Shown: positions 1 through 64,000, counted from the first letter of the stretch. The stretch: 64,000 nt of DNA from Oligoflexales bacterium (GCA_965215515.1 OZ244057.1:32001-96000); one strand, 5' to 3'. A program made the numbers and translations. Notes: generated by a model not told the origin, from the sequence alone.

Positions 1-264
1 TATGTCCTCAGAGAGGCTATAAAAAGACAGATGTCATCAGCTAGTGTCGTAGTGATACTAGCTGGCATCTATGCTAAATACAGTAAATGGATCATGAAGG
101 AGATAGACTTGGCAAAGAACTCGTTCCCTACTCCGAAGAAAATTGTGGCTGTCGAGTTGTGGGGAAGTGAAAGAACATCTAAGGATGTTAAAGGTAGTGC
201 AGATCGTATCGTTGGCTGGAACGGCCAAAGCATTGCAAATGCTATAAAGGAACTAGCTCCCTAA
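1..264 (+). CDS. TIR domain protein, MTH538/DUF1863 (Thoeris ThsB-like), 5' end outside window
   Basis: Frame 1 is open from base 1 (YVLREAIKRQMSSASVVVILAG..YSKWIMKEIDLAK..KIVAV..IVGWN). The S-x-W-x-x-x-E-I motif with the catalytic Glu is typical of ThsB-like TIRs. Confidence 0.8.
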   Translation, partial: YVLREAIKRQMSSASVVVILAGIYAKYSKWIMKEIDLAKNSFPTPKKIVAVELWGSERTSKDVKGSADRIVGWNGQSIANAIKELAP

Positions 265-265
265 T

Positions 266-784
266 ATGAGTGAGCCTGACAAAACTGGCAGACACATGCT
301 ACTTAAGCAGTATGAAATCTGCATAGAGATGGCAGACAGAATCAGCCAGAGGAGACAATCTGCCAACAACTACTTTATTAGTATTAACACTGCCCTTATA
401 TCGTTGCTAGCCGCATTCTTTGCTTACTCAAGATACATGGGGACAGCCTCTCCCAAAGATACTGTTGCCATGGTAGCTCTTGTGATTTCAGTTCTTGGGG
501 TTGCAAACTGCTATATCTGGTGTCGTCTTATCAAATCATACAAAGAAATGAACTACGCAAAATATAAAGTTATCTTGGAGATGGAAAATTATTTTGAATA
601 CAAGCCTTACTCCAGAGAGTGGGATCTTCTTGGACATGGAGAAGACAAAAATGTTTATCGTAAGTTTACCGAAGTTGAACCCCGCGTTCCCCTGGTGTTC
701 TCAATTTTTTATGCATTGATCATCGCTCTATGTATAATAACCCTTATTATTACCTACTTTTGTGCAACGAGTCCGGGAGGATAG
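266..784 (+). CDS. Small multi-pass membrane protein, candidate TIR-linked effector (resembles the 'RipA-family octameric membrane protein' group)
   Basis: QYEICIEMADRISQRRQSANNYFISINTAL N-terminal helix followed by 3 hydrophobic segments. Starts 1 nt after the TIR stop. Confidence 0.6.
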   Translation: MSEPDKTGRHMLLKQYEICIEMADRISQRRQSANNYFISINTALISLLAAFFAYSRYMGTASPKDTVAMVALVISVLGVANCYIWCRLIKSYKEMNYAKYKVILEMENYFEYKPYSREWDLLGHGEDKNVYRKFTEVEPRVPLVFSIFYALIIALCIITLIITYFCATSPGG

Positions 785-901
785 GGTGTTTACCTTCTGA
801 GGAGATACGTTGACCTACCTCTATTTTTGCTGTATCCAGGGACACGACGATTTTCTTGAAGAGCCTCTTCTTCAGGGTTTTGTAACTGACATAAATCTTC
901 T

Positions 902-975
902 TAACCATAACTGAACTCCTATGCGTGAAATGTTAGGGGCCGATATGGTGTCCGCTTTTACGGGGGCACTTATCA
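902..975 (-). mobile_element. Diverged copy of the IS3-family left end (IR, RBS and start of orfA)
   Basis: The reverse complement TGATAAGTGCCCCCGTAAAAGCGGACACC..AGGAGTTCAGTTATGGTTA aligns with 2690-2762. Confidence 0.85.
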
Positions 976-1065
976 CTCATACGAACACCTCCGCTGCTTA
1001 CATATGGCTGCGTGGGAATTTACACATTCTTAGGACGGATTTTACTAAAGTTTAAGCTGGGATGA

Positions 1066-1929
1066 TCATATCTTTAAGCTAGAATAATAGGAACTTGCCA
1101 GCTTAAAAGCATCTTCAAGACTCAAATTAAGCTTGCATTCGGAGATGAGGATGTCAAATTTCTTGAGCCATTCTTGCGGGGGAAGAGGCAATTTTGGTGG
1201 CAAAGGATGAGTATTGCGCTTATTGAATGTCATGTGTAGTGCCTCAATTACTTTTGTAGTATCCATCCCAACTTGAATAAGAAGCACCATATCGACCAAG
1301 TCCTTAATGCGAGTTCCCATTTGGCCTTTACGCAATGTCGTGTAGGCATGGAGCTTTTCCGCAAACTGTTGCTCTTTGCTAATCACTGGAAACAGAGGAC
1401 AATCGAAGCCTGCGAAGGAGAGCAGGTTTTTGCACTTTAGGCTTTCGGTGGGGAGAAGCTCAACGTCACCAGCTCCAATGTCTATCTGAAATCTGGCAAA
1501 CAATCTTGTTCCCAGTATTGCATCGACAAAGAAGCGCATGCCCTCGTAAGGTGGCCCGAACAACGATGCGGGTTTCTTCCTGATTTCAAATGAAAAGAAG
1601 TCATCAAGATCAATGGAAAGTGCCTTGACAAGGTGATCGCTCACGTTATCCCAAGCATCTTCTCTTTGCATGTTTGCCAAAATTTCTTCTGACATCGCAA
1701 GATCAACATCCTTAGTTGCTCTTGCTCTCTTTAAACGAAGCTCCATTGCATAACCACCCTTTAATATCCAATTTGAATGCGGGTAGCTAAAAATACGGGA
1801 CAACAAACGCTCAAATGCTAAGTGGCGACGAAGGCGCTCAACACCTATCTTTTCTTGCTCAGCAATCTTAGTCAGCCGATCTTCGATTGCATTTTTTAAC
1901 GCAATAGCACTTTTGTATTTTTTAGGCAT
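1066..1929 (-). CDS. abiEii: AbiEii/AbiGii nucleotidyltransferase toxin (type IV TA)
   Basis: WILKGGYAMELR..RATKDVDL, AEKLHA and R-IKDLVD motifs. Confidence 0.9.
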   Translation of the reverse strand: MPKKYKSAIALKNAIEDRLTKIAEQEKIGVERLRRHLAFERLLSRIFSYPHSNWILKGGYAMELRLKRARATKDVDLAMSEEILANMQREDAWDNVSDHLVKALSIDLDDFFSFEIRKKPASLFGPPYEGMRFFVDAILGTRLFARFQIDIGAGDVELLPTESLKCKNLLSFAGFDCPLFPVISKEQQFAEKLHAYTTLRKGQMGTRIKDLVDMVLLIQVGMDTTKVIEALHMTFNKRNTHPLPPKLPLPPQEWLKKFDILISECKLNLSLEDAFKLASSYYSSLKI

Positions 1930-1933
1930 GGTG

Positions 1934-2524
1934 CTAACTATACTTACTTACCTGTTTTGTTATTCCGTATCTCGCTATCTCATGTTTGGGATACATGCCC
2001 CTAGATAAGCCCTCTCTGACCACTTGATAGATGAATTCTTCTGAAATTGTATCAGAAGAAAGAACGTCGTAGAGAGTTCTTACAGGAGTAGTTACACGGT
2101 AACCTGCTCCTTCCCGCCACTCTTTGGATTTGAGTGTTCTTCTGTGTAGAATAAGAACCTCTGGAATTGCCGCACCTCTCCTAAAACCTTGCGGCACAGT
2201 CATGTGTAACTTAGGTGGGTCAAGATCAGAGAGATCGTAAATGTTTAGTGCTGTCTGGTGCGAGTACACACCTTGAGGCTTTCCCTCTCTGTTACATGAC
2301 CAGAGCGACCACACAGCATACTGCATGGATGGTTCAATAGGGAACTGCACCAGTCGGTAGATGCCTCTGTGCGCTTTTTCCCAATAGCCAGCTTTTACGT
2401 GGTAGGGATGGTTGCGGGCATTAAAACCAGCCTCTACCGCTTGTTTTGCGGTAAAAACCCCGCTCTGCTCGCTGGCGATCTCGTAAAGAGCACTGTGTTG
2501 TTTCCGTCGTGCTGCATAACTCAT
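1934..2524 (-). CDS. abiEi: AbiEi antitoxin / transcriptional regulator (type IV TA)
   Basis: ASEQSGVFTAKQA..RGIYRL wHTH, SHQTAL and VTTPVRTLYD motifs; directly upstream of abiEii. Confidence 0.9.
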   Translation of the reverse strand: MSYAARRKQHSALYEIASEQSGVFTAKQAVEAGFNARNHPYHVKAGYWEKAHRGIYRLVQFPIEPSMQYAVWSLWSCNREGKPQGVYSHQTALNIYDLSDLDPPKLHMTVPQGFRRGAAIPEVLILHRRTLKSKEWREGAGYRVTTPVRTLYDVLSSDTISEEFIYQVVREGLSRGMYPKHEIARYGITKQVSKYS

Positions 2525-2561
2525 ATCTCTATTTTAATCCGGTTAGGATGCTCACTTCAAG

Positions 2562-2596
2562 CATAAAACTCTTAAAATTTAAGAATTTTATGTCAA
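2562..2596 (-). promoter_or_regulatory. Inverted-repeat operator overlapping the putative abiE promoter
   Basis: CATAAAACTCTTAAA-A-TTTAAGAATTTTATG (arms match 14/15). Minus-strand TTGACA at 2596-2591. Confidence 0.65.
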
Positions 2597-2755
2597 ATCT
2601 CCTGCAGAGATGGGGCATTAGCCGTGTATCAGCAGCCAAGAATGATTAGCCTGCTATCATGAGCGGTGGGATTGACAATGGTAGCTCACTGTAGATGCCC
2701 CCGTAAAAAGCGGACACCCTATCGGCTTCTAACAATCACGTAGAGGAGTTCAGTT

Positions 2756-3202
2756 ATGGTTAGTGATCGTTTCGTAAGTTCGGAGGCACCCGATAGAGAG
2801 GAAGCGGCTGTTGTTGTGGAGCAACGGCAAGGTGATGTTCCGCTTTCTCTAACCAGGAAAAGGCGGATGTGGGGGCCGGCGGAAAAGCAGGCCATAGTCA
2901 TGGAAACCTATCAACCAGGCATGTCGGTCTCGCTCGTGGCCAGAAAATATGGTATAGCTCCTAGTCGGCTGTATCACTGGCGTAAATGTTCACAGGAGGG
3001 CTCTATCATGGCCGTCAGAGCGGAAGATCAGGTTGTTTCAATTGCAGAGTTCAAAAAGCTTCAGATTGAAGTAAGGCGTTTGCAGCGTATCTTGGGAATG
3101 AAGATCGAAGAAATCGAGATTCTCAAGGAAGTTGTAACCATTGCCAGAAAAGAAAAGTTGATTTCGTACAAACCATTGCAAGGGGTGGAAGGTTTCCAGT
3201 GA
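2756..3202 (+). CDS. IS3-family transposase OrfA (IS2 InsC-like HTH)
   Basis: RRMWGPAEKQAIVMETYQPGMSVSLVARKYGIAPSRLYHWRK..LQRILGMKIEEIEILKE. Confidence 0.9.
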   Translation: MVSDRFVSSEAPDREEAAVVVEQRQGDVPLSLTRKRRMWGPAEKQAIVMETYQPGMSVSLVARKYGIAPSRLYHWRKCSQEGSIMAVRAEDQVVSIAEFKKLQIEVRRLQRILGMKIEEIEILKEVVTIARKEKLISYKPLQGVEGFQ

Positions 3203-3430
3203 AGGCTATTTGTCGTGCTTTAGGGGCATCGAGGTCTAACTACTACAAGCAGATGAGGGGTAACTCGGAGAGGCTCTCGCGGCAGAAAAAGAGCGACAGC
3301 AGCGTTCTGCGGCGTATTTTGGCGATCATCCGCACGAAGGTCACCTATGGGTATCGTCGGGTGACTGCCATGCTGCGACGAGACCTTGCTGTTTCAGCGG
3401 TCAATCATAAACGTGTTTACAGGATGATGA
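3199..3430 (+). pseudogene. IS3-family transposase OrfB fragment
   Basis: ICRALGASRSNYY..TYGYRRVTAML..VNHKRVYRMM, then homology is lost. Confidence 0.85.
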
Positions 3431-3860
3431 CTACCTCCTCGGTGATGCTGAAGATGCGAGGTGCAAGGTATAATAGCCCTGGTGCAATTGCCCTCGCCCT
3501 CTCTAATAGAACGGCAACGCTCATGCCGAAGATGTTTAGCAAGAAGCTAGGGAAGTCGATATCATATTCATCAACTGCGGGGTTCTTGCTCTGCATATAC
3601 TCACGAAAATCTATGCGCCCGTTCTGATGCAAGCGTCGCTTGCCCGTGTAGATGATAATCACTCTGACAGGCAGGAGGTACCTTGCCCACAAGATGGCAA
3701 GGTAGGTCAATATCCGCAACAATAAAGGTGTCTTCCTGATCTTGCTCTTGAACTCGAACAGATAGGTGCGTTCGACGATCACCTTGCCGTTGGCATCTAG
3801 CACCTCGGCCTTGTTCCTGCTTGTTCTACAATCTTGGCAATACGACGGCTGCATGTCCAC
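3417..3860 (-). pseudogene. Rpn/YhgA-like PD-(D/E)xK nuclease fragment
   Basis: TYLFEFKS..LLRILTYLAILWARYLLPVRVIIIYTGK. Lacks the normal N- and C-termini. Confidence 0.6.
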
Positions 3861-3918
3861 TTATTTTTCTAACGAAGGTCAGTTCATCATTTCACAGGCC
3901 ATCAGCACTGATTACCAA

Positions 3919-4250
3919 CTAGACCGATGCCGCTGATCCATCCCTCTTGCGCCCTACGACGTAAACGCCTTCTCGTTTAAGGAGAGTGGCGACCGTGTTT
4001 TGATGCCAGCCCTTACCCTGCTGCTTAGTGGGTGTCTTCATCGCATCCAAGAATCTGGCGATAGCTCTTGCACTGAATCCTTCGCTATACATCTTCTTGA
4101 TGGCAGTAATGGTTCTCTGCTCGCCCTTGTGGTCTACAGTCTTGCCACTGACCCGACGCTTGCCGTAGGCATACCACCTAGAACCACGATAGCCCGATGT
4201 CTTTCGCAGGGGGATGTTGTATTTCAGTAGCAAGCTTCTTAAATAAGCTC
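3919..4250 (-). pseudogene. Serine-recombinase 'Recombinase' DNA-binding domain fragment
   Basis: YG..EQRTITAIKKMYSEGFSARAIARFLDAMKTPTKQQGKGWHQNTVATLLKR. No catalytic resolvase domain. Confidence 0.65.
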
Positions 4251-4452
4251 CATCCTGGAGTTGGTGGGGACGGCGGCGAGTGGGGACACTCAGCCGCCTA
4301 CCGCTTGAATACGTTCTTGTACGTAGATGCTCCCACAACCTCTGTCAATAGAAAAAGTTAGTCAGGCACTACAAAAAAGTCGGGGCAAATGCGAAACACA
4401 GACTCAAAGGCGAGTCTGGCTGGACGATCTACGACGGCGGTGCGAACATCAA

Positions 4453-4851
4453 CTAGTGCGATCCTGCCAGCAATTCGTCGGCGATCTTTTCAGCCATGCG
4501 GTTCAACACCTGTCCCCTGATTTGAAACTTTTCGCCTTGGAACTCGTAAGCTGTCCAGTCGATCGGAACGAATACGTCTTCGTTTTCGGCAAAAAATTCT
4601 TCCCAGTAACTGTCGATGAAAGCCAGCAGAAAGAATGCCTGTGCCCGCCGTGAGCGCGTCGCACAGGGCGCAATACGTGCTTCCACAGGGTAGTGGAACG
4701 AATCCAACTCGTTGCGTAGCAGCACCTGCACCCAAATGTCCTCTGCGCGCGGCGCCACATCGATGACGAACCAACGCTCGCCCCGCGTGGCGTGAAAACG
4801 AGCATCGTAACGCCGCGCGATGCTACGCAATTCTTGGGCGGTAAAAATCAC
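4453..4851 (-). CDS. Hypothetical protein
   Basis: 132-aa ORF co-oriented 14 nt downstream of the next gene; GGAG RBS-like sequence upstream. Confidence 0.6.
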   Translation of the reverse strand: MIFTAQELRSIARRYDARFHATRGERWFVIDVAPRAEDIWVQVLLRNELDSFHYPVEARIAPCATRSRRAQAFFLLAFIDSYWEEFFAENEDVFVPIDWTAYEFQGEKFQIRGQVLNRMAEKIADELLAGSH

Positions 4852-4865
4852 CGTCGCTCCTTACC

Positions 4866-6134
4866 CTAAACCCCCGTTGCGAACAGCCGTGCCTGCTCCC
4901 GTAACATGCGATAATGATGCATGCTGTCGATAGCGATAAAACGCGCCCGCGGCTCGTCACTGAGCACTTGCGGGAAGCGGGCGAAAATACCCTTCAGCAC
5001 TTCCAAGTGCTCGTAACCAAGCGCATCGAGCCAGTGCACATCCATGAAGTCGTGCAGACCCCGCCATTTACGCATCTTGTACAGGCGCACGAACGCCTCC
5101 ACCTGTGGCAATTGGCGGTTGTGTAGGATTGGCAGCAGTTCTTCCTGCACCTGATAGATCAAGGTCATGCCTACCCGAAACAGCACGTGACTGTGCTCGG
5201 CGGCGAGAATTGTCGCGCTGCCTGCCAAGTCTCCCCCCGACAGATAATCGAGCCCCAGACCGATCAGGGCACGCGTCTGCGCCAACATCTGCTTGCTCCC
5301 ACGACGATCGCTGACTTCCGTCAAGGTCGCGGCACATAGGGTGTTGCTGCAAAACAACAGCTTCAGCTGTACCTGTTCTTGTGTGGCTGCGTCATAAAGC
5401 TGGCGGTGGTTGATGTGCACGATTACCCGCGTGAACCAGTCCTCCTCCGTCGCCGTGACCAACACGGCGGTGGCGGCATCGTGCCAGCGTCGGCGACAAC
5501 GACCGAGGTCGAGAGGCACGAAAAGCTTGTGACTCTCGGTGAGGGAGACGTAGCCGTCTTCCTCCAAGCGGGCGGTACGGAACTGCCGCATCAGCATCTC
5601 CTGCTCGTTGGCTAAACAACCCGCGGCATGTGTGAGCAGCGCATAAGTCCACTCCAAATCCTGTGTCAGTAAAGCCTCGATGCAGGCTACCACCATCTCC
5701 CGCACCTCCGTTTGTTCCGACCTGACCGCGTAGTAAAGCTTGGCACAGGGCAGCGGGTTGTACCTATCCTGTTCCTGCGGGCCGAGCTGTTCCAGCTGTT
5801 CGTCGGTCAGCAGGGCGACGAGTGGTGCGATGATGGCCATCTGATACTCCTCGTCAAGACTGCGCAAACGATGCAACAACTCGCGGTTATCGATACGACG
5901 GTAGAGATCAAGCCAGCGCATCGCCGCCTGTGGCAACAGACGATCCTGTTGCCAGACATCGTAGTCGAACAACCTGACAAACTGCTCGGCAGATAACAGT
6001 GGCAGGATTGGGAGACAAGCCTCAGGTGATTTTTCCTGCAAAAAACGATAGATAACGCAGGGATGCACCGCGGCTAGCTCTTGCCTGCCGTGTGAGGAGA
6101 GACTGCCCTCCTGCAATCCAAGGATACCATTCAT
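4866..6134 (-). CDS. Conserved hypothetical helical protein (DUF6178-like)
   Basis: LSAEQFVRLFDYDVWQQDRL..FRTARLEEDGY..LFRVG pattern, recalled from the delta-proteobacterial DUF6178 family. Confidence 0.6.
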   Translation of the reverse strand: MNGILGLQEGSLSSHGRQELAAVHPCVIYRFLQEKSPEACLPILPLLSAEQFVRLFDYDVWQQDRLLPQAAMRWLDLYRRIDNRELLHRLRSLDEEYQMAIIAPLVALLTDEQLEQLGPQEQDRYNPLPCAKLYYAVRSEQTEVREMVVACIEALLTQDLEWTYALLTHAAGCLANEQEMLMRQFRTARLEEDGYVSLTESHKLFVPLDLGRCRRRWHDAATAVLVTATEEDWFTRVIVHINHRQLYDAATQEQVQLKLLFCSNTLCAATLTEVSDRRGSKQMLAQTRALIGLGLDYLSGGDLAGSATILAAEHSHVLFRVGMTLIYQVQEELLPILHNRQLPQVEAFVRLYKMRKWRGLHDFMDVHWLDALGYEHLEVLKGIFARFPQVLSDEPRARFIAIDSMHHYRMLREQARLFATGV

Positions 6135-6272
6135 GCTACCCTGACCCGTGCCTCAGACCCTAATAACGGGGACTGTGGCGAATAAAATTGAAGAGATCAA
6201 CCCGAACGTGGTAGAACTTCCCTCTCGGTATACAGCATGGTGAATTACCGCCCGCTTGTCAAGGAAAGGCAC

Positions 6273-7301
6273 ATGCTCTCGGTAACGGAAAATAGGCTGC
6301 GCAACGCCGACATCGTCAGCCTGCTGCCACGCGCTCGCCCCTGTTTTGAGCCTATCAGAGAAGAACTCGCCTCCCTGCAGGATTACCTCCTCGACAACCC
6401 TCTGTCCAGCACCGCTATCCCTACCCCTGTCATCCGCTATGTTTTGCTCAGCGGAGGCAAACGCTTGCGTCCCGCGATTTTCTTTCTGCTCTGCAAACTG
6501 CTCGGCTACCGTGGCAAACACCTGCTCCCCCTCGCCGCGGTCAGCGAATACATACATACCGCCAGTCTGTTGCACGATGATGTCATCGACAACACCACTT
6601 TGCGGCGTGGCAAACCGACGGCGAACAGCCGTTGGGGCGATACGACCGCGGTGCTCGTCGGCGATCTCATCTACGCGCATGCCTGCGCACTGATGACCGC
6701 CACAGGTAACCTGCATATTATCAATAGCTTTACCCAAGCGATCAAGCGCATGAGCGAAGGCGAGCTAATCCAGCTCGATAACCTCTATAACCTCGACATC
6801 AGCGAAGGGACTTGGTTACAGATCGTGCACTACAAGACGGGCGAGCTGCTCGCCGCCACCTGCAAAGTCGCAGGTCTACTCGCCGCCACCGACACCCACA
6901 CCAGTGCTCGTCTGTACAGGTTCGGCCTCAACATCGGTATTGCTTTCCAACTGATCGACGATGCGCTGGATTTCCGTGGCAAAGAACAGGAGCTCGGCAA
7001 GCAAACGATGACCGATCTCGCGAACGGGAGAGTCACCCTGCCTATCATTTTGCTCTACCAGCACGGCGACCGCCGCGTACGGGAGATCTTACGCCACGCA
7101 CTGCGACACCCGCGGGTAGAGGTGGCGGAGTTGCGTCGTATTCATGCCCTGACCAGCCGTTACGCCACCGTCACCCACAGTGCCGAGCGTGCCGCCGAGT
7201 TTACCGCCCGCGCCCAGCAGGAACTGGCCGAGTTTCCTCCCAGCCCTGCGCTCACCAGCCTTCACGAACTGACTGACCTGTTGTTATCACGCCTCAACTG
7301 A
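6273..7301 (+). CDS. ispB: Polyprenyl (octaprenyl-like) diphosphate synthase
   Basis: GGKRLRP, LLHDDVID..RRG, FQLIDD and YKTG motifs. Confidence 0.85.
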   Translation: MLSVTENRLRNADIVSLLPRARPCFEPIREELASLQDYLLDNPLSSTAIPTPVIRYVLLSGGKRLRPAIFFLLCKLLGYRGKHLLPLAAVSEYIHTASLLHDDVIDNTTLRRGKPTANSRWGDTTAVLVGDLIYAHACALMTATGNLHIINSFTQAIKRMSEGELIQLDNLYNLDISEGTWLQIVHYKTGELLAATCKVAGLLAATDTHTSARLYRFGLNIGIAFQLIDDALDFRGKEQELGKQTMTDLANGRVTLPIILLYQHGDRRVREILRHALRHPRVEVAELRRIHALTSRYATVTHSAERAAEFTARAQQELAEFPPSPALTSLHELTDLLLSRLN

Positions 7302-7326
7302 CATCCAGCGGACAGCCACAAAAAAT

Positions 7327-7662
7327 TTGCTACGTGATGCTATCCTGTTACAAGCGGTGTTGCTGAGTGCCTGTGCGGGGGACATAGTCAGGGAAGAAGG
7401 GAACTTAGCACACACGGCAGAGTCACAAGAGATACAGGCGGAAGCGCAGCAGCGGGCGCAAGACCCTGCACGAGCTGCCCTCGTTCTCGACGCACCACCC
7501 TTGACGCGTGTCTATCAGCGTTTTTTTGGCGTTACTGACGCGATCTTTACCCCCCAACAACGCAACAATAACGATGCCACGGCTCGGCAAAAGGAAGTGC
7601 GTCAACAGCATGTGCTGTTGTGTATGGCGGTCGGTCAGGACACACGGGTATATCTGCGCTGA
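7327..7662 (+). CDS. Hypothetical lipoprotein (possibly frameshifted)
   Basis: Lipobox LLSAC after a hydrophobic leader. Confidence 0.35.
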   Translation: MLRDAILLQAVLLSACAGDIVREEGNLAHTAESQEIQAEAQQRAQDPARAALVLDAPPLTRVYQRFFGVTDAIFTPQQRNNNDATARQKEVRQQHVLLCMAVGQDTRVYLR

Positions 7663-7834
7663 ATGTGACCGCGCTCAAGGCCGCACTAAACGACGAGAAT
7701 TTGCCTGGCAGTGGGGAAGCTTTTATGTTAGGCATGCCGTAGTTCTAGCAGAATGAGGCACATAGTTGAGTAGGTGTTTTTTGTCAGCATGCCTATCGTC
7801 ATGGGTGCGGGACATCCACCGTATCAACCCACGT

Positions 7835-8710
7835 CTAGAGTCTTCTGATCAGATGCAAGTTGTCGTGTTGCTGCGTCCCGATACCGAACACTGTTCCGAT
7901 TTTATCGGCAAGGAGGAATTTGCTTTGCGTCTGCGTAAACAGCGGCGTAGGGCAGGGCAGTATTTGCCCGTTGCACAGTCGCGCACAGCTGTCGGTATCG
8001 GCGATGCGCAGTTGGGGGAGGGGCAGGCGAGCGAGGGGAATAAGACAACGGCTGAGAGTCTGTGTATTGAGGGTGTGCAGTGCCACACTGTGCTCGCGTC
8101 GCAAGCTTGCGCTTTCCTCTCGCACCAGTGCTGTCACCGTCGCCAAACTGCCCAGTCGCTGTGCCAAATCCCCTATCAAGCTGCGCACATACGTCCCTCG
8201 TGAACATACGACACGCAATACTGCGTTCTGCTCGCCTAGTGCGAGCGGAGTAAAAGCAAAGATGTGCACAGGGCGTGCTAAACTCGGCAAGGCCACAGGC
8301 AGCGCTAACCCTTGTCTTGCGTAGCGATACAGTGGCTTGCCGCGTAGTTTCACTGCCGAGTAGAGCGGTGGAATCTGCCTGAGTTTACCTGTCAAAGCTC
8401 GACAGGTTGTACGTATGGCCGCGGCTGTTGGCAGGTGTTCTGTATGTGCCACCACCTGCCCGTCGCGGTCGAATGTATCCGTCTGGTAACCGAAAACCAC
8501 CGTCACGCGGTAGGTTTTGGGGAATTCGTGCAACAACTCTTGCAAACGTGTCGCGGTGCCGCACAAGAGCGGCAATACCCCCTCTGCTAGAGGATCAAGC
8601 GTACCCGCATGCCCTACGACTGTGTGTCTTGGCAGCATGCGTTTTACTGTGCGTACCACTGCGGCAGAGGTCATCCCAGATGGTTTGTCGAGAGGGAGAA
8701 CACCGTTCAT
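7835..8710 (-). CDS. truB: tRNA pseudouridine(55) synthase
   Basis: DKPSGMTS, GHAGTLDPLAEGVL, PPLYSAVKLRGKPLY and CSRGTYVRSL motifs. Confidence 0.95.
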   Translation of the reverse strand: MNGVLPLDKPSGMTSAAVVRTVKRMLPRHTVVGHAGTLDPLAEGVLPLLCGTATRLQELLHEFPKTYRVTVVFGYQTDTFDRDGQVVAHTEHLPTAAAIRTTCRALTGKLRQIPPLYSAVKLRGKPLYRYARQGLALPVALPSLARPVHIFAFTPLALGEQNAVLRVVCSRGTYVRSLIGDLAQRLGSLATVTALVREESASLRREHSVALHTLNTQTLSRCLIPLARLPLPQLRIADTDSCARLCNGQILPCPTPLFTQTQSKFLLADKIGTVFGIGTQQHDNLHLIRRL

Positions 8711-8873
8711 GGCGAATTTTCTAACCTACGGGTCGTTTGTAAGGCAAGGTACTGTTTTCGTTCGTAACCTTCCGCCCTCTACAAACACCGCTTGACTGTG
8801 GGGCGGGAAAGGTTGTAGGGCTGACGCGGGCGGGGGGGGATAACCGCTAACTTAAGCAACTGGAAGGAAGTCC

Positions 8874-10292
8874 ATGTGTGCCATCCGTCTCTGTCTCGTA
8901 TGCGTGTTTTTGTCAGCTCTCGTCACCGTAACCCACTCCGCCACCGCCGCATCGCCGTCCGTCGCTAAGGGCGGTATGAAGCTCAGTGCCCTCTGGCGGG
9001 GGGCGGCAAAGAAGGCACTGCCCGCGGCAGCCGCGGCCTGGCTGGCGTTTACGCCGCCGCCAGCGCCAGCTCTGCCCAGTAGCCCCGTCCCGAAGTTGCC
9101 GTCCGTGCAGCACGCTCTACCGACGGAACATCCACAGTTACCAGGAGGGTATCTCGGCCACCGCGTGTTCTTCACCCAGGAAGGGATCGGCACACGCGGT
9201 ATCGTCATCGCTAGTGATGGCCGTACTGCAACGGTCGCCGTTCCTAGCCCGACAGGGGGGAACGAGCACATAACGGTATCCGTCGCAGACATCGAGGCTG
9301 TGTTGAGTCAGGATTACGCGGTCGTCGGTAATCTGGTCACCTTCGTACCCAGTGACCGCGTACACGACTTGGAGTTGGCCGCGTTAACTTTTCCGACAGG
9401 AGTGTCTGTGTTCCCCGACGGACGGTTGGTGTTCGATGGTGAACAGGAGAAGGAGGTTGCTTTTGGTCTTATCACGGCAACGACAGAGGACGGTAGTTAC
9501 ATCGTCCGACCGTACCTGCATAACATGTTCGCACCCGATCCGCACAAGGGTGACATTGAACCGTTTGCCCATCGCAACCATTCGCACGAGGTGAAACATT
9601 TCCATCGTCTTAACAAAGGCTTGTACCTCGTGACACGGGAAAATATTTTCACGGGTCTCGGTCGGGTAGTGCTGGAAGAAACGGAGATCAACACTCCTTT
9701 CTTCTCGCCGCTGGCAGGCTACGACCGTCAGCGGGAGGCAAATGCCGCGGCGCAGCGGGGTGGTTTACCCTTACCGCACGAGAATGTGCCTGCGCCCGTC
9801 ATCAGCCCTTACCTCACCGAGAAGCACACCGCGGCAGACTTTGTGGACAGAATAATTTATTATTACGAAGCAGATGGCAGTAAGTATGTAGCTTACGCGG
9901 TGGGGCAACGGAAGGGCAAGGTCGCGGTGCTACTGCCAGGCGGCAAACAGAAAAAATTAGTCGCGGTCGAGCAGATCAGAGCCGCGTCGCGAGAGAGTGA
10001 GGTGGTAGGTAATGGGGTTTCCTTCATTACGGGCAGTGCCTATCCCCTCATTCATTCTGTGCACTGGCAGGGCGAGCGTCTACCAGGATCGCGTGGCGTG
10101 GTGTGGGGTGGACGGGTAGTGGACGGCACGGTTGTCGCCAGCCTTGACAACGACCTGGTGATTGTGAAAGTGGAGATTAATTCTGGTAACGGACTGTATA
10201 TCAATTACCAGCTGTATCTTATCCACAACAGGAGTGAAGGGCTGCTCCATTACGGTAACCACCATCATCACGACGGCGGCAACAATTGGTAG
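8874..10292 (+). CDS. Secreted hypothetical protein with internal domain duplication
   Basis: Signal peptide, Pro-rich linker and two similar beta-rich modules. Confidence 0.7.
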   Translation: MCAIRLCLVCVFLSALVTVTHSATAASPSVAKGGMKLSALWRGAAKKALPAAAAAWLAFTPPPAPALPSSPVPKLPSVQHALPTEHPQLPGGYLGHRVFFTQEGIGTRGIVIASDGRTATVAVPSPTGGNEHITVSVADIEAVLSQDYAVVGNLVTFVPSDRVHDLELAALTFPTGVSVFPDGRLVFDGEQEKEVAFGLITATTEDGSYIVRPYLHNMFAPDPHKGDIEPFAHRNHSHEVKHFHRLNKGLYLVTRENIFTGLGRVVLEETEINTPFFSPLAGYDRQREANAAAQRGGLPLPHENVPAPVISPYLTEKHTAADFVDRIIYYYEADGSKYVAYAVGQRKGKVAVLLPGGKQKKLVAVEQIRAASRESEVVGNGVSFITGSAYPLIHSVHWQGERLPGSRGVVWGGRVVDGTVVASLDNDLVIVKVEINSGNGLYINYQLYLIHNRSEGLLHYGNHHHHDGGNNW

Positions 10293-10307
10293 ACACGAAC
10301 GCACACG

Positions 10308-11273
10308 ATGACTAGCCTCGCCACCAAGTTGCGTCTGCGCTGCCAGCAATATCCGAAAGTGCTGGGGTTACCAGAGAGTGATGACCCGCGTGTCTTGCGG
10401 GCGGGGCTTGAGTTGTTAGCGGAGAATGCGGTCAAGCGACTCTATTTGTTTCATGACCGCAAGACTTGCACCGCGCTCAGTCGCAGCTTCGATGGTATTT
10501 CTCATTTACAAGACCCTCGTATCGTGTGGTTTGATCTGCGTTATCATGTCGATGTGGCAAATGCGGTGCGAGAAAAGTTGGCGGTGAAGGGACGCACGAT
10601 GTCGCCTTTGCATGTGGCGGTCTATCTGTTAGCGACGGGACAACTCGACACGGTCTGTGCAGGAGCGACACATACAACAGCGGATGTCATTCGGGCAGCA
10701 CTTACCTTCTTGCAATTATCGGCGGGACGCACGGTCAGCGGTTCTTTTTTGCTCAGTCGTCAGCAACGCACCATGATGTTTGCCGATTGTGCCGTTATCA
10801 TCGACCCTGACAGTCAACAGTTAGCCGCCATCGCTGCCAGCACGGTAGAGACCTTTCACTTATTGTTTCCTGAGGAAAAACCGAAAGTTGCTTTTTTATC
10901 TTTTTCCACCAAGGGTTCTGCGCAACATCCTCGTCAGCAGAAGGTGCGGGACGGGTTGAAAATTTTTCAGCACAAGTTTTCTCACATTAACAGCGATGGT
11001 GAGATGCAGTTCGATGCCGCAGTCGATCCTGCCATCGCTTTGCAAAAGTCATCGCAAGCGACGATACGTGGCGATGCCAACTGTTTTATTTTTCCCAATC
11101 TCGATGCGGGCAATATCGGCTACAAAATTTCGCAGCGTCTCGGTAACTTCGCTGCCTTCGGCCCTATTTTGCAGGGTTTCACTAAACCGCTGAGTGATCT
11201 TTCGCGCGGTGCGAGCAGTGCTGAGATTAAAACCGCTGCCTACATCAGTCTCTGCCGTGCAATCTCCAACTAG
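10308..11273 (+). CDS. pta: Phosphate acetyltransferase
   Basis: LPESDDPRVL, FADCAV, LSFSTKGSA, DGEMQFDAA and FPNLDAGNIGYK motifs. Confidence 0.93.
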   Translation: MTSLATKLRLRCQQYPKVLGLPESDDPRVLRAGLELLAENAVKRLYLFHDRKTCTALSRSFDGISHLQDPRIVWFDLRYHVDVANAVREKLAVKGRTMSPLHVAVYLLATGQLDTVCAGATHTTADVIRAALTFLQLSAGRTVSGSFLLSRQQRTMMFADCAVIIDPDSQQLAAIAASTVETFHLLFPEEKPKVAFLSFSTKGSAQHPRQQKVRDGLKIFQHKFSHINSDGEMQFDAAVDPAIALQKSSQATIRGDANCFIFPNLDAGNIGYKISQRLGNFAAFGPILQGFTKPLSDLSRGASSAEIKTAAYISLCRAISN

Positions 11274-11282
11274 AGTAACACG

Positions 11283-12242
11283 ATGCTTGAGCTAGTAACG
11301 GGTGGCTTGGGTTTCATCGGCAGTGTCTATGTCGCCTGTGCCGTGCGTGCGGGGCGGCACTGTATCGTTGTCGATCGTGATAGCAGCAAAAAAAATCTGT
11401 TACGTGCGTTGCCGCGTGTCGAAGTTATTATCGCCGACCTATTGTCGCGGGAACGGATCACGGCACTTGTTGCACAGTATCAACCGCAAATCGTGCATCA
11501 TTTTGCTGCGCACAGTGCGGTCGGTGCTGTGCCCGAGACTACGTTCGCGGAAAACGTCACCATGACAGCTAACTTGCTGGCGGCACTGCAGGCTGGCAGG
11601 TCAGATGTGGGGTTGGTGTTTGCCAGTTCTTGCTCCGTCTATGGAGACGGTGAGGGGGTAAGTGACGAGACTACGACCCTGCATCCTATCTCTGCCTATG
11701 CCCGTTCTAAAGTTGCCTGCGAACGGTTACTCCGTGATGCGGTACGTAACACGCAGTTGGCGGCGGTGTCGTTGCGTTATGCTAACGTCGCGGGGGCGAT
11801 AGAGGGGTATGGGGAACAATTCAGTAGCGCGACGACACGCCTCATTCCCAAACTCATCGCCGCGGCACGGCATAACGAGGTCGCGACGATTTTCGGGTAT
11901 GATTTTTCTACGCCCGACGGCACGTGTCGCAGGGACTACGTGCATGTCCGTGATGTCGTCGCGGCGCACGAGCGGGCGGCAGTGCGTCTACAGCCAGGAC
12001 GGTGTATGAGTTTCAACATCTGTGCAGGCACGTCACACTCTAATCTGGAAGTTGTACGGGCAGTCGAGCAGATCAGTGGCAGACACCTGCGGATTAAGAT
12101 GGCAGCAAGGCGTAAAGGCGATCCCGCCGCGGTGCAGCTCAGCAAGGCAAAAGCGGCGCGCACATTGGGTTTTGTAGCGCAACATTCAGAGCTGGCCACT
12201 ATCATCGGCGATACACACCGCTGGCTGAATCGGCTTTGTTGA
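11283..12242 (+). CDS. galE: UDP-glucose 4-epimerase-like NAD-dependent epimerase
   Basis: TGGLGFIGS, YARSK, LRYANVAGA and TPDGTCRRDYVHVRD motifs. Confidence 0.8.
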   Translation: MLELVTGGLGFIGSVYVACAVRAGRHCIVVDRDSSKKNLLRALPRVEVIIADLLSRERITALVAQYQPQIVHHFAAHSAVGAVPETTFAENVTMTANLLAALQAGRSDVGLVFASSCSVYGDGEGVSDETTTLHPISAYARSKVACERLLRDAVRNTQLAAVSLRYANVAGAIEGYGEQFSSATTRLIPKLIAAARHNEVATIFGYDFSTPDGTCRRDYVHVRDVVAAHERAAVRLQPGRCMSFNICAGTSHSNLEVVRAVEQISGRHLRIKMAARRKGDPAAVQLSKAKAARTLGFVAQHSELATIIGDTHRWLNRLC

Positions 12243-13303
12243 ACGTGGAGTTGCCCCACCAAAACATTATCTGGATACAAACAGCTTTTCTCGGCGACAT
12301 CGTGTTGACAACGGCGGGGATGCGTCTGGCGGCACAGCAGTTTCCGCGCGCAAGGCATTTTCTCATCACCACGCAGACAGGCAAGCTTGCTCTGCGCCAG
12401 CAGCATTACCTTACCGACATCTTTGTCCTCGACAAATCAACCCGTAACCTCTGGCGCACCTTCAGGGCAGTCAAGCATGCACTTGCGCCGTTGCGTCTCG
12501 CGACGGAACACACTGTAGTTATCAAACCTCACCTGAGCTTGCGTTCTGCCTTGTTAGCCAAATATCTCGCTTTCCCTACCATAACTTTCAGTGACAGTAC
12601 CCTGGCGTTTCTCGCCACCCAAAAAATCACACCCGACCATCGCCAGCACATCACCACCCGTATCGCCTCGCTGCTCGCCCCGCTAGGCGTTGCTGCGACC
12701 GACATTGCCAACGCTAAGCCTTACCTCGCCGCGGGCAAACCTTCCGTCAATATTCCCCCTGACTTGCGTAATTTTACCGGCTCGCTTATCGCCCTCGCCC
12801 CTGGCAGTCGGTGGGGCACGAAGATGTGGCCGAGCGCAAATTACCGCGCTCTACTCGCCTCACTTCTCGCTCACAACCCTCGACTAGGAAGCATCCTGCT
12901 GGGCAACCGCAAAGAAATTTATCTCGGGAAAATTATCGACCAACAATTTACATCACAAAAAAACTATTGGAATCTTATCGGCAAAACTTCACTCGCTGAT
13001 CTTCTCTACCTCATCCCTAAAAGCACACTGATAGTTACCAACGACAACGCCCTTGCACATTACGCATCCGCTTACAATGTCGCGACCGTCATGATCTTCG
13101 GCCCCACCGTACCTGCCTTCGGGTTTACCCCGCGGGCAGACAGGCACGCTATCGTCGAAACTACCCTGCCACTCGCCTGCCGCCCCTGCAGCGCACACGG
13201 GCCGATGCGCTGCCCCCGCAAACATTTCCAGTGCATGCGTTCTATCACGGTCGCTCAGGTTTTGCGGCAGGTGACACGGCTGCTCGACGATATAGATCGA
13301 TGA
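12236..13303 (+). CDS. GT9 ADP-heptose:LPS heptosyltransferase (WaaF-like)
   Basis: IQTAFLGDIVL, APGSRWGTKMWP, NDNALAH, FGPT and CRPC..HG..C..HFQCM motifs. Confidence 0.88.
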   Translation: MLNVELPHQNIIWIQTAFLGDIVLTTAGMRLAAQQFPRARHFLITTQTGKLALRQQHYLTDIFVLDKSTRNLWRTFRAVKHALAPLRLATEHTVVIKPHLSLRSALLAKYLAFPTITFSDSTLAFLATQKITPDHRQHITTRIASLLAPLGVAATDIANAKPYLAAGKPSVNIPPDLRNFTGSLIALAPGSRWGTKMWPSANYRALLASLLAHNPRLGSILLGNRKEIYLGKIIDQQFTSQKNYWNLIGKTSLADLLYLIPKSTLIVTNDNALAHYASAYNVATVMIFGPTVPAFGFTPRADRHAIVETTLPLACRPCSAHGPMRCPRKHFQCMRSITVAQVLRQVTRLLDDIDR

Positions 13304-14042
13304 GCTTAGCATACTTGACAAAACTGTAAAGCGATCCATACATGGCAAGACAGTAACCAGCGTAGCCGTCGAGAAAACCACCCCTAAGGATGTAAAGATA
13401 GAGAAAATTACCCAGCGGTCGCAAGACATGCAGCGGTGGCACCCTACGTCGCTGTCGATAGGCATGCCGTGCAAACACTTCCGAATAGTGATTGAACTTG
13501 ACGTAATAGTCATGATGATCGGCATAACTGTGATGGTACAGCACGCCATTTTTTACTTTTGGCACCGCCAGTGAGGAAGAAATGACAACTTTTTCGTGAA
13601 TTGCACCTGCAAAATGAGCTTTCTCTCTCCTGAACAGAGGTATAATGTAGTTGCAGCTCCTACCGAAACGTAGCCTCCTACCCATGAAAACAGATCGACG
13701 GATGACTCTGAACCCCCCGATATGAGAAGGAATAGCTGGTTTGGCAAAATTTTTTCGTAACCAACACGCCAACGCAGAACTCATCTCTTCGTCGGCATCG
13801 AGACTGAATACCCAGCTTTTCGTTGCCCGCCGTAGAGCTTTGTTCTTTTGTGCACTGTAATTGGCAAAAGACGAGACACTAACCTCCGCCCCGTACTCTT
13901 CAGCAATTGCTACGGTGCGGTCATCGCTGTGCGCATCGACGACGATCACCTCCGCTCCCCGTGGCAAACTTGCCAAACAACGCGGCAAGTCACGCTCTTC
14001 GTTGAAGGTGATGATGGTAATGGCAAGGTCGAGTTCAGACAC
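13245..14042 (-). CDS. GT2 glycosyltransferase (LPS beta-1,4-glucosyltransferase KdtX/LgtF-like)
   Basis: ITFNEE..VVDAHSDDRT, LDADE, IHE and GFLDG motifs. Confidence 0.88.
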   Translation of the reverse strand: MSELDLAITIITFNEERDLPRCLASLPRGAEVIVVDAHSDDRTVAIAEEYGAEVSVSSFANYSAQKNKALRRATKSWVFSLDADEEMSSALACWLRKNFAKPAIPSHIGGFRVIRRSVFMGRRLRFGRSCNYIIPLFRREKAHFAGAIHEKVVISSSLAVPKVKNGVLYHHSYADHHDYYVKFNHYSEVFARHAYRQRRRVPPLHVLRPLGNFLYLYILRGGFLDGYAGYCLAMYGSLYSFVKYAKLIDLYRRAAVSPAAKPERP

Positions 14043-14147
14043 CCTCGAATTTCCCCCCTCGACTCGTCATAGCACTCGCTCCCCCCGCCTTCTAGCATGT
14101 TGCTATCCAGCGAGCAATCACGTAGGCTTGCCTAGAAAGGAGATGCG

Positions 14148-15272
14148 ATGCGGGTAATGCAGGTGGTAACCCAGAGGGAAGGCTGGGGAGGTGCTGATCA
14201 TCAGGCTTGCACTTTAGCGGAAGGGTTAGCTGAGACGATGGACAGTTGGGTGCTTGCCCCCTCAGGACACCGTATCTTTTCGCGCCTCAGTGCCAAGGTG
14301 CGAGCTGTCCCGATGACACTCGGTAGCGGCTTTCGCCCCCACCTCGCCCTTCCCTTCGTGCGGCTGGTGCAACGCGAGAAAATCGCTGTTATCGACTTTC
14401 ACTCCTCGCACGGACACAACTTCGCACTGCTGGTCAGGCGACTGTTGCCGCGGGTTAAGTTTGTCGTGCATCGGCACAACATCTATAGTCCTTCCCGTGG
14501 TGTGTTCACGCGTTACAAGTATCTGCACGGCGGCATAGATCGTTTTATCTGTGTGTCGCAGGCGGTACGCAACGTCTTGCTGCGCTACGGTGTCACGCCC
14601 TCGCAAGCGGTGGCGGTCTTGGCGACAGTGCCCCCTCCCCGCTACCGAGGGGGAGCTAAACAACGCCAACGGCAAACAATCTACGCACGGTATCGTCTCA
14701 ATCCCGACCTACCGTTAATCGGCACGGTTGCCAATTTGCTAGAGCACAGAAAAGGCTACGATACGCTGTTGCAGGCACTAAAACTTCTGAAAGAGGATGG
14801 TGTGCCCCTGCAAGCAATTTTTTGTGGGCAGGGGCCTGACCGCGCGAAACTAGAAAAACAATGCCAAGCCTTGCACCTTCACGAAGATGTGCGTTTTGCT
14901 GGTTTTGTCGCTGAGGTCTACGATTTGCTAACTGCGGTCGATATCTTTTGTTTTCCCAGCAGAGACGAGGCACTAGGATTAGCGGTACAAGAAGCCGCCC
15001 ATGCTGGCTGCTGCATCGTCGCCACCCGTTCTGGCGGTGTCCCTGAAATGGTTGAACACGGAACAAGCAGCATGCTATCCGATGAAGGAGATGCTGTCGC
15101 GCTGGCAAGTAATCTCCAGTTAGTCTTAAACGATGTGCCCCTGCGCCAGCGTCTCGCCGCCAACGCCAAAACCCACGTCGCACAAAATCTCTCGGTCGAA
15201 AAAATGGTCACCGACACGGCACAGGTGTACGCGCAGCTGTTTAACACACATACTGCCAAAACCCAAACTTGA
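14148..15272 (+). CDS. GT4 glycosyltransferase
   Basis: GGAD, RKGYD, FPSRDEALGLAVQEA and GGVPE motifs. Confidence 0.88.
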   Translation: MRVMQVVTQREGWGGADHQACTLAEGLAETMDSWVLAPSGHRIFSRLSAKVRAVPMTLGSGFRPHLALPFVRLVQREKIAVIDFHSSHGHNFALLVRRLLPRVKFVVHRHNIYSPSRGVFTRYKYLHGGIDRFICVSQAVRNVLLRYGVTPSQAVAVLATVPPPRYRGGAKQRQRQTIYARYRLNPDLPLIGTVANLLEHRKGYDTLLQALKLLKEDGVPLQAIFCGQGPDRAKLEKQCQALHLHEDVRFAGFVAEVYDLLTAVDIFCFPSRDEALGLAVQEAAHAGCCIVATRSGGVPEMVEHGTSSMLSDEGDAVALASNLQLVLNDVPLRQRLAANAKTHVAQNLSVEKMVTDTAQVYAQLFNTHTAKTQT

Positions 15273-15300
15273 CCGCGCGGCATATAAAATAATATATAAC

Positions 15301-15329
15301 TTGACATTGTTTTTATGGTATAATATACT
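15301..15329 (+). promoter_or_regulatory. Sigma70-type promoter
   Basis: TTGACA(15301)-17 nt-TATACT(15324), plus an overlapping extended -10 TGGTATAAT (15316-15324), in an AT-rich gap. Confidence 0.65.
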
Positions 15330-15368
15330 GTCGGTCGTTTTTATTTGTAAATAGCAAGGACATTAAGT

Positions 15369-17144
15369 ATGACGGCACACCCTAGACTCATCGCCTTTAT
15401 CTTCGCAATATCGCTAGCGGCTACGCCTGCTTTGGGTGGGAACAGAGCGTGGGTCGAGATCCTCAAGGAGACTAGAAAACTAGCGGTCAAATATTTAGAA
15501 GCAGCAGCGAACAAAAAGAAGGCTATAGCTATAGAAACAGGGGGGAGCATTAATGAAGTAAAAGAAAAGGCTTACATAGAATATAATGATGCTAAACGAT
15601 TACTGCGCAAGGGGCTTAACAAAGTTGAAAAAGCGGCCTTAAACGAGGTAGCAGCCGATGCTAAGCAAAGGAAACTACCTAATTTATACGGTGAGAAATA
15701 CGACGAAATTTATTATTACGATTATTATGATGATAAAGAATTAATTGTTGAAACACTAGACAACATTTTTGTCTCGGAATCTATTGATAATATTGATAAT
15801 GATGTGCGACTTAGTATGTTGTTCAGTTCCCGTTTTGCATCGCGACTTAATCTATTTTGGGCACAGGAGGCGATCGGTGCTCCTGAAGCGCGCGCGTTGA
15901 TACGGAGCATGGAGCAAAATAAATTTACCTTTCGTGAGCCAAGGATAGGTGTCATCGATGGGGGAGTAGGGGAAGAGTTGTTCGATGGGCATCCAAGATT
16001 CACTGACGGGCTGAATAAAAAACTCGAGAAAGCATCAAGTAAACAGAGAAGTGCGCTTATCGATAAATCAGATGATCCGCATGCGACGATGACAATCGGC
16101 ATTCTGGTCAGCGAATCGGAGGCGGGAGTGAGTTCTAAGGGAAAAATATCTGAGTTGCTGCTTGGCCGCAGTAATCCATACCGAGGTTTAAAAAAGCGTC
16201 TCGACGAAGGCCATGAAATTCCCCCCCTCTACAACCAGTCAAGGCATTTTACAGCAAGAGAAATCAGCGATCCAGCCACGGAGCAAGTGCTCGACAGCAC
16301 AATCCTTGTTCATGCTGCAGGTAATGATTTTCCTGCCCCTATTCTAGGCACACCTCCTGAGTTCTTAGATAAAATGATTGTGGTGGGCAGTGCTGACCCT
16401 GGCGGGTTTCCCAGTGCATTCTCCCAAACATCCGATAAAGTGGTTGTGCTCGCACCTAGCGATACATTTCAACGCTCCGCTCGTAATAAGGGACAATTTA
16501 TCGAATACGGCTACACGAGCGGGGCGGCACCGATGGTTAGCGCTGTGCTTAGCGATACTATGAGTATCTTGCCAGGTTTAAAGCGAGACGAAGCGGTCAT
16601 CATGTTGCAAAAAACCGCCACCCGCACGAGTATCAACAGTGTCAGTGAGGTCAACGGTGCGGGAGTGCTCAATCACTACAAAATGCTGCGGGTTGCCCAA
16701 AGATTGCACGCGGCTGGCTTTAACGAGGCTGACCGTGCCCAGAGGCTCGCCCTGCTCAAAGACGAAAAGCACTATGACTTTGCCAGAGAAGCGACAGGGC
16801 TTCAAGCAGAAGCAGACGAGCTACTCGAAAGCGCAGACCCAGACAACTACAACGCGGCATTTAAAAAACTGCGCCAAGCATTCTTTTTAGATAGCGGTGG
16901 CAGGAAAACCAGGACAGCCTTAGCTAAAATCTATGACGACGGAGGACACCCTGCTTCGGCACAATTCTACGCTGTGCCTGTAGATCTCAACCAAGGCACA
17001 CCAGCAGACCTCGATGACATACCTATTTACATACAAAACATTTACAAAAAAGCTGAACATAGGGCATTGCTGGACACCCATTATGACACGGATAATGAGT
17101 CTTTTATCGCATTGCTGAGGAGATTTTATTTAGGCTTCCTCTAA
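15369..17144 (+). CDS. Secreted S8 (subtilisin-like) serine peptidase
   Basis: Signal peptide; catalytic GVIDGG (D), DPHAT (H), AAGND (oxyanion N) and GYTSGAAPMV (S). Confidence 0.85.
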   Translation: MTAHPRLIAFIFAISLAATPALGGNRAWVEILKETRKLAVKYLEAAANKKKAIAIETGGSINEVKEKAYIEYNDAKRLLRKGLNKVEKAALNEVAADAKQRKLPNLYGEKYDEIYYYDYYDDKELIVETLDNIFVSESIDNIDNDVRLSMLFSSRFASRLNLFWAQEAIGAPEARALIRSMEQNKFTFREPRIGVIDGGVGEELFDGHPRFTDGLNKKLEKASSKQRSALIDKSDDPHATMTIGILVSESEAGVSSKGKISELLLGRSNPYRGLKKRLDEGHEIPPLYNQSRHFTAREISDPATEQVLDSTILVHAAGNDFPAPILGTPPEFLDKMIVVGSADPGGFPSAFSQTSDKVVVLAPSDTFQRSARNKGQFIEYGYTSGAAPMVSAVLSDTMSILPGLKRDEAVIMLQKTATRTSINSVSEVNGAGVLNHYKMLRVAQRLHAAGFNEADRAQRLALLKDEKHYDFAREATGLQAEADELLESADPDNYNAAFKKLRQAFFLDSGGRKTRTALAKIYDDGGHPASAQFYAVPVDLNQGTPADLDDIPIYIQNIYKKAEHRALLDTHYDTDNESFIALLRRFYLGFL

Positions 17145-17145
17145 C

Positions 17146-18087
17146 TCACGGATACAGCAGCTTGATGTTGGTCGCGGCACGCTTTTTCTGCAACCAGATG
17201 CGGGTCTGGGTGGCGAGTTCGAGTTGCTTGAGCTCCATCTCCAGCTCAGCCTTGCGCGCGGTGAAATCGCTATCGACGCTGAGCTGCCGCTTGACGACAT
17301 AGAAAATGTGGTGACCCGCTTCCGTCGCCAGCGGGGGGGAGTACTGCCCCTCCTGCAACGCACGTAGTGCCACACGCAGATCGGAAGACAAGTCCTGCAA
17401 ATGCACACCCTGCATAGTAGTGCGGTGCCGCTGATCGTGATACAACTCGCTGACCACCGCGAAAGATGTGCCTTGCTGAAGACGCTGATAAGCCTCCCTC
17501 AGCCGCTGCTCATCTGTCGTGAAGATCTGTCGCAATTCAAAAGTTACCAAATCCCCGACCCGTCCAGACTTTTTGAGATAATGAGTCCTAACATCCTCAT
17601 CAGTAACGTTGATCATCGGCAAGATGAGCGCTCCGTGAAATTTACGCAGCACTAGCTGATTGTTAAAATCTTGCTTGTAAATTTCGTAAGTTTTGCCTTG
17701 CGAACGCAAAAAAGCATCGAGATCAGCACGCACCAACTCCTTTTGCTTGAGGAAGGCGGCAATCTCACGTTCAGTCTCGGCATCGCTGACCTGCAGGTCA
17801 AGGTCAGCCAGCGCATCCTTAACCAGCTGCGTGTTGATAAGATCGTTAATGGCACGGGCAGTGCGGCTTGCCGTCGAAGGCGAGGGGAAATCTGAGACAC
17901 TCACCAACTGCCCGCCGTCCATCTTCGCCTTGGCCTCGCTGTATAAAACCGCATGCTCGCCGACGATTGCCACAATCCTGTCCACCGACCGCGGCTCGCC
18001 CCCTCCCTGTGGCACGAACACACCGCTGCCGAGCACCATCCCTACAAAAAATAAATAACTATACTTATTGACTTTTACAGGCAACAT
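17146..18087 (-). CDS. SurA-like periplasmic chaperone/PPIase
   Basis: VDRIVAIVGEHAVLYSE N-domain; parvulin-like GQYSPPLATEAGHHIF. Start re-assigned to ATG 18087. Confidence 0.8.
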   Translation of the reverse strand: MLPVKVNKYSYLFFVGMVLGSGVFVPQGGGEPRSVDRIVAIVGEHAVLYSEAKAKMDGGQLVSVSDFPSPSTASRTARAINDLINTQLVKDALADLDLQVSDAETEREIAAFLKQKELVRADLDAFLRSQGKTYEIYKQDFNNQLVLRKFHGALILPMINVTDEDVRTHYLKKSGRVGDLVTFELRQIFTTDEQRLREAYQRLQQGTSFAVVSELYHDQRHRTTMQGVHLQDLSSDLRVALRALQEGQYSPPLATEAGHHIFYVVKRQLSVDSDFTARKAELEMELKQLELATQTRIWLQKKRAATNIKLLYP

Positions 18088-18246
18088 AGCGATTCTCACA
18101 CCTGTTTTCGTACCGCGAGCATCCTCTCCCAAAGCAAGCCCTCTGTCAAGCTCTATAGCATACACTGTACTATGAAATGGGGGGAGGTCAAAAATGCTGA
18201 ACATCCGTGTTATGATAGTAAGAGAAACCCTCTACGATACCGTCTT

Positions 18247-21144
18247 ATGTTTGTACGTACCGCTTTTGCTGCGCTGTGGCTGGGGAGTGTAGCTGCCCAC
18301 GCCGCCGCCTGGAAACCACTGCTGCCCCTCAAAGGGCAAGCAGCACATGTGCCCTTCCTCGCCGCTTTTTTGAAAGACCCAAGTGTTTTTATCATAAACT
18401 CCAAGGCAGAATTTATAGAACATAAACAAGATCTGCAGGATGCAAGGGAAGGAGCTTTACGTAGTCAGAGGCGATTACAGGCATATTTTCTGATGTTGTC
18501 GGAATCCTGTTACTATCTCTATCAACAGCGCAGGAACGTTTCGTTATCGCCTGAGGAAGAAACGTGCCATCGGAATTTAATCAAAACAGGTGTTAGAATT
18601 TTAAAAAACACCGAAACATCACGTAACAAGATAATTTACAACGTCGCTTTAAGTCTTTACAATTTGCGTCAATATCGTGAGGCACACCAGTACTTCAGCA
18701 AGTTGTTGAGTAAGTCTTTCAGCAATCCGCTGGCGTTGAAGGCTGGTTTAGCGACCTACTTGATCGACCTTGCCATCAAGAAAAGCATCCCCTCAGTGTC
18801 GTGGCAACGTTTGGTCGCGAAGTTTGATGTGCGTGGCAAAATCATCATTCATCTTGCCACCGCACGACATCTGGCTGGTTTGAATCTACAAGGGGAGCGC
18901 GAGAAGCGAGCCAGCTCGCGTTATCGTCATTACCTGCAACAGCTTTCGCCTCTACTCAACGATATCAAGAGCGATGCACAGGCGTTAGTGCTTGCTTTCA
19001 TGATCGGCATCGTCAGAAAAGCTGAGACCTCCGTAGACTGGCAGCGTTTTCCCGTGCGGGTGGAGACGTTTGCCTACACCGCAGCGTTTCCTGCCTTACT
19101 GGAAAGACAAGCCTTATCCGCTCTCGCACAGCGGCGTTTTGGCGCGGCACTCGGTCTCTATAAGCGTCTGTTGCCGATGATCAAGGGGCGTAAAACCCAG
19201 CATATCGTTATACGACGTTTACTGGTAATCACTAAAAAGTTCTATTTGCAGAGCCGTGATAGCAAAGAGTATCGCAAGGTGATGCATTTAAGTGGCAACT
19301 ATCTTAAGGCGGAAACCGACAAAAAACTACTCGATAAATACATCCAGTTCCTCCTTAACAAAGAAAGTGCTAATTTGCCGACGATGCCAGAACAACAACT
19401 CAAGCGACTGCTATCGCTCTACAAGGATATGTTGCGTTTACAGACCAACAAGAGCTACACTATAAACAACCGTGAGATGCTCGCGGCAATTCACTTACGC
19501 CTCAACAACCATGCGGGTGCGGTCAATGTCTACTATGCTCTGTTCAAAGAACTCGGTGGCAGGACGCTAAAGTATATCGACAGTGCCATCAAATATCAAC
19601 ATCGTCTCGCGGAGTGGCCTCTAAAACTGGTGTGGTCTGCACAGCCACGTCGCTTGCGCGCGGCACGCGTGCGTCTCCTTAAAATGTATGAACAAAAAGC
19701 ACCTCTGACCACCGCTCCCGACTGGCGTATTATCGCACAACGGGGGTTGCTCTCTTTAAATCTTAACATGAAAAACAAAGCCTGGAGCTTGTGGGCAAGT
19801 AGTATGCAACACACCAACCCTAGCATCGCTCCCGTCGCAATCGGCATGGTGTTGAACGATTATTTGCAAGACAAGCAGTGGCTGAAAGCAGAGACACTTA
19901 TCAAGCGTTGCTTACGCTTCGGGATTGTGCCACAAACATTAACTAAAAAGAAAATGCCGCTGAAAAAAATCTATGTCGATGTTATGGATGAAGCGATAAA
20001 GTACTATCTTAGGATGAACAATTTTGCCGCAGCAAAATCAAAAAGCGTAGATTTTTTCAAACTTTTCCCTAAAGACAGCCGCCAGCCCAAAAACCTTTTG
20101 CGTCTTGCCGATATTCTTGTCAAAAGTAAGGAATACTCGCAAGCGATGTTTTATTTGATTGAATTAGTTACCAACTACCCTCAAAATGATTATTTCAGAC
20201 GCGGTTTGTTACGTGCCGCTAAGCTGGCAACCATGCAGGCTGATGAAAAAAACGCCGTCATTCTCTATCGCTTGTTTTTTAAGCGTTATCCCAAGGATAG
20301 AGCGATCAAAGCTGTCGTCTTACAGTTGATAAAACTATACAAGTCGCAGCGTTTGTACGGTGATTTGCAAGTTGTCTATGAATATGTTCTAGTCTCGCCA
20401 CTTTTCAGCGGCATGGAGAAGCAAAAAAACGAAGTTGCCTTGATGGAGCTGGAAGAAAGATACGGCAATCGCACGAAGGCGGTGAGTATGGCAACGCGTA
20501 TCATGGCAGAGCCACGTCGTGATCTGCGGCACAAAGCGATCGCCGCCAGTTTATTGGCACGTTATCACCGTGCCCGCAGAAATCGCCCCGCCTTGCTCAC
20601 CCTCGAACGTAGCTTAAGCCCCACGCGTTATGAGTACAAAGAGGTACGTAACGAGCTGTCTTTTTATATTGCCGAAAACCAGCGTTTTGTGAACCCAGAC
20701 ATGATCGATCAATACGAACAAAAACCTGTAAATTTTCTCAAGTATCTTGCCAGTAGTTTTGAAAAAGTGAAAAAAAACTATCTTAACATATGTAAATTGC
20801 CCACCAGTCGCTTTTGTTTAGCTTCCTACCTAAGTCTGGTCGATCGCTGTCTAACTTTTATCGATGCTGCAGGCACCGCGGAACTTTCCGCAGCAAGCAC
20901 GAGACAAGAATACGACATCTTTACGCAGGATAAGAAAAAACTTATCAGTTATTTGAAAAGCCAGAAACAATATTTTCGCAATGCTTCTGTGCGAGAACTG
21001 CAATCAGGCAACGCTCCCTTTGAGTGGGTGGCGAAAAGCCTTGTTGTCTCTCCAGAGTTAAACTTATCATACGTTAATGATTATCTAGCTGAACCTGATT
21101 TTATCCAACTCGATCTCAAAAAGGATCTTGAGAGTGTTAAGTAA
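18247..21144 (+). CDS. Large exported TPR protein (GltD/AgmU-like paralogue)
   Basis: Signal peptide, TPR-like repeats, and a C-terminal EPDFI motif shared with 35940..39032. Confidence 0.6.
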   Translation: MFVRTAFAALWLGSVAAHAAAWKPLLPLKGQAAHVPFLAAFLKDPSVFIINSKAEFIEHKQDLQDAREGALRSQRRLQAYFLMLSESCYYLYQQRRNVSLSPEEETCHRNLIKTGVRILKNTETSRNKIIYNVALSLYNLRQYREAHQYFSKLLSKSFSNPLALKAGLATYLIDLAIKKSIPSVSWQRLVAKFDVRGKIIIHLATARHLAGLNLQGEREKRASSRYRHYLQQLSPLLNDIKSDAQALVLAFMIGIVRKAETSVDWQRFPVRVETFAYTAAFPALLERQALSALAQRRFGAALGLYKRLLPMIKGRKTQHIVIRRLLVITKKFYLQSRDSKEYRKVMHLSGNYLKAETDKKLLDKYIQFLLNKESANLPTMPEQQLKRLLSLYKDMLRLQTNKSYTINNREMLAAIHLRLNNHAGAVNVYYALFKELGGRTLKYIDSAIKYQHRLAEWPLKLVWSAQPRRLRAARVRLLKMYEQKAPLTTAPDWRIIAQRGLLSLNLNMKNKAWSLWASSMQHTNPSIAPVAIGMVLNDYLQDKQWLKAETLIKRCLRFGIVPQTLTKKKMPLKKIYVDVMDEAIKYYLRMNNFAAAKSKSVDFFKLFPKDSRQPKNLLRLADILVKSKEYSQAMFYLIELVTNYPQNDYFRRGLLRAAKLATMQADEKNAVILYRLFFKRYPKDRAIKAVVLQLIKLYKSQRLYGDLQVVYEYVLVSPLFSGMEKQKNEVALMELEERYGNRTKAVSMATRIMAEPRRDLRHKAIAASLLARYHRARRNRPALLTLERSLSPTRYEYKEVRNELSFYIAENQRFVNPDMIDQYEQKPVNFLKYLASSFEKVKKNYLNICKLPTSRFCLASYLSLVDRCLTFIDAAGTAELSAASTRQEYDIFTQDKKKLISYLKSQKQYFRNASVRELQSGNAPFEWVAKSLVVSPELNLSYVNDYLAEPDFIQLDLKKDLESVK

Positions 21145-22003
21145 AGTTATCTTACTGGTGTGGGTCAGTATCGCATTAGCGTGTGCGCACAGAGCTGCAG
21201 ACACACGTGTTATCGTGGGGAAAAGATACGTCGAGGCGGATAAGTATCTGTTGCCAGAACTCGATCTCGACTTGTTACCTGAGACAAGCAGCGAGTTATG
21301 GAAGGCCACTAACACTGCTTTTTTACAAAAAAATTATAAAAAAATAGAAGATGATATGCGGAGATTTTTGCGTGTCAACCCTGCTCATCCCGTGGCTTTA
21401 AGTATTTTGATGAAAGCAATTTTTCTACAAAAAAAATACGAACTGGCATCATATTATGGCGACTTGTTGTTGACTATCGATAGCAATAACGCCGATGCAC
21501 ACATGATCAAAGCCTTAGCGATCATCTCCGCTCCCAACAGCTATCATTACCAACGGCGTGCGGCGCGTTTGCGTCTGGAGGCGTTGTTTGTCGATAATAA
21601 AGCACATGTAGCCAGCGGTCTGAACCTCGCGATCTGGATGATGAAAAAGGGCAATTGTACCAAGGCGACACAATACTTCGCACAAGTAGTGAAACGTTGT
21701 CCTCAGTGCGGGATGGCACGGGTTGGTTTCGCTATCTGTTTGCTGCGTAGCGGTAAGTTTAATCGCTCTCACCGCCTATTGTTGAGCATTAATAAGGATG
21801 TGAAGGACACGCTGGCTAGATATTATTTGGCATTTAGCTATTTTAAAATAAAAAGGGATACCATCAAAGCCCGTAATATTTTGAAAGATATCCTCAACGA
21901 CAAAAGTGAAGAAGGTTATATTCGCAACAAGGCACGTTCGTTGCTGGTATTGATTCAAAATGAGAGTGTTGCCAGGCGCAATACAGGTTCTACCCGACGA
22001 TGA
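21128..22003 (+). CDS. TPR lipoprotein (GltE/AglT-like paralogue)
   Basis: Lipobox ALAC and TPR helices; overlaps the previous gene. Confidence 0.6.
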   Translation: MRVLSKVILLVWVSIALACAHRAADTRVIVGKRYVEADKYLLPELDLDLLPETSSELWKATNTAFLQKNYKKIEDDMRRFLRVNPAHPVALSILMKAIFLQKKYELASYYGDLLLTIDSNNADAHMIKALAIISAPNSYHYQRRAARLRLEALFVDNKAHVASGLNLAIWMMKKGNCTKATQYFAQVVKRCPQCGMARVGFAICLLRSGKFNRSHRLLLSINKDVKDTLARYYLAFSYFKIKRDTIKARNILKDILNDKSEEGYIRNKARSLLVLIQNESVARRNTGSTRR

Positions 22004-23649
22004 CCGCCGAACTTCATCTTGCCGATCTCATTCTCAGTGCGGTAATAATTATCGGTCTATTGAGTGTCAGTGCTTTGGTCTGCCAGCAACTGAAACTACC
22101 TGGCATTGTCGGTTTTATTATCGCGGGTGTTATCATCGGTCCTCACGGCATCGCTTTCATCAACACCATGCCAGGGGCGAACCTTATTGCGGAGCTGGCA
22201 GTAATTTTTTTGCTGTTCACTATCGGCTTGGAGTTGTCTTTTCAAACGCTTAAAAAAAACTGGAAGATAATCATCACCTCTGGCTTGGGACAAGTGCTAT
22301 TGACGGTAGCTGTATGTGCCGCACTCTGTCATTGGGTGTTGAATTTGCATTGGCCGCAAGCGTTATTGTGGGGGTGTTTGATTTCGTTGAGCTCATCAGC
22401 AATAGTGATGAAGTTGTTGATCGATAATCGTGAGATCACTTCTGCTTACGGCACCGCCGCGACGGGAATGCTATTGTCGCAGGATATTCTCGTTATTCCT
22501 ATGACACTTGCGGTGGCGTTGCTGTCGATGGGCAAGGTCGGTGGGCAAAGTTTTAATTTTTCTTACGACAAGCTTTTATTGTGGGGAGGCACGCTGATCG
22601 GGGTCTGTTTGTTCCTCTATGTATCGGCCAAGTATATCGTGCCCTTTGTGCTAGAAGGGGTTGCTAAAACCAAAATCCGCGAGTTGTTTTTTTTCGCAGT
22701 GTTACTGCTGTGCCTCGGTTTTGCCCTACTTTTTGAGAAGCTCAATCTCTCGCTAGCTTTGGGAGCTTTTTTGTCGGGCCTGGTTATTTCTGAATCGCAT
22801 TTCGGACGACAGGCAACGGTGGAAATAATTTTACTGCGAGACAGTTTTTTAGCCTTATTTTTTGTTTCGACAGGCATGTTGCTCGATGTACAATTCGTCA
22901 TCAACAATTTTTTCTTGATTATTTTATTTACCTTGCTGACCATCAGTGGCAAAGTGTTAATCGGCACGCTGGTCGCGTGGCTAGCACGTGTCCCGCTCAA
23001 GAGCGCAATTATCTGTGGTTTGTTTATTGCGCAAATCGGCGAGCTTTCGTTTGTGTTAGCTGAGCTTGGTCTCGATAACAAGTTATTGAGCCACATGCAG
23101 TTTCAATATTTTCTGTCGATAACGGTTATTACGATGATGGTTACCCCGTTGTTTTTTCGCTTTGCCCCTCGTTTAGTGCTCGTCCGTGTCGGTACGGAAC
23201 AAAAAAAGGCTGCTGTCACTACCTCCGCAGCTAAAAAATTAGACGCGGTGGTTATCGGTTATGGTGTGGCGGGGCAAGCATTGGTCGCTTGGTTGCGCAC
23301 CGAGGGGAAGAGTTTTCGCATCGTTGAACAGAATTACGAATTATTTAAAAAGGCGCATGCGGAAGGACTGCCGATTGTCTATGGCGATGGCTCGCACGCC
23401 CAGATCTTGCACAGCGCAGATTTTGCCAGGGCTGAACTGATCATCGTCTGCGTCGCGGGTATTGTGGCTACCAATGCCATCGTGGGAAATATCCTCCGTT
23501 CACAGCCTGAGGCGACGGTGCTCGTGCGGGTGCAGTATCGGCGTGAGGCAATTCTACTCGCCAACATGCTCGATCGCAAGATGATCATCGACTCCGAAAC
23601 CATCTCTTCTCGCCGTCTGGTGGCGAAGGTGAAGAGTCTATTGGCTTGA
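22000..23649 (+). CDS. CPA2 cation:proton antiporter with TrkA-N/KTN domain (Kef/YbaL-like)
   Basis: GFIIAGVIIGP, LLFTIGLE, SLSSSAIV, AQIGELSFVL motifs and C-terminal VIGYGVAG Rossmann fold. Confidence 0.9.
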   Translation: MTAELHLADLILSAVIIIGLLSVSALVCQQLKLPGIVGFIIAGVIIGPHGIAFINTMPGANLIAELAVIFLLFTIGLELSFQTLKKNWKIIITSGLGQVLLTVAVCAALCHWVLNLHWPQALLWGCLISLSSSAIVMKLLIDNREITSAYGTAATGMLLSQDILVIPMTLAVALLSMGKVGGQSFNFSYDKLLLWGGTLIGVCLFLYVSAKYIVPFVLEGVAKTKIRELFFFAVLLLCLGFALLFEKLNLSLALGAFLSGLVISESHFGRQATVEIILLRDSFLALFFVSTGMLLDVQFVINNFFLIILFTLLTISGKVLIGTLVAWLARVPLKSAIICGLFIAQIGELSFVLAELGLDNKLLSHMQFQYFLSITVITMMVTPLFFRFAPRLVLVRVGTEQKKAAVTTSAAKKLDAVVIGYGVAGQALVAWLRTEGKSFRIVEQNYELFKKAHAEGLPIVYGDGSHAQILHSADFARAELIIVCVAGIVATNAIVGNILRSQPEATVLVRVQYRREAILLANMLDRKMIIDSETISSRRLVAKVKSLLA

Positions 23650-23700
23650 GCAACTCGGTAGCATTGTGTTAGGATGAATAGTGCAGGTGAGAGGACGAAG

Positions 23701-23895
23701 ATGGGTATCCCTGGTATTCCCGAGCTGTTGGTTATCTTCGGTGTGGTGGTGCTGTTATTCGGAGCTAAGCAGCTACCCAAGCTCGGCGGTGCGGTAGGCG
23801 AAAGCATCAAGAATTTCCGTAAGGGCATTAAGGATAAAGACACCGCGGCCTTGCCCGACAAGGCTAACGACGACCCAGACAAGCCACAGGACTAA
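23701..23895 (+). CDS. tatA: Twin-arginine translocase TatA
   Basis: GIPELLVIFGVVVLLFGAKQLPKLGGAVGESIKNFRKG. Confidence 0.93.
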   Translation: MGIPGIPELLVIFGVVVLLFGAKQLPKLGGAVGESIKNFRKGIKDKDTAALPDKANDDPDKPQD

Positions 23896-23898
23896 ACG

Positions 23899-24684
23899 GT
23901 GCAGGTGTTGGCGCAGCCCGTAGCCTCGCTGGGGGCGTTTTTTTTGCGGCGTGTCACCGAGCTGGGGGCGTTTCTAATTTTTTTGCAGCAAGCATTGCTA
24001 GAGGTCTGCCGCCGCCCGCTGCGGCTCGAACGTATTGTCATGCAACTCGAATTCATCGGTAACAGATCGCTGCCGATTATCTTGATTACAGGTTTCTTTG
24101 TGGGTGCCGTCTTCGCTCTGCAGGTCGGCAGTATTTTTGTTATTTTCAGTGCGGAAAGTTTGACGGGCAGTGCCACGGGTCTCGCTCTAACGCGTGAACT
24201 CGCACCGCTGATTACGGCGTTTTTGATCGCGGGGCGGGTCGGTTCGGCGATTACCGCGGAGTTGGCGGCGATGAAAGTCAACGAACAGATAGACGCGATG
24301 GAGGCGATGGGGGTCAATCCCATCAGCTATTTGGTCAAGCCGTTGTTGATTGCCTCGACCCTGATGCTACCTGTGCTGTGTATTTTTTTCAACTTGGTTG
24401 GGATGCTCGGTTCTTATGTCTCGTCGCTGTTTATCTTTGATGTTTCGGAAGGAATTTTTCGCGAAAAGATTTTGGAATTTATCGTTATGCAGGACATTTT
24501 CGCGGGATTGGTCAAAGCGGTTTTTTTTGGCCTGATTATTGCGGCTGTCGCGTGCAACTGTGGTTTACAGGCACGGGGAGGAGCACGCGGCATCGGTGAG
24601 GCTACCACCGCAGGTGTGGTCGCTAATCTCTTGAGTGTGCTGTGTCTCGATGTTCTCATTACCTGGATTCAGGTTTCCACCTGA
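23899..24684 (+). CDS. mlaE: MlaE ABC permease
   Basis: RELAPLITAFLIAGRVGSAITAELAAMKVNEQIDA. Confidence 0.93.
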   Translation: MQVLAQPVASLGAFFLRRVTELGAFLIFLQQALLEVCRRPLRLERIVMQLEFIGNRSLPIILITGFFVGAVFALQVGSIFVIFSAESLTGSATGLALTRELAPLITAFLIAGRVGSAITAELAAMKVNEQIDAMEAMGVNPISYLVKPLLIASTLMLPVLCIFFNLVGMLGSYVSSLFIFDVSEGIFREKILEFIVMQDIFAGLVKAVFFGLIIAAVACNCGLQARGGARGIGEATTAGVVANLLSVLCLDVLITWIQVST

Positions 24685-24691
24685 GGTGAGC

Positions 24692-25441
24692 ATGATAGCT
24701 TTCGAGAACATTTCCAAAAAGTTCGGCAACACCACGGTGCTCGATGAAATCTGTTTCAGTATTCCCAAGAACAAAATAACTTTCATCGTCGGCAGATCGG
24801 GAGAGGGTAAATCTGTCACCATCAAGCACATTATCGGGCTTTTGCGTCCCGATAGCGGGCGTATCGTCGTGGCTGAGGAGGAGATTACCGCTTTCAACAC
24901 GACACAGATGCGTCAGCACCGCAAAAAGTTCGGCATGTTGTTCCAGCACTCGGCACTTTTTGACAGTATGAGTGTGCTCGACAACGTAGTTTTTCCGCTG
25001 CGTGAGCATACTCGTTTAAGTCGCCATGCCATGCGTCTCAAAGCCGAGGAAAGTCTTGCGCGGGTGGGGCTGAGCGATGTCTTACAGCGTTATCCGAGCG
25101 AGCTCTCGACGGGGGAGAAGAAGCGCACGGGGCTGGCGCGGGCGCTCGTCAACGACCCTCATGTGTTGCTTTACGACGAGCCGACCACGGGGATGGACCC
25201 GTTGATCGCGGACATGATCGACAATCTCATCGTCAAGATCAGCGCTGAGTTGCCTGAGGTGACCTCCGTCGTTATTTCACATGACATCAAGGCAACTCTT
25301 GCCACGGCTGACAAGATAATCATGCTTTACAGGGGAAAAGTTGTGTTGGATGGCAGTCCCGATACCTTCAAAACTACCCGTGACCCAGTGGTGTGCCAGT
25401 TTATGGCGGGGCAAGTCGAGGGGCCGATGCAATTTGTTTAA
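24692..25441 (+). CDS. mlaF: MlaF ABC ATPase
   Basis: GRSGEGKS, FGMLFQHSALFDSM and LLYDEPTTGMDP motifs; lies between mlaE and mlaD. Confidence 0.9.
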   Translation: MIAFENISKKFGNTTVLDEICFSIPKNKITFIVGRSGEGKSVTIKHIIGLLRPDSGRIVVAEEEITAFNTTQMRQHRKKFGMLFQHSALFDSMSVLDNVVFPLREHTRLSRHAMRLKAEESLARVGLSDVLQRYPSELSTGEKKRTGLARALVNDPHVLLYDEPTTGMDPLIADMIDNLIVKISAELPEVTSVVISHDIKATLATADKIIMLYRGKVVLDGSPDTFKTTRDPVVCQFMAGQVEGPMQFV

Positions 25442-25548
25442 CTCGTTGGTTTAACAAGATAGTTATGGGTAATTTTTCCACTTTTTGAGAAAACCTTCAT
25501 TAAGAATAAAGTTGAACTTTCCGAAACAGGGGCGTGATTGATTGAGAG

Positions 25549-27063
25549 ATGGCGATGAAACCTTTCGGGGCTGAATTCAGGGTTGGCATTTTTATTTTGC
25601 TGGCGAGTGCTGCCATCATCGTCATTTTTTTCTTTTTGAATCCCGACAGTTTTCGGGGTGGCAATTACAAGACTTACCACACGATCACCGATAATGCTGA
25701 AGGTATTGTAGAGAAGACGCATGTCAGAACAAACGGTGTGACGGTAGGGAGGGTGGCGGAAATTATTTTGTTGACCAACAGAACCAAGATTGTCCTGGAG
25801 ATCGATAGGAGTGTGGATGTTCCGCTCGAATCGGTAGTGGAGATAAGGAGTCGTGGATTATTGGGGGACAAGTATATTGAGATCATTCGTTCTCCGTTGA
25901 CTGAGATGGCGGAGGACGGTGCGGAGTTATCTAGTTCTAGTGATAGCCTCAGTGCGGAGGAGGTTGTCGCTTATATGGGACGCATTGCCAAGGATATTAA
26001 GAAGATCACGCAATCGTTAGCGGGTTCTTTTGCCTCTGAGGAGGGGCAGGATCGGATCAAAGATATTTTCGAGGACATGTCGGGGTTGTTGGTTGATTTA
26101 CGTGGTATGGTGAAGGAAAATCGTGGCGAGGTGACCGCGACTATTCATTCTTTGCGGCGCGCCGCGGCGGGGGTCGAGCGGGTGGTGGCTAGCAGTGGGA
26201 ATAATCTCGAACAGATTCTTGTCAATCTGGAGGAGGTCAGCACGACGTTGAAGACGGTGTTGGGCGAGGAGGAACAGGAGAAATTTCGTTCTATTCTGGT
26301 CAAGCTCGACAATTCGATGGCTGACATCAGGGAAACGGCAGGCAATATCAAACTTGTTTCGACTAATTTGCAGGAGGGCAAGGGCACGCTGGGAAAATTG
26401 CTCAGCGATGATGAGACGATTACTAAAATCGAGCAAACGCTCGACGGTGTCAGTGAGGTGTTGTCTCCTGCGGCTAAATTGCAGGTTGAGGTTGATTATC
26501 ACGGCGAGATGCGTGCTGATGAGAGTTCACAGCATTATTTCAATTTGTTGTTCAGGACGAGGCAGGACAAGTATTATCTTTTTGGAATAACTGACCTCGG
26601 TGAGCGGGTTACGGTCACGCACACGGACACCACTCCGCAAGACGGTAGCGGCGAGCATGTTTCGTATCAGAAGGAGACCATTGTCGACGACAAGGCTTTG
26701 CGCTTCAACGTGCAGTTTGCACACCGCTGGTATGATGTGGCGTTGCGTTTTGGTTTGTTTGAGTCGAAGGGGGGGGTTGCTTCCGATCTGTACTTGCTCG
26801 ATGATCGTTTGCGTTTGACTGTGGAGGCGTTCGACTGGAACAGCAAGGGCAGTGAGGTGCGCAAGGTGGCGCATTTCAAGGCTTATGCCAAGTTCATCTT
26901 TTTGCGCCATCTCACTCTTGTGGCTGGTATCGACGACCCCACCCGTCTTGCTGTCGATGGCAACGACTTGCGCGATAACCTCAATTATTTCTTCGGGGCA
27001 GGGTTCTCCTTTACCGACAACGACCTCAAGGGTTTCCTCGGCACGGCGGCACTAGCTTTCTGA
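25549..27063 (+). CDS. mlaD: MlaD/MCE protein with long helical region and beta-rich C-terminus
   Basis: N-terminal TM, NGVTVGRV..GLLGDKYIEI MCE motifs, GKGTLGKLL. Confidence 0.88.
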   Translation: MAMKPFGAEFRVGIFILLASAAIIVIFFFLNPDSFRGGNYKTYHTITDNAEGIVEKTHVRTNGVTVGRVAEIILLTNRTKIVLEIDRSVDVPLESVVEIRSRGLLGDKYIEIIRSPLTEMAEDGAELSSSSDSLSAEEVVAYMGRIAKDIKKITQSLAGSFASEEGQDRIKDIFEDMSGLLVDLRGMVKENRGEVTATIHSLRRAAAGVERVVASSGNNLEQILVNLEEVSTTLKTVLGEEEQEKFRSILVKLDNSMADIRETAGNIKLVSTNLQEGKGTLGKLLSDDETITKIEQTLDGVSEVLSPAAKLQVEVDYHGEMRADESSQHYFNLLFRTRQDKYYLFGITDLGERVTVTHTDTTPQDGSGEHVSYQKETIVDDKALRFNVQFAHRWYDVALRFGLFESKGGVASDLYLLDDRLRLTVEAFDWNSKGSEVRKVAHFKAYAKFIFLRHLTLVAGIDDPTRLAVDGNDLRDNLNYFFGAGFSFTDNDLKGFLGTAALAF

Positions 27064-27201
27064 ACCGTGCAGCCTGAACCCTCTTCACGCAGCCCCTTCA
27101 CATCACCCGCGCCACGCACAAAAACCAGTAACAGCAACACGTTCAAAGCACACATCCCAACCCCCCAAATCACAAACGTAGGCAGCCGCGTGCGTCGTGC
27201 G

Positions 27202-28968
27202 TTATTGCGCTGCGCGGGAAAACTTCCGCAGCTGGGCAAGCAGGGTGGGTGCATCGAGGTAGCCGTTGATAATGACGCGCTTGCGATGATCTTGGTCCGC
27301 GGGCAGCAGCACGATACTGGGTAAGCTCAGAATACCGTATTTCTGGCGCAGTGCTTCGGTTGTGGTGCTGGTGATGGTGAAGTCGAGTTTCAGCGGCAGC
27401 CAGTTGTTATCCTGTAGCCAGCGACTCAGGGTGGGGTCGGTCCAGGTGAGGGCATCCAGTTGTTTGCAGCGTTCGCACCACTCCGCCCAGCCGTCGATCA
27501 ACAGCGGCCGTTGCTGTGTCTGTGCGCGCTGCACGGCCTCAGGCTCGGAGGTTAGCCAATTGACCAGGGTAGGGCGAGTCGGGGTGGTCGCACCTTGACT
27601 GAGGGCGAACAGTCCCATCCCCAGCAGTAACGCACAGGGCAGCGACCCCCCGCGCCCCAAACGCCTCCGCCAGGCCAGTAGCACGGTCAACAGCAGGCCA
27701 GCTCCCAGCAGGGTGGCACTGAGCGGATACCAGAAGGCATTCAACTCCTGCAGCTGTTTATAAAACGGAATACGCCCGTAGTAGAAAAACAAAGCGAACA
27801 TCATCGCTGCCATCAGCAGTTTGGTGCACAGCTGAAGAGGAGGGGCGAGTTTGACTCGGGTAAGCTTGGTGATGAGATTGCCTCCGCCGATGTAGGGGAG
27901 AGCGAAGCCACAGCTGTAGGTGAAAAACAGCAGGAAGGCTTCCACCCCCACCATCTGTGTGGCTGACCACGTTAGCAATGCACCGAGAATCGGCCCCGTG
28001 CACGGTGCTGCCACCAACCCCGCCCCCAGTCCCAGACAGAAGGTGTTGGACAGCGATGCTTTGCCCTGTCCGAGCTTTACTCCCAGCTGCTGCAAGAAGG
28101 CGAGATTCCCCCACCCTAGCATCGTCAAGCCGAAGACGAACATCAACACGCTGAAAGTGACGGTGAACCACAGGTTGCCGAGAATTGCTCCGAATAACCC
28201 TCCTCCAAAAGCCGCGACGATACCGAGTGCGCTGTAAGAGGAAATAATTCCTGCCCCGTAGACCGATGCGCTGAGCAGAGGTGTGACGCGCCGTGCCGCT
28301 AGGGTTTTCAGGGTGATGGGAATCAGCGGTAACACACAGGGGGTGAAGTTGGTCAGCAAACCGCCGAGCAGCGCGATTAAAATCAGCCACAGCAGAGAAT
28401 GTCGGCTTTGTCCCGCGAAGCTGATAAGCGACTGTTCGATACTCACAGCCGCGTGCCCGTCGGAAGGTGGCGAGGGTACGGACTTGCTGGCGGTCGTGGC
28501 GCGGAGTGGTGTGTCGTCGCCTCGCCCTGCGGAATCGGAACGGTAGACGTTGATGTGCAATGTCTCGGTGTAAGGGAAAAGACATATCTTGTCGGTGCAA
28601 CCGATGTAGGTGATGGCAAGAGGGAATGTTTCCTCCTGTGGAATACCTTTGAGGAGCAGTTCAAACTCGCCGCCGAAGAACGTTTTTACCTTCTCGCCCG
28701 TCAGCGGGTCGGTAATTTCCCGTGCGGGTGGTTCTTGGGTGTGCAGAAGTGCGAGCTCCAAAGGAGGCTGAAAGGAGATCTTGTCGCGGTAAAGACTGAA
28801 ACCCTTTGCAGTCGTGAGCCGTAGCAACACACGGGTGCGGTCGTCCTCAATTCGTGCTCCCGCACTCTGCCAGGTGACCACCGCGGCAGGGTGAGGGGGA
28901 GGATCGTCGAACGCGAGTGCGGTCAGCCATAGCAGGAGCAGCAGGGGTCGCAAGGGAGAAAAAAACAT
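27202..28968 (-). CDS. dsbD: Thiol:disulfide interchange protein DsbD
   Basis: GCTDKICLFP, FTPCVLPLIP, APCTGP and WAEWCERC motifs. Confidence 0.92.
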   Translation of the reverse strand: MFFSPLRPLLLLLWLTALAFDDPPPHPAAVVTWQSAGARIEDDRTRVLLRLTTAKGFSLYRDKISFQPPLELALLHTQEPPAREITDPLTGEKVKTFFGGEFELLLKGIPQEETFPLAITYIGCTDKICLFPYTETLHINVYRSDSAGRGDDTPLRATTASKSVPSPPSDGHAAVSIEQSLISFAGQSRHSLLWLILIALLGGLLTNFTPCVLPLIPITLKTLAARRVTPLLSASVYGAGIISSYSALGIVAAFGGGLFGAILGNLWFTVTFSVLMFVFGLTMLGWGNLAFLQQLGVKLGQGKASLSNTFCLGLGAGLVAAPCTGPILGALLTWSATQMVGVEAFLLFFTYSCGFALPYIGGGNLITKLTRVKLAPPLQLCTKLLMAAMMFALFFYYGRIPFYKQLQELNAFWYPLSATLLGAGLLLTVLLAWRRRLGRGGSLPCALLLGMGLFALSQGATTPTRPTLVNWLTSEPEAVQRAQTQQRPLLIDGWAEWCERCKQLDALTWTDPTLSRWLQDNNWLPLKLDFTITSTTTEALRQKYGILSLPSIVLLPADQDHRKRVIINGYLDAPTLLAQLRKFSRAAQ

Positions 28969-29085
28969 CTGGTGACTCGACGATGGTGCTGGAGAGCACG
29001 CGGTATCAACACTTGACCACCGTCACAGAATAACATACACCTAGCGGTCGTTCTATCGCGAATGAGGCAAGAAAGGAGCGGAGGC

Positions 29086-29418
29086 GTGACGCGGCGCAGA
29101 CGGACATTTAGCAAGTGGAAATTACGCAAGGGTGATCAGGTGATCGTCACTGCGGGGAAGTCAAAAGGGGCGACGGGGAAGATCGATCGTATCGATCGCA
29201 GCCGTTGCGGGGTCGTCATCGCGGGCGTGAACATGGTGCGTAAACATACCAAACCGACGCAGACCAGTCCTGGCGGTATCATCGACCAACCGCTGCCGCT
29301 GCACGTCAGTAACGTGGCAATGCTCGACCCGCGGCAAGGCGGCCCGACGCGCGTAGGGTGGCGACTCGAGGAGGGGCGCAAGGTGCGCTACGCCAAAAAA
29401 TCTGGGGCAATCTTGTAG
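29086..29418 (+). CDS. rplX: 50S ribosomal protein L24
   Basis: LRKGDQVIVTAGKSKG..GVNMVRKHTKP..GGII..PLHVSNV..KVRYAKKSG. GGAG RBS before GTG 29086. Confidence 0.95.
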   Translation: MTRRRRTFSKWKLRKGDQVIVTAGKSKGATGKIDRIDRSRCGVVIAGVNMVRKHTKPTQTSPGGIIDQPLPLHVSNVAMLDPRQGGPTRVGWRLEEGRKVRYAKKSGAIL

Positions 29419-29517
29419 ACCACACACCTGTATCCCTCGGCGGGTGTTCTTTTGTTCTCGTCGCTAAGACATAACGCGCGCGCTTTCCTTCCCCTGGGCG
29501 GTGACAAGGGCGGAGAG

Positions 29518-30618
29518 CTAAGTTTCGCTGTCGAGACTGCCAGCGTCTCTCAGCACCTGCACGTCGGGTGCTGCGATGTGAAAGTTACGGGTATCGCCCT
29601 TGGCGAGGTCGAGGTTGCTGACGTTGGAGATGCTCGCTTTCAAGGTTGGGGTCGCGGCTTGCGGTGGGGTTAGGGTCAGTTGCTCCGTGTCGCCGAGGTA
29701 GGTAAGACGTGTCACGCTCAGTTCGATAAGGTTGTAAGGTGGGTTTTCATAACAGACGTGAATCGCCTCAGGCCTGAGCGAGACCAGCACCGTCTCGTCG
29801 ACTGTGAAGGCATCGTTGTCCTCCCGACAGCTGTACAGTTCACCGATGGCGGTGAACAGGCGCAACTCGCCACCGTCACCCTTCGCCAGCACGCGTGCGC
29901 GTACCAGGTTGGTCTCGCCGATAAAACTGGCCAAAAACGCATTGCGAGGATGATCGTAAAGTTGCCGCGGTGTACCGCTCTGCACAACCTCGCCTGCCCG
30001 CAGCACGGTAATGCTCGACCCCATCGACAAGGCTTCCTTCTGATCGTGGGTGACATAGAGAGTGGTGAGATTGGTTTTCTGGTGAATTTCCAACAAATTC
30101 GCCCGCATCTCCAAGCGCAACTTGGCATCGAGATTGGACAGCGGCTCGTCGAGCAACAACACGTTAGGCGTTGTCGCTAAGGCACGTGCCAACGCCACGC
30201 GCTGCTGCTGTCCCCCCGATAACTGCCCTGGCAGACGCTGGGCAAAGCGTTCCAGCTGCGTCAGTGCCAATACCTCCTGCACCCGCGCGGCGATCTCGCC
30301 CTTAGGCTTTTTTTTAATTTTCAAGCCATATTCTATATTTTTATAAACAGTCATGTGTGGCCATAAGGCATAGTTTTGAAACACCATGCCGACGTTGCGA
30401 TCGACCGCCCGAAAACTCGTCACATCCCGTGTGCCAAAAAAAATACGCCCGCTGCTCGGTGTTTCTAGCCCTGCCAGAATGCGCAAAGCGGTTGTCTTGC
30501 CACAGCCAGAAGGGCCGAGAAAAAAGTGTAGCTCGCCCTCCGCAATCTGCAACGACAACCCCCTGAGCGCGTAGGTGTCGCCGTACTGTTTACTAATTTT
30601 TTCGAAAGTAACTTTCAC
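29518..30618 (-). CDS. ABC transporter ATPase (PotA/FbpC-like, TOBE domain)
   Basis: [33 protein letters not shown] and VTHDQKEA motifs. Confidence 0.9.
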
Positions 30619-31832
30619 GCTGCCAGCAATTTGTTAGCAATGCATGTCAAGAAGGCATCGCTGCTCAGGTAGTGCTCCTCTCGCATGTTCCTCCCGTGCA
30701 TCAACAGCGCGAGATCTTTCGTCATCTGCCCTGCCTCGATGGTATCGATGCAGATGCGTTCCACGCGTTGGGCAAAGTCACACAATGCCGTGTTGCCGTC
30801 AAACTGGCCACGGTAGTGCAATCCCCGTGTCCACGCAAAAATGCTGGCCACAGGATTGGTGCTGGTCTGCTTGCCCTGCTGGTGCTGGCGGTAGTGCCGT
30901 GTCACCGTGCCGTGCGCAGCCTCGGTCTCGACGGTCTTACCATCGGGGCAGAGCAACACCGAAATCATCATGCCCAGACTGCCAAAACCTTGCGCCACGG
31001 CATCGGATTGTACATCGCCGTCGTAATTCTTCAGCGCCCAAATAATCCCCCCGTCAAGCTTCAACACCTGTGCCACCATATCGTCGATCAAACGATGCTC
31101 GTAGCTCAAACCCCGTTGCCGAAAACGCGACTCGAATTTACGTGCGAAGACCTGCCGAAAAATGTCCCGAAAACGCCCGTCATAAGTCTTCAAAATCGTG
31201 TCTTTGGTGGACAGATAGACAGGGTAGCCCTTCTGCAAACCGTAATTAAAACAAGACTCGGCAAAGGCCGCGATCGAGTTGTCGGTATTGTACATAGCAC
31301 AAGCGATCCCCGTCCCCGCGAAGTCGGCCACTTCCCAGGTGCTGACCTCACCGTCACGAGTAGTAAACCGCAACTCCAGCTTGCCGCGGGAAGGAATAGA
31401 GACATCGGTAGCACGGTACTGATCGGCATGCGCATGCCGCCCGACGACGATCGGCCGTGTCCAGCCACGCACAGGACGAGGAATATTGCGACAGATGATC
31501 GGCTCACGAAAAACCGTGCCACCGAGAAAATTACGAATCGTGCCGTTTGGACTCCTCCACATCTGCTGGAGATCGAACTCCGCCATCCGCTGCTGGTCAG
31601 GCGTGATGGTGGCACACTTGATGCCCACACCATGCTCCTTGACCGCCGCGGCCGCCTCCCGCGTGATAGCATCGCGGCTGCGATCACGAGACTCAATACC
31701 GAGATCGAAGTACTTTATATCCAACTCACAAAAAGGGAAAATAAGGCGCTCCTTGATCTTCTGCCAGATAACCCTTGCCATCTCGTCACCGTCCATCTCG
31801 ACGACGGGGCTGGCCACAGCGATCTTACGCAC
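30615..31832 (-). CDS. icd: NADP-dependent isocitrate dehydrogenase (type II)
   Basis: [34 protein letters not shown] and [11 protein letters not shown] motifs. Confidence 0.96.
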
Positions 31833-32047
31833 CGCATCACTCCTCTATTGCCGCTGTTTGGCGTAACACAAATTTTTCTTTGAGGGAAGGGTGAGGAGGT
31901 AATTTTTGCTGCATGCTTACCGTAGGGATGAAAAGAAAAAAGTAATAATTTTATTATTTATTATGGCGCATTGCAACAGAACAAGGGGGGGAGTACTTCC
32001 CCTCGGTAGCGGTGGTTGTGCTAGAATAAGACAGGGAGGGGTTTCTT

Positions 32048-32695
32048 ATGTTTGCAAAAATCACGACGTTATTCCATCAGGGTGGCGAGGCGGTGATGTC
32101 ATGTATTGCCTTCGTCCTGATCATTTCAATCGTTATCATCATCGAGCGCGCCTTCCGCTATTGGTTTCAGTACGACTTGCCTAACAGTGCAGGCTATATG
32201 TCGGCGGTGCAGAAGATGGTGATGAATAACTCGATTGAGAATGCTATCCGTCTGTGCAAAAAGGCGAAACCAAAACTGTTGCCCTATGTGTTGTCGGAGG
32301 CACTGAAGCGAGCTAACGACTCGACTCAAGAAATCGAAAATGCCATGGAGCATGCCTTCTTGAGTGTCTTGCCGCGGGCGACGAAGGGCGTGGCTTTCCT
32401 CAGCACAACAGCCAATGTCGCTACGCTGTTAGGACTGCTGGGCACGATTTTTGGGCTGATGAAGTCGTTCGGAGCGGCAGCCTTCGCCACAGGAGCGCAA
32501 AAGCAGACCATTCTTGCCGAAGGGATTGCCGAAGCCTTGACCGCGACTTCGTTCGGGCTAGGCACGGCGCTGCTATGTCTGTTGGCCTACGGGGTGTTGA
32601 TGATGAAGCAGACTGCAATCGTCAACGACATCAACAAAAACTCAGCTCGTTTGCTCGATCTTTTGTATACACGCAAACAAAAGCTGAGCAGTTAG
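32048..32695 (+). CDS. aglR: MotA/TolQ/ExbB-family motor subunit (AglR-like)
   Basis: ANVATLLGLLGTIFGL..LAEGIAEALTATSFGL; first gene of the glt-like cluster. Confidence 0.75.
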   Translation: MFAKITTLFHQGGEAVMSCIAFVLIISIVIIIERAFRYWFQYDLPNSAGYMSAVQKMVMNNSIENAIRLCKKAKPKLLPYVLSEALKRANDSTQEIENAMEHAFLSVLPRATKGVAFLSTTANVATLLGLLGTIFGLMKSFGAAAFATGAQKQTILAEGIAEALTATSFGLGTALLCLLAYGVLMMKQTAIVNDINKNSARLLDLLYTRKQKLSS

Positions 32696-32716
32696 CAATT
32701 GCTGCGGGGCTAAATC

Positions 32717-33235
32717 TTGAGTAGGAGAGGTAGAAAAAGTCGTACCACCCCTGATATTCCAGACGTTGAACTGAATATCATGCCGTTCATCGACATTTTC
32801 TCGCTGCTGAACACGTTCCTGTTGTTCACTGCGACATTCGTCTCGATCGGTCTGTTGCGGGTACAGGTGCCGTTTCTTTCTAACGCCACCCCCGACAAAA
32901 GACCACCGCGCAGCCTCGATATTAATGTAGACTTGAGCCGCGACCAGATCGTCTTGCGCACCGAGTATACGACCGCGCCGACCGACAAGGCCAGCAGCAG
33001 CTTCTCGTCGTCACCGGAGGGTATCGCGGCGTTTCATCGCGCCCTGGTAGACTTAAAACATAGAAACCCTAAAGACGACAAGGTAACGCTGTATAGCGAT
33101 GAGGATGTCACCTATCGCAAACTGGTAGAGGTACTCGATGCCATCAAGATAGATGACTCGATCGACACCAGCGATGGTATCACCGACAACAACAAGCTAT
33201 ACCCCAAAGTCGTAATGGGAAGTGTCTTACTCTAA
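32717..33235 (+). CDS. aglQ: ExbD/TolR-family subunit (AglQ-like)
   Basis: ELNIMPFIDIFSLLNTFLL with the conserved Asp. Confidence 0.7.
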   Translation: MSRRGRKSRTTPDIPDVELNIMPFIDIFSLLNTFLLFTATFVSIGLLRVQVPFLSNATPDKRPPRSLDINVDLSRDQIVLRTEYTTAPTDKASSSFSSSPEGIAAFHRALVDLKHRNPKDDKVTLYSDEDVTYRKLVEVLDAIKIDDSIDTSDGITDNNKLYPKVVMGSVLL

Positions 33236-33253
33236 CTGTGATGGTGGCTTTAC

Positions 33254-33748
33254 ATGGCAGTATCAGGTGGTGCAACCAGCGAAACCATAGCGCTACCCAT
33301 TACCCCGATGCTGGATATTTTCAGTATTCTGGTAACCTTCTTGTTGATGAGCTATTCGAGCGATCCTATCAGCCACGATCCTAACCCCGCCCTCGAACTG
33401 CCCGACTCGCAGACCACCGTCTCGCTCGATGAGATTCCTGCGGTGATAGTTTCCAAAAACGAAATTTTAGTCAACGACAAAAAAGTCGTAACAGTTATCG
33501 GCGGCACAGTTGATAAACTCCACACAACGCAGGGAGCAATCTATCCGTTATTTCAAGAGCTCGTCAAGCTAAATACCACCAACAAAAACTATGCAGATGC
33601 CTCCTCGCAGAGCAAAGATAAAGTATCGACGCTCACCCTAGAGATGGATAAGAACCATCGTTTTGAATTAATGAAAATGATAATGCTGTCGGCACAACAG
33701 GCTAAGTTTATTACCTTCAAGCTCGTTGTTTCTAAAGAGAAAAGCTAA
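33254..33748 (+). CDS. aglS: ExbD/TolR-family subunit (AglS-like)
   Basis: ITPMLDIFSILVTFLLMSYS..LELP. Confidence 0.7.
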   Translation: MAVSGGATSETIALPITPMLDIFSILVTFLLMSYSSDPISHDPNPALELPDSQTTVSLDEIPAVIVSKNEILVNDKKVVTVIGGTVDKLHTTQGAIYPLFQELVKLNTTNKNYADASSQSKDKVSTLTLEMDKNHRFELMKMIMLSAQQAKFITFKLVVSKEKS

Positions 33749-34443
33749 TGAAAAAAAAAACATGCTATCGAGGGCTTCTGCTCTGTGTGGGCTTTGCCTT
33801 TTGCGCTACAGAGGGGATGAGTGCGGGCCACGAAGAATACCAAATCAACGTTATCAGACCGAAGTTTTTCGTCAAAAAATCACGCACGGAGCTAGGCGCA
33901 GACATCGCGGCGGTAATCAATCAAACTTTTACCTACACTTACCTGCTGTCGGGAGCGATTGTCTACCACCTGACCGATTCGTGGGGTATAGGAGCTACGG
34001 GAGCGTATGGTCTGACCGTTGATAAGCAGGACAGGGATACATTAAAGGAGACGTTCGGTATCACTGTTGACATATTTACTACCGAATGGGTTGCGGAGGC
34101 TTCGTTATTGTGGACTCCTGTGTATGGCAAGTATCAGCTAACGAGCGGGCGGTTGGTCTATTTTGACACCTACATTTCCGCGGGTTTTGGGATGATGGGC
34201 ATTCTGGTGCAAGGCAAAGAAAGAGGGGAGATGGTGGGTAACCAGCACAACTGTTATTCTCCTGTAATAGGGGCAGGGCAGCGGTTTTACCTCAGCAAAA
34301 AAACGAGTTTACGTTGGCAAGTTCGCAACTACATTATCCAGTATGATGGCAAAGCTTGTGCACCTGCAGAATCCACCAACAAAGAGGGCCATAGTTTATT
34401 TCACACGATCGTTACTCAGGTGGGCATTTCTTATTTTATATAG
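33748..34443 (+). CDS. Outer-membrane beta-barrel protein (GltA/B/H-like)
   Basis: Signal peptide, WTPVYGKY, GAGQRFY and terminal GISYFI aromatic strand. Confidence 0.75.
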   Translation: MKKKTCYRGLLLCVGFAFCATEGMSAGHEEYQINVIRPKFFVKKSRTELGADIAAVINQTFTYTYLLSGAIVYHLTDSWGIGATGAYGLTVDKQDRDTLKETFGITVDIFTTEWVAEASLLWTPVYGKYQLTSGRLVYFDTYISAGFGMMGILVQGKERGEMVGNQHNCYSPVIGAGQRFYLSKKTSLRWQVRNYIIQYDGKACAPAESTNKEGHSLFHTIVTQVGISYFI

Positions 34444-34449
34444 GTAAGT

Positions 34450-35943
34450 ATGTTACGCACACTAGTTTTATTTTTGGCAATTTTCAGTTCTTCTGTGTTG
34501 TATGGTAATTATCGTGCCGCGCAGCGTGATTTTGTCAAAGGCAACTACCGCAAGGCCGCGGCACGGTTTTTTCAGGTCATGAATTATCCGAAGGCCAGAG
34601 GTGACAGAGTAAAATCCGAATGGGGGCTAGCACGTAGTTTACAAAAACTTGGCTTTTACTACTCTGCCTCCAAGTACTACAGTGTGATTGTGCGGAGGGG
34701 GGTAGTCAAGCAGAATATCTTTTTTCGCAAAGCTTTTGAACAGTTGGGGGAGATAAATGCAACGATCAATCTCGGTCAGTCACATATTGTGCAGTTGTTA
34801 AAAACACGTGTCACTCCTTCTCGTATTCCTGGTGCGGCGCGTGGCTTTTACTTTCATTATCAAGGCATAGAGGCCTTCTATGACAAGGACTATGACAGAG
34901 CAAGGTCGGCGTTTCGTAAAGTTCCAGCGGGTAGTTCATATTATACCAAGTCACTTTTTTATCTCGGTATTCTCGCTAACATGGATAAACTTTACGGGCG
35001 GGCGATTTCTTATTTTATGAAAGTAAAATCAAATGCGGATACTGAATGGCAACAAGAAATTGCTAATCTCAACATCGCACGGGTGCACTATGAGGCCAAG
35101 CGCTATCGGCAAGCGTTACGTTTTTACGCCGAGATTCCCCGCGCCTCAGACAATTGGTTACAGGCTTTGTTTGAGGGTGCTTGGGCTTTTTTTTTGATGA
35201 AGAAATACAACAACACGTTGGGTAATATTCATACGTTTCACTCGCCGTTTTTTATCAATCGTTTTTATCCAGAGACTTATGTGTTGCAAGCAATTACGTT
35301 TTTGAGTTTGTGTCGCTATGATAACGTGAAACTATCTATTCAGAAATTCAAAAAGCGCTACACCCCTGTGTTCAAGGATTTGCGCAAGCTCATTAACCGC
35401 TATCGGGGTGATTATAGCAAGTTTTTTATGTTGGTGAAAAAGTATCGCAAGGGTTCGTTGAGTAGCTACAGGTATGCACATGCTATTCTCGATTCGTTAT
35501 CGCGACGTGATGTCTACAAAGAGACTTTGACGACGGTGCGTTTTGCGACCAGAGAAATTGATCGTCTAGAAGATGCTAGTCGTATGTGGTTGGTGTCGGG
35601 CTTGATCGACGAACTGAAGTCTTTCTTGCTTAAAAAGCGTTCGGTAGCGATGAACAATGCAGGTGTTAAGCTGATAAGAGGTGCGCAGGAAGCAGTTGAG
35701 TATCTGACTGAGCTGTATAACCAAACGCGCTTCATCAAAGCGGAGCTCTTGCTCGGTAAGGTCGATAAGCTACGCTCGTTGTTGCGCGTCACTGCGGCCG
35801 AAAAGAAAAAAATACGCTTTATCGGTGGCATGCAAGAGATTACGATGAAGTCCGATTTAGAGTTCTGGCCGTTTGAAGACGAATATTGGGAAGACGAGCT
35901 CGGTGGTTATGTTTACGATATAGTGAGCAGTTGCAAAAAATGA
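34450..35943 (+). CDS. TPR protein, GltC-like
   Basis: ALFEGAWAFF..GNIHTFHSPFF..YPE and C-terminal FWPFEDEYWEDELGGY..C signature. Confidence 0.75.
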   Translation: MLRTLVLFLAIFSSSVLYGNYRAAQRDFVKGNYRKAAARFFQVMNYPKARGDRVKSEWGLARSLQKLGFYYSASKYYSVIVRRGVVKQNIFFRKAFEQLGEINATINLGQSHIVQLLKTRVTPSRIPGAARGFYFHYQGIEAFYDKDYDRARSAFRKVPAGSSYYTKSLFYLGILANMDKLYGRAISYFMKVKSNADTEWQQEIANLNIARVHYEAKRYRQALRFYAEIPRASDNWLQALFEGAWAFFLMKKYNNTLGNIHTFHSPFFINRFYPETYVLQAITFLSLCRYDNVKLSIQKFKKRYTPVFKDLRKLINRYRGDYSKFFMLVKKYRKGSLSSYRYAHAILDSLSRRDVYKETLTTVRFATREIDRLEDASRMWLVSGLIDELKSFLLKKRSVAMNNAGVKLIRGAQEAVEYLTELYNQTRFIKAELLLGKVDKLRSLLRVTAAEKKKIRFIGGMQEITMKSDLEFWPFEDEYWEDELGGYVYDIVSSCKK

Positions 35944-38900
35944 AATTTTTACACCCGAAAAATTTTCTCTGTGCCAGTCTTTTGCTGGCAATTGTGGGCA
36001 GTGCGTCACCTCTTTGGGCAAGAGAAAAAACCATCATCGACATTGTGCTTGACGAGAAAAAAGCTAGCAAACGTAAGACGTTGCAGAAACGACGGGCGGT
36101 AATGCGCTCAGAGATTTATTTTTCTGCGGTGGAGAAAAAACTTATCAAAGGGATCAACCGCACCATCAAGTATTTGAACAGCACCTTGCGTAGTTTACCG
36201 CCTAAATCTTCGGCACGGCATGGTATTTATGAGAAGTTGATGAACCTCTATGTCGAACAAGCTTCGTACATTTCCAGTACTGAGTATCGCAGATTCGATC
36301 AGCGTTGGAAAAAATGGGCGGTGCGGCGACGCGGGCCTGAACCACGGCTTAACGACTCTAAATCACGCCGCATTTGGCAAAAAGTGGCAGATATATCGGG
36401 TCGAGCTTTGCGGGAATTCCCTAAATCAAAGCGCGGCGATGCCTTGTTGTTCAGTCGTGCCATTGCTTTCATGTTTCTCAATCGGCAAGCACAAGCCTCA
36501 GCAACGTTTGAAAAAATTATCAAAGAGTATTCTAACTCCAATTTTGCCGGAGATTCTTACTTTGCGTTGGGTGATTATTATTTCGATCGTGCGGAATTTG
36601 CGATAGCACTCAAGTATTACGATTCCGCCACCAAATACCAACGTTCCAAGCGTTATGGATGGTCATTGTTCAAAAAAGCTTGGTGCTACTACAATACTGG
36701 AAAGTATCGTAACGCGCTGGCAACGTGGAAGAAAACAGTACAGTATTCACGCCGTGAAACTAACAAGAACACTTTACGGTTACGGGAAGAAGCATTGCGG
36801 GACATGATCTATGCTTTTGCAGAATTGAACATGCTCGATCAGGCGATGACTTATTATCGCATCAATGGGACGAAAGAAAATGTCAGTGAAACTATTATGA
36901 CATTTGCTTCTATTTCAATCTCGCAGGGTAAATTTCGGGAGGCGATCAGAGCCTATCGCAAGTTTCTAGTCACCACACCGCTGAACCCGAAAGCAGCGGA
37001 AGTCAGACGTGACTTGATTGGCCTCTATTACGAGACAGGCAACAAAAAATCCATGTGGCGGGAACTTGAGCAGATGCCACGTAAATACCACAAAGGCAGT
37101 GCCTGGGCGCGCCGCAATGCTCGTGACAAGAGATTGGTGGTAGAGGCACAAAAGATAGCAAAAGAACGGGTGCTGTATTATGCCAAACTCGCCCACGTCA
37201 CTGCACAAAAGCGTAAAAATGACAAAGCGTTATTGGCGGAAGCGGTACGTGGGTATCGCATTTATCTGCGTAACTATGCCACAACCCCAGAGGCCTTAGA
37301 GGTAAGGTTTTTATTGGGTGATGTTTTTTATTTGCAGAAAAAATATCAAGATTCAGCCAAATCCTACCGACAGGTTGTCCTGTTGCCTCCGCAACGGGCG
37401 GTGATAGTCAACAAGGCTAAAGGCTCACGCAAAAACATTCATGCCCAATCAGCGCGCTATATGCTAGAGGCACATTTTCTTGATTTTAAGCCAGAGTTTA
37501 CAAGAATTTTGAAATTGAAACCTAGACCAGGTCGGCCGCCGCGACCGCTCAGTGCTAAAGCACGTAGCTTTATCAAGGCGTGTCAGCTTTACCTCAAGTG
37601 GTATGGTAAGGACAAGAAAAAGAAAAAAGAATGTGATGTGCACATTGCCGAAGTTTACTACCGCCTCAATCACAAAAACGAATCCAAAAAATATCTGCTT
37701 GCTTTAGCGCTGGCATATCCTGGCACTAAGGAGGGCGAGAGTGCAGTCGATAACCTAATTCCTTTTTACAAAAATGACAAGCTGGCATTGGTCGGTCTTT
37801 TGAAAAAATTCATGGCCATTCCCGCTTATGGGAAAGGGAAGATGGGAAAGAAGCTGAACAAGCTTTATTGGGGGATTAAAGTTGAAGAGGTGGGGACTCT
37901 GCGCGGTACATCGCAAAAGGCAAGAAGTTATGAGAAGTTAGTGCAGCAACGGCCTGGCATCGAAGATGCTGATAAGCTGTTGTTCAATGCGGCGGTGAGT
38001 TATATCAGTGCGGGTGACTACAATTCCGCGGTACGGGTGTACAGTAAGTTGATTAAAAATTACCCGCGGTCGGTGCATGTTACTGAATCGATTCTGAAGC
38101 TTGCTAAGATCTATGAGCGCAACATGCAGTTCAAGGCCGCGGCGGGTTTTTATTTGCAGTATGCTGGTCGCAGTAAGCCAGGCAAAGCGCGCACTACGGC
38201 CCTGACCCGTGCGTGTGAGTTGAAAATTATTGCTTACGATCGTACTTTGCTCGCCACTTGTGCGCAGTTGGCAAAGGTTGATGTCAAAAATTACAAAATA
38301 ATTATGCAGCGTCTCATCAAAACTCTGTCGTTAGAGAGGAATTATACGACCCTAACTTCTTTGGTACGAAATTATTACTTGGGCAAAGTACCGCTGACTC
38401 CCAATGAAGAGGTGACTGCCTTGTATTATCTGCATCGTGCGACGAAGGGGCGCGGCCCGTACGGGGGGAAGATTGTCAAGACTTTTCGCCGTAGTGGCAG
38501 GGCGGTCTCAGGGGAAGCACTGAAACATGTCGGAGAAGTGGTGTTCACCAGTGTCAATGGAGAGTTAGCGCGTTTTCAGAAGTTAAAATTGCGTGGCGGC
38601 ACGGTCAGCGCCATGCAGAGTACGATCAAGAACAAATCAGGTGCGTTGAGTAGGCTTGAGGCACAGTATGATAGGGTTGTAGCCACGCGGGATTCGTATT
38701 GGGGGGTTGCTGCTCTGCATCAAAAAGGCGTGGCTTATAGCAGTTTTGCCCGCTTGTTAGAAAATCCACCACCGATCAAGGGGGCGAAGCTCGATGATGT
38801 TAAGAAACAGCTACAACCGCAGGCAAGAGCATTGCGTGCCAAAGCGATGGAGTATTTTACTTCCGCACAAGATGTGGCACGACGGTTTCAAATTTTGAAC

Positions 38901-39032
38901 CCGTGGGTCGCGAGGGTAAACTCACAGGTAGGTATGTTGTCGGGGCGTAGCCGTAATTTTAGGGAATGGACGGTTGAACCAGATTTTATCGCTTATGAGG
39001 TGAGTGGGGCGGTGCAAGGGCAGATAAGATGA
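35940..39032 (+). CDS. Large TPR protein, GltD/AgmU-like
   Basis: ALGDYYFD..YGWSLFKKAWCYYN..LREEALRD; many TPRs; ATGA overlap with the previous gene. Confidence 0.75.
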   Translation: MKFLHPKNFLCASLLLAIVGSASPLWAREKTIIDIVLDEKKASKRKTLQKRRAVMRSEIYFSAVEKKLIKGINRTIKYLNSTLRSLPPKSSARHGIYEKLMNLYVEQASYISSTEYRRFDQRWKKWAVRRRGPEPRLNDSKSRRIWQKVADISGRALREFPKSKRGDALLFSRAIAFMFLNRQAQASATFEKIIKEYSNSNFAGDSYFALGDYYFDRAEFAIALKYYDSATKYQRSKRYGWSLFKKAWCYYNTGKYRNALATWKKTVQYSRRETNKNTLRLREEALRDMIYAFAELNMLDQAMTYYRINGTKENVSETIMTFASISISQGKFREAIRAYRKFLVTTPLNPKAAEVRRDLIGLYYETGNKKSMWRELEQMPRKYHKGSAWARRNARDKRLVVEAQKIAKERVLYYAKLAHVTAQKRKNDKALLAEAVRGYRIYLRNYATTPEALEVRFLLGDVFYLQKKYQDSAKSYRQVVLLPPQRAVIVNKAKGSRKNIHAQSARYMLEAHFLDFKPEFTRILKLKPRPGRPPRPLSAKARSFIKACQLYLKWYGKDKKKKKECDVHIAEVYYRLNHKNESKKYLLALALAYPGTKEGESAVDNLIPFYKNDKLALVGLLKKFMAIPAYGKGKMGKKLNKLYWGIKVEEVGTLRGTSQKARSYEKLVQQRPGIEDADKLLFNAAVSYISAGDYNSAVRVYSKLIKNYPRSVHVTESILKLAKIYERNMQFKAAAGFYLQYAGRSKPGKARTTALTRACELKIIAYDRTLLATCAQLAKVDVKNYKIIMQRLIKTLSLERNYTTLTSLVRNYYLGKVPLTPNEEVTALYYLHRATKGRGPYGGKIVKTFRRSGRAVSGEALKHVGEVVFTSVNGELARFQKLKLRGGTVSAMQSTIKNKSGALSRLEAQYDRVVATRDSYWGVAALHQKGVAYSSFARLLENPPPIKGAKLDDVKKQLQPQARALRAKAMEYFTSAQDVARRFQILNPWVARVNSQVGMLSGRSRNFREWTVEPDFIAYEVSGAVQGQIR

Positions 39033-40015
39033 AGATCGTTTTAGTTTTGCTGGTGGTTTTAGGCACTGCCTGTGCCAGTACTTCAGGCAGTAAGAGGAGC
39101 GGGGTACGCAGCGATGACAATATCGCAGAGGATCTCGACGAAGGTTTTGATAGTAACAACACGAGCATCCCTTCAGGCCCGACGTTGATGTTGAGTTTGG
39201 GCAAGAACAGCTATACCCAGCCGCGTTTGTCGATGCAAAAAATCAACGAGCGGATCGATGCGTTGGCTAGCAAGCAGCGGCCGCGCCAGGTGGATCTGGA
39301 GAATTTGATTATGCTGCAGGGCTTGGCGCGGCGACCTTTTGCTGAAATTTGGGACAATGCCCAGAAACTCAGCCGCACGCTTAAAAGTGACAAGGGTCTC
39401 TCTGAAATGTTGCAGCTCAATATTGGTATTGCGGCGTTGCGGGCGCGCAAGTATGCCATCGCTGATTATTTTCTTACTCCCTTGAGTACAGGGGCGCGGT
39501 TGGGACGCATTAAGTCTGGTGCGAACAATGCCATTGGGGTAATGTATCTGTTAGAGCAAAATTACCAGGAGGCATCGTTAGCTTTCAAGCGGGCGTTATC
39601 GGCAACGTCTGCCTATCGGCCTGCGGCCTTCAATCTCGGTATGTTACAGCTGCGTTTCGGTAATTTTTCTTTAGCGCGGCGCACGTTGGGTGATATTCCC
39701 CCTGATTGGTTTATCAATGCTTCGATGCTGATTATCGAGCGGCATCTTGGCAATATCGCGCGTGCCAATGGTTTGTGTAAAAAAGTTTTACAGCAGAGAC
39801 CTAACCACAAAATGTCTAAGCTTAATTGTGCGATAATTGAATTTGAAGAAAACAAAAATTACAAGAAGGCTCGGAAATTTTTACAAGAGGCTGCTAAAAT
39901 AAGTGGGGGGGGGGAATTCTGGGAGAATGTGATTTACAAGTTATTGGAAGAGATAGATACGAAGGAGTTTAACAAAAAGCTACAGGCCGCCGCGGAATCG
40001 CCGCACGGTCACTGA
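39029..40015 (+). CDS. TPR lipoprotein, GltE/AglT-like
   Basis: Lipobox GTAC; TPRs (ANNAIGV, AAFNLGML); position after the gltD-like gene. Confidence 0.65.
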   Translation: MKIVLVLLVVLGTACASTSGSKRSGVRSDDNIAEDLDEGFDSNNTSIPSGPTLMLSLGKNSYTQPRLSMQKINERIDALASKQRPRQVDLENLIMLQGLARRPFAEIWDNAQKLSRTLKSDKGLSEMLQLNIGIAALRARKYAIADYFLTPLSTGARLGRIKSGANNAIGVMYLLEQNYQEASLAFKRALSATSAYRPAAFNLGMLQLRFGNFSLARRTLGDIPPDWFINASMLIIERHLGNIARANGLCKKVLQQRPNHKMSKLNCAIIEFEENKNYKKARKFLQEAAKISGGGEFWENVIYKLLEEIDTKEFNKKLQAAAESPHGH

Positions 40016-40033
40016 TGGTTTTGTGAGGTTGTT

Positions 40034-42007
40034 TTGGGTTTTGCCTTAAAGCTCGATGCTCCTGGTCAACCGCTGAAGTCGGTGCCCTTGACGGGCGACA
40101 AGATTTTGCTGGGATCGTTGTTATCCAATCATGTTGTGCTACAAGGCAAGGGCATCGATCCTATCCATGCTTTGATCGAGGCGCACGCAGACGGTGGTGA
40201 TGAGCGTTGGATCATTACTGATCTTGGTTCAGAGGGGGGAGTTAAACTCAATGGGAGTGCGATTGAGGTCGAGGCGGAGATCAATCCCTCTGATGTGATT
40301 GAGTTAGGTGATGCGAAGTTAGTCGTTGAGGCGGTGCGTGTTCCAGATTACAAAGGGGCGGTGGTGGCTGGCACAGGAGTGAGGTTAGAAGCGGCGGGAG
40401 GGGGCGGTGCACTACCACCTGTACCACCTGCGCCAGTGCCACAGCAGGAACAGCCAGCACCTAGCCATGACAGGAGGGCATCGTTATTTAACGTGCGTGA
40501 GGCGCGGCCACGGGGTGAAGTGCTGGAGGTGGTTGCGTATTGGGACAAGACGATCATCGAGGCCGAGTATTTTCATCGCGATTTCAAAGAGTTCAACAAG
40601 GTAACGATCGGCACGACCGATGTTAGTCATTTTATCGCCGCGAATCGAGATGCGCAGCTGATCAAGCGTCATGTGTTGGCGGAGTTTGGTCGTGGCGGGG
40701 GCTATCGTCTCAACCTTAGCGACGGTATGACCGCGAGGGTGCGGAAGGGCGGCAAGGTCAGCAAAATCTCAGGGGCACGTAGCATTTCGTTGGGCAAGCA
40801 TGACTTGGTGCAGGTGGCTTTCGGCGCGGTCAGGTATTTTTTAATTTTTGTCAAACCGCCTAATGTTATTTTACCACCTGCGCGCAACAGCGATCCGTTT
40901 TTCAGTGCACTATTGATGTTGGCGATGTTGTTTTATTTTATCTGCATCCCTACATTGTGGTATGCTAGCTCGAAGATTACCAGAGATCGTAAGGACGACA
41001 TTTGGGCGGTGGTTTATAAGCCAGTCAAAAAGCCCAAGCCGATCAAGGTAGTGAAGGTCAAAAAGAAAATTGAAAAAGTAAGAGACAAAAAACCGCTGAA
41101 AAGGCCTCCTCCTCCCAAGAAACCCAAGCCTGTCAAGCCAGTTAAACCGATACAGAAACCGAAACCTAAAAAAACTGTTAAGCTTGCCAAGCGTCCACCG
41201 ATTGCGAAGTCTTTGGGGGTAAAAAAGCGTGGCAAGGTGGCTGCGAAGCCGCGGGCGCGGCCGAAACCCGCGGGAGGCAGATCGGGCATCAAGTCGACGG
41301 GTATCGGCAGTCGTCGGCCTGGTGGGGGACGTAAGGGGAAGAGCAATTCTTCGTTGACGGGTGCTAAGGGAGTAAAGAACAAGAAAGCTTCAGGCGTTAA
41401 TCTTTCCAAGCTCGGTTTGGATGTCGGTCAGGTGTTGTCGAAGCGTGGAGCGGGGGCGCAGTATACGACTTTCAAGAGTTCCGCAGGCGGTGCAGGTGGG
41501 GGGCGTGGTGCGCGCCTCAACACTACGGGTCTGGGTGGCTTGGGTGATGCGCGTACTTTGAGTTTGGCGGGCAGCAAGGGTGCGTTGAACAAGTTCGGCA
41601 CGGGGCAGGGTGTGCTTGATCGTGGCGGGCGTGGCGGGGGCTTGGGCAAAGGTTTCGGGCGTGGAGCGAGCAAGGTGACGGTCAACATTCCGCCAGGCGA
41701 TCCTGTTGTATCGGGTGGTTTGACCGCGGGTGAGATTTCCAGTGTTATCAGGAAGAACCTCAACCAGATTCGTCACTGTTATGAACAGTATTTGCAACGC
41801 AGCCCTGGCAAATCTGGCAAAGTGGCGGCGAAGTTTGCTATCGGGAAGAGTGGTCGCACCACGTCGGTCAGTATCAGGAGATCTAACATCTCCGATCGTT
41901 CCTTCCGTAATTGTATCACCAGCAGGATTAAAACCTGGAAGTTCCCGCGCCCTCGCGGCGGTTCGAGCGTGCAGGTCAACTATCCGTTTGTCTTCAATCC
42001 GCTTTAG
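40034..42007 (+). CDS. GltG/PglI-like protein (FHA, TM, K/P-rich and G-rich linker, TonB-C/AgmX domain)
   Basis: HALIE..DLGSEGGVKLNG FHA domain; single TM; IRHCYE..WKFPRPRGG..VNYPFVF. Confidence 0.85.
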   Translation: MGFALKLDAPGQPLKSVPLTGDKILLGSLLSNHVVLQGKGIDPIHALIEAHADGGDERWIITDLGSEGGVKLNGSAIEVEAEINPSDVIELGDAKLVVEAVRVPDYKGAVVAGTGVRLEAAGGGGALPPVPPAPVPQQEQPAPSHDRRASLFNVREARPRGEVLEVVAYWDKTIIEAEYFHRDFKEFNKVTIGTTDVSHFIAANRDAQLIKRHVLAEFGRGGGYRLNLSDGMTARVRKGGKVSKISGARSISLGKHDLVQVAFGAVRYFLIFVKPPNVILPPARNSDPFFSALLMLAMLFYFICIPTLWYASSKITRDRKDDIWAVVYKPVKKPKPIKVVKVKKKIEKVRDKKPLKRPPPPKKPKPVKPVKPIQKPKPKKTVKLAKRPPIAKSLGVKKRGKVAAKPRARPKPAGGRSGIKSTGIGSRRPGGGRKGKSNSSLTGAKGVKNKKASGVNLSKLGLDVGQVLSKRGAGAQYTTFKSSAGGAGGGRGARLNTTGLGGLGDARTLSLAGSKGALNKFGTGQGVLDRGGRGGGLGKGFGRGASKVTVNIPPGDPVVSGGLTAGEISSVIRKNLNQIRHCYEQYLQRSPGKSGKVAAKFAIGKSGRTTSVSIRRSNISDRSFRNCITSRIKTWKFPRPRGGSSVQVNYPFVFNPL

Positions 42008-42106
42008 CAAGTCCTCATTCGTACGGCCAGCAGATTTTACTGCATTGCCAATCATGGTGTTTTATGCGATGACGGGGCACTTGCTGTCGAGAAGATGCCC
42101 CTACTG

Positions 42107-42129
42107 CGCTTTTTACGGGGGCATCTACA
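42107..42129 (-). repeat. Solo copy of the IS3-family terminal inverted repeat
   Basis: The reverse complement TGTAGATGCCCCCGTAAAAAGCG is identical to 2690-2712 (23/23). Confidence 0.9.
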
Positions 42130-42229
42130 CCGCTGATGGTCGTCAACCTCCTTGCGGAAGGCAATACCACCATCGACTAACGCTCGCAAAATTTCCACCC
42201 CAACCCTCTGAACCCACGGAACTCAGGTG

Positions 42230-43846
42230 TTAAGGAGAGTTGGGGTTGAAAGTCACTCGCACCTCGCAGTTGCACTGTCCAGCGCTCCAATAGCACCCAC
42301 TCAGATTAACATCTACAGAGGTATTATCAGGTTGCCTAAACCCACGATCATGTTGGCAGCCCCAACTTGGACTAGGCTCATTGTTTATGCACGAACTTTC
42401 TGCATCCACAGAATCATCCACATAGTGACCATAACAGTCAGTATCAGGCGTTGTGGAGTCACCATCATCATCGACACAGTTGCTACTGTGAGGATGAGTC
42501 TCGGCTTCACAAGGATACTTTTTCTTGCAGCATAAAAAGCAGTCCGCGGGCTCCCCCTGCGGCCCTGGCGGCGCTAAGTCTGGGTCTAGCACCAACCGCC
42601 CCCGCACCCTCACCAACCCTCGCCCTCGATCCCCCCGCGGGCCTGGTGGCCCTCGTTGTGTGCCATCCGAGCCTGGAGGCAGCAATCCTTCCCGCACGCC
42701 GCTTTTGAAATGCCCACCACCAGCCCTGAAGTCACTGATAGTTGGGAAGCGCTCTATCTCGCAGCTGAAGGTATCGTACTCCACGAGGTCGGGCTCATCG
42801 GGACTCCACCAGGTGGGAGGATCGGGCAGAGCAGTGGTAGCACCTGGATATGATCTGTCTATGTACCTCCCCCCAGGGCTGGCAAGGCGAAGCAGTGTGT
42901 AGGTTTGTGCAAGGGCAGTGCCACTACCCTGTTGCGCCGCGACGCGCCGCGCACGGCCAGTGGCGGGAGTCCCGTCTGTGCCCACGCAGCGCGTTTCTTC
43001 ATCTGCCACTATCTGCTCGACGTAGCCGCTTTGGGAGCAATCGATGGCTTTTACCGTGCGCTTCTCCGTAGGAGTAAGGTCGGTGCTGCAGATCGGATCG
43101 CCCGTGACGAAGGTATCAGTGGCGTCGAGGGAAAAACCAAGCAGAGCTCCCTTAGCGCAATCCTTCGCGGTCACCAGCGGTACTTGACTACACTTGGCGT
43201 AGTTGGAGTTGAAATCATATTGGATGATCGCCCCCGCGCCCTCGTAGAGCTTGACCCCTGCACTGTCAAGCTGAGTCAGATGAGGGTTACTGGGGAGCGT
43301 GGGGTTCGTGCAATCGGTGGTGTTGTCGCTGATCGCCCCTGGGGTGTTGTGATGCAAAAAAACGATCTCCTCACGTTCAGCCAACCTGATCTTGACGGTA
43401 GGATGCTGCGCAGGGATAAATTCCACCCTCACCTCGACCGCGATCAAACCCTCCTCCTCTACGTAACTGTCTGCCTGCAGGATCTCACCGCTAGGCAAAT
43501 TTCTTCTCAGGGCAGTCACCCTCCACCACCTCCCTGTTGGCGACCCAGTGTAACCGTAGTCGTAAAGATCATCGGCAAGAAGAAGGGCATTGCCGTTGGC
43601 GGTGGGGATAACGGCAAGACCAGCTCGCGAGCAAACGATGTGCGGACAAGTGCCGCTCCTTGTCGCATCCCAACCAGCAATGACGATGCTCTTGTAGTGT
43701 TTGAGCAACTCCTCGCGCTGTTCCCGCAACCGTACCGCCGCCATCGTCTGCGACTGACTGCCGAGCAGACGCGCTACCGCCACCGCCACAATACCCGCCA
43801 GTGCCACCGCGACCATCACCGACATCAATGTCATGCCATTGCGCAT
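42230..43846 (-). CDS. Large type IV pilin-like protein with Cys repeats and collagen-like segment (no. 3)
   Basis: MRNG|MTLMSVMVAVALAGIVAVAV after RBS GGAGAGG; GPPGPRGDRGRG..PPGPQGEP; Cys-rich tail. Confidence 0.75.
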   Translation of the reverse strand: MRNGMTLMSVMVAVALAGIVAVAVARLLGSQSQTMAAVRLREQREELLKHYKSIVIAGWDATRSGTCPHIVCSRAGLAVIPTANGNALLLADDLYDYGYTGSPTGRWWRVTALRRNLPSGEILQADSYVEEEGLIAVEVRVEFIPAQHPTVKIRLAEREEIVFLHHNTPGAISDNTTDCTNPTLPSNPHLTQLDSAGVKLYEGAGAIIQYDFNSNYAKCSQVPLVTAKDCAKGALLGFSLDATDTFVTGDPICSTDLTPTEKRTVKAIDCSQSGYVEQIVADEETRCVGTDGTPATGRARRVAAQQGSGTALAQTYTLLRLASPGGRYIDRSYPGATTALPDPPTWWSPDEPDLVEYDTFSCEIERFPTISDFRAGGGHFKSGVREGLLPPGSDGTQRGPPGPRGDRGRGLVRVRGRLVLDPDLAPPGPQGEPADCFLCCKKKYPCEAETHPHSSNCVDDDGDSTTPDTDCYGHYVDDSVDAESSCINNEPSPSWGCQHDRGFRQPDNTSVDVNLSGCYWSAGQCNCEVRVTFNPNSP

Positions 43847-43856
43847 ACCCTCTCCG

Positions 43857-45233
43857 TCATCGTAGCGGGCAAGAGCGGTTGTCATCCTCAAACCATTGCC
43901 AATGAGTATCTTCATTACCGAAATATCCACCATTACCACACCCTTCATCAGGGTAAGCAGGGATGGGAGGTGTTGCAAGAGGTCGGCCACTGAAAGATTC
44001 TCCCCTTGCCCCTCGCTCACCACAGGTGGGTCTGCCCTTCCGACCCCTCGGCCCTTGCCCACTGACGGTAAAGTCCGTGAGGGTACCCATAGAGCCAGGA
44101 ACATTTTTATATTCCTCATCACCAAAGTATGGAAAACCTGCCCTCGTGCCACACAACACTCTGCCCCTACTATCTATCCCTCGCACGGCGGCTGGTGCTC
44201 TAGTCGTCGGCCTTGGCACGCTTGGCGGCCACGGCCCTGGAGTCGTCGGCGTACAAGCATATATGGGCTGATTAAGAGCACAATTACTGTAATGAACCAG
44301 CTTGCCACTTCCCCCGAGTGCACACTCCACGTTAGCATTTTCGTTGCTAACGCCCGCCCCGATTTTCCAGATAACACTGCGATCTGAGACGCAACTGGTA
44401 GGAGTGACCGCTACCCTGCCGCTGTCGCTGCTGCAGGCGGTGGTAGATTCCACCACCCCTCCCTTCAGCGCATTTTTGCGCGGACAGTTGCCGAGACCAT
44501 TACGGGTGGTGTCGACAAGATCGGCGGAGCCGCAAGATACGTCGCGGTTAGATGAGTGCAAGGCGATCGCGGTCACCGCCTTGTCGCCACAACCATTGCC
44601 AGGCACATAGTTGGTGCTGCGTCGTAAGCGCAATTCGCGCGGATAGTTCAGCTGCGGCAGATGACGTTCGTTGCCCGCCCCGCGCCACCTGCTGGCAACA
44701 AAACTCTGCGTGAAAACGAGATCGACCGCGTTGTTTCCCCTGTGTTCCCATTCGACCTCAACTTTCCACCAACCATCGGTATCTTCTCTCGTCGCCGAAT
44801 CCTTCAGATGCATGCCGCCTGACTTGATAAGGACAATGTTCGACGCATCGAAGTTGCTAAAGTTTAGTGCACCCGCACGGGTAAGGGCATTACCACCAAA
44901 CTCACAATCAGGCCCCATCAACCGCATATTACGAGAACCGCTGGGACAACTGCTGCCCTTGCCGAAAATACAACGTCGCAAGGGGAGGTTGGCACTGGTC
45001 ACGGTAGGTCCGCCAGCATCGTAGAGAGTGCACCACCACACCTTGTCGTCATGCAGCAGATTGCTGTAGAACTTGAAAATCGCATCGCCCTTGTCGGCCA
45101 ACTCCATCACCCGCAAGGCACTCATCTGATTGCCCACCAGACGCACCCCCGCCACCGCCAGCACACCTGACAACCCTACCGCCACCATGAGGGAGGCCAG
45201 TGTCAGACCGAGTTTTCGCTCCCGAGCTCTCAT
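43857..45233 (-). CDS. Large type IV pilin-like protein with Cys repeats and collagen-like segment (no. 2)
   Basis: MRARERKLG|LTLASLMVAVGLSGVLAV; GQGPRGRKGRPTCGERGARGE; ATGA overlap with the upstream gene. Confidence 0.75.
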   Translation of the reverse strand: MRARERKLGLTLASLMVAVGLSGVLAVAGVRLVGNQMSALRVMELADKGDAIFKFYSNLLHDDKVWWCTLYDAGGPTVTSANLPLRRCIFGKGSSCPSGSRNMRLMGPDCEFGGNALTRAGALNFSNFDASNIVLIKSGGMHLKDSATREDTDGWWKVEVEWEHRGNNAVDLVFTQSFVASRWRGAGNERHLPQLNYPRELRLRRSTNYVPGNGCGDKAVTAIALHSSNRDVSCGSADLVDTTRNGLGNCPRKNALKGGVVESTTACSSDSGRVAVTPTSCVSDRSVIWKIGAGVSNENANVECALGGSGKLVHYSNCALNQPIYACTPTTPGPWPPSVPRPTTRAPAAVRGIDSRGRVLCGTRAGFPYFGDEEYKNVPGSMGTLTDFTVSGQGPRGRKGRPTCGERGARGESFSGRPLATPPIPAYPDEGCGNGGYFGNEDTHWQWFEDDNRSCPLR

Positions 45234-46594
45234 GGTGGTGGATCGCATAGGTTACCAGACTTATCCCACCCAAGAGGACATCTGAGATTGTCGCACTTCT
45301 CATAGAACTTACTACCATCACAGAAAGACCGAGCCTGCGCTCCCTGCGGGCCAGGGTAGGTATCCCCCTGTTCTCCTCGAGGGCCTCGGAAGCCTCGAGG
45401 CCCTGCGCCTGTCGGTGTCGGCACACATGCTGTTACCAGACCGGTGCTCCCAAACCCTCTGATAGCCTCTCCTGGGTCGCAGTATTCTGGCTCCACCCCG
45501 CCTGTTCCCCCTCCCATCACCGCAGTCGAACACGTGAAAGTGCCCGTATCGCTAATTCTAACAATCCCGTAACGGTTCTCACCGCTACAGTGCCTGGCGG
45601 AAAATCCCGCCTCGACCTCGTTCACCAAAATATTGGGGTGGCTACACTGACTGATGCCTGTCCACGGATCGAAAAAGGCGATCGCGGTCGTGCCGCCCCC
45701 ACTCGTCGCGGGGCAACTTCCCTTGGTAGCGCCAGCTCCACATCTTAATCCCCGCCCCGCCGTGCCAGGAAACGACCTCCCCTTGATCCCAGCAAATGCT
45801 GCACCGCGCACTCTGCCGGTCTTGGTGAAAGGGTTATCGCTGTCACCGCTCAGGTCGTAACAGGGGGGGACGACCAGCGGGCCTTTGGAGGAGCACTCTA
45901 CCAAGCCTGTATAGGAGTCGAAGTTGACCACCGCGCTATCGCCCGCATAGGCGAGCACTCCCTTGCCCGTGCCACGATAATGACCCGTAAGCCTCCCCTC
46001 CGAACAGTCTTTGCCGACCGTGCGGTTCAAGTAGACGGCATGCTCCTTATCGGCCAGGTCAAAATTCACCCCGAGATCGTTCTTAATCTCGGTGCGGTTG
46101 GCGGTAAGAGTAAGTTTCACCTCCACATGTCTGTTGCTGGTGAGTCCCCTCCACTCGGCTTCGAGGCAAAAGTGTTGCGTGGTGTCGCACGTGCTCGTCG
46201 CACCATCGATAGGCAGGTTGTTGTAATCCTGCATCCGCAACCCGAGACCAGAACCTCCGATCAGCTCATCGGGATCGGGGGCTGGCGTTGGAAGGAAATC
46301 CTCCTGACAATCTTCTCCGTGCTTGTAAACCACCAGAGGGCCGCTGCGGGGCGATCCTGTGCGCAAGTAATTCCCTAGCGCACTATTTCCCCAAACAGTA
46401 CACTCCCACGTATTGCGGTTACTGATCACACTGGCGTAATAGGTTATCACCTGCTCGCGGAAAGATACCAGGTCACCGATCAAGGTGATGCTGGCACGGT
46501 TGCGCATCTGCTGGGTGTAGACCAACGCGAAGATGCCGAGCACAACCGCACCTGCCATCACCGTGACGATGCCGAAACCTCCCTCGTCTCTCAC
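45230..46594 (-). CDS. Large type IV pilin-like protein with Cys repeats and collagen-like segment (no. 1)
   Basis: MRDEGG|FGIVTVMAGAVVLGIFALV; GAGPRGFRGPRGEQGDTYPGPQGAQ. Confidence 0.75.
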   Translation of the reverse strand: MRDEGGFGIVTVMAGAVVLGIFALVYTQQMRNRASITLIGDLVSFREQVITYYASVISNRNTWECTVWGNSALGNYLRTGSPRSGPLVVYKHGEDCQEDFLPTPAPDPDELIGGSGLGLRMQDYNNLPIDGATSTCDTTQHFCLEAEWRGLTSNRHVEVKLTLTANRTEIKNDLGVNFDLADKEHAVYLNRTVGKDCSEGRLTGHYRGTGKGVLAYAGDSAVVNFDSYTGLVECSSKGPLVVPPCYDLSGDSDNPFTKTGRVRGAAFAGIKGRSFPGTAGRGLRCGAGATKGSCPATSGGGTTAIAFFDPWTGISQCSHPNILVNEVEAGFSARHCSGENRYGIVRISDTGTFTCSTAVMGGGTGGVEPEYCDPGEAIRGFGSTGLVTACVPTPTGAGPRGFRGPRGEQGDTYPGPQGAQARSFCDGSKFYEKCDNLRCPLGWDKSGNLCDPPP

Positions 46595-46742
46595 CCTCTG
46601 ACCACGCTTGCGATAGAAAACTCTACAACCATTAGAGCATGTCTACGGATGTGAGTGCAACTTTTTCTGTTGTATGTTAGTTTTCCTCCCCTACAGAAAA
46701 GCGTAGGCAAACTCGCTTCTCCCGCCACACTGTGTTAGCTTA

Positions 46743-47270
46743 ATGAGCGTCTGTGTTGTGCTGGGAGGGCTGGTGCTGAGATTCGGAGGTGCAGCGGTGT
46801 TCGCGGTCACCGCGGCGGTGTTGACCTGGTATTTTATTCCCTCCGATCTCAAAAAAGTCGTCTCCAACCCACAGCCCGCACGCCCCCAGACGGTGAGCTG
46901 GCATAGCTTACAACTGCTCGATTACAAAACAGGCACCGCACCCCCGCCTGTCCAAGCACTGCACGGGAAACGAGTCAGAGTCCCTGGTTTCGTCGTGCCC
47001 CTGTTGGACAACATCACCGTGTTGAAAGAATTTCTGCTCGTTCCCGACCCCCAAGCCTGTATCCACGTGCCACCGCCCCCACCGAATCTGATCGTCTACG
47101 TCAAACTACGCAAAGCAATATCCTACCGCAACGCCTTCAATCCCGCCTGGGTCGACGGCATTATCTACATTCTCGACACCCAGAGCCAGTTCGGCACCGC
47201 ATCATGGCGCATGGATGGGATAAAAATTTTCCCCTATACGACAGAAGACAACGCCCCCCCACCACCATAG
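46743..47270 (+). CDS. DUF3299-family protein
   Basis: LHGKRVRVPGFVVPL..EFLLVP..ACIHVPPPPPNLIVYV. Confidence 0.85.
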   Translation: MSVCVVLGGLVLRFGGAAVFAVTAAVLTWYFIPSDLKKVVSNPQPARPQTVSWHSLQLLDYKTGTAPPPVQALHGKRVRVPGFVVPLLDNITVLKEFLLVPDPQACIHVPPPPPNLIVYVKLRKAISYRNAFNPAWVDGIIYILDTQSQFGTASWRMDGIKIFPYTTEDNAPPPP

Positions 47271-47319
47271 CGCACGCTTTCCCCGACGAAAAGCTCACAC
47301 ACGAAAGAGGGAACGACGA

Positions 47320-48558
47320 CTAAAAAACATCACGGGCACGCAAGACCTCCAACGGGGAAGTGCGAGAGGCAGTTTGCGCAGGGTAGAGACCCGCACCGAG
47401 ACAACACAAAATCGCTACACAACAGACAACGACATAAACACGCACATCAAAACGGACCGGTAACTCAGCCAGTAAATAAATATCGGGCAAGTCGATAAGC
47501 TGATAACGTCGCAAAAAAACACTGGCTAACAAGGCAACAACAACCCCGAAAAAACTGCCGATCAAACCGATAAGACAACCCTGTTGCAAAAAAATAGCAT
47601 TGATCTGACGATTAGTGGCACCGAGTGCTTTCAAAATAGAAATGTCCTGCAGTTTTTGTGACACAGAAACAAATAACGTTGTAAAAATATTGAAAATGGC
47701 CACCAATGCCACCAATGCCACGATTACCGAAATGACCGCCCGCTCCTGTTTCATCGCCTCGAACAAAGGACGGTTGAACGACTGCCACTCCTTGATCGAC
47801 AAAGCATAGGCTGCACTCATGCGACTAGCAATCTCACGACTGTCATGCGGTTTGCGCAAACCGATCTCGATTCCCGTGACACGTGCACCCATACCGAAAA
47901 ACCGCTGCGCGGTGCGCAGATTAACGATACCGACACGATTGTCGTAATGCTTCAAGCCTGAGCTGTAAACGCCAATGACTTTAAACTTTTTGTATTGTGA
48001 AAAGCTTTTCCGATGCGGCGCAACGAGCCGCACCCGCCCGCCGACCTTACCGCCCAACAACCGTAACAACCCCTGGCCGACAATTATCTGTGGATCACCG
48101 TTTCCCTCTTCACGAGTCATCTCCTGTTGCAACAAGTCGAGTGCATGGGCTGGCTCAATCAAACCTGCCAAGCTCTGTACCTTCTCACGTCGGCGAGGAT
48201 GAATACCACGCATCAAAATAGAATGCATGCTGCTGTCGCCCCGTGCCATCGTCTCATAATGCACAAACGGAGACACACCCTTAACTTCATCTTTAAAGTC
48301 TTGCGTAATTTTTTCCACCCAGCCGTCGTAATTTTCAATCCCAGAAGGAAAACGATAAGCTAGCACATGCGCATTGGCTGCCAAAAAACGCTTGCGCAGC
48401 TCCTCTTCAAAACCATTGATGACCGACAACACCACGATCATCGCCGCAACCCCGATAGCAATACCGACGATAGACAGGACGGAAATCCAGGTAAAAAACA
48501 AATCACGGCGACTTATCTGCAAATAACGCCGTGCCACCAACGAGGTAAAGTTTTTCAT
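47320..48558 (-). CDS. Lipoprotein-releasing ABC permease LolC/E-like
   Basis: IAIGVAAMIVVLSVINGFE, WQSFNRPLFEAM, ISILKALGA and LYPA motifs. Confidence 0.88.
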   Translation of the reverse strand: MKNFTSLVARRYLQISRRDLFFTWISVLSIVGIAIGVAAMIVVLSVINGFEEELRKRFLAANAHVLAYRFPSGIENYDGWVEKITQDFKDEVKGVSPFVHYETMARGDSSMHSILMRGIHPRRREKVQSLAGLIEPAHALDLLQQEMTREEGNGDPQIIVGQGLLRLLGGKVGGRVRLVAPHRKSFSQYKKFKVIGVYSSGLKHYDNRVGIVNLRTAQRFFGMGARVTGIEIGLRKPHDSREIASRMSAAYALSIKEWQSFNRPLFEAMKQERAVISVIVALVALVAIFNIFTTLFVSVSQKLQDISILKALGATNRQINAIFLQQGCLIGLIGSFFGVVVALLASVFLRRYQLIDLPDIYLLAELPVRFDVRVYVVVCCVAILCCLGAGLYPAQTASRTSPLEVLRARDVF

Positions 48559-49592
48559 CCCAACCCCTCTTCCCGTAGCCACGCGGCCGCTTCGAGCGCA
48601 TAGTAGGTGAAGATTGCCCGCGCTCCCGCCCGCTTAATGGCCAACAGAGCCTCCAACACACACTGCGGCTCAGACAAAAAACGCGCGGCACTCTTCAACA
48701 TGACATACTCACCGCTGACCTGATAAGCATAGACAGGCACTTGACAGGCTGCGACCACCGCGGCGATGACATCGAGATACAGACCCGCGGGCTTAACCAG
48801 CACGATGTCAGCTCCTTCGCTGACATCCATACACGCTTCGTGCAAGGCTTCCATCCGATTGGCGGGCTGCATTTGGTAACTGTACTTGTCGCCCGTAAGC
48901 GTCTCCGTCGCCCGCACCGCCGCCCGAAACGGCCGATAAAAATGCGAAGCATATTTTGCCGCGTAGGAAAGCACGATCGTATCGACATACCCTCGCTCCT
49001 CCAACGCATCACGTAACACCGCCACCCGCCCGTCCATCATGTCCGAAGGGGCAACCATATCCACTCCCGCCGCAGCATGGCACAAAGCTTGTCTCTGCAA
49101 CACCGCAAGCGTGGCATCGTTGAGCACATAACCGTCAGCATCGACAATCCCATCCTGCCCGTGCGAGGTGTAAGGATCGAGAGCAACATCGGTAATGATC
49201 GCCAAAGGAGGAAAATTCTTTTTCAACAGCCGTACCGTCCGCGGAATGAGACCGTCTTCGTTGTATGCCTCACGCCCGTCAGCCGTTTTTTGCGCGGCGG
49301 CGATGGCAGGAAACAGCGCTAACGCCTTGATCCCCGCGGCAAGCGCTCGCTCGGCAACGTGCAACAGCGACGACTGCGAATGTCGGTAGAGCGCAGGCAG
49401 TGCCGCAATCTCCTCCCGTTCCTGCTTCCCCCCATGCACGAAGACAGGGTAGATAAAGTCACAGACCGACAGGCGACACTCGACCGACAGGTCACGCACC
49501 GCCTGACTGACCCGTAACCGCCGTAAACGACTGCGGGGGAAATGACGGGCAGGGGTCATCGTTCTCGCTCCTCGATGAGGGATATTGTGCAC
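48555..49592 (-). CDS. hemB: Porphobilinogen synthase
   Basis: DVALDPYTSHGQDG, APSDMMDGRV, VKP and AYQVSGEY motifs. Confidence 0.96.
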   Translation of the reverse strand: MHNIPHRGARTMTPARHFPRSRLRRLRVSQAVRDLSVECRLSVCDFIYPVFVHGGKQEREEIAALPALYRHSQSSLLHVAERALAAGIKALALFPAIAAAQKTADGREAYNEDGLIPRTVRLLKKNFPPLAIITDVALDPYTSHGQDGIVDADGYVLNDATLAVLQRQALCHAAAGVDMVAPSDMMDGRVAVLRDALEERGYVDTIVLSYAAKYASHFYRPFRAAVRATETLTGDKYSYQMQPANRMEALHEACMDVSEGADIVLVKPAGLYLDVIAAVVAACQVPVYAYQVSGEYVMLKSAARFLSEPQCVLEALLAIKRAGARAIFTYYALEAAAWLREEGLG

Positions 49593-49620
49593 CGCAAACT
49601 ACGTTCTCCTCCGTACGCGC

Positions 49621-51441
49621 CTATTCTACCGTCACCGACTTGGCTAGGTGGCGGGGCTGATCGATGTCTGTGCCTTTCTCCAACGCAAGATAATAGGCGA
49701 ACAACTGCAACGGTACGGCTCCGACAATCGCTTGCAACAGCGGATGGTCGATGTCAGGGCAAGGGACGATATTGTCGGCGAGCGCACGCAGTTCGTCGTG
49801 CTTGGGATTGCCGAGCACGATAATTTGCCCCTCACGTGCTTTGATTTCGCCCGCATTAGAGACGATGCGGGGGAAGTATTCGTCCCGCGGTGCGACTACC
49901 AGCACAGGCATGTTGTGGTCGATCAAAGCGATGGGGCCGTGCTTGAGTTCACCGCCTGCATAGCCTTCGGCATGAAGGTAGGATATTTCCTTGAGTTTCA
50001 GTGCCGCCTCGAGCGCAAGCGGGAAGCTAGGGCCGCGGCCGATGTAGATAAAATTACGCGCCTCGCAATACTGGCGCGCCAAGCTGGCAATCTGCGCCGC
50101 ACCGTTCAAGACATAATCGATCAACAGCGGTAGTTTACGCAGATTATACACGTCCTTAGTCGGCGGCTGGCCACGCGTGCTGCGCACCGCCAGCACGAAA
50201 AGATACCAGATAAGCACGGTGGCCGTGAAGGCTTTGGTCGAGGCTACCCCGATCTCAGGGCCGCAGTTGAGTTCGATCAAGGCATCACAGGTACGCGCTA
50301 ACGTCGAGTGGGGGCTGTTGCAGATGGCCAACGTCTGACAACCGTGCCTGCGGGCATGTGCAATGCAGGATAGGGTGTCCGCCGTCTCGCCGCTCTGCGA
50401 CAGCGCGACCACCAATGTTTGCGCATCGAGTAGAGCACGACGATAACGCAGTTCGTGCGCAACTTCAGCAACGCTTTCGATACGCAGCTGTTCTTCCGCA
50501 AAAACTGCCGCGAGCATGGCCGCGTGATAAGAAGTGCCGCAACCGACAATCTTGATCCGCTTGACCCGCGGCATGGCAAGGTGCGACAGGGCGAGCATCT
50601 CGGTACGAGGACGCAACGCGACGAAGTCGAACAGACGGTGGATAATGTTGCCCAACACCAGCCCCTGCTCGTGAATTTCTTTCAGCATAAAGTGGCGGTA
50701 ACTGCCCTTGTCGATTTTTTGTCGCGGCACTTGCAGATGCTGCACGGCAGGCAGAGGCTGCGGCGTACCCTCGTAATCATAAACGGCGATCCGTTCCCGT
50801 GCCAACACCACGATCTCGGCATCGGCGGGAAACATAAAAGCATCGCTATGCTCAGCCAACGCGAGCGGATCGGAGGAGAACAGATGCGCATTTTCGCTCG
50901 CCGCAATGGCGAGCGGTAACCCTTTACGACTCAAGTAGATACGGTATGGGTCGCAGGCAAAAAACACCGCCAGTCCGTAGAGACCCTTGAGTTGCCGCAT
51001 GGCATGGCTGAACGCGGATAGCGGCTCAGGTCGTTCCCGCAAGGCATGTGCGACAAGATGCAGCACGACTTCCGTGTCGGTTTCGGAGTGGAAGTCGATG
51101 TCAGCGGCATGGAGAGCAGCGCGCAGCTCAGCGTGGTTTTCGATGATGCCGTTGTGGACGATCGCGACCTCTGCCGTGCAGTGAGGGTGAGCATTAGCGG
51201 TGCTCGGTTTGCCGTGACTCGCCCAACGTGTGTGCCCCATGCCAAGGGTGGCACGAGGAGAAAGGTCATGCGCGTGTGCTACGAGATCAGCAACCTTCCC
51301 CGCGGTTTTAGCCACCTGAATGCTATCGTCGTAGACCATCACACCCGCGGAATCGTAGCCGCGGTATTCGAGCTTGCGCAGGCCCGCAGTGATAACATGC
51401 AAACACGGCTCACTGCCAGCGTAACCAAAAATACCACACAC
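49621..51441 (-). CDS. glmS: Glutamine-fructose-6-phosphate aminotransferase
   Basis: Start GTG-CGIFG at 51441; LEYRGYDSAG, GHTRWA, SQSGETAD and LAKSVTVE motifs. Confidence 0.96.
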   Translation of the reverse strand: MCGIFGYAGSEPCLHVITAGLRKLEYRGYDSAGVMVYDDSIQVAKTAGKVADLVAHAHDLSPRATLGMGHTRWASHGKPSTANAHPHCTAEVAIVHNGIIENHAELRAALHAADIDFHSETDTEVVLHLVAHALRERPEPLSAFSHAMRQLKGLYGLAVFFACDPYRIYLSRKGLPLAIAASENAHLFSSDPLALAEHSDAFMFPADAEIVVLARERIAVYDYEGTPQPLPAVQHLQVPRQKIDKGSYRHFMLKEIHEQGLVLGNIIHRLFDFVALRPRTEMLALSHLAMPRVKRIKIVGCGTSYHAAMLAAVFAEEQLRIESVAEVAHELRYRRALLDAQTLVVALSQSGETADTLSCIAHARRHGCQTLAICNSPHSTLARTCDALIELNCGPEIGVASTKAFTATVLIWYLFVLAVRSTRGQPPTKDVYNLRKLPLLIDYVLNGAAQIASLARQYCEARNFIYIGRGPSFPLALEAALKLKEISYLHAEGYAGGELKHGPIALIDHNMPVLVVAPRDEYFPRIVSNAGEIKAREGQIIVLGNPKHDELRALADNIVPCPDIDHPLLQAIVGAVPLQLFAYYLALEKGTDIDQPRHLAKSVTVE

Positions 51442-51547
51442 CGTCACCGTCTCCCGCCGCTTGAGAACTTCCCCCTCGACGAGAGATTGTGGCAGAGGCG
51501 AGCGTAATTTGCTACCATAAATGTAGGACTTACAGATGGAATAAACC

Positions 51548-52177
51548 GTGCCTCTGGTCTTGACCGCAGACGATTCCGCCGCCATTCAGCGCGTCGTGCA
51601 GGTGTCGCTGTACCCCTATGCCATCGATGTCATCAGTGCCGATAACCTAACCGCGGCACTGGACAAAACCGCTGCGCAGCAGGTCGATCTGATCATCGCC
51701 GATGCGGAACTGCGTGGTACGACTGCCTTGCCCGATCTGCAGCGCCTGACTACCGACGGCAAGATACCGCTCATTCTTTTGCTGAGTTCTTACAGCAGAG
51801 TTGACAAAGCCACCTTGACTGAATTGGGTTTTCAACAAATTCTGCCCAAGCCTTTCGATAGCCGCGAGCTGTTGCAGTTGGTGGCTTTCAATTTACAGAT
51901 GGATCTCGACGAGGGGTGTAATGCAGATTGGCAACCGTTCCCTGTGCGCGCGGCGAAGGAGAATGCTCCCCCGACTACACCGTCACCACCTGTGTTACCA
52001 GGAGTGGCTGAGGATGCGGCGCACGGTGATGGTGTCGATCATAACTTCGCCACGTTGGTCAAGAAAGCGGTGTTCGAGTACTGTCAGAACAACTTTCCTC
52101 GTATTGCCAGAGAGATGGTGCTCGCCGAGATTCGCCGTCTGCAAAAGGAAAAGTCCGACCCCATGAGCAGCAATTGA
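51548..52177 (+). CDS. Response regulator with receiver, Pro-rich linker and C-terminal helix (RomR-like)
   Basis: LTADDSAAIQRVV..LIIAD..KPF receiver; PPTTPSPP linker; FPRIAREMVLAEIRRL tail. Confidence 0.65.
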   Translation: MPLVLTADDSAAIQRVVQVSLYPYAIDVISADNLTAALDKTAAQQVDLIIADAELRGTTALPDLQRLTTDGKIPLILLLSSYSRVDKATLTELGFQQILPKPFDSRELLQLVAFNLQMDLDEGCNADWQPFPVRAAKENAPPTTPSPPVLPGVAEDAAHGDGVDHNFATLVKKAVFEYCQNNFPRIAREMVLAEIRRLQKEKSDPMSSN

Positions 52178-52184
52178 GCTGATC

Positions 52185-52652
52185 GTGTCACGACACGGGA
52201 CGAGTTTGATGGGGGTGATGGTGGCGGTAGCACTGTCTGGTATCATCGCGGTCGCGGTGAGCAACATGTTGACCAATCAGGCGAAGATCATAAAACAACT
52301 GGAAGTACGAGCACAGCGCGCCCAATTGATCAGGCACTATCGCGATGCGGTCAATGCGGGTTTGCTCAATACCCTTATCGGACGCTGTGGAAAGGGTAAT
52401 TTTTGTGGTGCAGATGGCAGTCTGCTGATTCCTCACACAGGTCTGTACTTGAGCGACGATGTCTACGACTACGGTAACATCGATCGCGAGGGCAAGTGGT
52501 GGAAGGTTACCGCACACCGTGCTCCCTCCAGCAAATATGCAGGACAGCCCGCTATCGAATTGACAGTCGCATTTCTGAATAACCAGCACCCCGTGGTCAA
52601 TATGGCTCTCGAAACCGTAACCGAGGTAATCCTCATTCCCTCCACTCCCTAG
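52185..52652 (+). CDS. Short type IV pilin-like protein, paralogue of the N-domain of 42230..43846
   Basis: MSRHG|TSLMGVMVAVALSGIIAV; LSDDVYDYG..GKWWKVTA..QHP motifs shared with the large pilin. Confidence 0.75.
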   Translation: MSRHGTSLMGVMVAVALSGIIAVAVSNMLTNQAKIIKQLEVRAQRAQLIRHYRDAVNAGLLNTLIGRCGKGNFCGADGSLLIPHTGLYLSDDVYDYGNIDREGKWWKVTAHRAPSSKYAGQPAIELTVAFLNNQHPVVNMALETVTEVILIPSTP

Positions 52653-52712
52653 CCTTCGGTAAATTCAACGGTCTGTGTTTACCCACGCATCGCCGCGCTT
52701 GACGTAGAGAGT

Positions 52713-53591
52713 TTGACTATCGGGGATGGCATACTGTTAAAGCGAGCTGGCGGTGAGATACGCACCGACCTTACCGCAGCGATGCGTCTTAAGAACACCG
52801 ACATGGAGATCATGATAACCCTCATTCTGGAGCACAAGAGTTATCGTGATCCTGAAGTAATCCTGCAGACGATGGAGTATTATCTGAGCGCTCGTCGTGA
52901 GCAGCGAAAGCGCAGATCAGGGAAAAAGGGGGCGGCTCGCAACTTGATTATCCCTGTGGTTTTAATCTGCTGCAAGGATAAGGACTTCGAGCCACCTAAA
53001 GATGATCTATCGCTTGAGTTTGGTGATGAAGAAGTCCCGCCTGTCTTGGAGGAGTTTAGGGCTTTGTTTCAGAGAATGCCTTGCCTGACGGTGAATTTGC
53101 GCAAGTTACAGCTCGATAATTTTTGGGATGAGGTGGGGGGGCGAGGAAGCGGCGAGAGTTGTCGCGCCGCGGTAACAGCAGTGCAGGGTATGGCAGAGGT
53201 GTGGGATGCGAACGATGACACGGTAGCTGCGTTGCTGACCAAAGGTCGCTTGCTTTCCCCTGAGGATGGGGCTTTTATCCTAGAAAACCTAAGCGTATAC
53301 TACGTAAGTGCCGACAATGCGGTAGGAGAGGGTGATTTCGATCGTGTTGATCGGGAAAGGTGGCCAGACTTGGCACAGGAAGAGAGGTTAGAAGCTATGC
53401 TAGAGACACAGAGCGATAGGGCTAAACAGCTCGGCATCGAGCAGGGCAAGCAGCTTGGCATCGAGCAGGGCAAGCTGGATACCGCAAGACATCTCTTGCT
53501 GGAGGGTGTCGATGAGCGGATAATCTGCAAGGCCGCGCAGCTCTCAAAGCAAGAACTGGCTAAGATTAAGCGCGATCTCAATCGGAACTAA
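52713..53591 (+). CDS. Rpn/YhgA-like (Transposase_31) nuclease, apparently 5'-truncated
   Basis: EIRTDL..LILEHKS..QTMEY..IIPVV core; C-terminal GIEQGKQLGIEQGK repeats. Confidence 0.75.
   Translation: MTIGDGILLKRAGGEIRTDLTAAMRLKNTDMEIMITLILEHKSYRDPEVILQTMEYYLSARREQRKRRSGKKGAARNLIIPVVLICCKDKDFEPPKDDLSLEFGDEEVPPVLEEFRALFQRMPCLTVNLRKLQLDNFWDEVGGRGSGESCRAAVTAVQGMAEVWDANDDTVAALLTKGRLLSPEDGAFILENLSVYYVSADNAVGEGDFDRVDRERWPDLAQEERLEAMLETQSDRAKQLGIEQGKQLGIEQGKLDTARHLLLEGVDERIICKAAQLSKQELAKIKRDLNRN
53424..53474 (+). repeat. 24-bp tandem repeat (2 copies) encoding KQLGIEQG
   Basis: aaacagctcggcatcgagcagggc / aagcagcttggcatcgagcagggc. Confidence 0.85.
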
Positions 53592-53634
53592 TGTGTCAGT
53601 GTCGCACGATAGACAGGGTGCGAGCGGTGTCGGC

Positions 53635-53654
53635 TGTAGATGCCCCCCGCAAAA
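53635..53654 (+). repeat. Degenerate solo IS terminal repeat
   Basis: TGTAGATGCCCCCCGCAAAA versus TGTAGATGCCCCCGTAAAAA at 2690. Confidence 0.65.
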
Positions 53655-53852
53655 TCAGGCCTTCTGCTGCCCAAAAAATTAAATTAAGCGCCCTACCCAC
53701 GATGAGCGGCAAGATAATTACCTGTCCTGCAAAAGCACTTGAACGAACGCTTATCTTGTGCTAGCTAGCCCTATCACGACGAGGGAGAGCATGGCGGATT
53801 TCAGTCTCGTGCCCGCACCGCAGGTCTTCTCAGGACAAGCGGGGGTGTTGCG

Positions 53853-54374
53853 ATGAACATCGCGGCACGCTATGCCCGTGCCCTGTTCTCCCTCGACGGC
53901 GATGCTGTGCAGCGACAGGGACAGCTCGCCACCCTCAGCGCCGCATGCACCACCCCGCAAGCACTCGCCTTCTGGCAACACCCAGGGATCGCATGGCAAG
54001 CACGCCAAGACCTCGTGGCGGCGATCGCAGCCTCTAGCGAGGCTGACACCCAGCAGTTGCGCAATTTTTTGCTGCTGCTGGTCGAGCAGCGACGCGTGCA
54101 CCTGTTGCCCGCCATAACCGCTCTGCACGCCGAGCTGGTCAAAAAGCAGGCAGGTATCGTCGATGTTGTCGTTACCTCCTCGCACCCGTTGCAGACAGGA
54201 CAACAAGAGGGAATTGAAAAAACAGTTGCCACCTACTTACAGAAAAAAATAAACATATCCTTCCGCGTCGACACTGACATCTTGGGCGGTATCGTGCTGA
54301 GGTGGGAACACCGCGTGTGGGATTTCAGTCTCCGCACGCAACTACGAGCAATGGTCAAACACGCAGTAGGGTAG
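53853..54374 (+). CDS. atpH: ATP synthase F1 delta
   Basis: IAARYARALF..LRNFLLLL..VDTDILGG. Confidence 0.92.
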   Translation: MNIAARYARALFSLDGDAVQRQGQLATLSAACTTPQALAFWQHPGIAWQARQDLVAAIAASSEADTQQLRNFLLLLVEQRRVHLLPAITALHAELVKKQAGIVDVVVTSSHPLQTGQQEGIEKTVATYLQKKINISFRVDTDILGGIVLRWEHRVWDFSLRTQLRAMVKHAVG

Positions 54375-54377
54375 AGC

Positions 54378-55886
54378 ATGGAAAAAATCAAGGCTAGTGA
54401 AGTTAGCCAGATTATCAGCGAGCGCATCAAGTCCTATGCATATCAGGAAAGCCTCATCGAAACAGGCACGGTGCTGTCGGTAGGCGACGGCATCGCCCGT
54501 GTCTACGGATTGCAAGAAGTGATGGCGGGCGAGCTGGTGGAATTCGCTGGTGGTGAGCACGGCGTGGTCTTGAATCTCGAAGAAGACAACGTCGGTATCG
54601 CCGTCTTCAGTGACTGCCAAGCAATTCGAGAAGGCGATCAGGTCAAACGCTTGCAGCTGATCAACTCCATTCCTTGCGGCACAGCGGTTGTCGGCCGCGT
54701 GCTCGATGCCCTGGGAAACCCTCTCGATGGCAAAGGAGAAATCGCCGCAGCCGAACAGGGGCAGGTGGAAGTCAAAGCACCAGGCATCATCGCTCGCCAA
54801 AAAGTGTGCGAACCACTACAGACAGGACTGAAGATCATCGATGCCCTCACCCCCATCGGGCGCGGGCAGCGGGAGTTGATCATCGGTGATCGGCAGACAG
54901 GTAAGACAGCTATCGCTATCGATACCATCATCAACCAAAAAAAAGAGGACGTAATCTGCATCTACGTCGCGATCGGACAGAAAGCCTCGACCGTCGCCAA
55001 GATCGTGGACACACTGCAAAAACACGGAGCGATGGATTATACCGTCATCCTTGCCGCTACCGCCATCGATCCCGCCCCGATGCAGTTTCTCGCCCCCTAC
55101 TCGGGCTGCCGTATCGGCGAATACTTTCGTGATCGCGGTAAACACGTCGCCATTTTTTACGACGACCTGACCAAACAGGCAGTCGCCTACCGTGAACTTT
55201 CGCTCCTATTACGCCGTCCACCAGGGCGGGAAGCTTACCCTGGCGATGTTTTTTATCTGCACAGCCGTCTGCTCGAACGAGCTTGCAAACTCAACGACGA
55301 ACTCGGTGGCGGCTCGCTAACCGCCTTCCCCATCATCGAAACACAGGCGGGCGACATTTCTGCCTACATTCCCACCAACGTTATTTCCATTACCGACGGG
55401 CAGATCTTTCTCGAAGCTGATCTGTTTTTCAGCGGCGTGCGTCCCGCCATGAACGCAGGTTTGTCGGTGTCACGGGTCGGTGGTGATGCCCAAGTACCGT
55501 GCGTGCAGAAACTCGCAGGCACGTTGCGCTTGGAACTGGCACAGTACCGAGAGTTGGCTGCCTTCGCACAGTTCGGCTCGGATCTGGATGAAGCAACGCA
55601 GAAAACTTTACGACGCGGCGAGCGGCTGGTGGAAATTCTCAAACAACCGCAGTTTGAACCGCTGGATGTCGGTGTCCAAGCAGTGCTGCTGTTCGCTGCG
55701 ACCACAGGTGTACTCGACGCTTACGAGATCAAAGACCTCAACAAGTGGATGCACGCCCTGTGCGCTTTTTTGCAGGATAACTGCACGGCACTGCTCGACA
55801 AAATCAGAGCACGGGCGAAACTAGATGCCGTGCAGGAGGAAATACAGAGCGCATTGGATAAATTCGCCCAAGGATACGCACACTGA
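54378..55886 (+). CDS. atpA: ATP synthase F1 alpha
   Basis: [31 protein letters not shown]. Confidence 0.98.
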
Positions 55887-56768
55887 ATGCAAACACTGAA
55901 AGAAATTAAAAAACGTGTCACCAGCGTTAAGAATACCCAGAAAATCACCAACGCCATGAAGCTCGTGTCCTCGGCGAAATTCAACAAGGCGAACAAAGCC
56001 GTGCGCGGCGCACGTCCCTACAGCAGTGCCCTCAGCAAGTTAATGACCCAGCTGGTCGGCGGCGATGTCGAACACCCCCTGCTGACAGCACCCGACACGA
56101 CCACCCAAGTGTTGGTGGTCATCTTCAGCACCGACCGTGGTCTCTGCGGAGCCCTAAACGCCAACCTGCTCAAACACACCCACCGTGAGCTTCAGCATAG
56201 TTTTGGAGCACAGTATGCCGCACGCACTGATTTTATCGCGTTGGGGAAGAAGGCCGAGCAGTTTTGTCGTAAACACAAACTCAACCTCGTGCAAGTCACC
56301 CACCGCGTCGAGCACCTCGACCAAGCCACCTGGCCACTCGCTTTTGCCAGGCAGCTGAGCACACACTTGCGACAAAAAAAATACACGGGGATCTATCTTG
56401 CCTACCAGCTGTTCATCTCTGCGCTGCAACAGCGTCCGTTGTTTAAGCGCATTTTGCCTATCGGTGCACAGGATAACGAGGAAGAAACGGCAGACATGGA
56501 ACAGGGAGACACCGAGCTGTTCCTGATTGAACCTCAGCGTGCCGCGGTGATCGAGCAGCTGTTGTTGCGTTACGCCGCTAATCAGATTTTTCGCGCTATT
56601 TTAAACGGCATTGCCTCGGAACATCGGGCCCGCATGAACGCGATGGATAGTGCCACCAACAACGCTAAAAAGGTAGTGAAGGAGTTGACCTTGCAGTATA
56701 ACCGCGGACGACAGGCGGCAATTACCAAGGAATTGATTGAAATAACTGCGGGCGTGCAAGCGCTTTAG
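55887..56768 (+). CDS. atpG: ATP synthase F1 gamma
   Basis: KITNAMKLV, DRGLCG and RQAAITKELIEI motifs. Confidence 0.97.
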   Translation: MQTLKEIKKRVTSVKNTQKITNAMKLVSSAKFNKANKAVRGARPYSSALSKLMTQLVGGDVEHPLLTAPDTTTQVLVVIFSTDRGLCGALNANLLKHTHRELQHSFGAQYAARTDFIALGKKAEQFCRKHKLNLVQVTHRVEHLDQATWPLAFARQLSTHLRQKKYTGIYLAYQLFISALQQRPLFKRILPIGAQDNEEETADMEQGDTELFLIEPQRAAVIEQLLLRYAANQIFRAILNGIASEHRARMNAMDSATNNAKKVVKELTLQYNRGRQAAITKELIEITAGVQAL

Positions 56769-58175
<1,407 letters not shown>

Positions 58176-58189
58176 AGGAGGACAACCGC

Positions 58190-58606
58190 ATGCCCGACGA
58201 TCTGCTGGCAGTGAAAATCATGACGCAGCGCGTCGAGCTGGCGGTGTTGGCCGCGGCAGAGGTTAACTTGCCTGCGAGCGATGGTTATCTCGGCATTCTG
58301 GTAGGGCATGCCCCGCTGATCGCCACCATCGGGGTGGGTATTGTCAGTTTACGTTTGCCCCGCGACACGCCACCACGATGTTATTTTGTCGCCGACGGGA
58401 TGTTTAGTGTAGCCGCTGACTGTGTGCGAGTTCTTGCCGACGTTGCCGAAAGCAAAGCACAGATCGACCTCGCCCGTGCGCAGGCCAGCAAGGTACGTGC
58501 CGAGCAACGTCTCCAAGCGGCACTGCATAACGATATAGACATCGTGCGCGCTTCCGCCTCGCTGCAACGTGCCTTGGGCAGAATAAATTTTGTCCACGGT
58601 GGTTGA
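58190..58606 (+). CDS. atpC: ATP synthase F1 epsilon
   Basis: GYLGILVGHAPL, IDLARA; follows atpD. Confidence 0.93.
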   Translation: MPDDLLAVKIMTQRVELAVLAAAEVNLPASDGYLGILVGHAPLIATIGVGIVSLRLPRDTPPRCYFVADGMFSVAADCVRVLADVAESKAQIDLARAQASKVRAEQRLQAALHNDIDIVRASASLQRALGRINFVHGG

Positions 58607-59424
58607 GGCTGGTTGTGTCTTCTTACCTCCCTGTGCGAGCGACGGCTTCGCCTTTTTTGATTATGGGTGTGGTCAATGTCACGCCCGATTCGTTCTCCGA
58701 CGGCGGGTTGTATCTCGATCCTGAGCGGGCCTGCACACAGGCACAGACACTCCACGCCCAAGGGGCGGATATTATCGACATCGGAGCGGAATCGACTCGC
58801 CCCCAAGCCACCCCCGTGCCCGTCGCTGAGGAATGGCGCAGATTGCAACCTGTTCTAGAAGCGCTGCGCACAGTACCCATACCCCTCAGCGTCGATACCC
58901 GCCACACAGAGATAGCCGCGCGTCTGTTCGCCTATCCCATCGCAATGCTCAACGACTGCGGAGCACAGCTGCCTACCACCCTGCTCAGCCGCTGGGCGGC
59001 GGCGGGGCGCGGCTACCTAGCCATGCACATGCACGGTGAACCACGCACCATGCAACAACACCCTCTCTCTGCCGAGCAGATCATGCCATGTTTGCAGAAT
59101 TTCTTTTCCACCCGTATCAAACTGTTGCGTGCCTGCGGTTTTGCCGAAGAGAAAATATGGCTCGACCCTGGTATCGGTTTTGGCAAAAGCGACGCGGCTA
59201 TCATGCGTATTTTTGCCGAGCTGAAGAAACTGAGCGACATTGCCCCCACCGCGATCGGAGTGTCGCGCAAGTCATGGCTGGGACGCAACTTGCAGATCAC
59301 CCGTCCCCAAGCACGCGGCGAGGTAAGTGCAGTGTTGGAAACAGCACTGGTATGGCAAGGGGCAAAACTGATTAGAACGCACGCCGTGCAAACACTGAGC
59401 GGTTTGCGGGAGTTGATGCGCTGA
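58603..59424 (+). CDS. folP: Dihydropteroate synthase
   Basis: MGVVNVTPDSFSDGG, DIGAESTRP, LDPGIGFGK and GVSRK motifs. Confidence 0.95.
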   Translation: MRLVVSSYLPVRATASPFLIMGVVNVTPDSFSDGGLYLDPERACTQAQTLHAQGADIIDIGAESTRPQATPVPVAEEWRRLQPVLEALRTVPIPLSVDTRHTEIAARLFAYPIAMLNDCGAQLPTTLLSRWAAAGRGYLAMHMHGEPRTMQQHPLSAEQIMPCLQNFFSTRIKLLRACGFAEEKIWLDPGIGFGKSDAAIMRIFAELKKLSDIAPTAIGVSRKSWLGRNLQITRPQARGEVSAVLETALVWQGAKLIRTHAVQTLSGLRELMR

Positions 59425-60206
59425 TGTGGGAAATTTTCGACCAGTTCGGAATATGGTCGCTAATCGATGTGCTGCTCATCGCCTTTGTCATCTACCAGAT
59501 GTTCATTCTGCTGAAAGGCACTCACGCTGCTCAAATGCTGACAGGTATCTCCGTCGTCATTTCCGCCGCAGCTCTCTCCGCCTTCGCCCCTCTGACCGCT
59601 CTGAATTGGCTGATCAGTAAATTTTACCCCAGCTTCATCATCATCGTTGTCATCCTGTTTCAGGACGAGTTCCGCCGTATGCTGCGCAAACTCGGTAAAC
59701 GCTCGTTCATGCTCGGTGTCGTCAAACCCTTCGCCAAACAAGAACTGATGCAGGTCTCCGAAGCAGTTTCCATCCTCGCGCAACGCCATATCGGCGCGCT
59801 GATCGTTATCGAACGAGACATCGTGCTCAACCAATACCTAGAGGTCGGAGTGACCATCGACGCACGCATCAACAAAGACCTGATCATCGCCATCTTTCAG
59901 CAGGACTCCCCTATGCACGACGGTGCGATCACCATCCAAGGCGAACGCGTCACCGCCGCAGGGTGTTTCTTGCCACTTACCCGTCAAACCGATCTCAGCC
60001 CTGAACTAGGTACACGCCACCGCGCCGCACTTGGTATCAGTCAGGAAACCGATGCCGCGGTCATCGTCGTTTCGGAAGAACAGGGGAGAATCTCGTGGGT
60101 GGAAGACGGTCAGGTAACCCACAACATCAACCTCGTCGCCCTCGAATACCGCCTGGAAGAAGTGTTTAGCGAGCAACAACGGCGACAACGACAGGTGCAG
60201 GCATGA
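59424..60206 (+). CDS. cdaA: Diadenylate cyclase CdaA
   Basis: 3 N-terminal TMs; HDGA and GTRHRAA motifs. Confidence 0.93.
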   Translation: MWEIFDQFGIWSLIDVLLIAFVIYQMFILLKGTHAAQMLTGISVVISAAALSAFAPLTALNWLISKFYPSFIIIVVILFQDEFRRMLRKLGKRSFMLGVVKPFAKQELMQVSEAVSILAQRHIGALIVIERDIVLNQYLEVGVTIDARINKDLIIAIFQQDSPMHDGAITIQGERVTAAGCFLPLTRQTDLSPELGTRHRAALGISQETDAAVIVVSEEQGRISWVEDGQVTHNINLVALEYRLEEVFSEQQRRQRQVQA

Positions 60207-61153
60207 CACGTGGCAAAACTAGAAGATTTTTGGCGTTCCTATGGCAACTGGTGAGCGTAAACTTTTTCTCCAAAGTGTTCGCTCTGCTCCTAGCAGCCCT
60301 ATCCTGGTATCTCATTCAAGGACGCGAGATCATCGAGATCAACCGTCAACTCAACGTCACCATCCACGTGCCCGAAGGTTACGGCGTGAAAGGTGCCGCG
60401 ACGTTCAGCAAAGATGCGACAATCAGAGGCTCACGTGTCCACCTTGCCCGTTTCGATAACGACCCTCTCGAAGCCGCAGTGCGGATCATGCGCCACAACA
60501 GCGGCAGCTATCGAGTGCGCCTGAATAAAGAGCATGTGCGTAACTGGAACGAACAGGTTAACCTAACCGTGCACGAACCCTATATTCGGGTTGAAATCGA
60601 CAAGCTAAGGCAGCGCAAGTTACCCGTCGAAGTGCTGTTGCAGGGTATACCCGCCGACAACTATATCGTCGAAAAAAGCAGCGTTAAACCAGCTGTAGTT
60701 ACCGTGTCGGGCCTGCACGCAGCAATCGCTAACCTGCAAAAAATTTCAACTTTGCCCGTCGATATAAATGGGTTACAAAAAAACAAGAGCTTCGTCGTCG
60801 GTTTGGCGGGGGCGGAAGCGGGTATCGTGCACAGCGTGCAGGAAGTGACCGTCACCCTGCAAGTGGGCGAGAAGAAAATCAACAAAACCTTTAAAGGGAT
60901 CGCGGTAGAAGTAATCGATGGGTTCTACTTTACTGAAATCAAACCAGCACGGGTTGCCATTACTGTACAGGGGGTGCCAGCTGTGTTGAGTTTTATCGAT
61001 AGCGGTGCGTTCCAAGCTTTCGTAGATGTCGGTGATCTCAGCCCTGGCAGACACGAACGCAAGATCAAAGCAAAAATTCCCGAAGAGACGGTGTTGATCG
61101 ACATTACTCCTGCCAATGCTTTCGTGGAAATTAGCGACCGAGTTGCCCCATGA
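60203..61153 (+). CDS. cdaR: CdaR/YbbR-domain protein
   Basis: N-terminal TM and repeated PxxVxVxG YbbR modules; between cdaA and glmM. Confidence 0.85.
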   Translation: MTRGKTRRFLAFLWQLVSVNFFSKVFALLLAALSWYLIQGREIIEINRQLNVTIHVPEGYGVKGAATFSKDATIRGSRVHLARFDNDPLEAAVRIMRHNSGSYRVRLNKEHVRNWNEQVNLTVHEPYIRVEIDKLRQRKLPVEVLLQGIPADNYIVEKSSVKPAVVTVSGLHAAIANLQKISTLPVDINGLQKNKSFVVGLAGAEAGIVHSVQEVTVTLQVGEKKINKTFKGIAVEVIDGFYFTEIKPARVAITVQGVPAVLSFIDSGAFQAFVDVGDLSPGRHERKIKAKIPEETVLIDITPANAFVEISDRVAP

Positions 61154-62559
61154 CAAATACCACCGACCAGCCCTCGCTGGCCTGCAAAAACCAGTGCCAA
61201 ACATCTATCTTCGGCACGGATGGGGTGCGAGGCAGAGCAAATGTCTACCCCATGTCGCCCGATCTCGTGCTGCGTCTAGGGCAGGCGATCGGCTACTACT
61301 TTCGTCGCCAAACCACCTCGCCGCGTATTCTGATCGGTAAAGACACACGCCTCAGCGGCTACATGCTCGAACAAAGCCTGTGTGCAGGGATGCTCAGCGT
61401 CGGTGCCGATGCTTTTTTTCTCGGCCCCTTACCCACGCCAGGCATCGCCTACCTAACCAGAGGGATGCGTGCTAGTGCGGGAATTGTGATCTCGGCATCA
61501 CACAACGCCTTCCACGATAACGGCATCAAAATTTTCAACCACGACGGCTACAAAATTCCCGATGCCGCGGAAGCTGCCCTCGATCGCATGGTGCACAGTG
61601 AAACTCTGACTAGCGAGTTGCCCGTGGCCGATAACATCGGTACGGCAAGGCGTATCGAGGATGCCATCGGGCAGTATGCGGTGTTTCTGAAAGAACAGTT
61701 TCCCAAACACCTAACCCTCGATGGCCTGCGTATCGTCATCGACTGTGCACATGGAGCAGCGTATCGGGTTGCACCGAAAGTTTTTCGTGAACTAGGGGCG
61801 GAGGTTTTTCTCATCGGAGATCAGCCCGACGGCCTGAACATCAACGACCGCTGCGGAGCACTATACCCCGAAGCTTTGCGCGCCGAGGTGTTGCTCTACA
61901 AGGCTGACCTCGGTATCGCCCTGGACGGCGACGGTGATCGTGTGTTGATGGTCGACGAGCGCGGGGAACGTATCGACGGCGATGTTATCATGGGAATATG
62001 TGCCCGCCACATGATCGCCGCGGGCCTGTTACCGCACAACACGGTGGTGGCGACGGTGCTGAGCAATGCAGGACTCGAACACGCCCTGGCCGCGGTAAAC
62101 GGGAAATTATTGCGGGTCAAGGTGGGTGACCGCTACGTTGTGGAGGCGATGCGGCAAGGCGGTTACAATTTTGGTGGCGAGCAGTCAGGGCATATTATTC
62201 ACCGCGGTTGTGCCACGACGGGCGATGGTATTCTCGCCGCGCTGAAAGTCATCGAGATCGCCCTCAGCCGCACACGTAAACTTTCGGAGTTGCGGCAAGA
62301 TATAGTCTTGTTGCCCCAAGTACAAAAAAACTTAACGGTGGTGCGTAAAGTTCCTCCTGCAGACTTGGTGGAATTCAGCAAACTGCTGCACGATACCCAG
62401 CGGCAGTTGCAGAAGCGCGGGAGAGTATTGTTTCGCTACTCAGGCACAGAAAACAAAGCACGTATTATGGTGGAGGGTGAAGATCACGATGAAATTGAAA
62501 AAATTGCCCTCAACCTCATCACCGTCATGCAAGCCGAGATGCGTAAATTATCGCCGTGA
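61150..62559 (+). CDS. glmM: Phosphoglucosamine mutase
   Basis: FGTDGVRG, ISASHN, DGDGDR, GGEQSGH and RYSGTE motifs. Confidence 0.95.
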   Translation: MTNTTDQPSLACKNQCQTSIFGTDGVRGRANVYPMSPDLVLRLGQAIGYYFRRQTTSPRILIGKDTRLSGYMLEQSLCAGMLSVGADAFFLGPLPTPGIAYLTRGMRASAGIVISASHNAFHDNGIKIFNHDGYKIPDAAEAALDRMVHSETLTSELPVADNIGTARRIEDAIGQYAVFLKEQFPKHLTLDGLRIVIDCAHGAAYRVAPKVFRELGAEVFLIGDQPDGLNINDRCGALYPEALRAEVLLYKADLGIALDGDGDRVLMVDERGERIDGDVIMGICARHMIAAGLLPHNTVVATVLSNAGLEHALAAVNGKLLRVKVGDRYVVEAMRQGGYNFGGEQSGHIIHRGCATTGDGILAALKVIEIALSRTRKLSELRQDIVLLPQVQKNLTVVRKVPPADLVEFSKLLHDTQRQLQKRGRVLFRYSGTENKARIMVEGEDHDEIEKIALNLITVMQAEMRKLSP

Positions 62560-62568
62560 GGTGAAACG

Positions 62569-63279
62569 ATGAAGCTGGGAGTCAACATCGACCATGTCGC
62601 CACCCTGCGTAACGCCCGCGGTGGTGTCTCCCCTGACCCTGTAGCCGCGGCACTGGTCGCGGAGAAGGCGGGGGCGGACAACATCACCTGCCATCTGCGG
62701 GAAGATCGCCGCCACATCAGAGATGCTGATGTGTGGAATTTACGTCGCCGCATTTCAGTGCCCCTCAATCTGGAAATGGCCGCAACCACTGCGATGTCAG
62801 CCATCGCCAGCGCGGTCATGCCACATACGGTAACCCTTGTGCCCGAAGGTCGACAGGAGTTGACCACCGAAGGCGGTTTGCGGGTTTTCGATCGGGAACT
62901 GCATGAGACAATCGCGACGTTACGGGGTAAAGGCATAGTCGTGTCGCTGTTCATCGATCCTGATATCGCTGCTGTCACGGCTGCGCACGAGGCGGGGGCG
63001 GATGCGGTCGAACTGCATGTCGGCAACATGTGTGCCGCGTTGCAGGCCAAATCCGCCTCACCTTCTGTGGTACTGGCACCTGCCATGGATGCCGCCCGTG
63101 CGGCGCATGCCGTGGGTTTAGCGGTGCATATCGGGCACGGGATAGATTATCAGGTTGCGGCACACTGTAGGTTGTTGCCTGCGGTTAGCGAAGCGGACAT
63201 CGGACATGCCATCATCGCCGAAGCGGTATTCGTCGGTCTGGATACCGCCGTGCGACGCATGAAAGAGCTGCTCGGGTAA
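62569..63279 (+). CDS. pdxJ: Pyridoxine 5'-phosphate synthase
   Basis: LGVNIDHVATLRNAR, HLREDRRHI and ELTTEGG motifs. Confidence 0.96.
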   Translation: MKLGVNIDHVATLRNARGGVSPDPVAAALVAEKAGADNITCHLREDRRHIRDADVWNLRRRISVPLNLEMAATTAMSAIASAVMPHTVTLVPEGRQELTTEGGLRVFDRELHETIATLRGKGIVVSLFIDPDIAAVTAAHEAGADAVELHVGNMCAALQAKSASPSVVLAPAMDAARAAHAVGLAVHIGHGIDYQVAAHCRLLPAVSEADIGHAIIAEAVFVGLDTAVRRMKELLG

Positions 63280-63302
63280 ATTTTTGTCGGCGTTGTGCAG
63301 AG

Positions 63303-63698
63303 CTACGACTTGTCTCGGATATGCTGGAGCACTTGTGCGATGACATGTTGTTCTTTAGCGTCGAGACCGACGAACGATCCTCCGACGCGGCATTTATCAG
63401 CGTTTACCCACCGACATTCGAGGTAGCATTCGAGTCGTCGCACGTCGCCGATACCTAGCGGGGTGAGATGTCCGATCATCCAGTATTTTTTCCCTGCGGT
63501 GATCCGAGGTGTGGTGATGAATTCCAGAAGCACCCCGCCGCTGCTGATGTCGAGCAGATGGCTGCTCTGGGTGAACAACGGTAGGTAGCGGAAGGGGCGC
63601 ACGTCGATGATCGTATGCGATAACAGGCGTTGATTGGTACGGGTTTGTGTGTCCTCCGCCTGTATTTCTCCTGTCGGGGCAACTGCTGCCTCGCGCAT
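63303..63698 (-). CDS. Stand-alone PilZ domain protein
   Basis: RxxxR (RTNQR) and DxSxGG (DISSGG) motifs; CRWV..GGSF. Confidence 0.8.
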   Translation of the reverse strand: MREAAVAPTGEIQAEDTQTRTNQRLLSHTIIDVRPFRYLPLFTQSSHLLDISSGGVLLEFITTPRITAGKKYWMIGHLTPLGIGDVRRLECYLECRWVNADKCRVGGSFVGLDAKEQHVIAQVLQHIRDKS

Positions 63699-63820
63699 AG
63701 TCCACTGCCTCCGTCGTACGTCTTCACCCTGTGCGTCGGCGAGGAGGTGGAAAACTTTAGCAAGACGTTGAATTTATTCTCCCAAGTGCGCTACCCTCAT
63801 TATGTTGCGAGGAGGGTAGA

Positions 63821-64000
63821 GTGCAGGTAGAGCAGATATACACGGACAGTCCGCTGCGCAATTTTTCCTACATCGTGCACGGTGGGGATGGGTATGCCTA
63901 TGTTATCGATCCGTATGACAGTCAGCAGATCGTCGCGGCCTTGACAAGCAAGCGACTGCGAGCGCGGGCGATTATCAACACGCACGAACACTGGGATCAT
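63821..64000 (+). CDS. MBL-fold hydrolase (glyoxalase II-like), runs off window
   Basis: GGAGG RBS; VQVEQIYTDSPLRNFSYIV..VIDP..IINTHEHWDH (THxHxDH). Not in the supplied ORF track. Confidence 0.85.
   Translation, partial: MQVEQIYTDSPLRNFSYIVHGGDGYAYVIDPYDSQQIVAALTSKRLRARAIINTHEHWDH

Follow-up and report, generated by a model that had tools for sequence, protein, structure and literature searches.

Three adjacent genes of an uncultured Oligoflexales bacterium, here named A, B and C, most likely encode, jointly, an adhesive pilus cap. We judge the chances to be about even that the three products are modular minor pilins in a hetero-oligomeric complex located at the pilus tip, and we regard as evenly balanced the proposal that each of them starts with a small GspI-like type IV pilin module and further consists of a large beta module rich in disulfides, a brief collagen-like segment serving as hinge or stalk, and a Cys-rich tail that varies. 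The genes lie in a 64,000-nucleotide stretch of DNA (the window), where they form a co-directional trio on the minus strand, each translating without stops (Table 1).

The ORF coordinates agree with the three tandem genes, the ATGA overlap (45230–45233) and the 10-nt gap (43847–43856) reported in the initial annotation. The ATGA at 45233–45230 is common to the stop of A and the start of B; the stop of B (TGA, 43859–43857) is followed by the gap, which contains GGAGAGGG with a GGAG-type site inside, and C starts with an ATG at 43846. The three genes thus form a single translationally coupled operon. B could alternatively start at an in-frame ATG (45248). In the intergenic region between A and the divergent DUF3299 gene no match to the sigma-70 consensus turned up, and an ExbB/ExbD/TPR/FHA-TonB_C envelope cluster adjoins the operon in the window.

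Table 1. Features of the A-B-C operon and its paralogue D, in window coordinates; arrows mark the putative cleavage site.
Feature	Coordinates	Strand	Description
Gene A	45230..46594	-	454 aa; GTG start; G↓FGIVT; Cys-rich body with 18 Cys, Gly-X-Y block, Cys tail
Gene B	43857..45233	-	458 aa; G↓LTLAS; 16 Cys; two Gly-X-Y blocks (3 triplets each)
Gene C	42230..43846	-	538 aa; G↓MTLMS; 20 Cys; Gly-X-Y block; 128-aa acidic Cys-rich tail
Gene D	52185..52652	+	155 aa; stand-alone Glu5-less pilin module; G↓TSLMG; paralogue of the C N-terminal module
C pilin module, residues 1–168	43343..43846	-	helix 7–63, then beta-sheet (AF2 model)
A Gly-X-Y block, residues 398–412	45359..45403	-	5 triplets; G401, G404, G407, G410 invariant in 32 sequences
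B Gly-X-Y blocks, residues 394–413	43995..44054	-	394–402 and 405–413, 3+3 triplets, Thr-Cys between
C Gly-X-Y blocks	42548..42652	-	residues 399–410 (4 triplets) and GPQGEP 428–433, 17-residue insert between
Intergenic region, A / divergent DUF3299 gene	46595..46742		presumed promoter region of the A-B-C operon

As read from the sequences, all three proteins begin with a short basic leader ending in a conserved Gly, followed by about 21 hydrophobic residues, which is the layout of a class III-type leader (about 20 hydrophobic residues after such a Gly). The cleavage contexts in Table 1 place Thr (A), Ser (B) and Ser (C) at +5, where D has Gly, so that the canonical Glu of type IV pilins is absent from all four. 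Class III signals without Glu at +5, as originally described, are present, with Ser or Thr conserved there instead: families B and C (alignments of 42 and 41 sequences) show hardly any variation at Gly(−1) and Ser(+5), and the basic leader and conserved Gly(−1) are kept across families A, B and C. At E ≤ 0.1, Pfam N_methyl picks up 25 of the 42 B members, 23 of the 41 C members and none of the 32 members of family A; the window's C reaches E 0.0079 and 16.2 bits, under the Pfam cut-off of 21.2. The N-termini of the three families are mutually homologous (hhalign 94–99%), and the N-terminal ~200 columns of A are homologous to the C pilin module (hhalign 97.8%).

The pilin-like domain that had been proposed is borne out by this homology and by the AF2 model of C, whose N-terminal ~166 residues are predicted with confidence to adopt a pilin-module fold: residues 11–166 lie mostly above pLDDT 80, and the helix and five strands are mostly at 80–96. 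The ten best VIA matches of C among 48,161 solved chains are all pilins or pseudopilins (Z 4.6–5.7), the closest being the GspI-type pseudopilins EpsI (Z 5.7), GspI (Z 5.6) and XcpV (Z 5.5), and the best multi-element matches of B (AF2 pLDDT 73–96 across residues 41–210) are weaker ones to the same EpsI, GspI and XcpV (Z 4.1–4.5); a Z below 8 calls for caution, and values of 4.1–5.7 can, by the tool's own warning, arise from a common arrangement. Foldseek returned no match at E ≤ 0.001. The lollipop fold, in which an N-terminal helix of ~50 residues packs on a beta-sheet, is apparent in the C model, is weaker in B and is assigned to A by homology to C. As stated for two of the proteins, WWKVE occurs in B and WWRVT in C. 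Beyond a pilin module of ~166–210 residues, the chains continue for 250–370 more, which makes them modular pilins as defined in PMC8179133; no Pfam family matched the extra C-terminal modules of A, B and C. None of the three proteins matches the Pfam families T2SSK, T2SSJ, PilW or PilX_N. They lack Glu5 like the GspK/PilX cap class, without its GspK alpha-domain (T2SSK families) or PilX_N signature and without being encoded beside H, I and J partners in an operon for machinery or minor pilins.

A fourth, short paralogue, D, which the initial annotation had overlooked, lies 5.6 kb from the operon, directly after a response-regulator gene (51548–52177), and matches the C-module profile at E 5e-33 over profile positions 2–162. 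Locus L036 likewise has the pair of response regulator and D, and in locus L035 the corresponding position holds a tblastn match.

The Gly-X-Y stretch noted in each protein is real in the sense that its glycines are conserved in the alignments of 32 (A), 42 (B) and 41 (C) sequences; nearly invariant are G394, G397, G400, G405 and G408 of B and G399, G402, G405, G408 and G428 of C. The Gly positions are also kept in a second genus, and they occupy the same architectural place in all three families. Pro occupies 26% of X positions in A, 31% in B and 45% in C, and Y is mostly Arg, Pro or Lys, as in collagens. The segments thus show the conserved Gly at each third residue and the Pro-rich X/Y positions of collagen, without a PF01391 family match or a long unbroken Gly-X-Y run. 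Their layout is short: three to five triplets, a break, then two to four further triplets, with runs of 3–8 triplets across the families and 11 in one homologue. The break measures ~10–13 residues in A, 0–2 in B and 4–5 in C; the C of the window departs from this with 17, an insert specific to this genome's copy. To gauge chance occurrence, the stop-to-stop ORFs of this genome that reach 150 aa or more were counted: at least four Gly-X-Y triplets with at least three Pro occur in only 2 of 2757, one of which is C. The window's A, B and C have no match to Pfam Collagen (PF01391) at E ≤ 1; at E ≤ 0.1 it is matched by 10 of the 41 members of family C and by a single member each of families B (of 42) and A (of 32), the best family member scoring 26.9 bits against a cut-off of 27.2.

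Where distinct Cys-containing tails had been described, Cys-rich tails were found in A, B and C; in family C the length past the last Gly-X-Y run varies from 5 to 132 residues. The Cys-bounded repeats ascribed to all three proteins persist weakly in A, as one 24-residue repeat in a profile self-comparison (218–241 versus 301–324; E 0.0014, probability 17%), and fall away in B and C, where the same comparison found no repeat. The summed Cys of the mature chains is even in 15 of 15 complete A-B-C triplets. Exactly two chains have an odd count in 10 of them (A and C in nine, B and C in one, the latter being the sister of an A and C case), and all chains are even in the other five, including the window's set (18, 16 and 20). 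Compared with random pairing this parity gives p = 1.3e-4, or 2.4e-3 when collapsed to 10 clades, and because the lineages are related the independent parity changes may be as few as two. Two odd-Cys chains in a triplet of even sum suggest interchain disulfides. The co-assembly of A, B and C, one of two options postulated at the outset, is in this way supported indirectly, through operon coupling and Cys-count parity.

The family is tiny, with 61 members in a set of 1.84 billion representative proteins. Apart from A itself there are 31 homologues of A, all of them unnamed and devoid of Pfam domains, and B has 41. Recurrence as triplets, a check proposed with the initial annotation, was observed: A-B-C sets recur, never single genes, and the order was constant at all loci inspected, which come from four genomes within a single Oligoflexales family. 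It is complete in the window and in L030, L031, L032 and L033; A is interrupted by a contig end in L034, and in L044, from the second genus, B-C is visible with B interrupted by a contig end. Two genomes, G001 and G002, carry two to three operon copies each. The neighbours of the operon differ between genomes: adjacency to the ExbB/TonB-like cluster is seen in the window only and is not kept at other loci, and in G001 a small Glu5-bearing pilin gene lies directly downstream of C in three loci.

The genome was also searched for PilD, PilB and PilC, as had been proposed, and a single prepilin peptidase (Peptidase_A24) was found together with type IV filament machinery, including eight T2SSE ATPases and three secretins. 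The T2SS operon carries its own GspG-K set, with a T2SSK_1st protein, and therefore has no need of the A-B-C genes. The PilW and PilX_N families had no match anywhere in the genome, the PilW and PilY1 searches having run without a positive control. No minor-pilin cluster adjoins the small pilins or pilB-pilT-pilC, and no pilus machinery gene is adjacent to the A-B-C operon.

The initial annotation did not recognise the architecture from a described system, a statement that needs qualification, as modular pilins, tip complexes of three to four minor pilins and pilin-collagen architectures are described (PMC8179133, PMC9934059). GspK-GspI-GspJ (PDB 3CI0) and FimU-PilV-PilW-PilX are likewise pilin-fold proteins from tandem genes and form a capping and priming complex whose cap subunit lacks Glu5 (PMC9934059, PMC13759059); the pilin modules of B and C most resemble GspI-type subunits. 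Unlike in those systems, all members here lack Glu5, three of the four members add 250–370 residues with 16–20 Cys and Gly-X-Y blocks, and the genes lie outside any machinery operon. The sharing of one operon by A, B and C also recalls the minor-pilin tip or priming complexes HIJK and PilABC. PilA-PilB-PilC of Streptococcus sanguinis is a three-minor-pilin operon modelled as a tip complex (PMC9934059), in which adhesive modules are presented by two modular pilins and a Glu5-less subunit goes undetected by PilFind (PMC9934059, PMC8179133). The Glu5-less subunit is K only in HIJK and PilA only in PilABC (PMC9934059), whereas A, B and C are all modular and all without Glu5. They are also unrelated in sequence to PilABC, bear unclassified Cys-rich beta modules and collagen-like blocks instead of vWA or lectin modules, and belong to a diderm host.

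CofB of type IVb pili, a trimeric modular minor pilin predicted at the tip (PMC8179133), resembles A, B and C, as does TcpB, in that a pilin module is followed by a beta-rich part. In contrast to the three different chains here, CofB is a homotrimer of one gene product and has no Gly-X-Y block; it is not among the structural matches listed for B and C. Collagen-like proteins from prokaryotes, for example Scl1/Scl2 and Bucl, have long repeats and are described as homotrimers, and their non-collagenous flanking domains nucleate trimerisation and carry adhesive functions (PMC8968730); Legionella Lcl is another such protein. A, B and C share with them Gly-X-Y triplets with Pro and charged residues and non-collagenous flanks, and differ in their blocks of 3–5 triplets, their pilin-like carriers and their three different chains. 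An InterPro survey of modular pilins (Dataset S1 of PMC8179133) contains two uncharacterised pilin-collagen architectures, one protein each, with an N-terminal pilin followed by collagen repeats as here. Those proteins have the canonical pilin signatures IPR012902 and IPR001082 and recognised collagen repeats, and the accessible part of the survey reports neither a triplet operon nor Glu5 loss for them.

As members of a tip complex, A, B and C would be inserted in the inner membrane via the hydrophobic N-terminal helix, cleaved after the conserved Gly by the single prepilin peptidase and oxidised in the periplasm. They would then join, probably 1:1:1 and possibly with D, at the far end of a type IV filament. 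Lacking Glu5, they presumably could not engage the N-terminus of any overlying subunit, and Glu5-bearing pilins would polymerise below them, by analogy with GspK-GspI-GspJ, FimU-PilV-PilW-PilX and S. sanguinis PilABC. The C-terminal parts would project from the tip, with the variable tails as the putative binding surface, and in numerous lineages interchain disulfides close to the Gly-X-Y blocks would tie these parts together. The prey or host recognition suggested at first is a hypothetical role. Several observations count against a tip complex: no described tip complex is known to have every subunit Glu5-less (PMC9934059); the operon lies away from pilus machinery, among variable neighbours; family A has no N_methyl match and C falls below the Pfam cut-off; the structural matches are of modest Z and Foldseek gave none at E ≤ 0.001; and the Cys-parity signal stems from relatives, the window's own chains all being even.

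It is rather unlikely, in our view, that the three are independent modular minor pilins on a filament, with Gly-X-Y segments that serve as flexible Pro/Gly-rich hinges between body and tail and form no collagen-like trimer. The brevity of the blocks and the sub-threshold Pfam Collagen scores would fit such hinges, and the unequal breaks argue against one continuous in-register helix. However, a mere linker would not require the (near-)invariant glycines seen at an equivalent place in all three families and in the second genus, the X and Y positions are collagen-like in composition, and the Cys-parity coupling points to physical association. That coupling also bears on the improbable case in which A, B and C each self-trimerise through their own Gly-X-Y to give three alternative caps, for which CofB is a precedent (PMC8179133): odd-Cys chains occur pairwise within the operon, while an odd-Cys homotrimer would leave an unpaired thiol, and genes that are always together, in fixed order and coupled fit a fixed-ratio complex better.

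It is quite unlikely, too, that the proteins have nothing to do with pili and build a disulfide-rich structure of the envelope or periplasm, the pilin-like N-terminus being an uncleaved membrane anchor. The general lack of Glu5, the missing N_methyl match of family A, the distance from pilus genes and the envelope cluster beside the window's operon would all fit this. Yet the globular module of C has, in its model, a pilin-type fold, which is more than a helix alone; the basic leader and Gly(−1) are kept in all families; the ExbB/TonB-like adjacency is lost at other loci; and three G001 loci have a small Glu5-bearing pilin gene immediately downstream of C.

A more specific form of the tip complex, which we consider unlikely, is a 1:1:1 heterotrimer in which the pilin modules cap the filament and the Gly-X-Y segments wind into a very short disulfide-knotted, collagen-like triple helix with a variable recognition tail. 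In complement C1q, three different chains (A, B and C) with collagen-like segments are linked through interchain disulfides to form a heterotrimeric stalk that bears a recognition head; C1q is eukaryotic, its collagen region is long and it lacks a pilin module, and the likeness to the proteins described here is an analogy only. If the heterotrimer is true, these proteins would be a pilus-borne bacterial counterpart to the stalk of C1q A/B/C, and the first natural collagen of a prokaryote to be heterotrimeric.

The three pilin-like genes A, B and C follow one another on the same strand as an operon. An ATGA at 45233-45230 is common to the stop of A and the start of B, and ten nucleotides with GGAGAGGG lie between the stop of B and the ATG of C; an in-frame ATG at 45248 provides an alternative start for B. 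The GC content of the operon (0.56-0.58) is inside the window's range. A promoter and terminator scan gave one promoter-like site, which lies within A, and three sites resembling terminators; none exceeded what shuffled sequence gives. Where C and the FHA/TonB_C gene converge, the gap between them contains a GC-rich inverted repeat (GATGCCCC ... GGGGCATC, 42040-42150); noticed by eye and not reported by the scan, it is a possible bidirectional terminator. We take the adjoining ExbB/ExbD/TPR/FHA-TonB_C cluster to resemble gliding-motility or Tol-like envelope motor clusters; membership of the operon in it was considered and dropped because the other loci lack that adjacency.

Positions of the operon genes, their surroundings and related pilin genes (window positions unless a locus is named)
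Feature	Position	Strand	Remarks
Gene A	45230-46594	-	454 aa, GTG start
Gene B	43857-45233	-	458 aa
Gene C	42230-43846	-	538 aa
Gene D, stand-alone pilin module	52185-52652	+	155 aa; G|TSLMG, without Glu5; matches the C-module profile
Response-regulator gene directly before D	51548-52177	+	
FHA/TonB_C gene	40034-42007	+	Convergent, bounds operon
DUF3299 gene	46743-47270		Divergent, bounds operon
Adjoining cluster	32048-42007	+	ExbB/MotA, two ExbD, two unclassified ORFs, two TPR (1048 and 328 aa), FHA/TonB_C
Small Glu5-bearing pilins of related genome G001	L031 10547-11110; L033 10599-11108; L034 3343-3858	-	169-187 aa

In A, B and C alike, the N-terminus opens with a short basic leader ending in Gly, and a hydrophobic stretch of about 21 residues follows. 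The three read G|FGIVT, G|LTLAS and G|MTLMS, with the leader Gly at -1, and the mature residue at +5 is therefore Thr, Ser and Ser rather than Glu. Gly at +14, a typical pilin feature, is found in all three and in the short paralogue D. Each protein of the operon has 16-20 Cys, a Gly-X-Y block near the C-terminus and a Cys-containing tail. The translated sequences bear out the description in the initial annotation, except for its 'Cys-bounded repeats': one 24-residue repeat in A was weakly detectable (E 0.0014), and B and C gave none.

Minor pilins diverge very fast, and entire sets stay unrecognised. Searches of Pfam, NCBIfam and PDB sequences do not see the A-B-C set: neither A nor B matched Pfam or NCBIfam, and the matches of C, to N_methyl (E 0.0079) and to a prepilin-peptidase-dependent protein family (E 1.7e-4, 21 bits versus a cut-off of 120), were sub-threshold. 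The PDB sequence search found no match with the A and C profiles, and with the B profile only rows at E 0.19-0.67, two of them pilin N-termini. Across the families, N_methyl was recovered at E <= 0.1 in 23 of 41 C members, 25 of 42 B members and none of the 32 A members. Profile comparison showed the first 55-75 residues to be homologous among all three families (probabilities 94%, 99% and 98%), with about 200 columns common to the A and C families.

An AlphaFold2 model of C, built from the C alignment, has a helix at residues 7-63 and strands up to residue 166, where 10-residue pLDDT blocks are mostly 80-96; the remainder is poor (mean 64.0). When the model was compared exhaustively with solved structures (48,161 chains), pilins and pseudopilins took all ten top places, led by EpsI (Z 5.7), GspI (Z 5.6) and XcpV (Z 5.5) and continuing with PilA5, FimA, a competence pilin, PilV, a Shewanella pilin, the PAO1 pilin and PilX. 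All ten span residues 1-168, and Z 5 was attained by four chains only. The B model is confident at residues 41-210, and its only multi-element matches were again XcpV, GspI and EpsI (Z 4.5-4.1), the remaining rows being single helices. Because the Z values are modest and Foldseek found no PDB match at E <= 0.001 for the B and C models, we grade the pilin fold as likely for C and plausible for B, and infer it by homology for A. In the ESM Atlas, A 195-454 met collagen-type clusters at 0.80-0.84, below the tool's level for more than a lead, and C 167-385 had no usable match.

Besides the window's own proteins, word-indexed searches returned 31 relatives for A, 41 for B and 40 for C, all unnamed. 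Named records place the lineage among Oligoflexales MAGs. Run in full over 1.84 billion representative proteins, an HMMER search with the C profile gave only 61 matches at E <= 0.001, which were family members, short C-like proteins and B members matched via the N-terminus, one junk repeat protein excepted; P0144 (904 aa, 11 matched stretches) was rejected as a relative, being a low-complexity repeat protein. Scanning metagenomes with the profiles of B and C yielded no locus. The sequencing runs listed comprise four DNA runs with the sequence and one with a small share of it, and no RNA run. Within the order, 41 genomes were compared: B occurs in the window's genome and in all three others of its family, and in none of the 37 from 15 other families.

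The window and the loci L030, L031 and L033 have A, B and C in this order on a single strand. The second operon copy of the related genome G002 (L032) has the same order with A in two overlapping ORFs (137 and 456 aa, 6360-7965), a split due to a frameshift or pseudogene or else to faulty assembly. Contig ends cut A at L034, in A-B-C order, and B at L044, a B-C locus of a second genus. There are three operon copies in G001 and two in G002, and, judged from contigs of equal length, all three families are represented on at least 13 further contigs, a lower bound because the count covers cluster representatives. The flanking genes vary between loci, and at no locus examined does A, B or full-length C stand alone. 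The homologues thus recur as triplets, a point that the initial annotation had proposed to check. The A-B-C feature is real, conserved and unannotated.

The Gly-X-Y blocks are also conserved. In the family alignments, G401, 404, 407 and 410 of A are invariant, and G394, 397, 400, 405 and 408 of B and G399, 402, 405, 408 and 428 of C nearly so. In each of the three families the blocks usually run to 3-5 triplets, followed after a break by 2-4 more and then by Cys; the longest run, in one homologue, has 11 triplets, and the blocks persist in the second genus (L044). Pro occupies 26% (A), 31% (B) and 45% (C) of X positions, and the predominant residues at Y are Arg, Pro and Lys. Such runs are rare, with 2 of 2757 ORFs of the genome satisfying a simple Gly-X-Y run criterion. 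The Pfam Collagen family did not match the window's A, B or C and matched relatives only weakly. First runs have 4-6 (A), 3-5 (B) and 4-8 (C) triplets, a range too narrow for assessing co-variation among chains of the same operon, and the break measures about 10-13 (A), 0-2 (B) and 4-5 (C) residues. Because the blocks are very short, match Pfam Collagen weakly at best and have breaks that differ among the chains, a single continuous in-register triple helix across them is unlikely; the first block alone could be helical, or there could be a pair of short helices. Complex prediction on the C-terminal segments (A 360-454, B 345-458 and C 353-538) scored 0.10 and 0.03 against a mark of 0.32 and, in runs without controls, speaks neither for nor against association.

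Operon coupling and strict co-occurrence are suggestive of chain association, and cysteine parity, from mature-chain counts in 15 complete triplets, is a more specific sign of it. The A+B+C sum is even in all 15. Ten have exactly two odd chains (A+C in nine, B+C in one), five, including the window's set (18, 16, 20), have only even chains, and none has one or three odd chains. The B+C triplet is a well-supported sister of an A+C triplet, the odd Cys having shifted from A to B with C still odd. Under random chain pairing, an exact calculation gives all-even sums p = 1.3e-4, or 2.4e-3 with ten clades, values that overstate independence, given the relatedness of these lineages and a poorly resolved backbone of their tree. 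In a head/tail split the tail sums are even in 13 of 14 triplets; as that boundary is arbitrary, whole-chain parity was relied on. Unpaired cysteines are unusual in exported proteins, and the paired odd chains therefore point to a putative interchain disulfide in the relatives. The gene at 27202-28968 (-) encodes a thiol:disulfide interchange protein of the DsbD type, with DsbD_N, DsbD_TM and thioredoxin domains, so a periplasmic disulfide-handling system is present.

As for filament machinery, which the initial annotation had proposed locating, the genome has one prepilin peptidase, a pilB-pilT-pilC cluster, three secretins and eight ATPases of the T2SSE type. The T2SS is encoded by a complete operon with GspD-E-F-G plus four pseudopilins, one of them a GspK, and therefore does not need A-D. 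No minor-pilin genes lie beside the pilB-pilT-pilC cluster or the small Glu5 pilins. PilX_N had no match in the genome, nor did PilW in a search without a positive control; PilY1 had none in the genome or in 41 related genomes, where the control was also without any match, so that the PilW and PilY1 negatives are uninformative. In G001 a small Glu5 pilin gene, convergent, lies immediately downstream of C at all three loci; it is not there in the window or G002. Separately, some 13-14 large Glu5-bearing pilin genes (576-1191 aa) are scattered over the 2.18-Mb genome (C1; L041, L042), near 99.4, 240, 417, 1041, 1344, 1491, 1569, 1605, 1864, 1874, 1919 and 1948 kb. Their N-terminal ~50 residues are near-identical, their C-terminal parts differ, and the two scanned matched only N_methyl in Pfam; together they may represent a variable repertoire of pilins.

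Across all 2.18 Mb of the genome, profile searches found A, B, C and D only. The match of D to the C-module profile has E 5e-33 and extends over positions 2-162; the pairing of D with the response regulator recurs in G002 (L036), and G001 has a match at the corresponding site (L035). Nearby, an ORF at 52713-53591 (+) without a Pfam match has relatives (L030 10816-11830, L031 13783-14826, L039 10257-12633) with a basic start and a D-x-F-F-K-K-x-F-like motif, which recur near pilin loci and presumably resemble Rpn/YhgA-type recombination nucleases.

What a type IV filament adheres to, and how its assembly is started, is determined by minor pilins. We consider it about an even call that A, B and C (and perhaps D) belong to the modular minor pilins and form a hetero-oligomeric cap or priming complex of such a filament. 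The operon, the pilin-like N-termini, the conserved triplet and the conserved Gly-X-Y blocks are observed, and the predicted pilin fold of C and the Cys-parity coupling in relatives add to this basis. The chains would be cleaved by the prepilin peptidase and, by analogy, would sit at the tip, since missing Glu5 is linked to that location in GspK, PilX and S. sanguinis PilA (PMC9934059, PMC13759059). Their C-termini would be joined, and the variable tails (5-132 residues in C) may be adhesive. The proposed cap leaves unexplained why every member lacks Glu5 and keeps Ser/Thr instead; no described complex is alike, and the set breaks the rule that Glu5 is missing from the cap subunit only.

Gly-X-Y blocks serving as hinges only would suit their shortness and unequal breaks, but hinges should not require near-invariant glycines; we regard this as rather unlikely. 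A collagen-stalk heterotrimer of A, B and C is attractive and unproven, and seems doubtful. Non-filament, membrane-anchored proteins would suit the loss of Glu5, the missing N_methyl match of A and the lack of linkage to pilus genes; set against the structural matches of C, this is improbable. Three homotrimers, for which each family has its own block, appear very improbable beside the parity of the combined chains.

The closest concepts are the GspK-I-J and FimU-PilVWX tip complexes, the S. sanguinis PilABC complex of modular pilins and the CofB trimer (PMC8179133, PMC9934059), together with cyanobacteria that have multiple priming sets per genome (PMC13759059). A survey of >1,200 modular pilins contains two architectures, each represented by a single protein, in which collagen repeats accompany pilin signatures (PMC8179133 Dataset S1); the bare combination is therefore catalogued there but uncharacterised. 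The searchable full-text literature, with most subscription journals outside it, describes no Glu5-less pilin triplet with collagen-like blocks and gives no account of pili in this Oligoflexales lineage. The set is best filed under modular minor pilins and tip complexes, not as a categorically new system.

Within that class, A, B and C bring a new type of grafted module in which Cys-rich beta domains precede a mini-collagen block. That relatives have two to three divergent copies of the operon, and that the tails are hypervariable, suggests diversified binding specificity in Oligoflexales, a little-known lineage that is possibly predatory or host-associated. If a disulfide-linked heterotrimer proves true, it would be a compact natural system for chain selection and register in heterotrimeric collagen helices, and a new example of how a bacterial tip adhesin is constructed.
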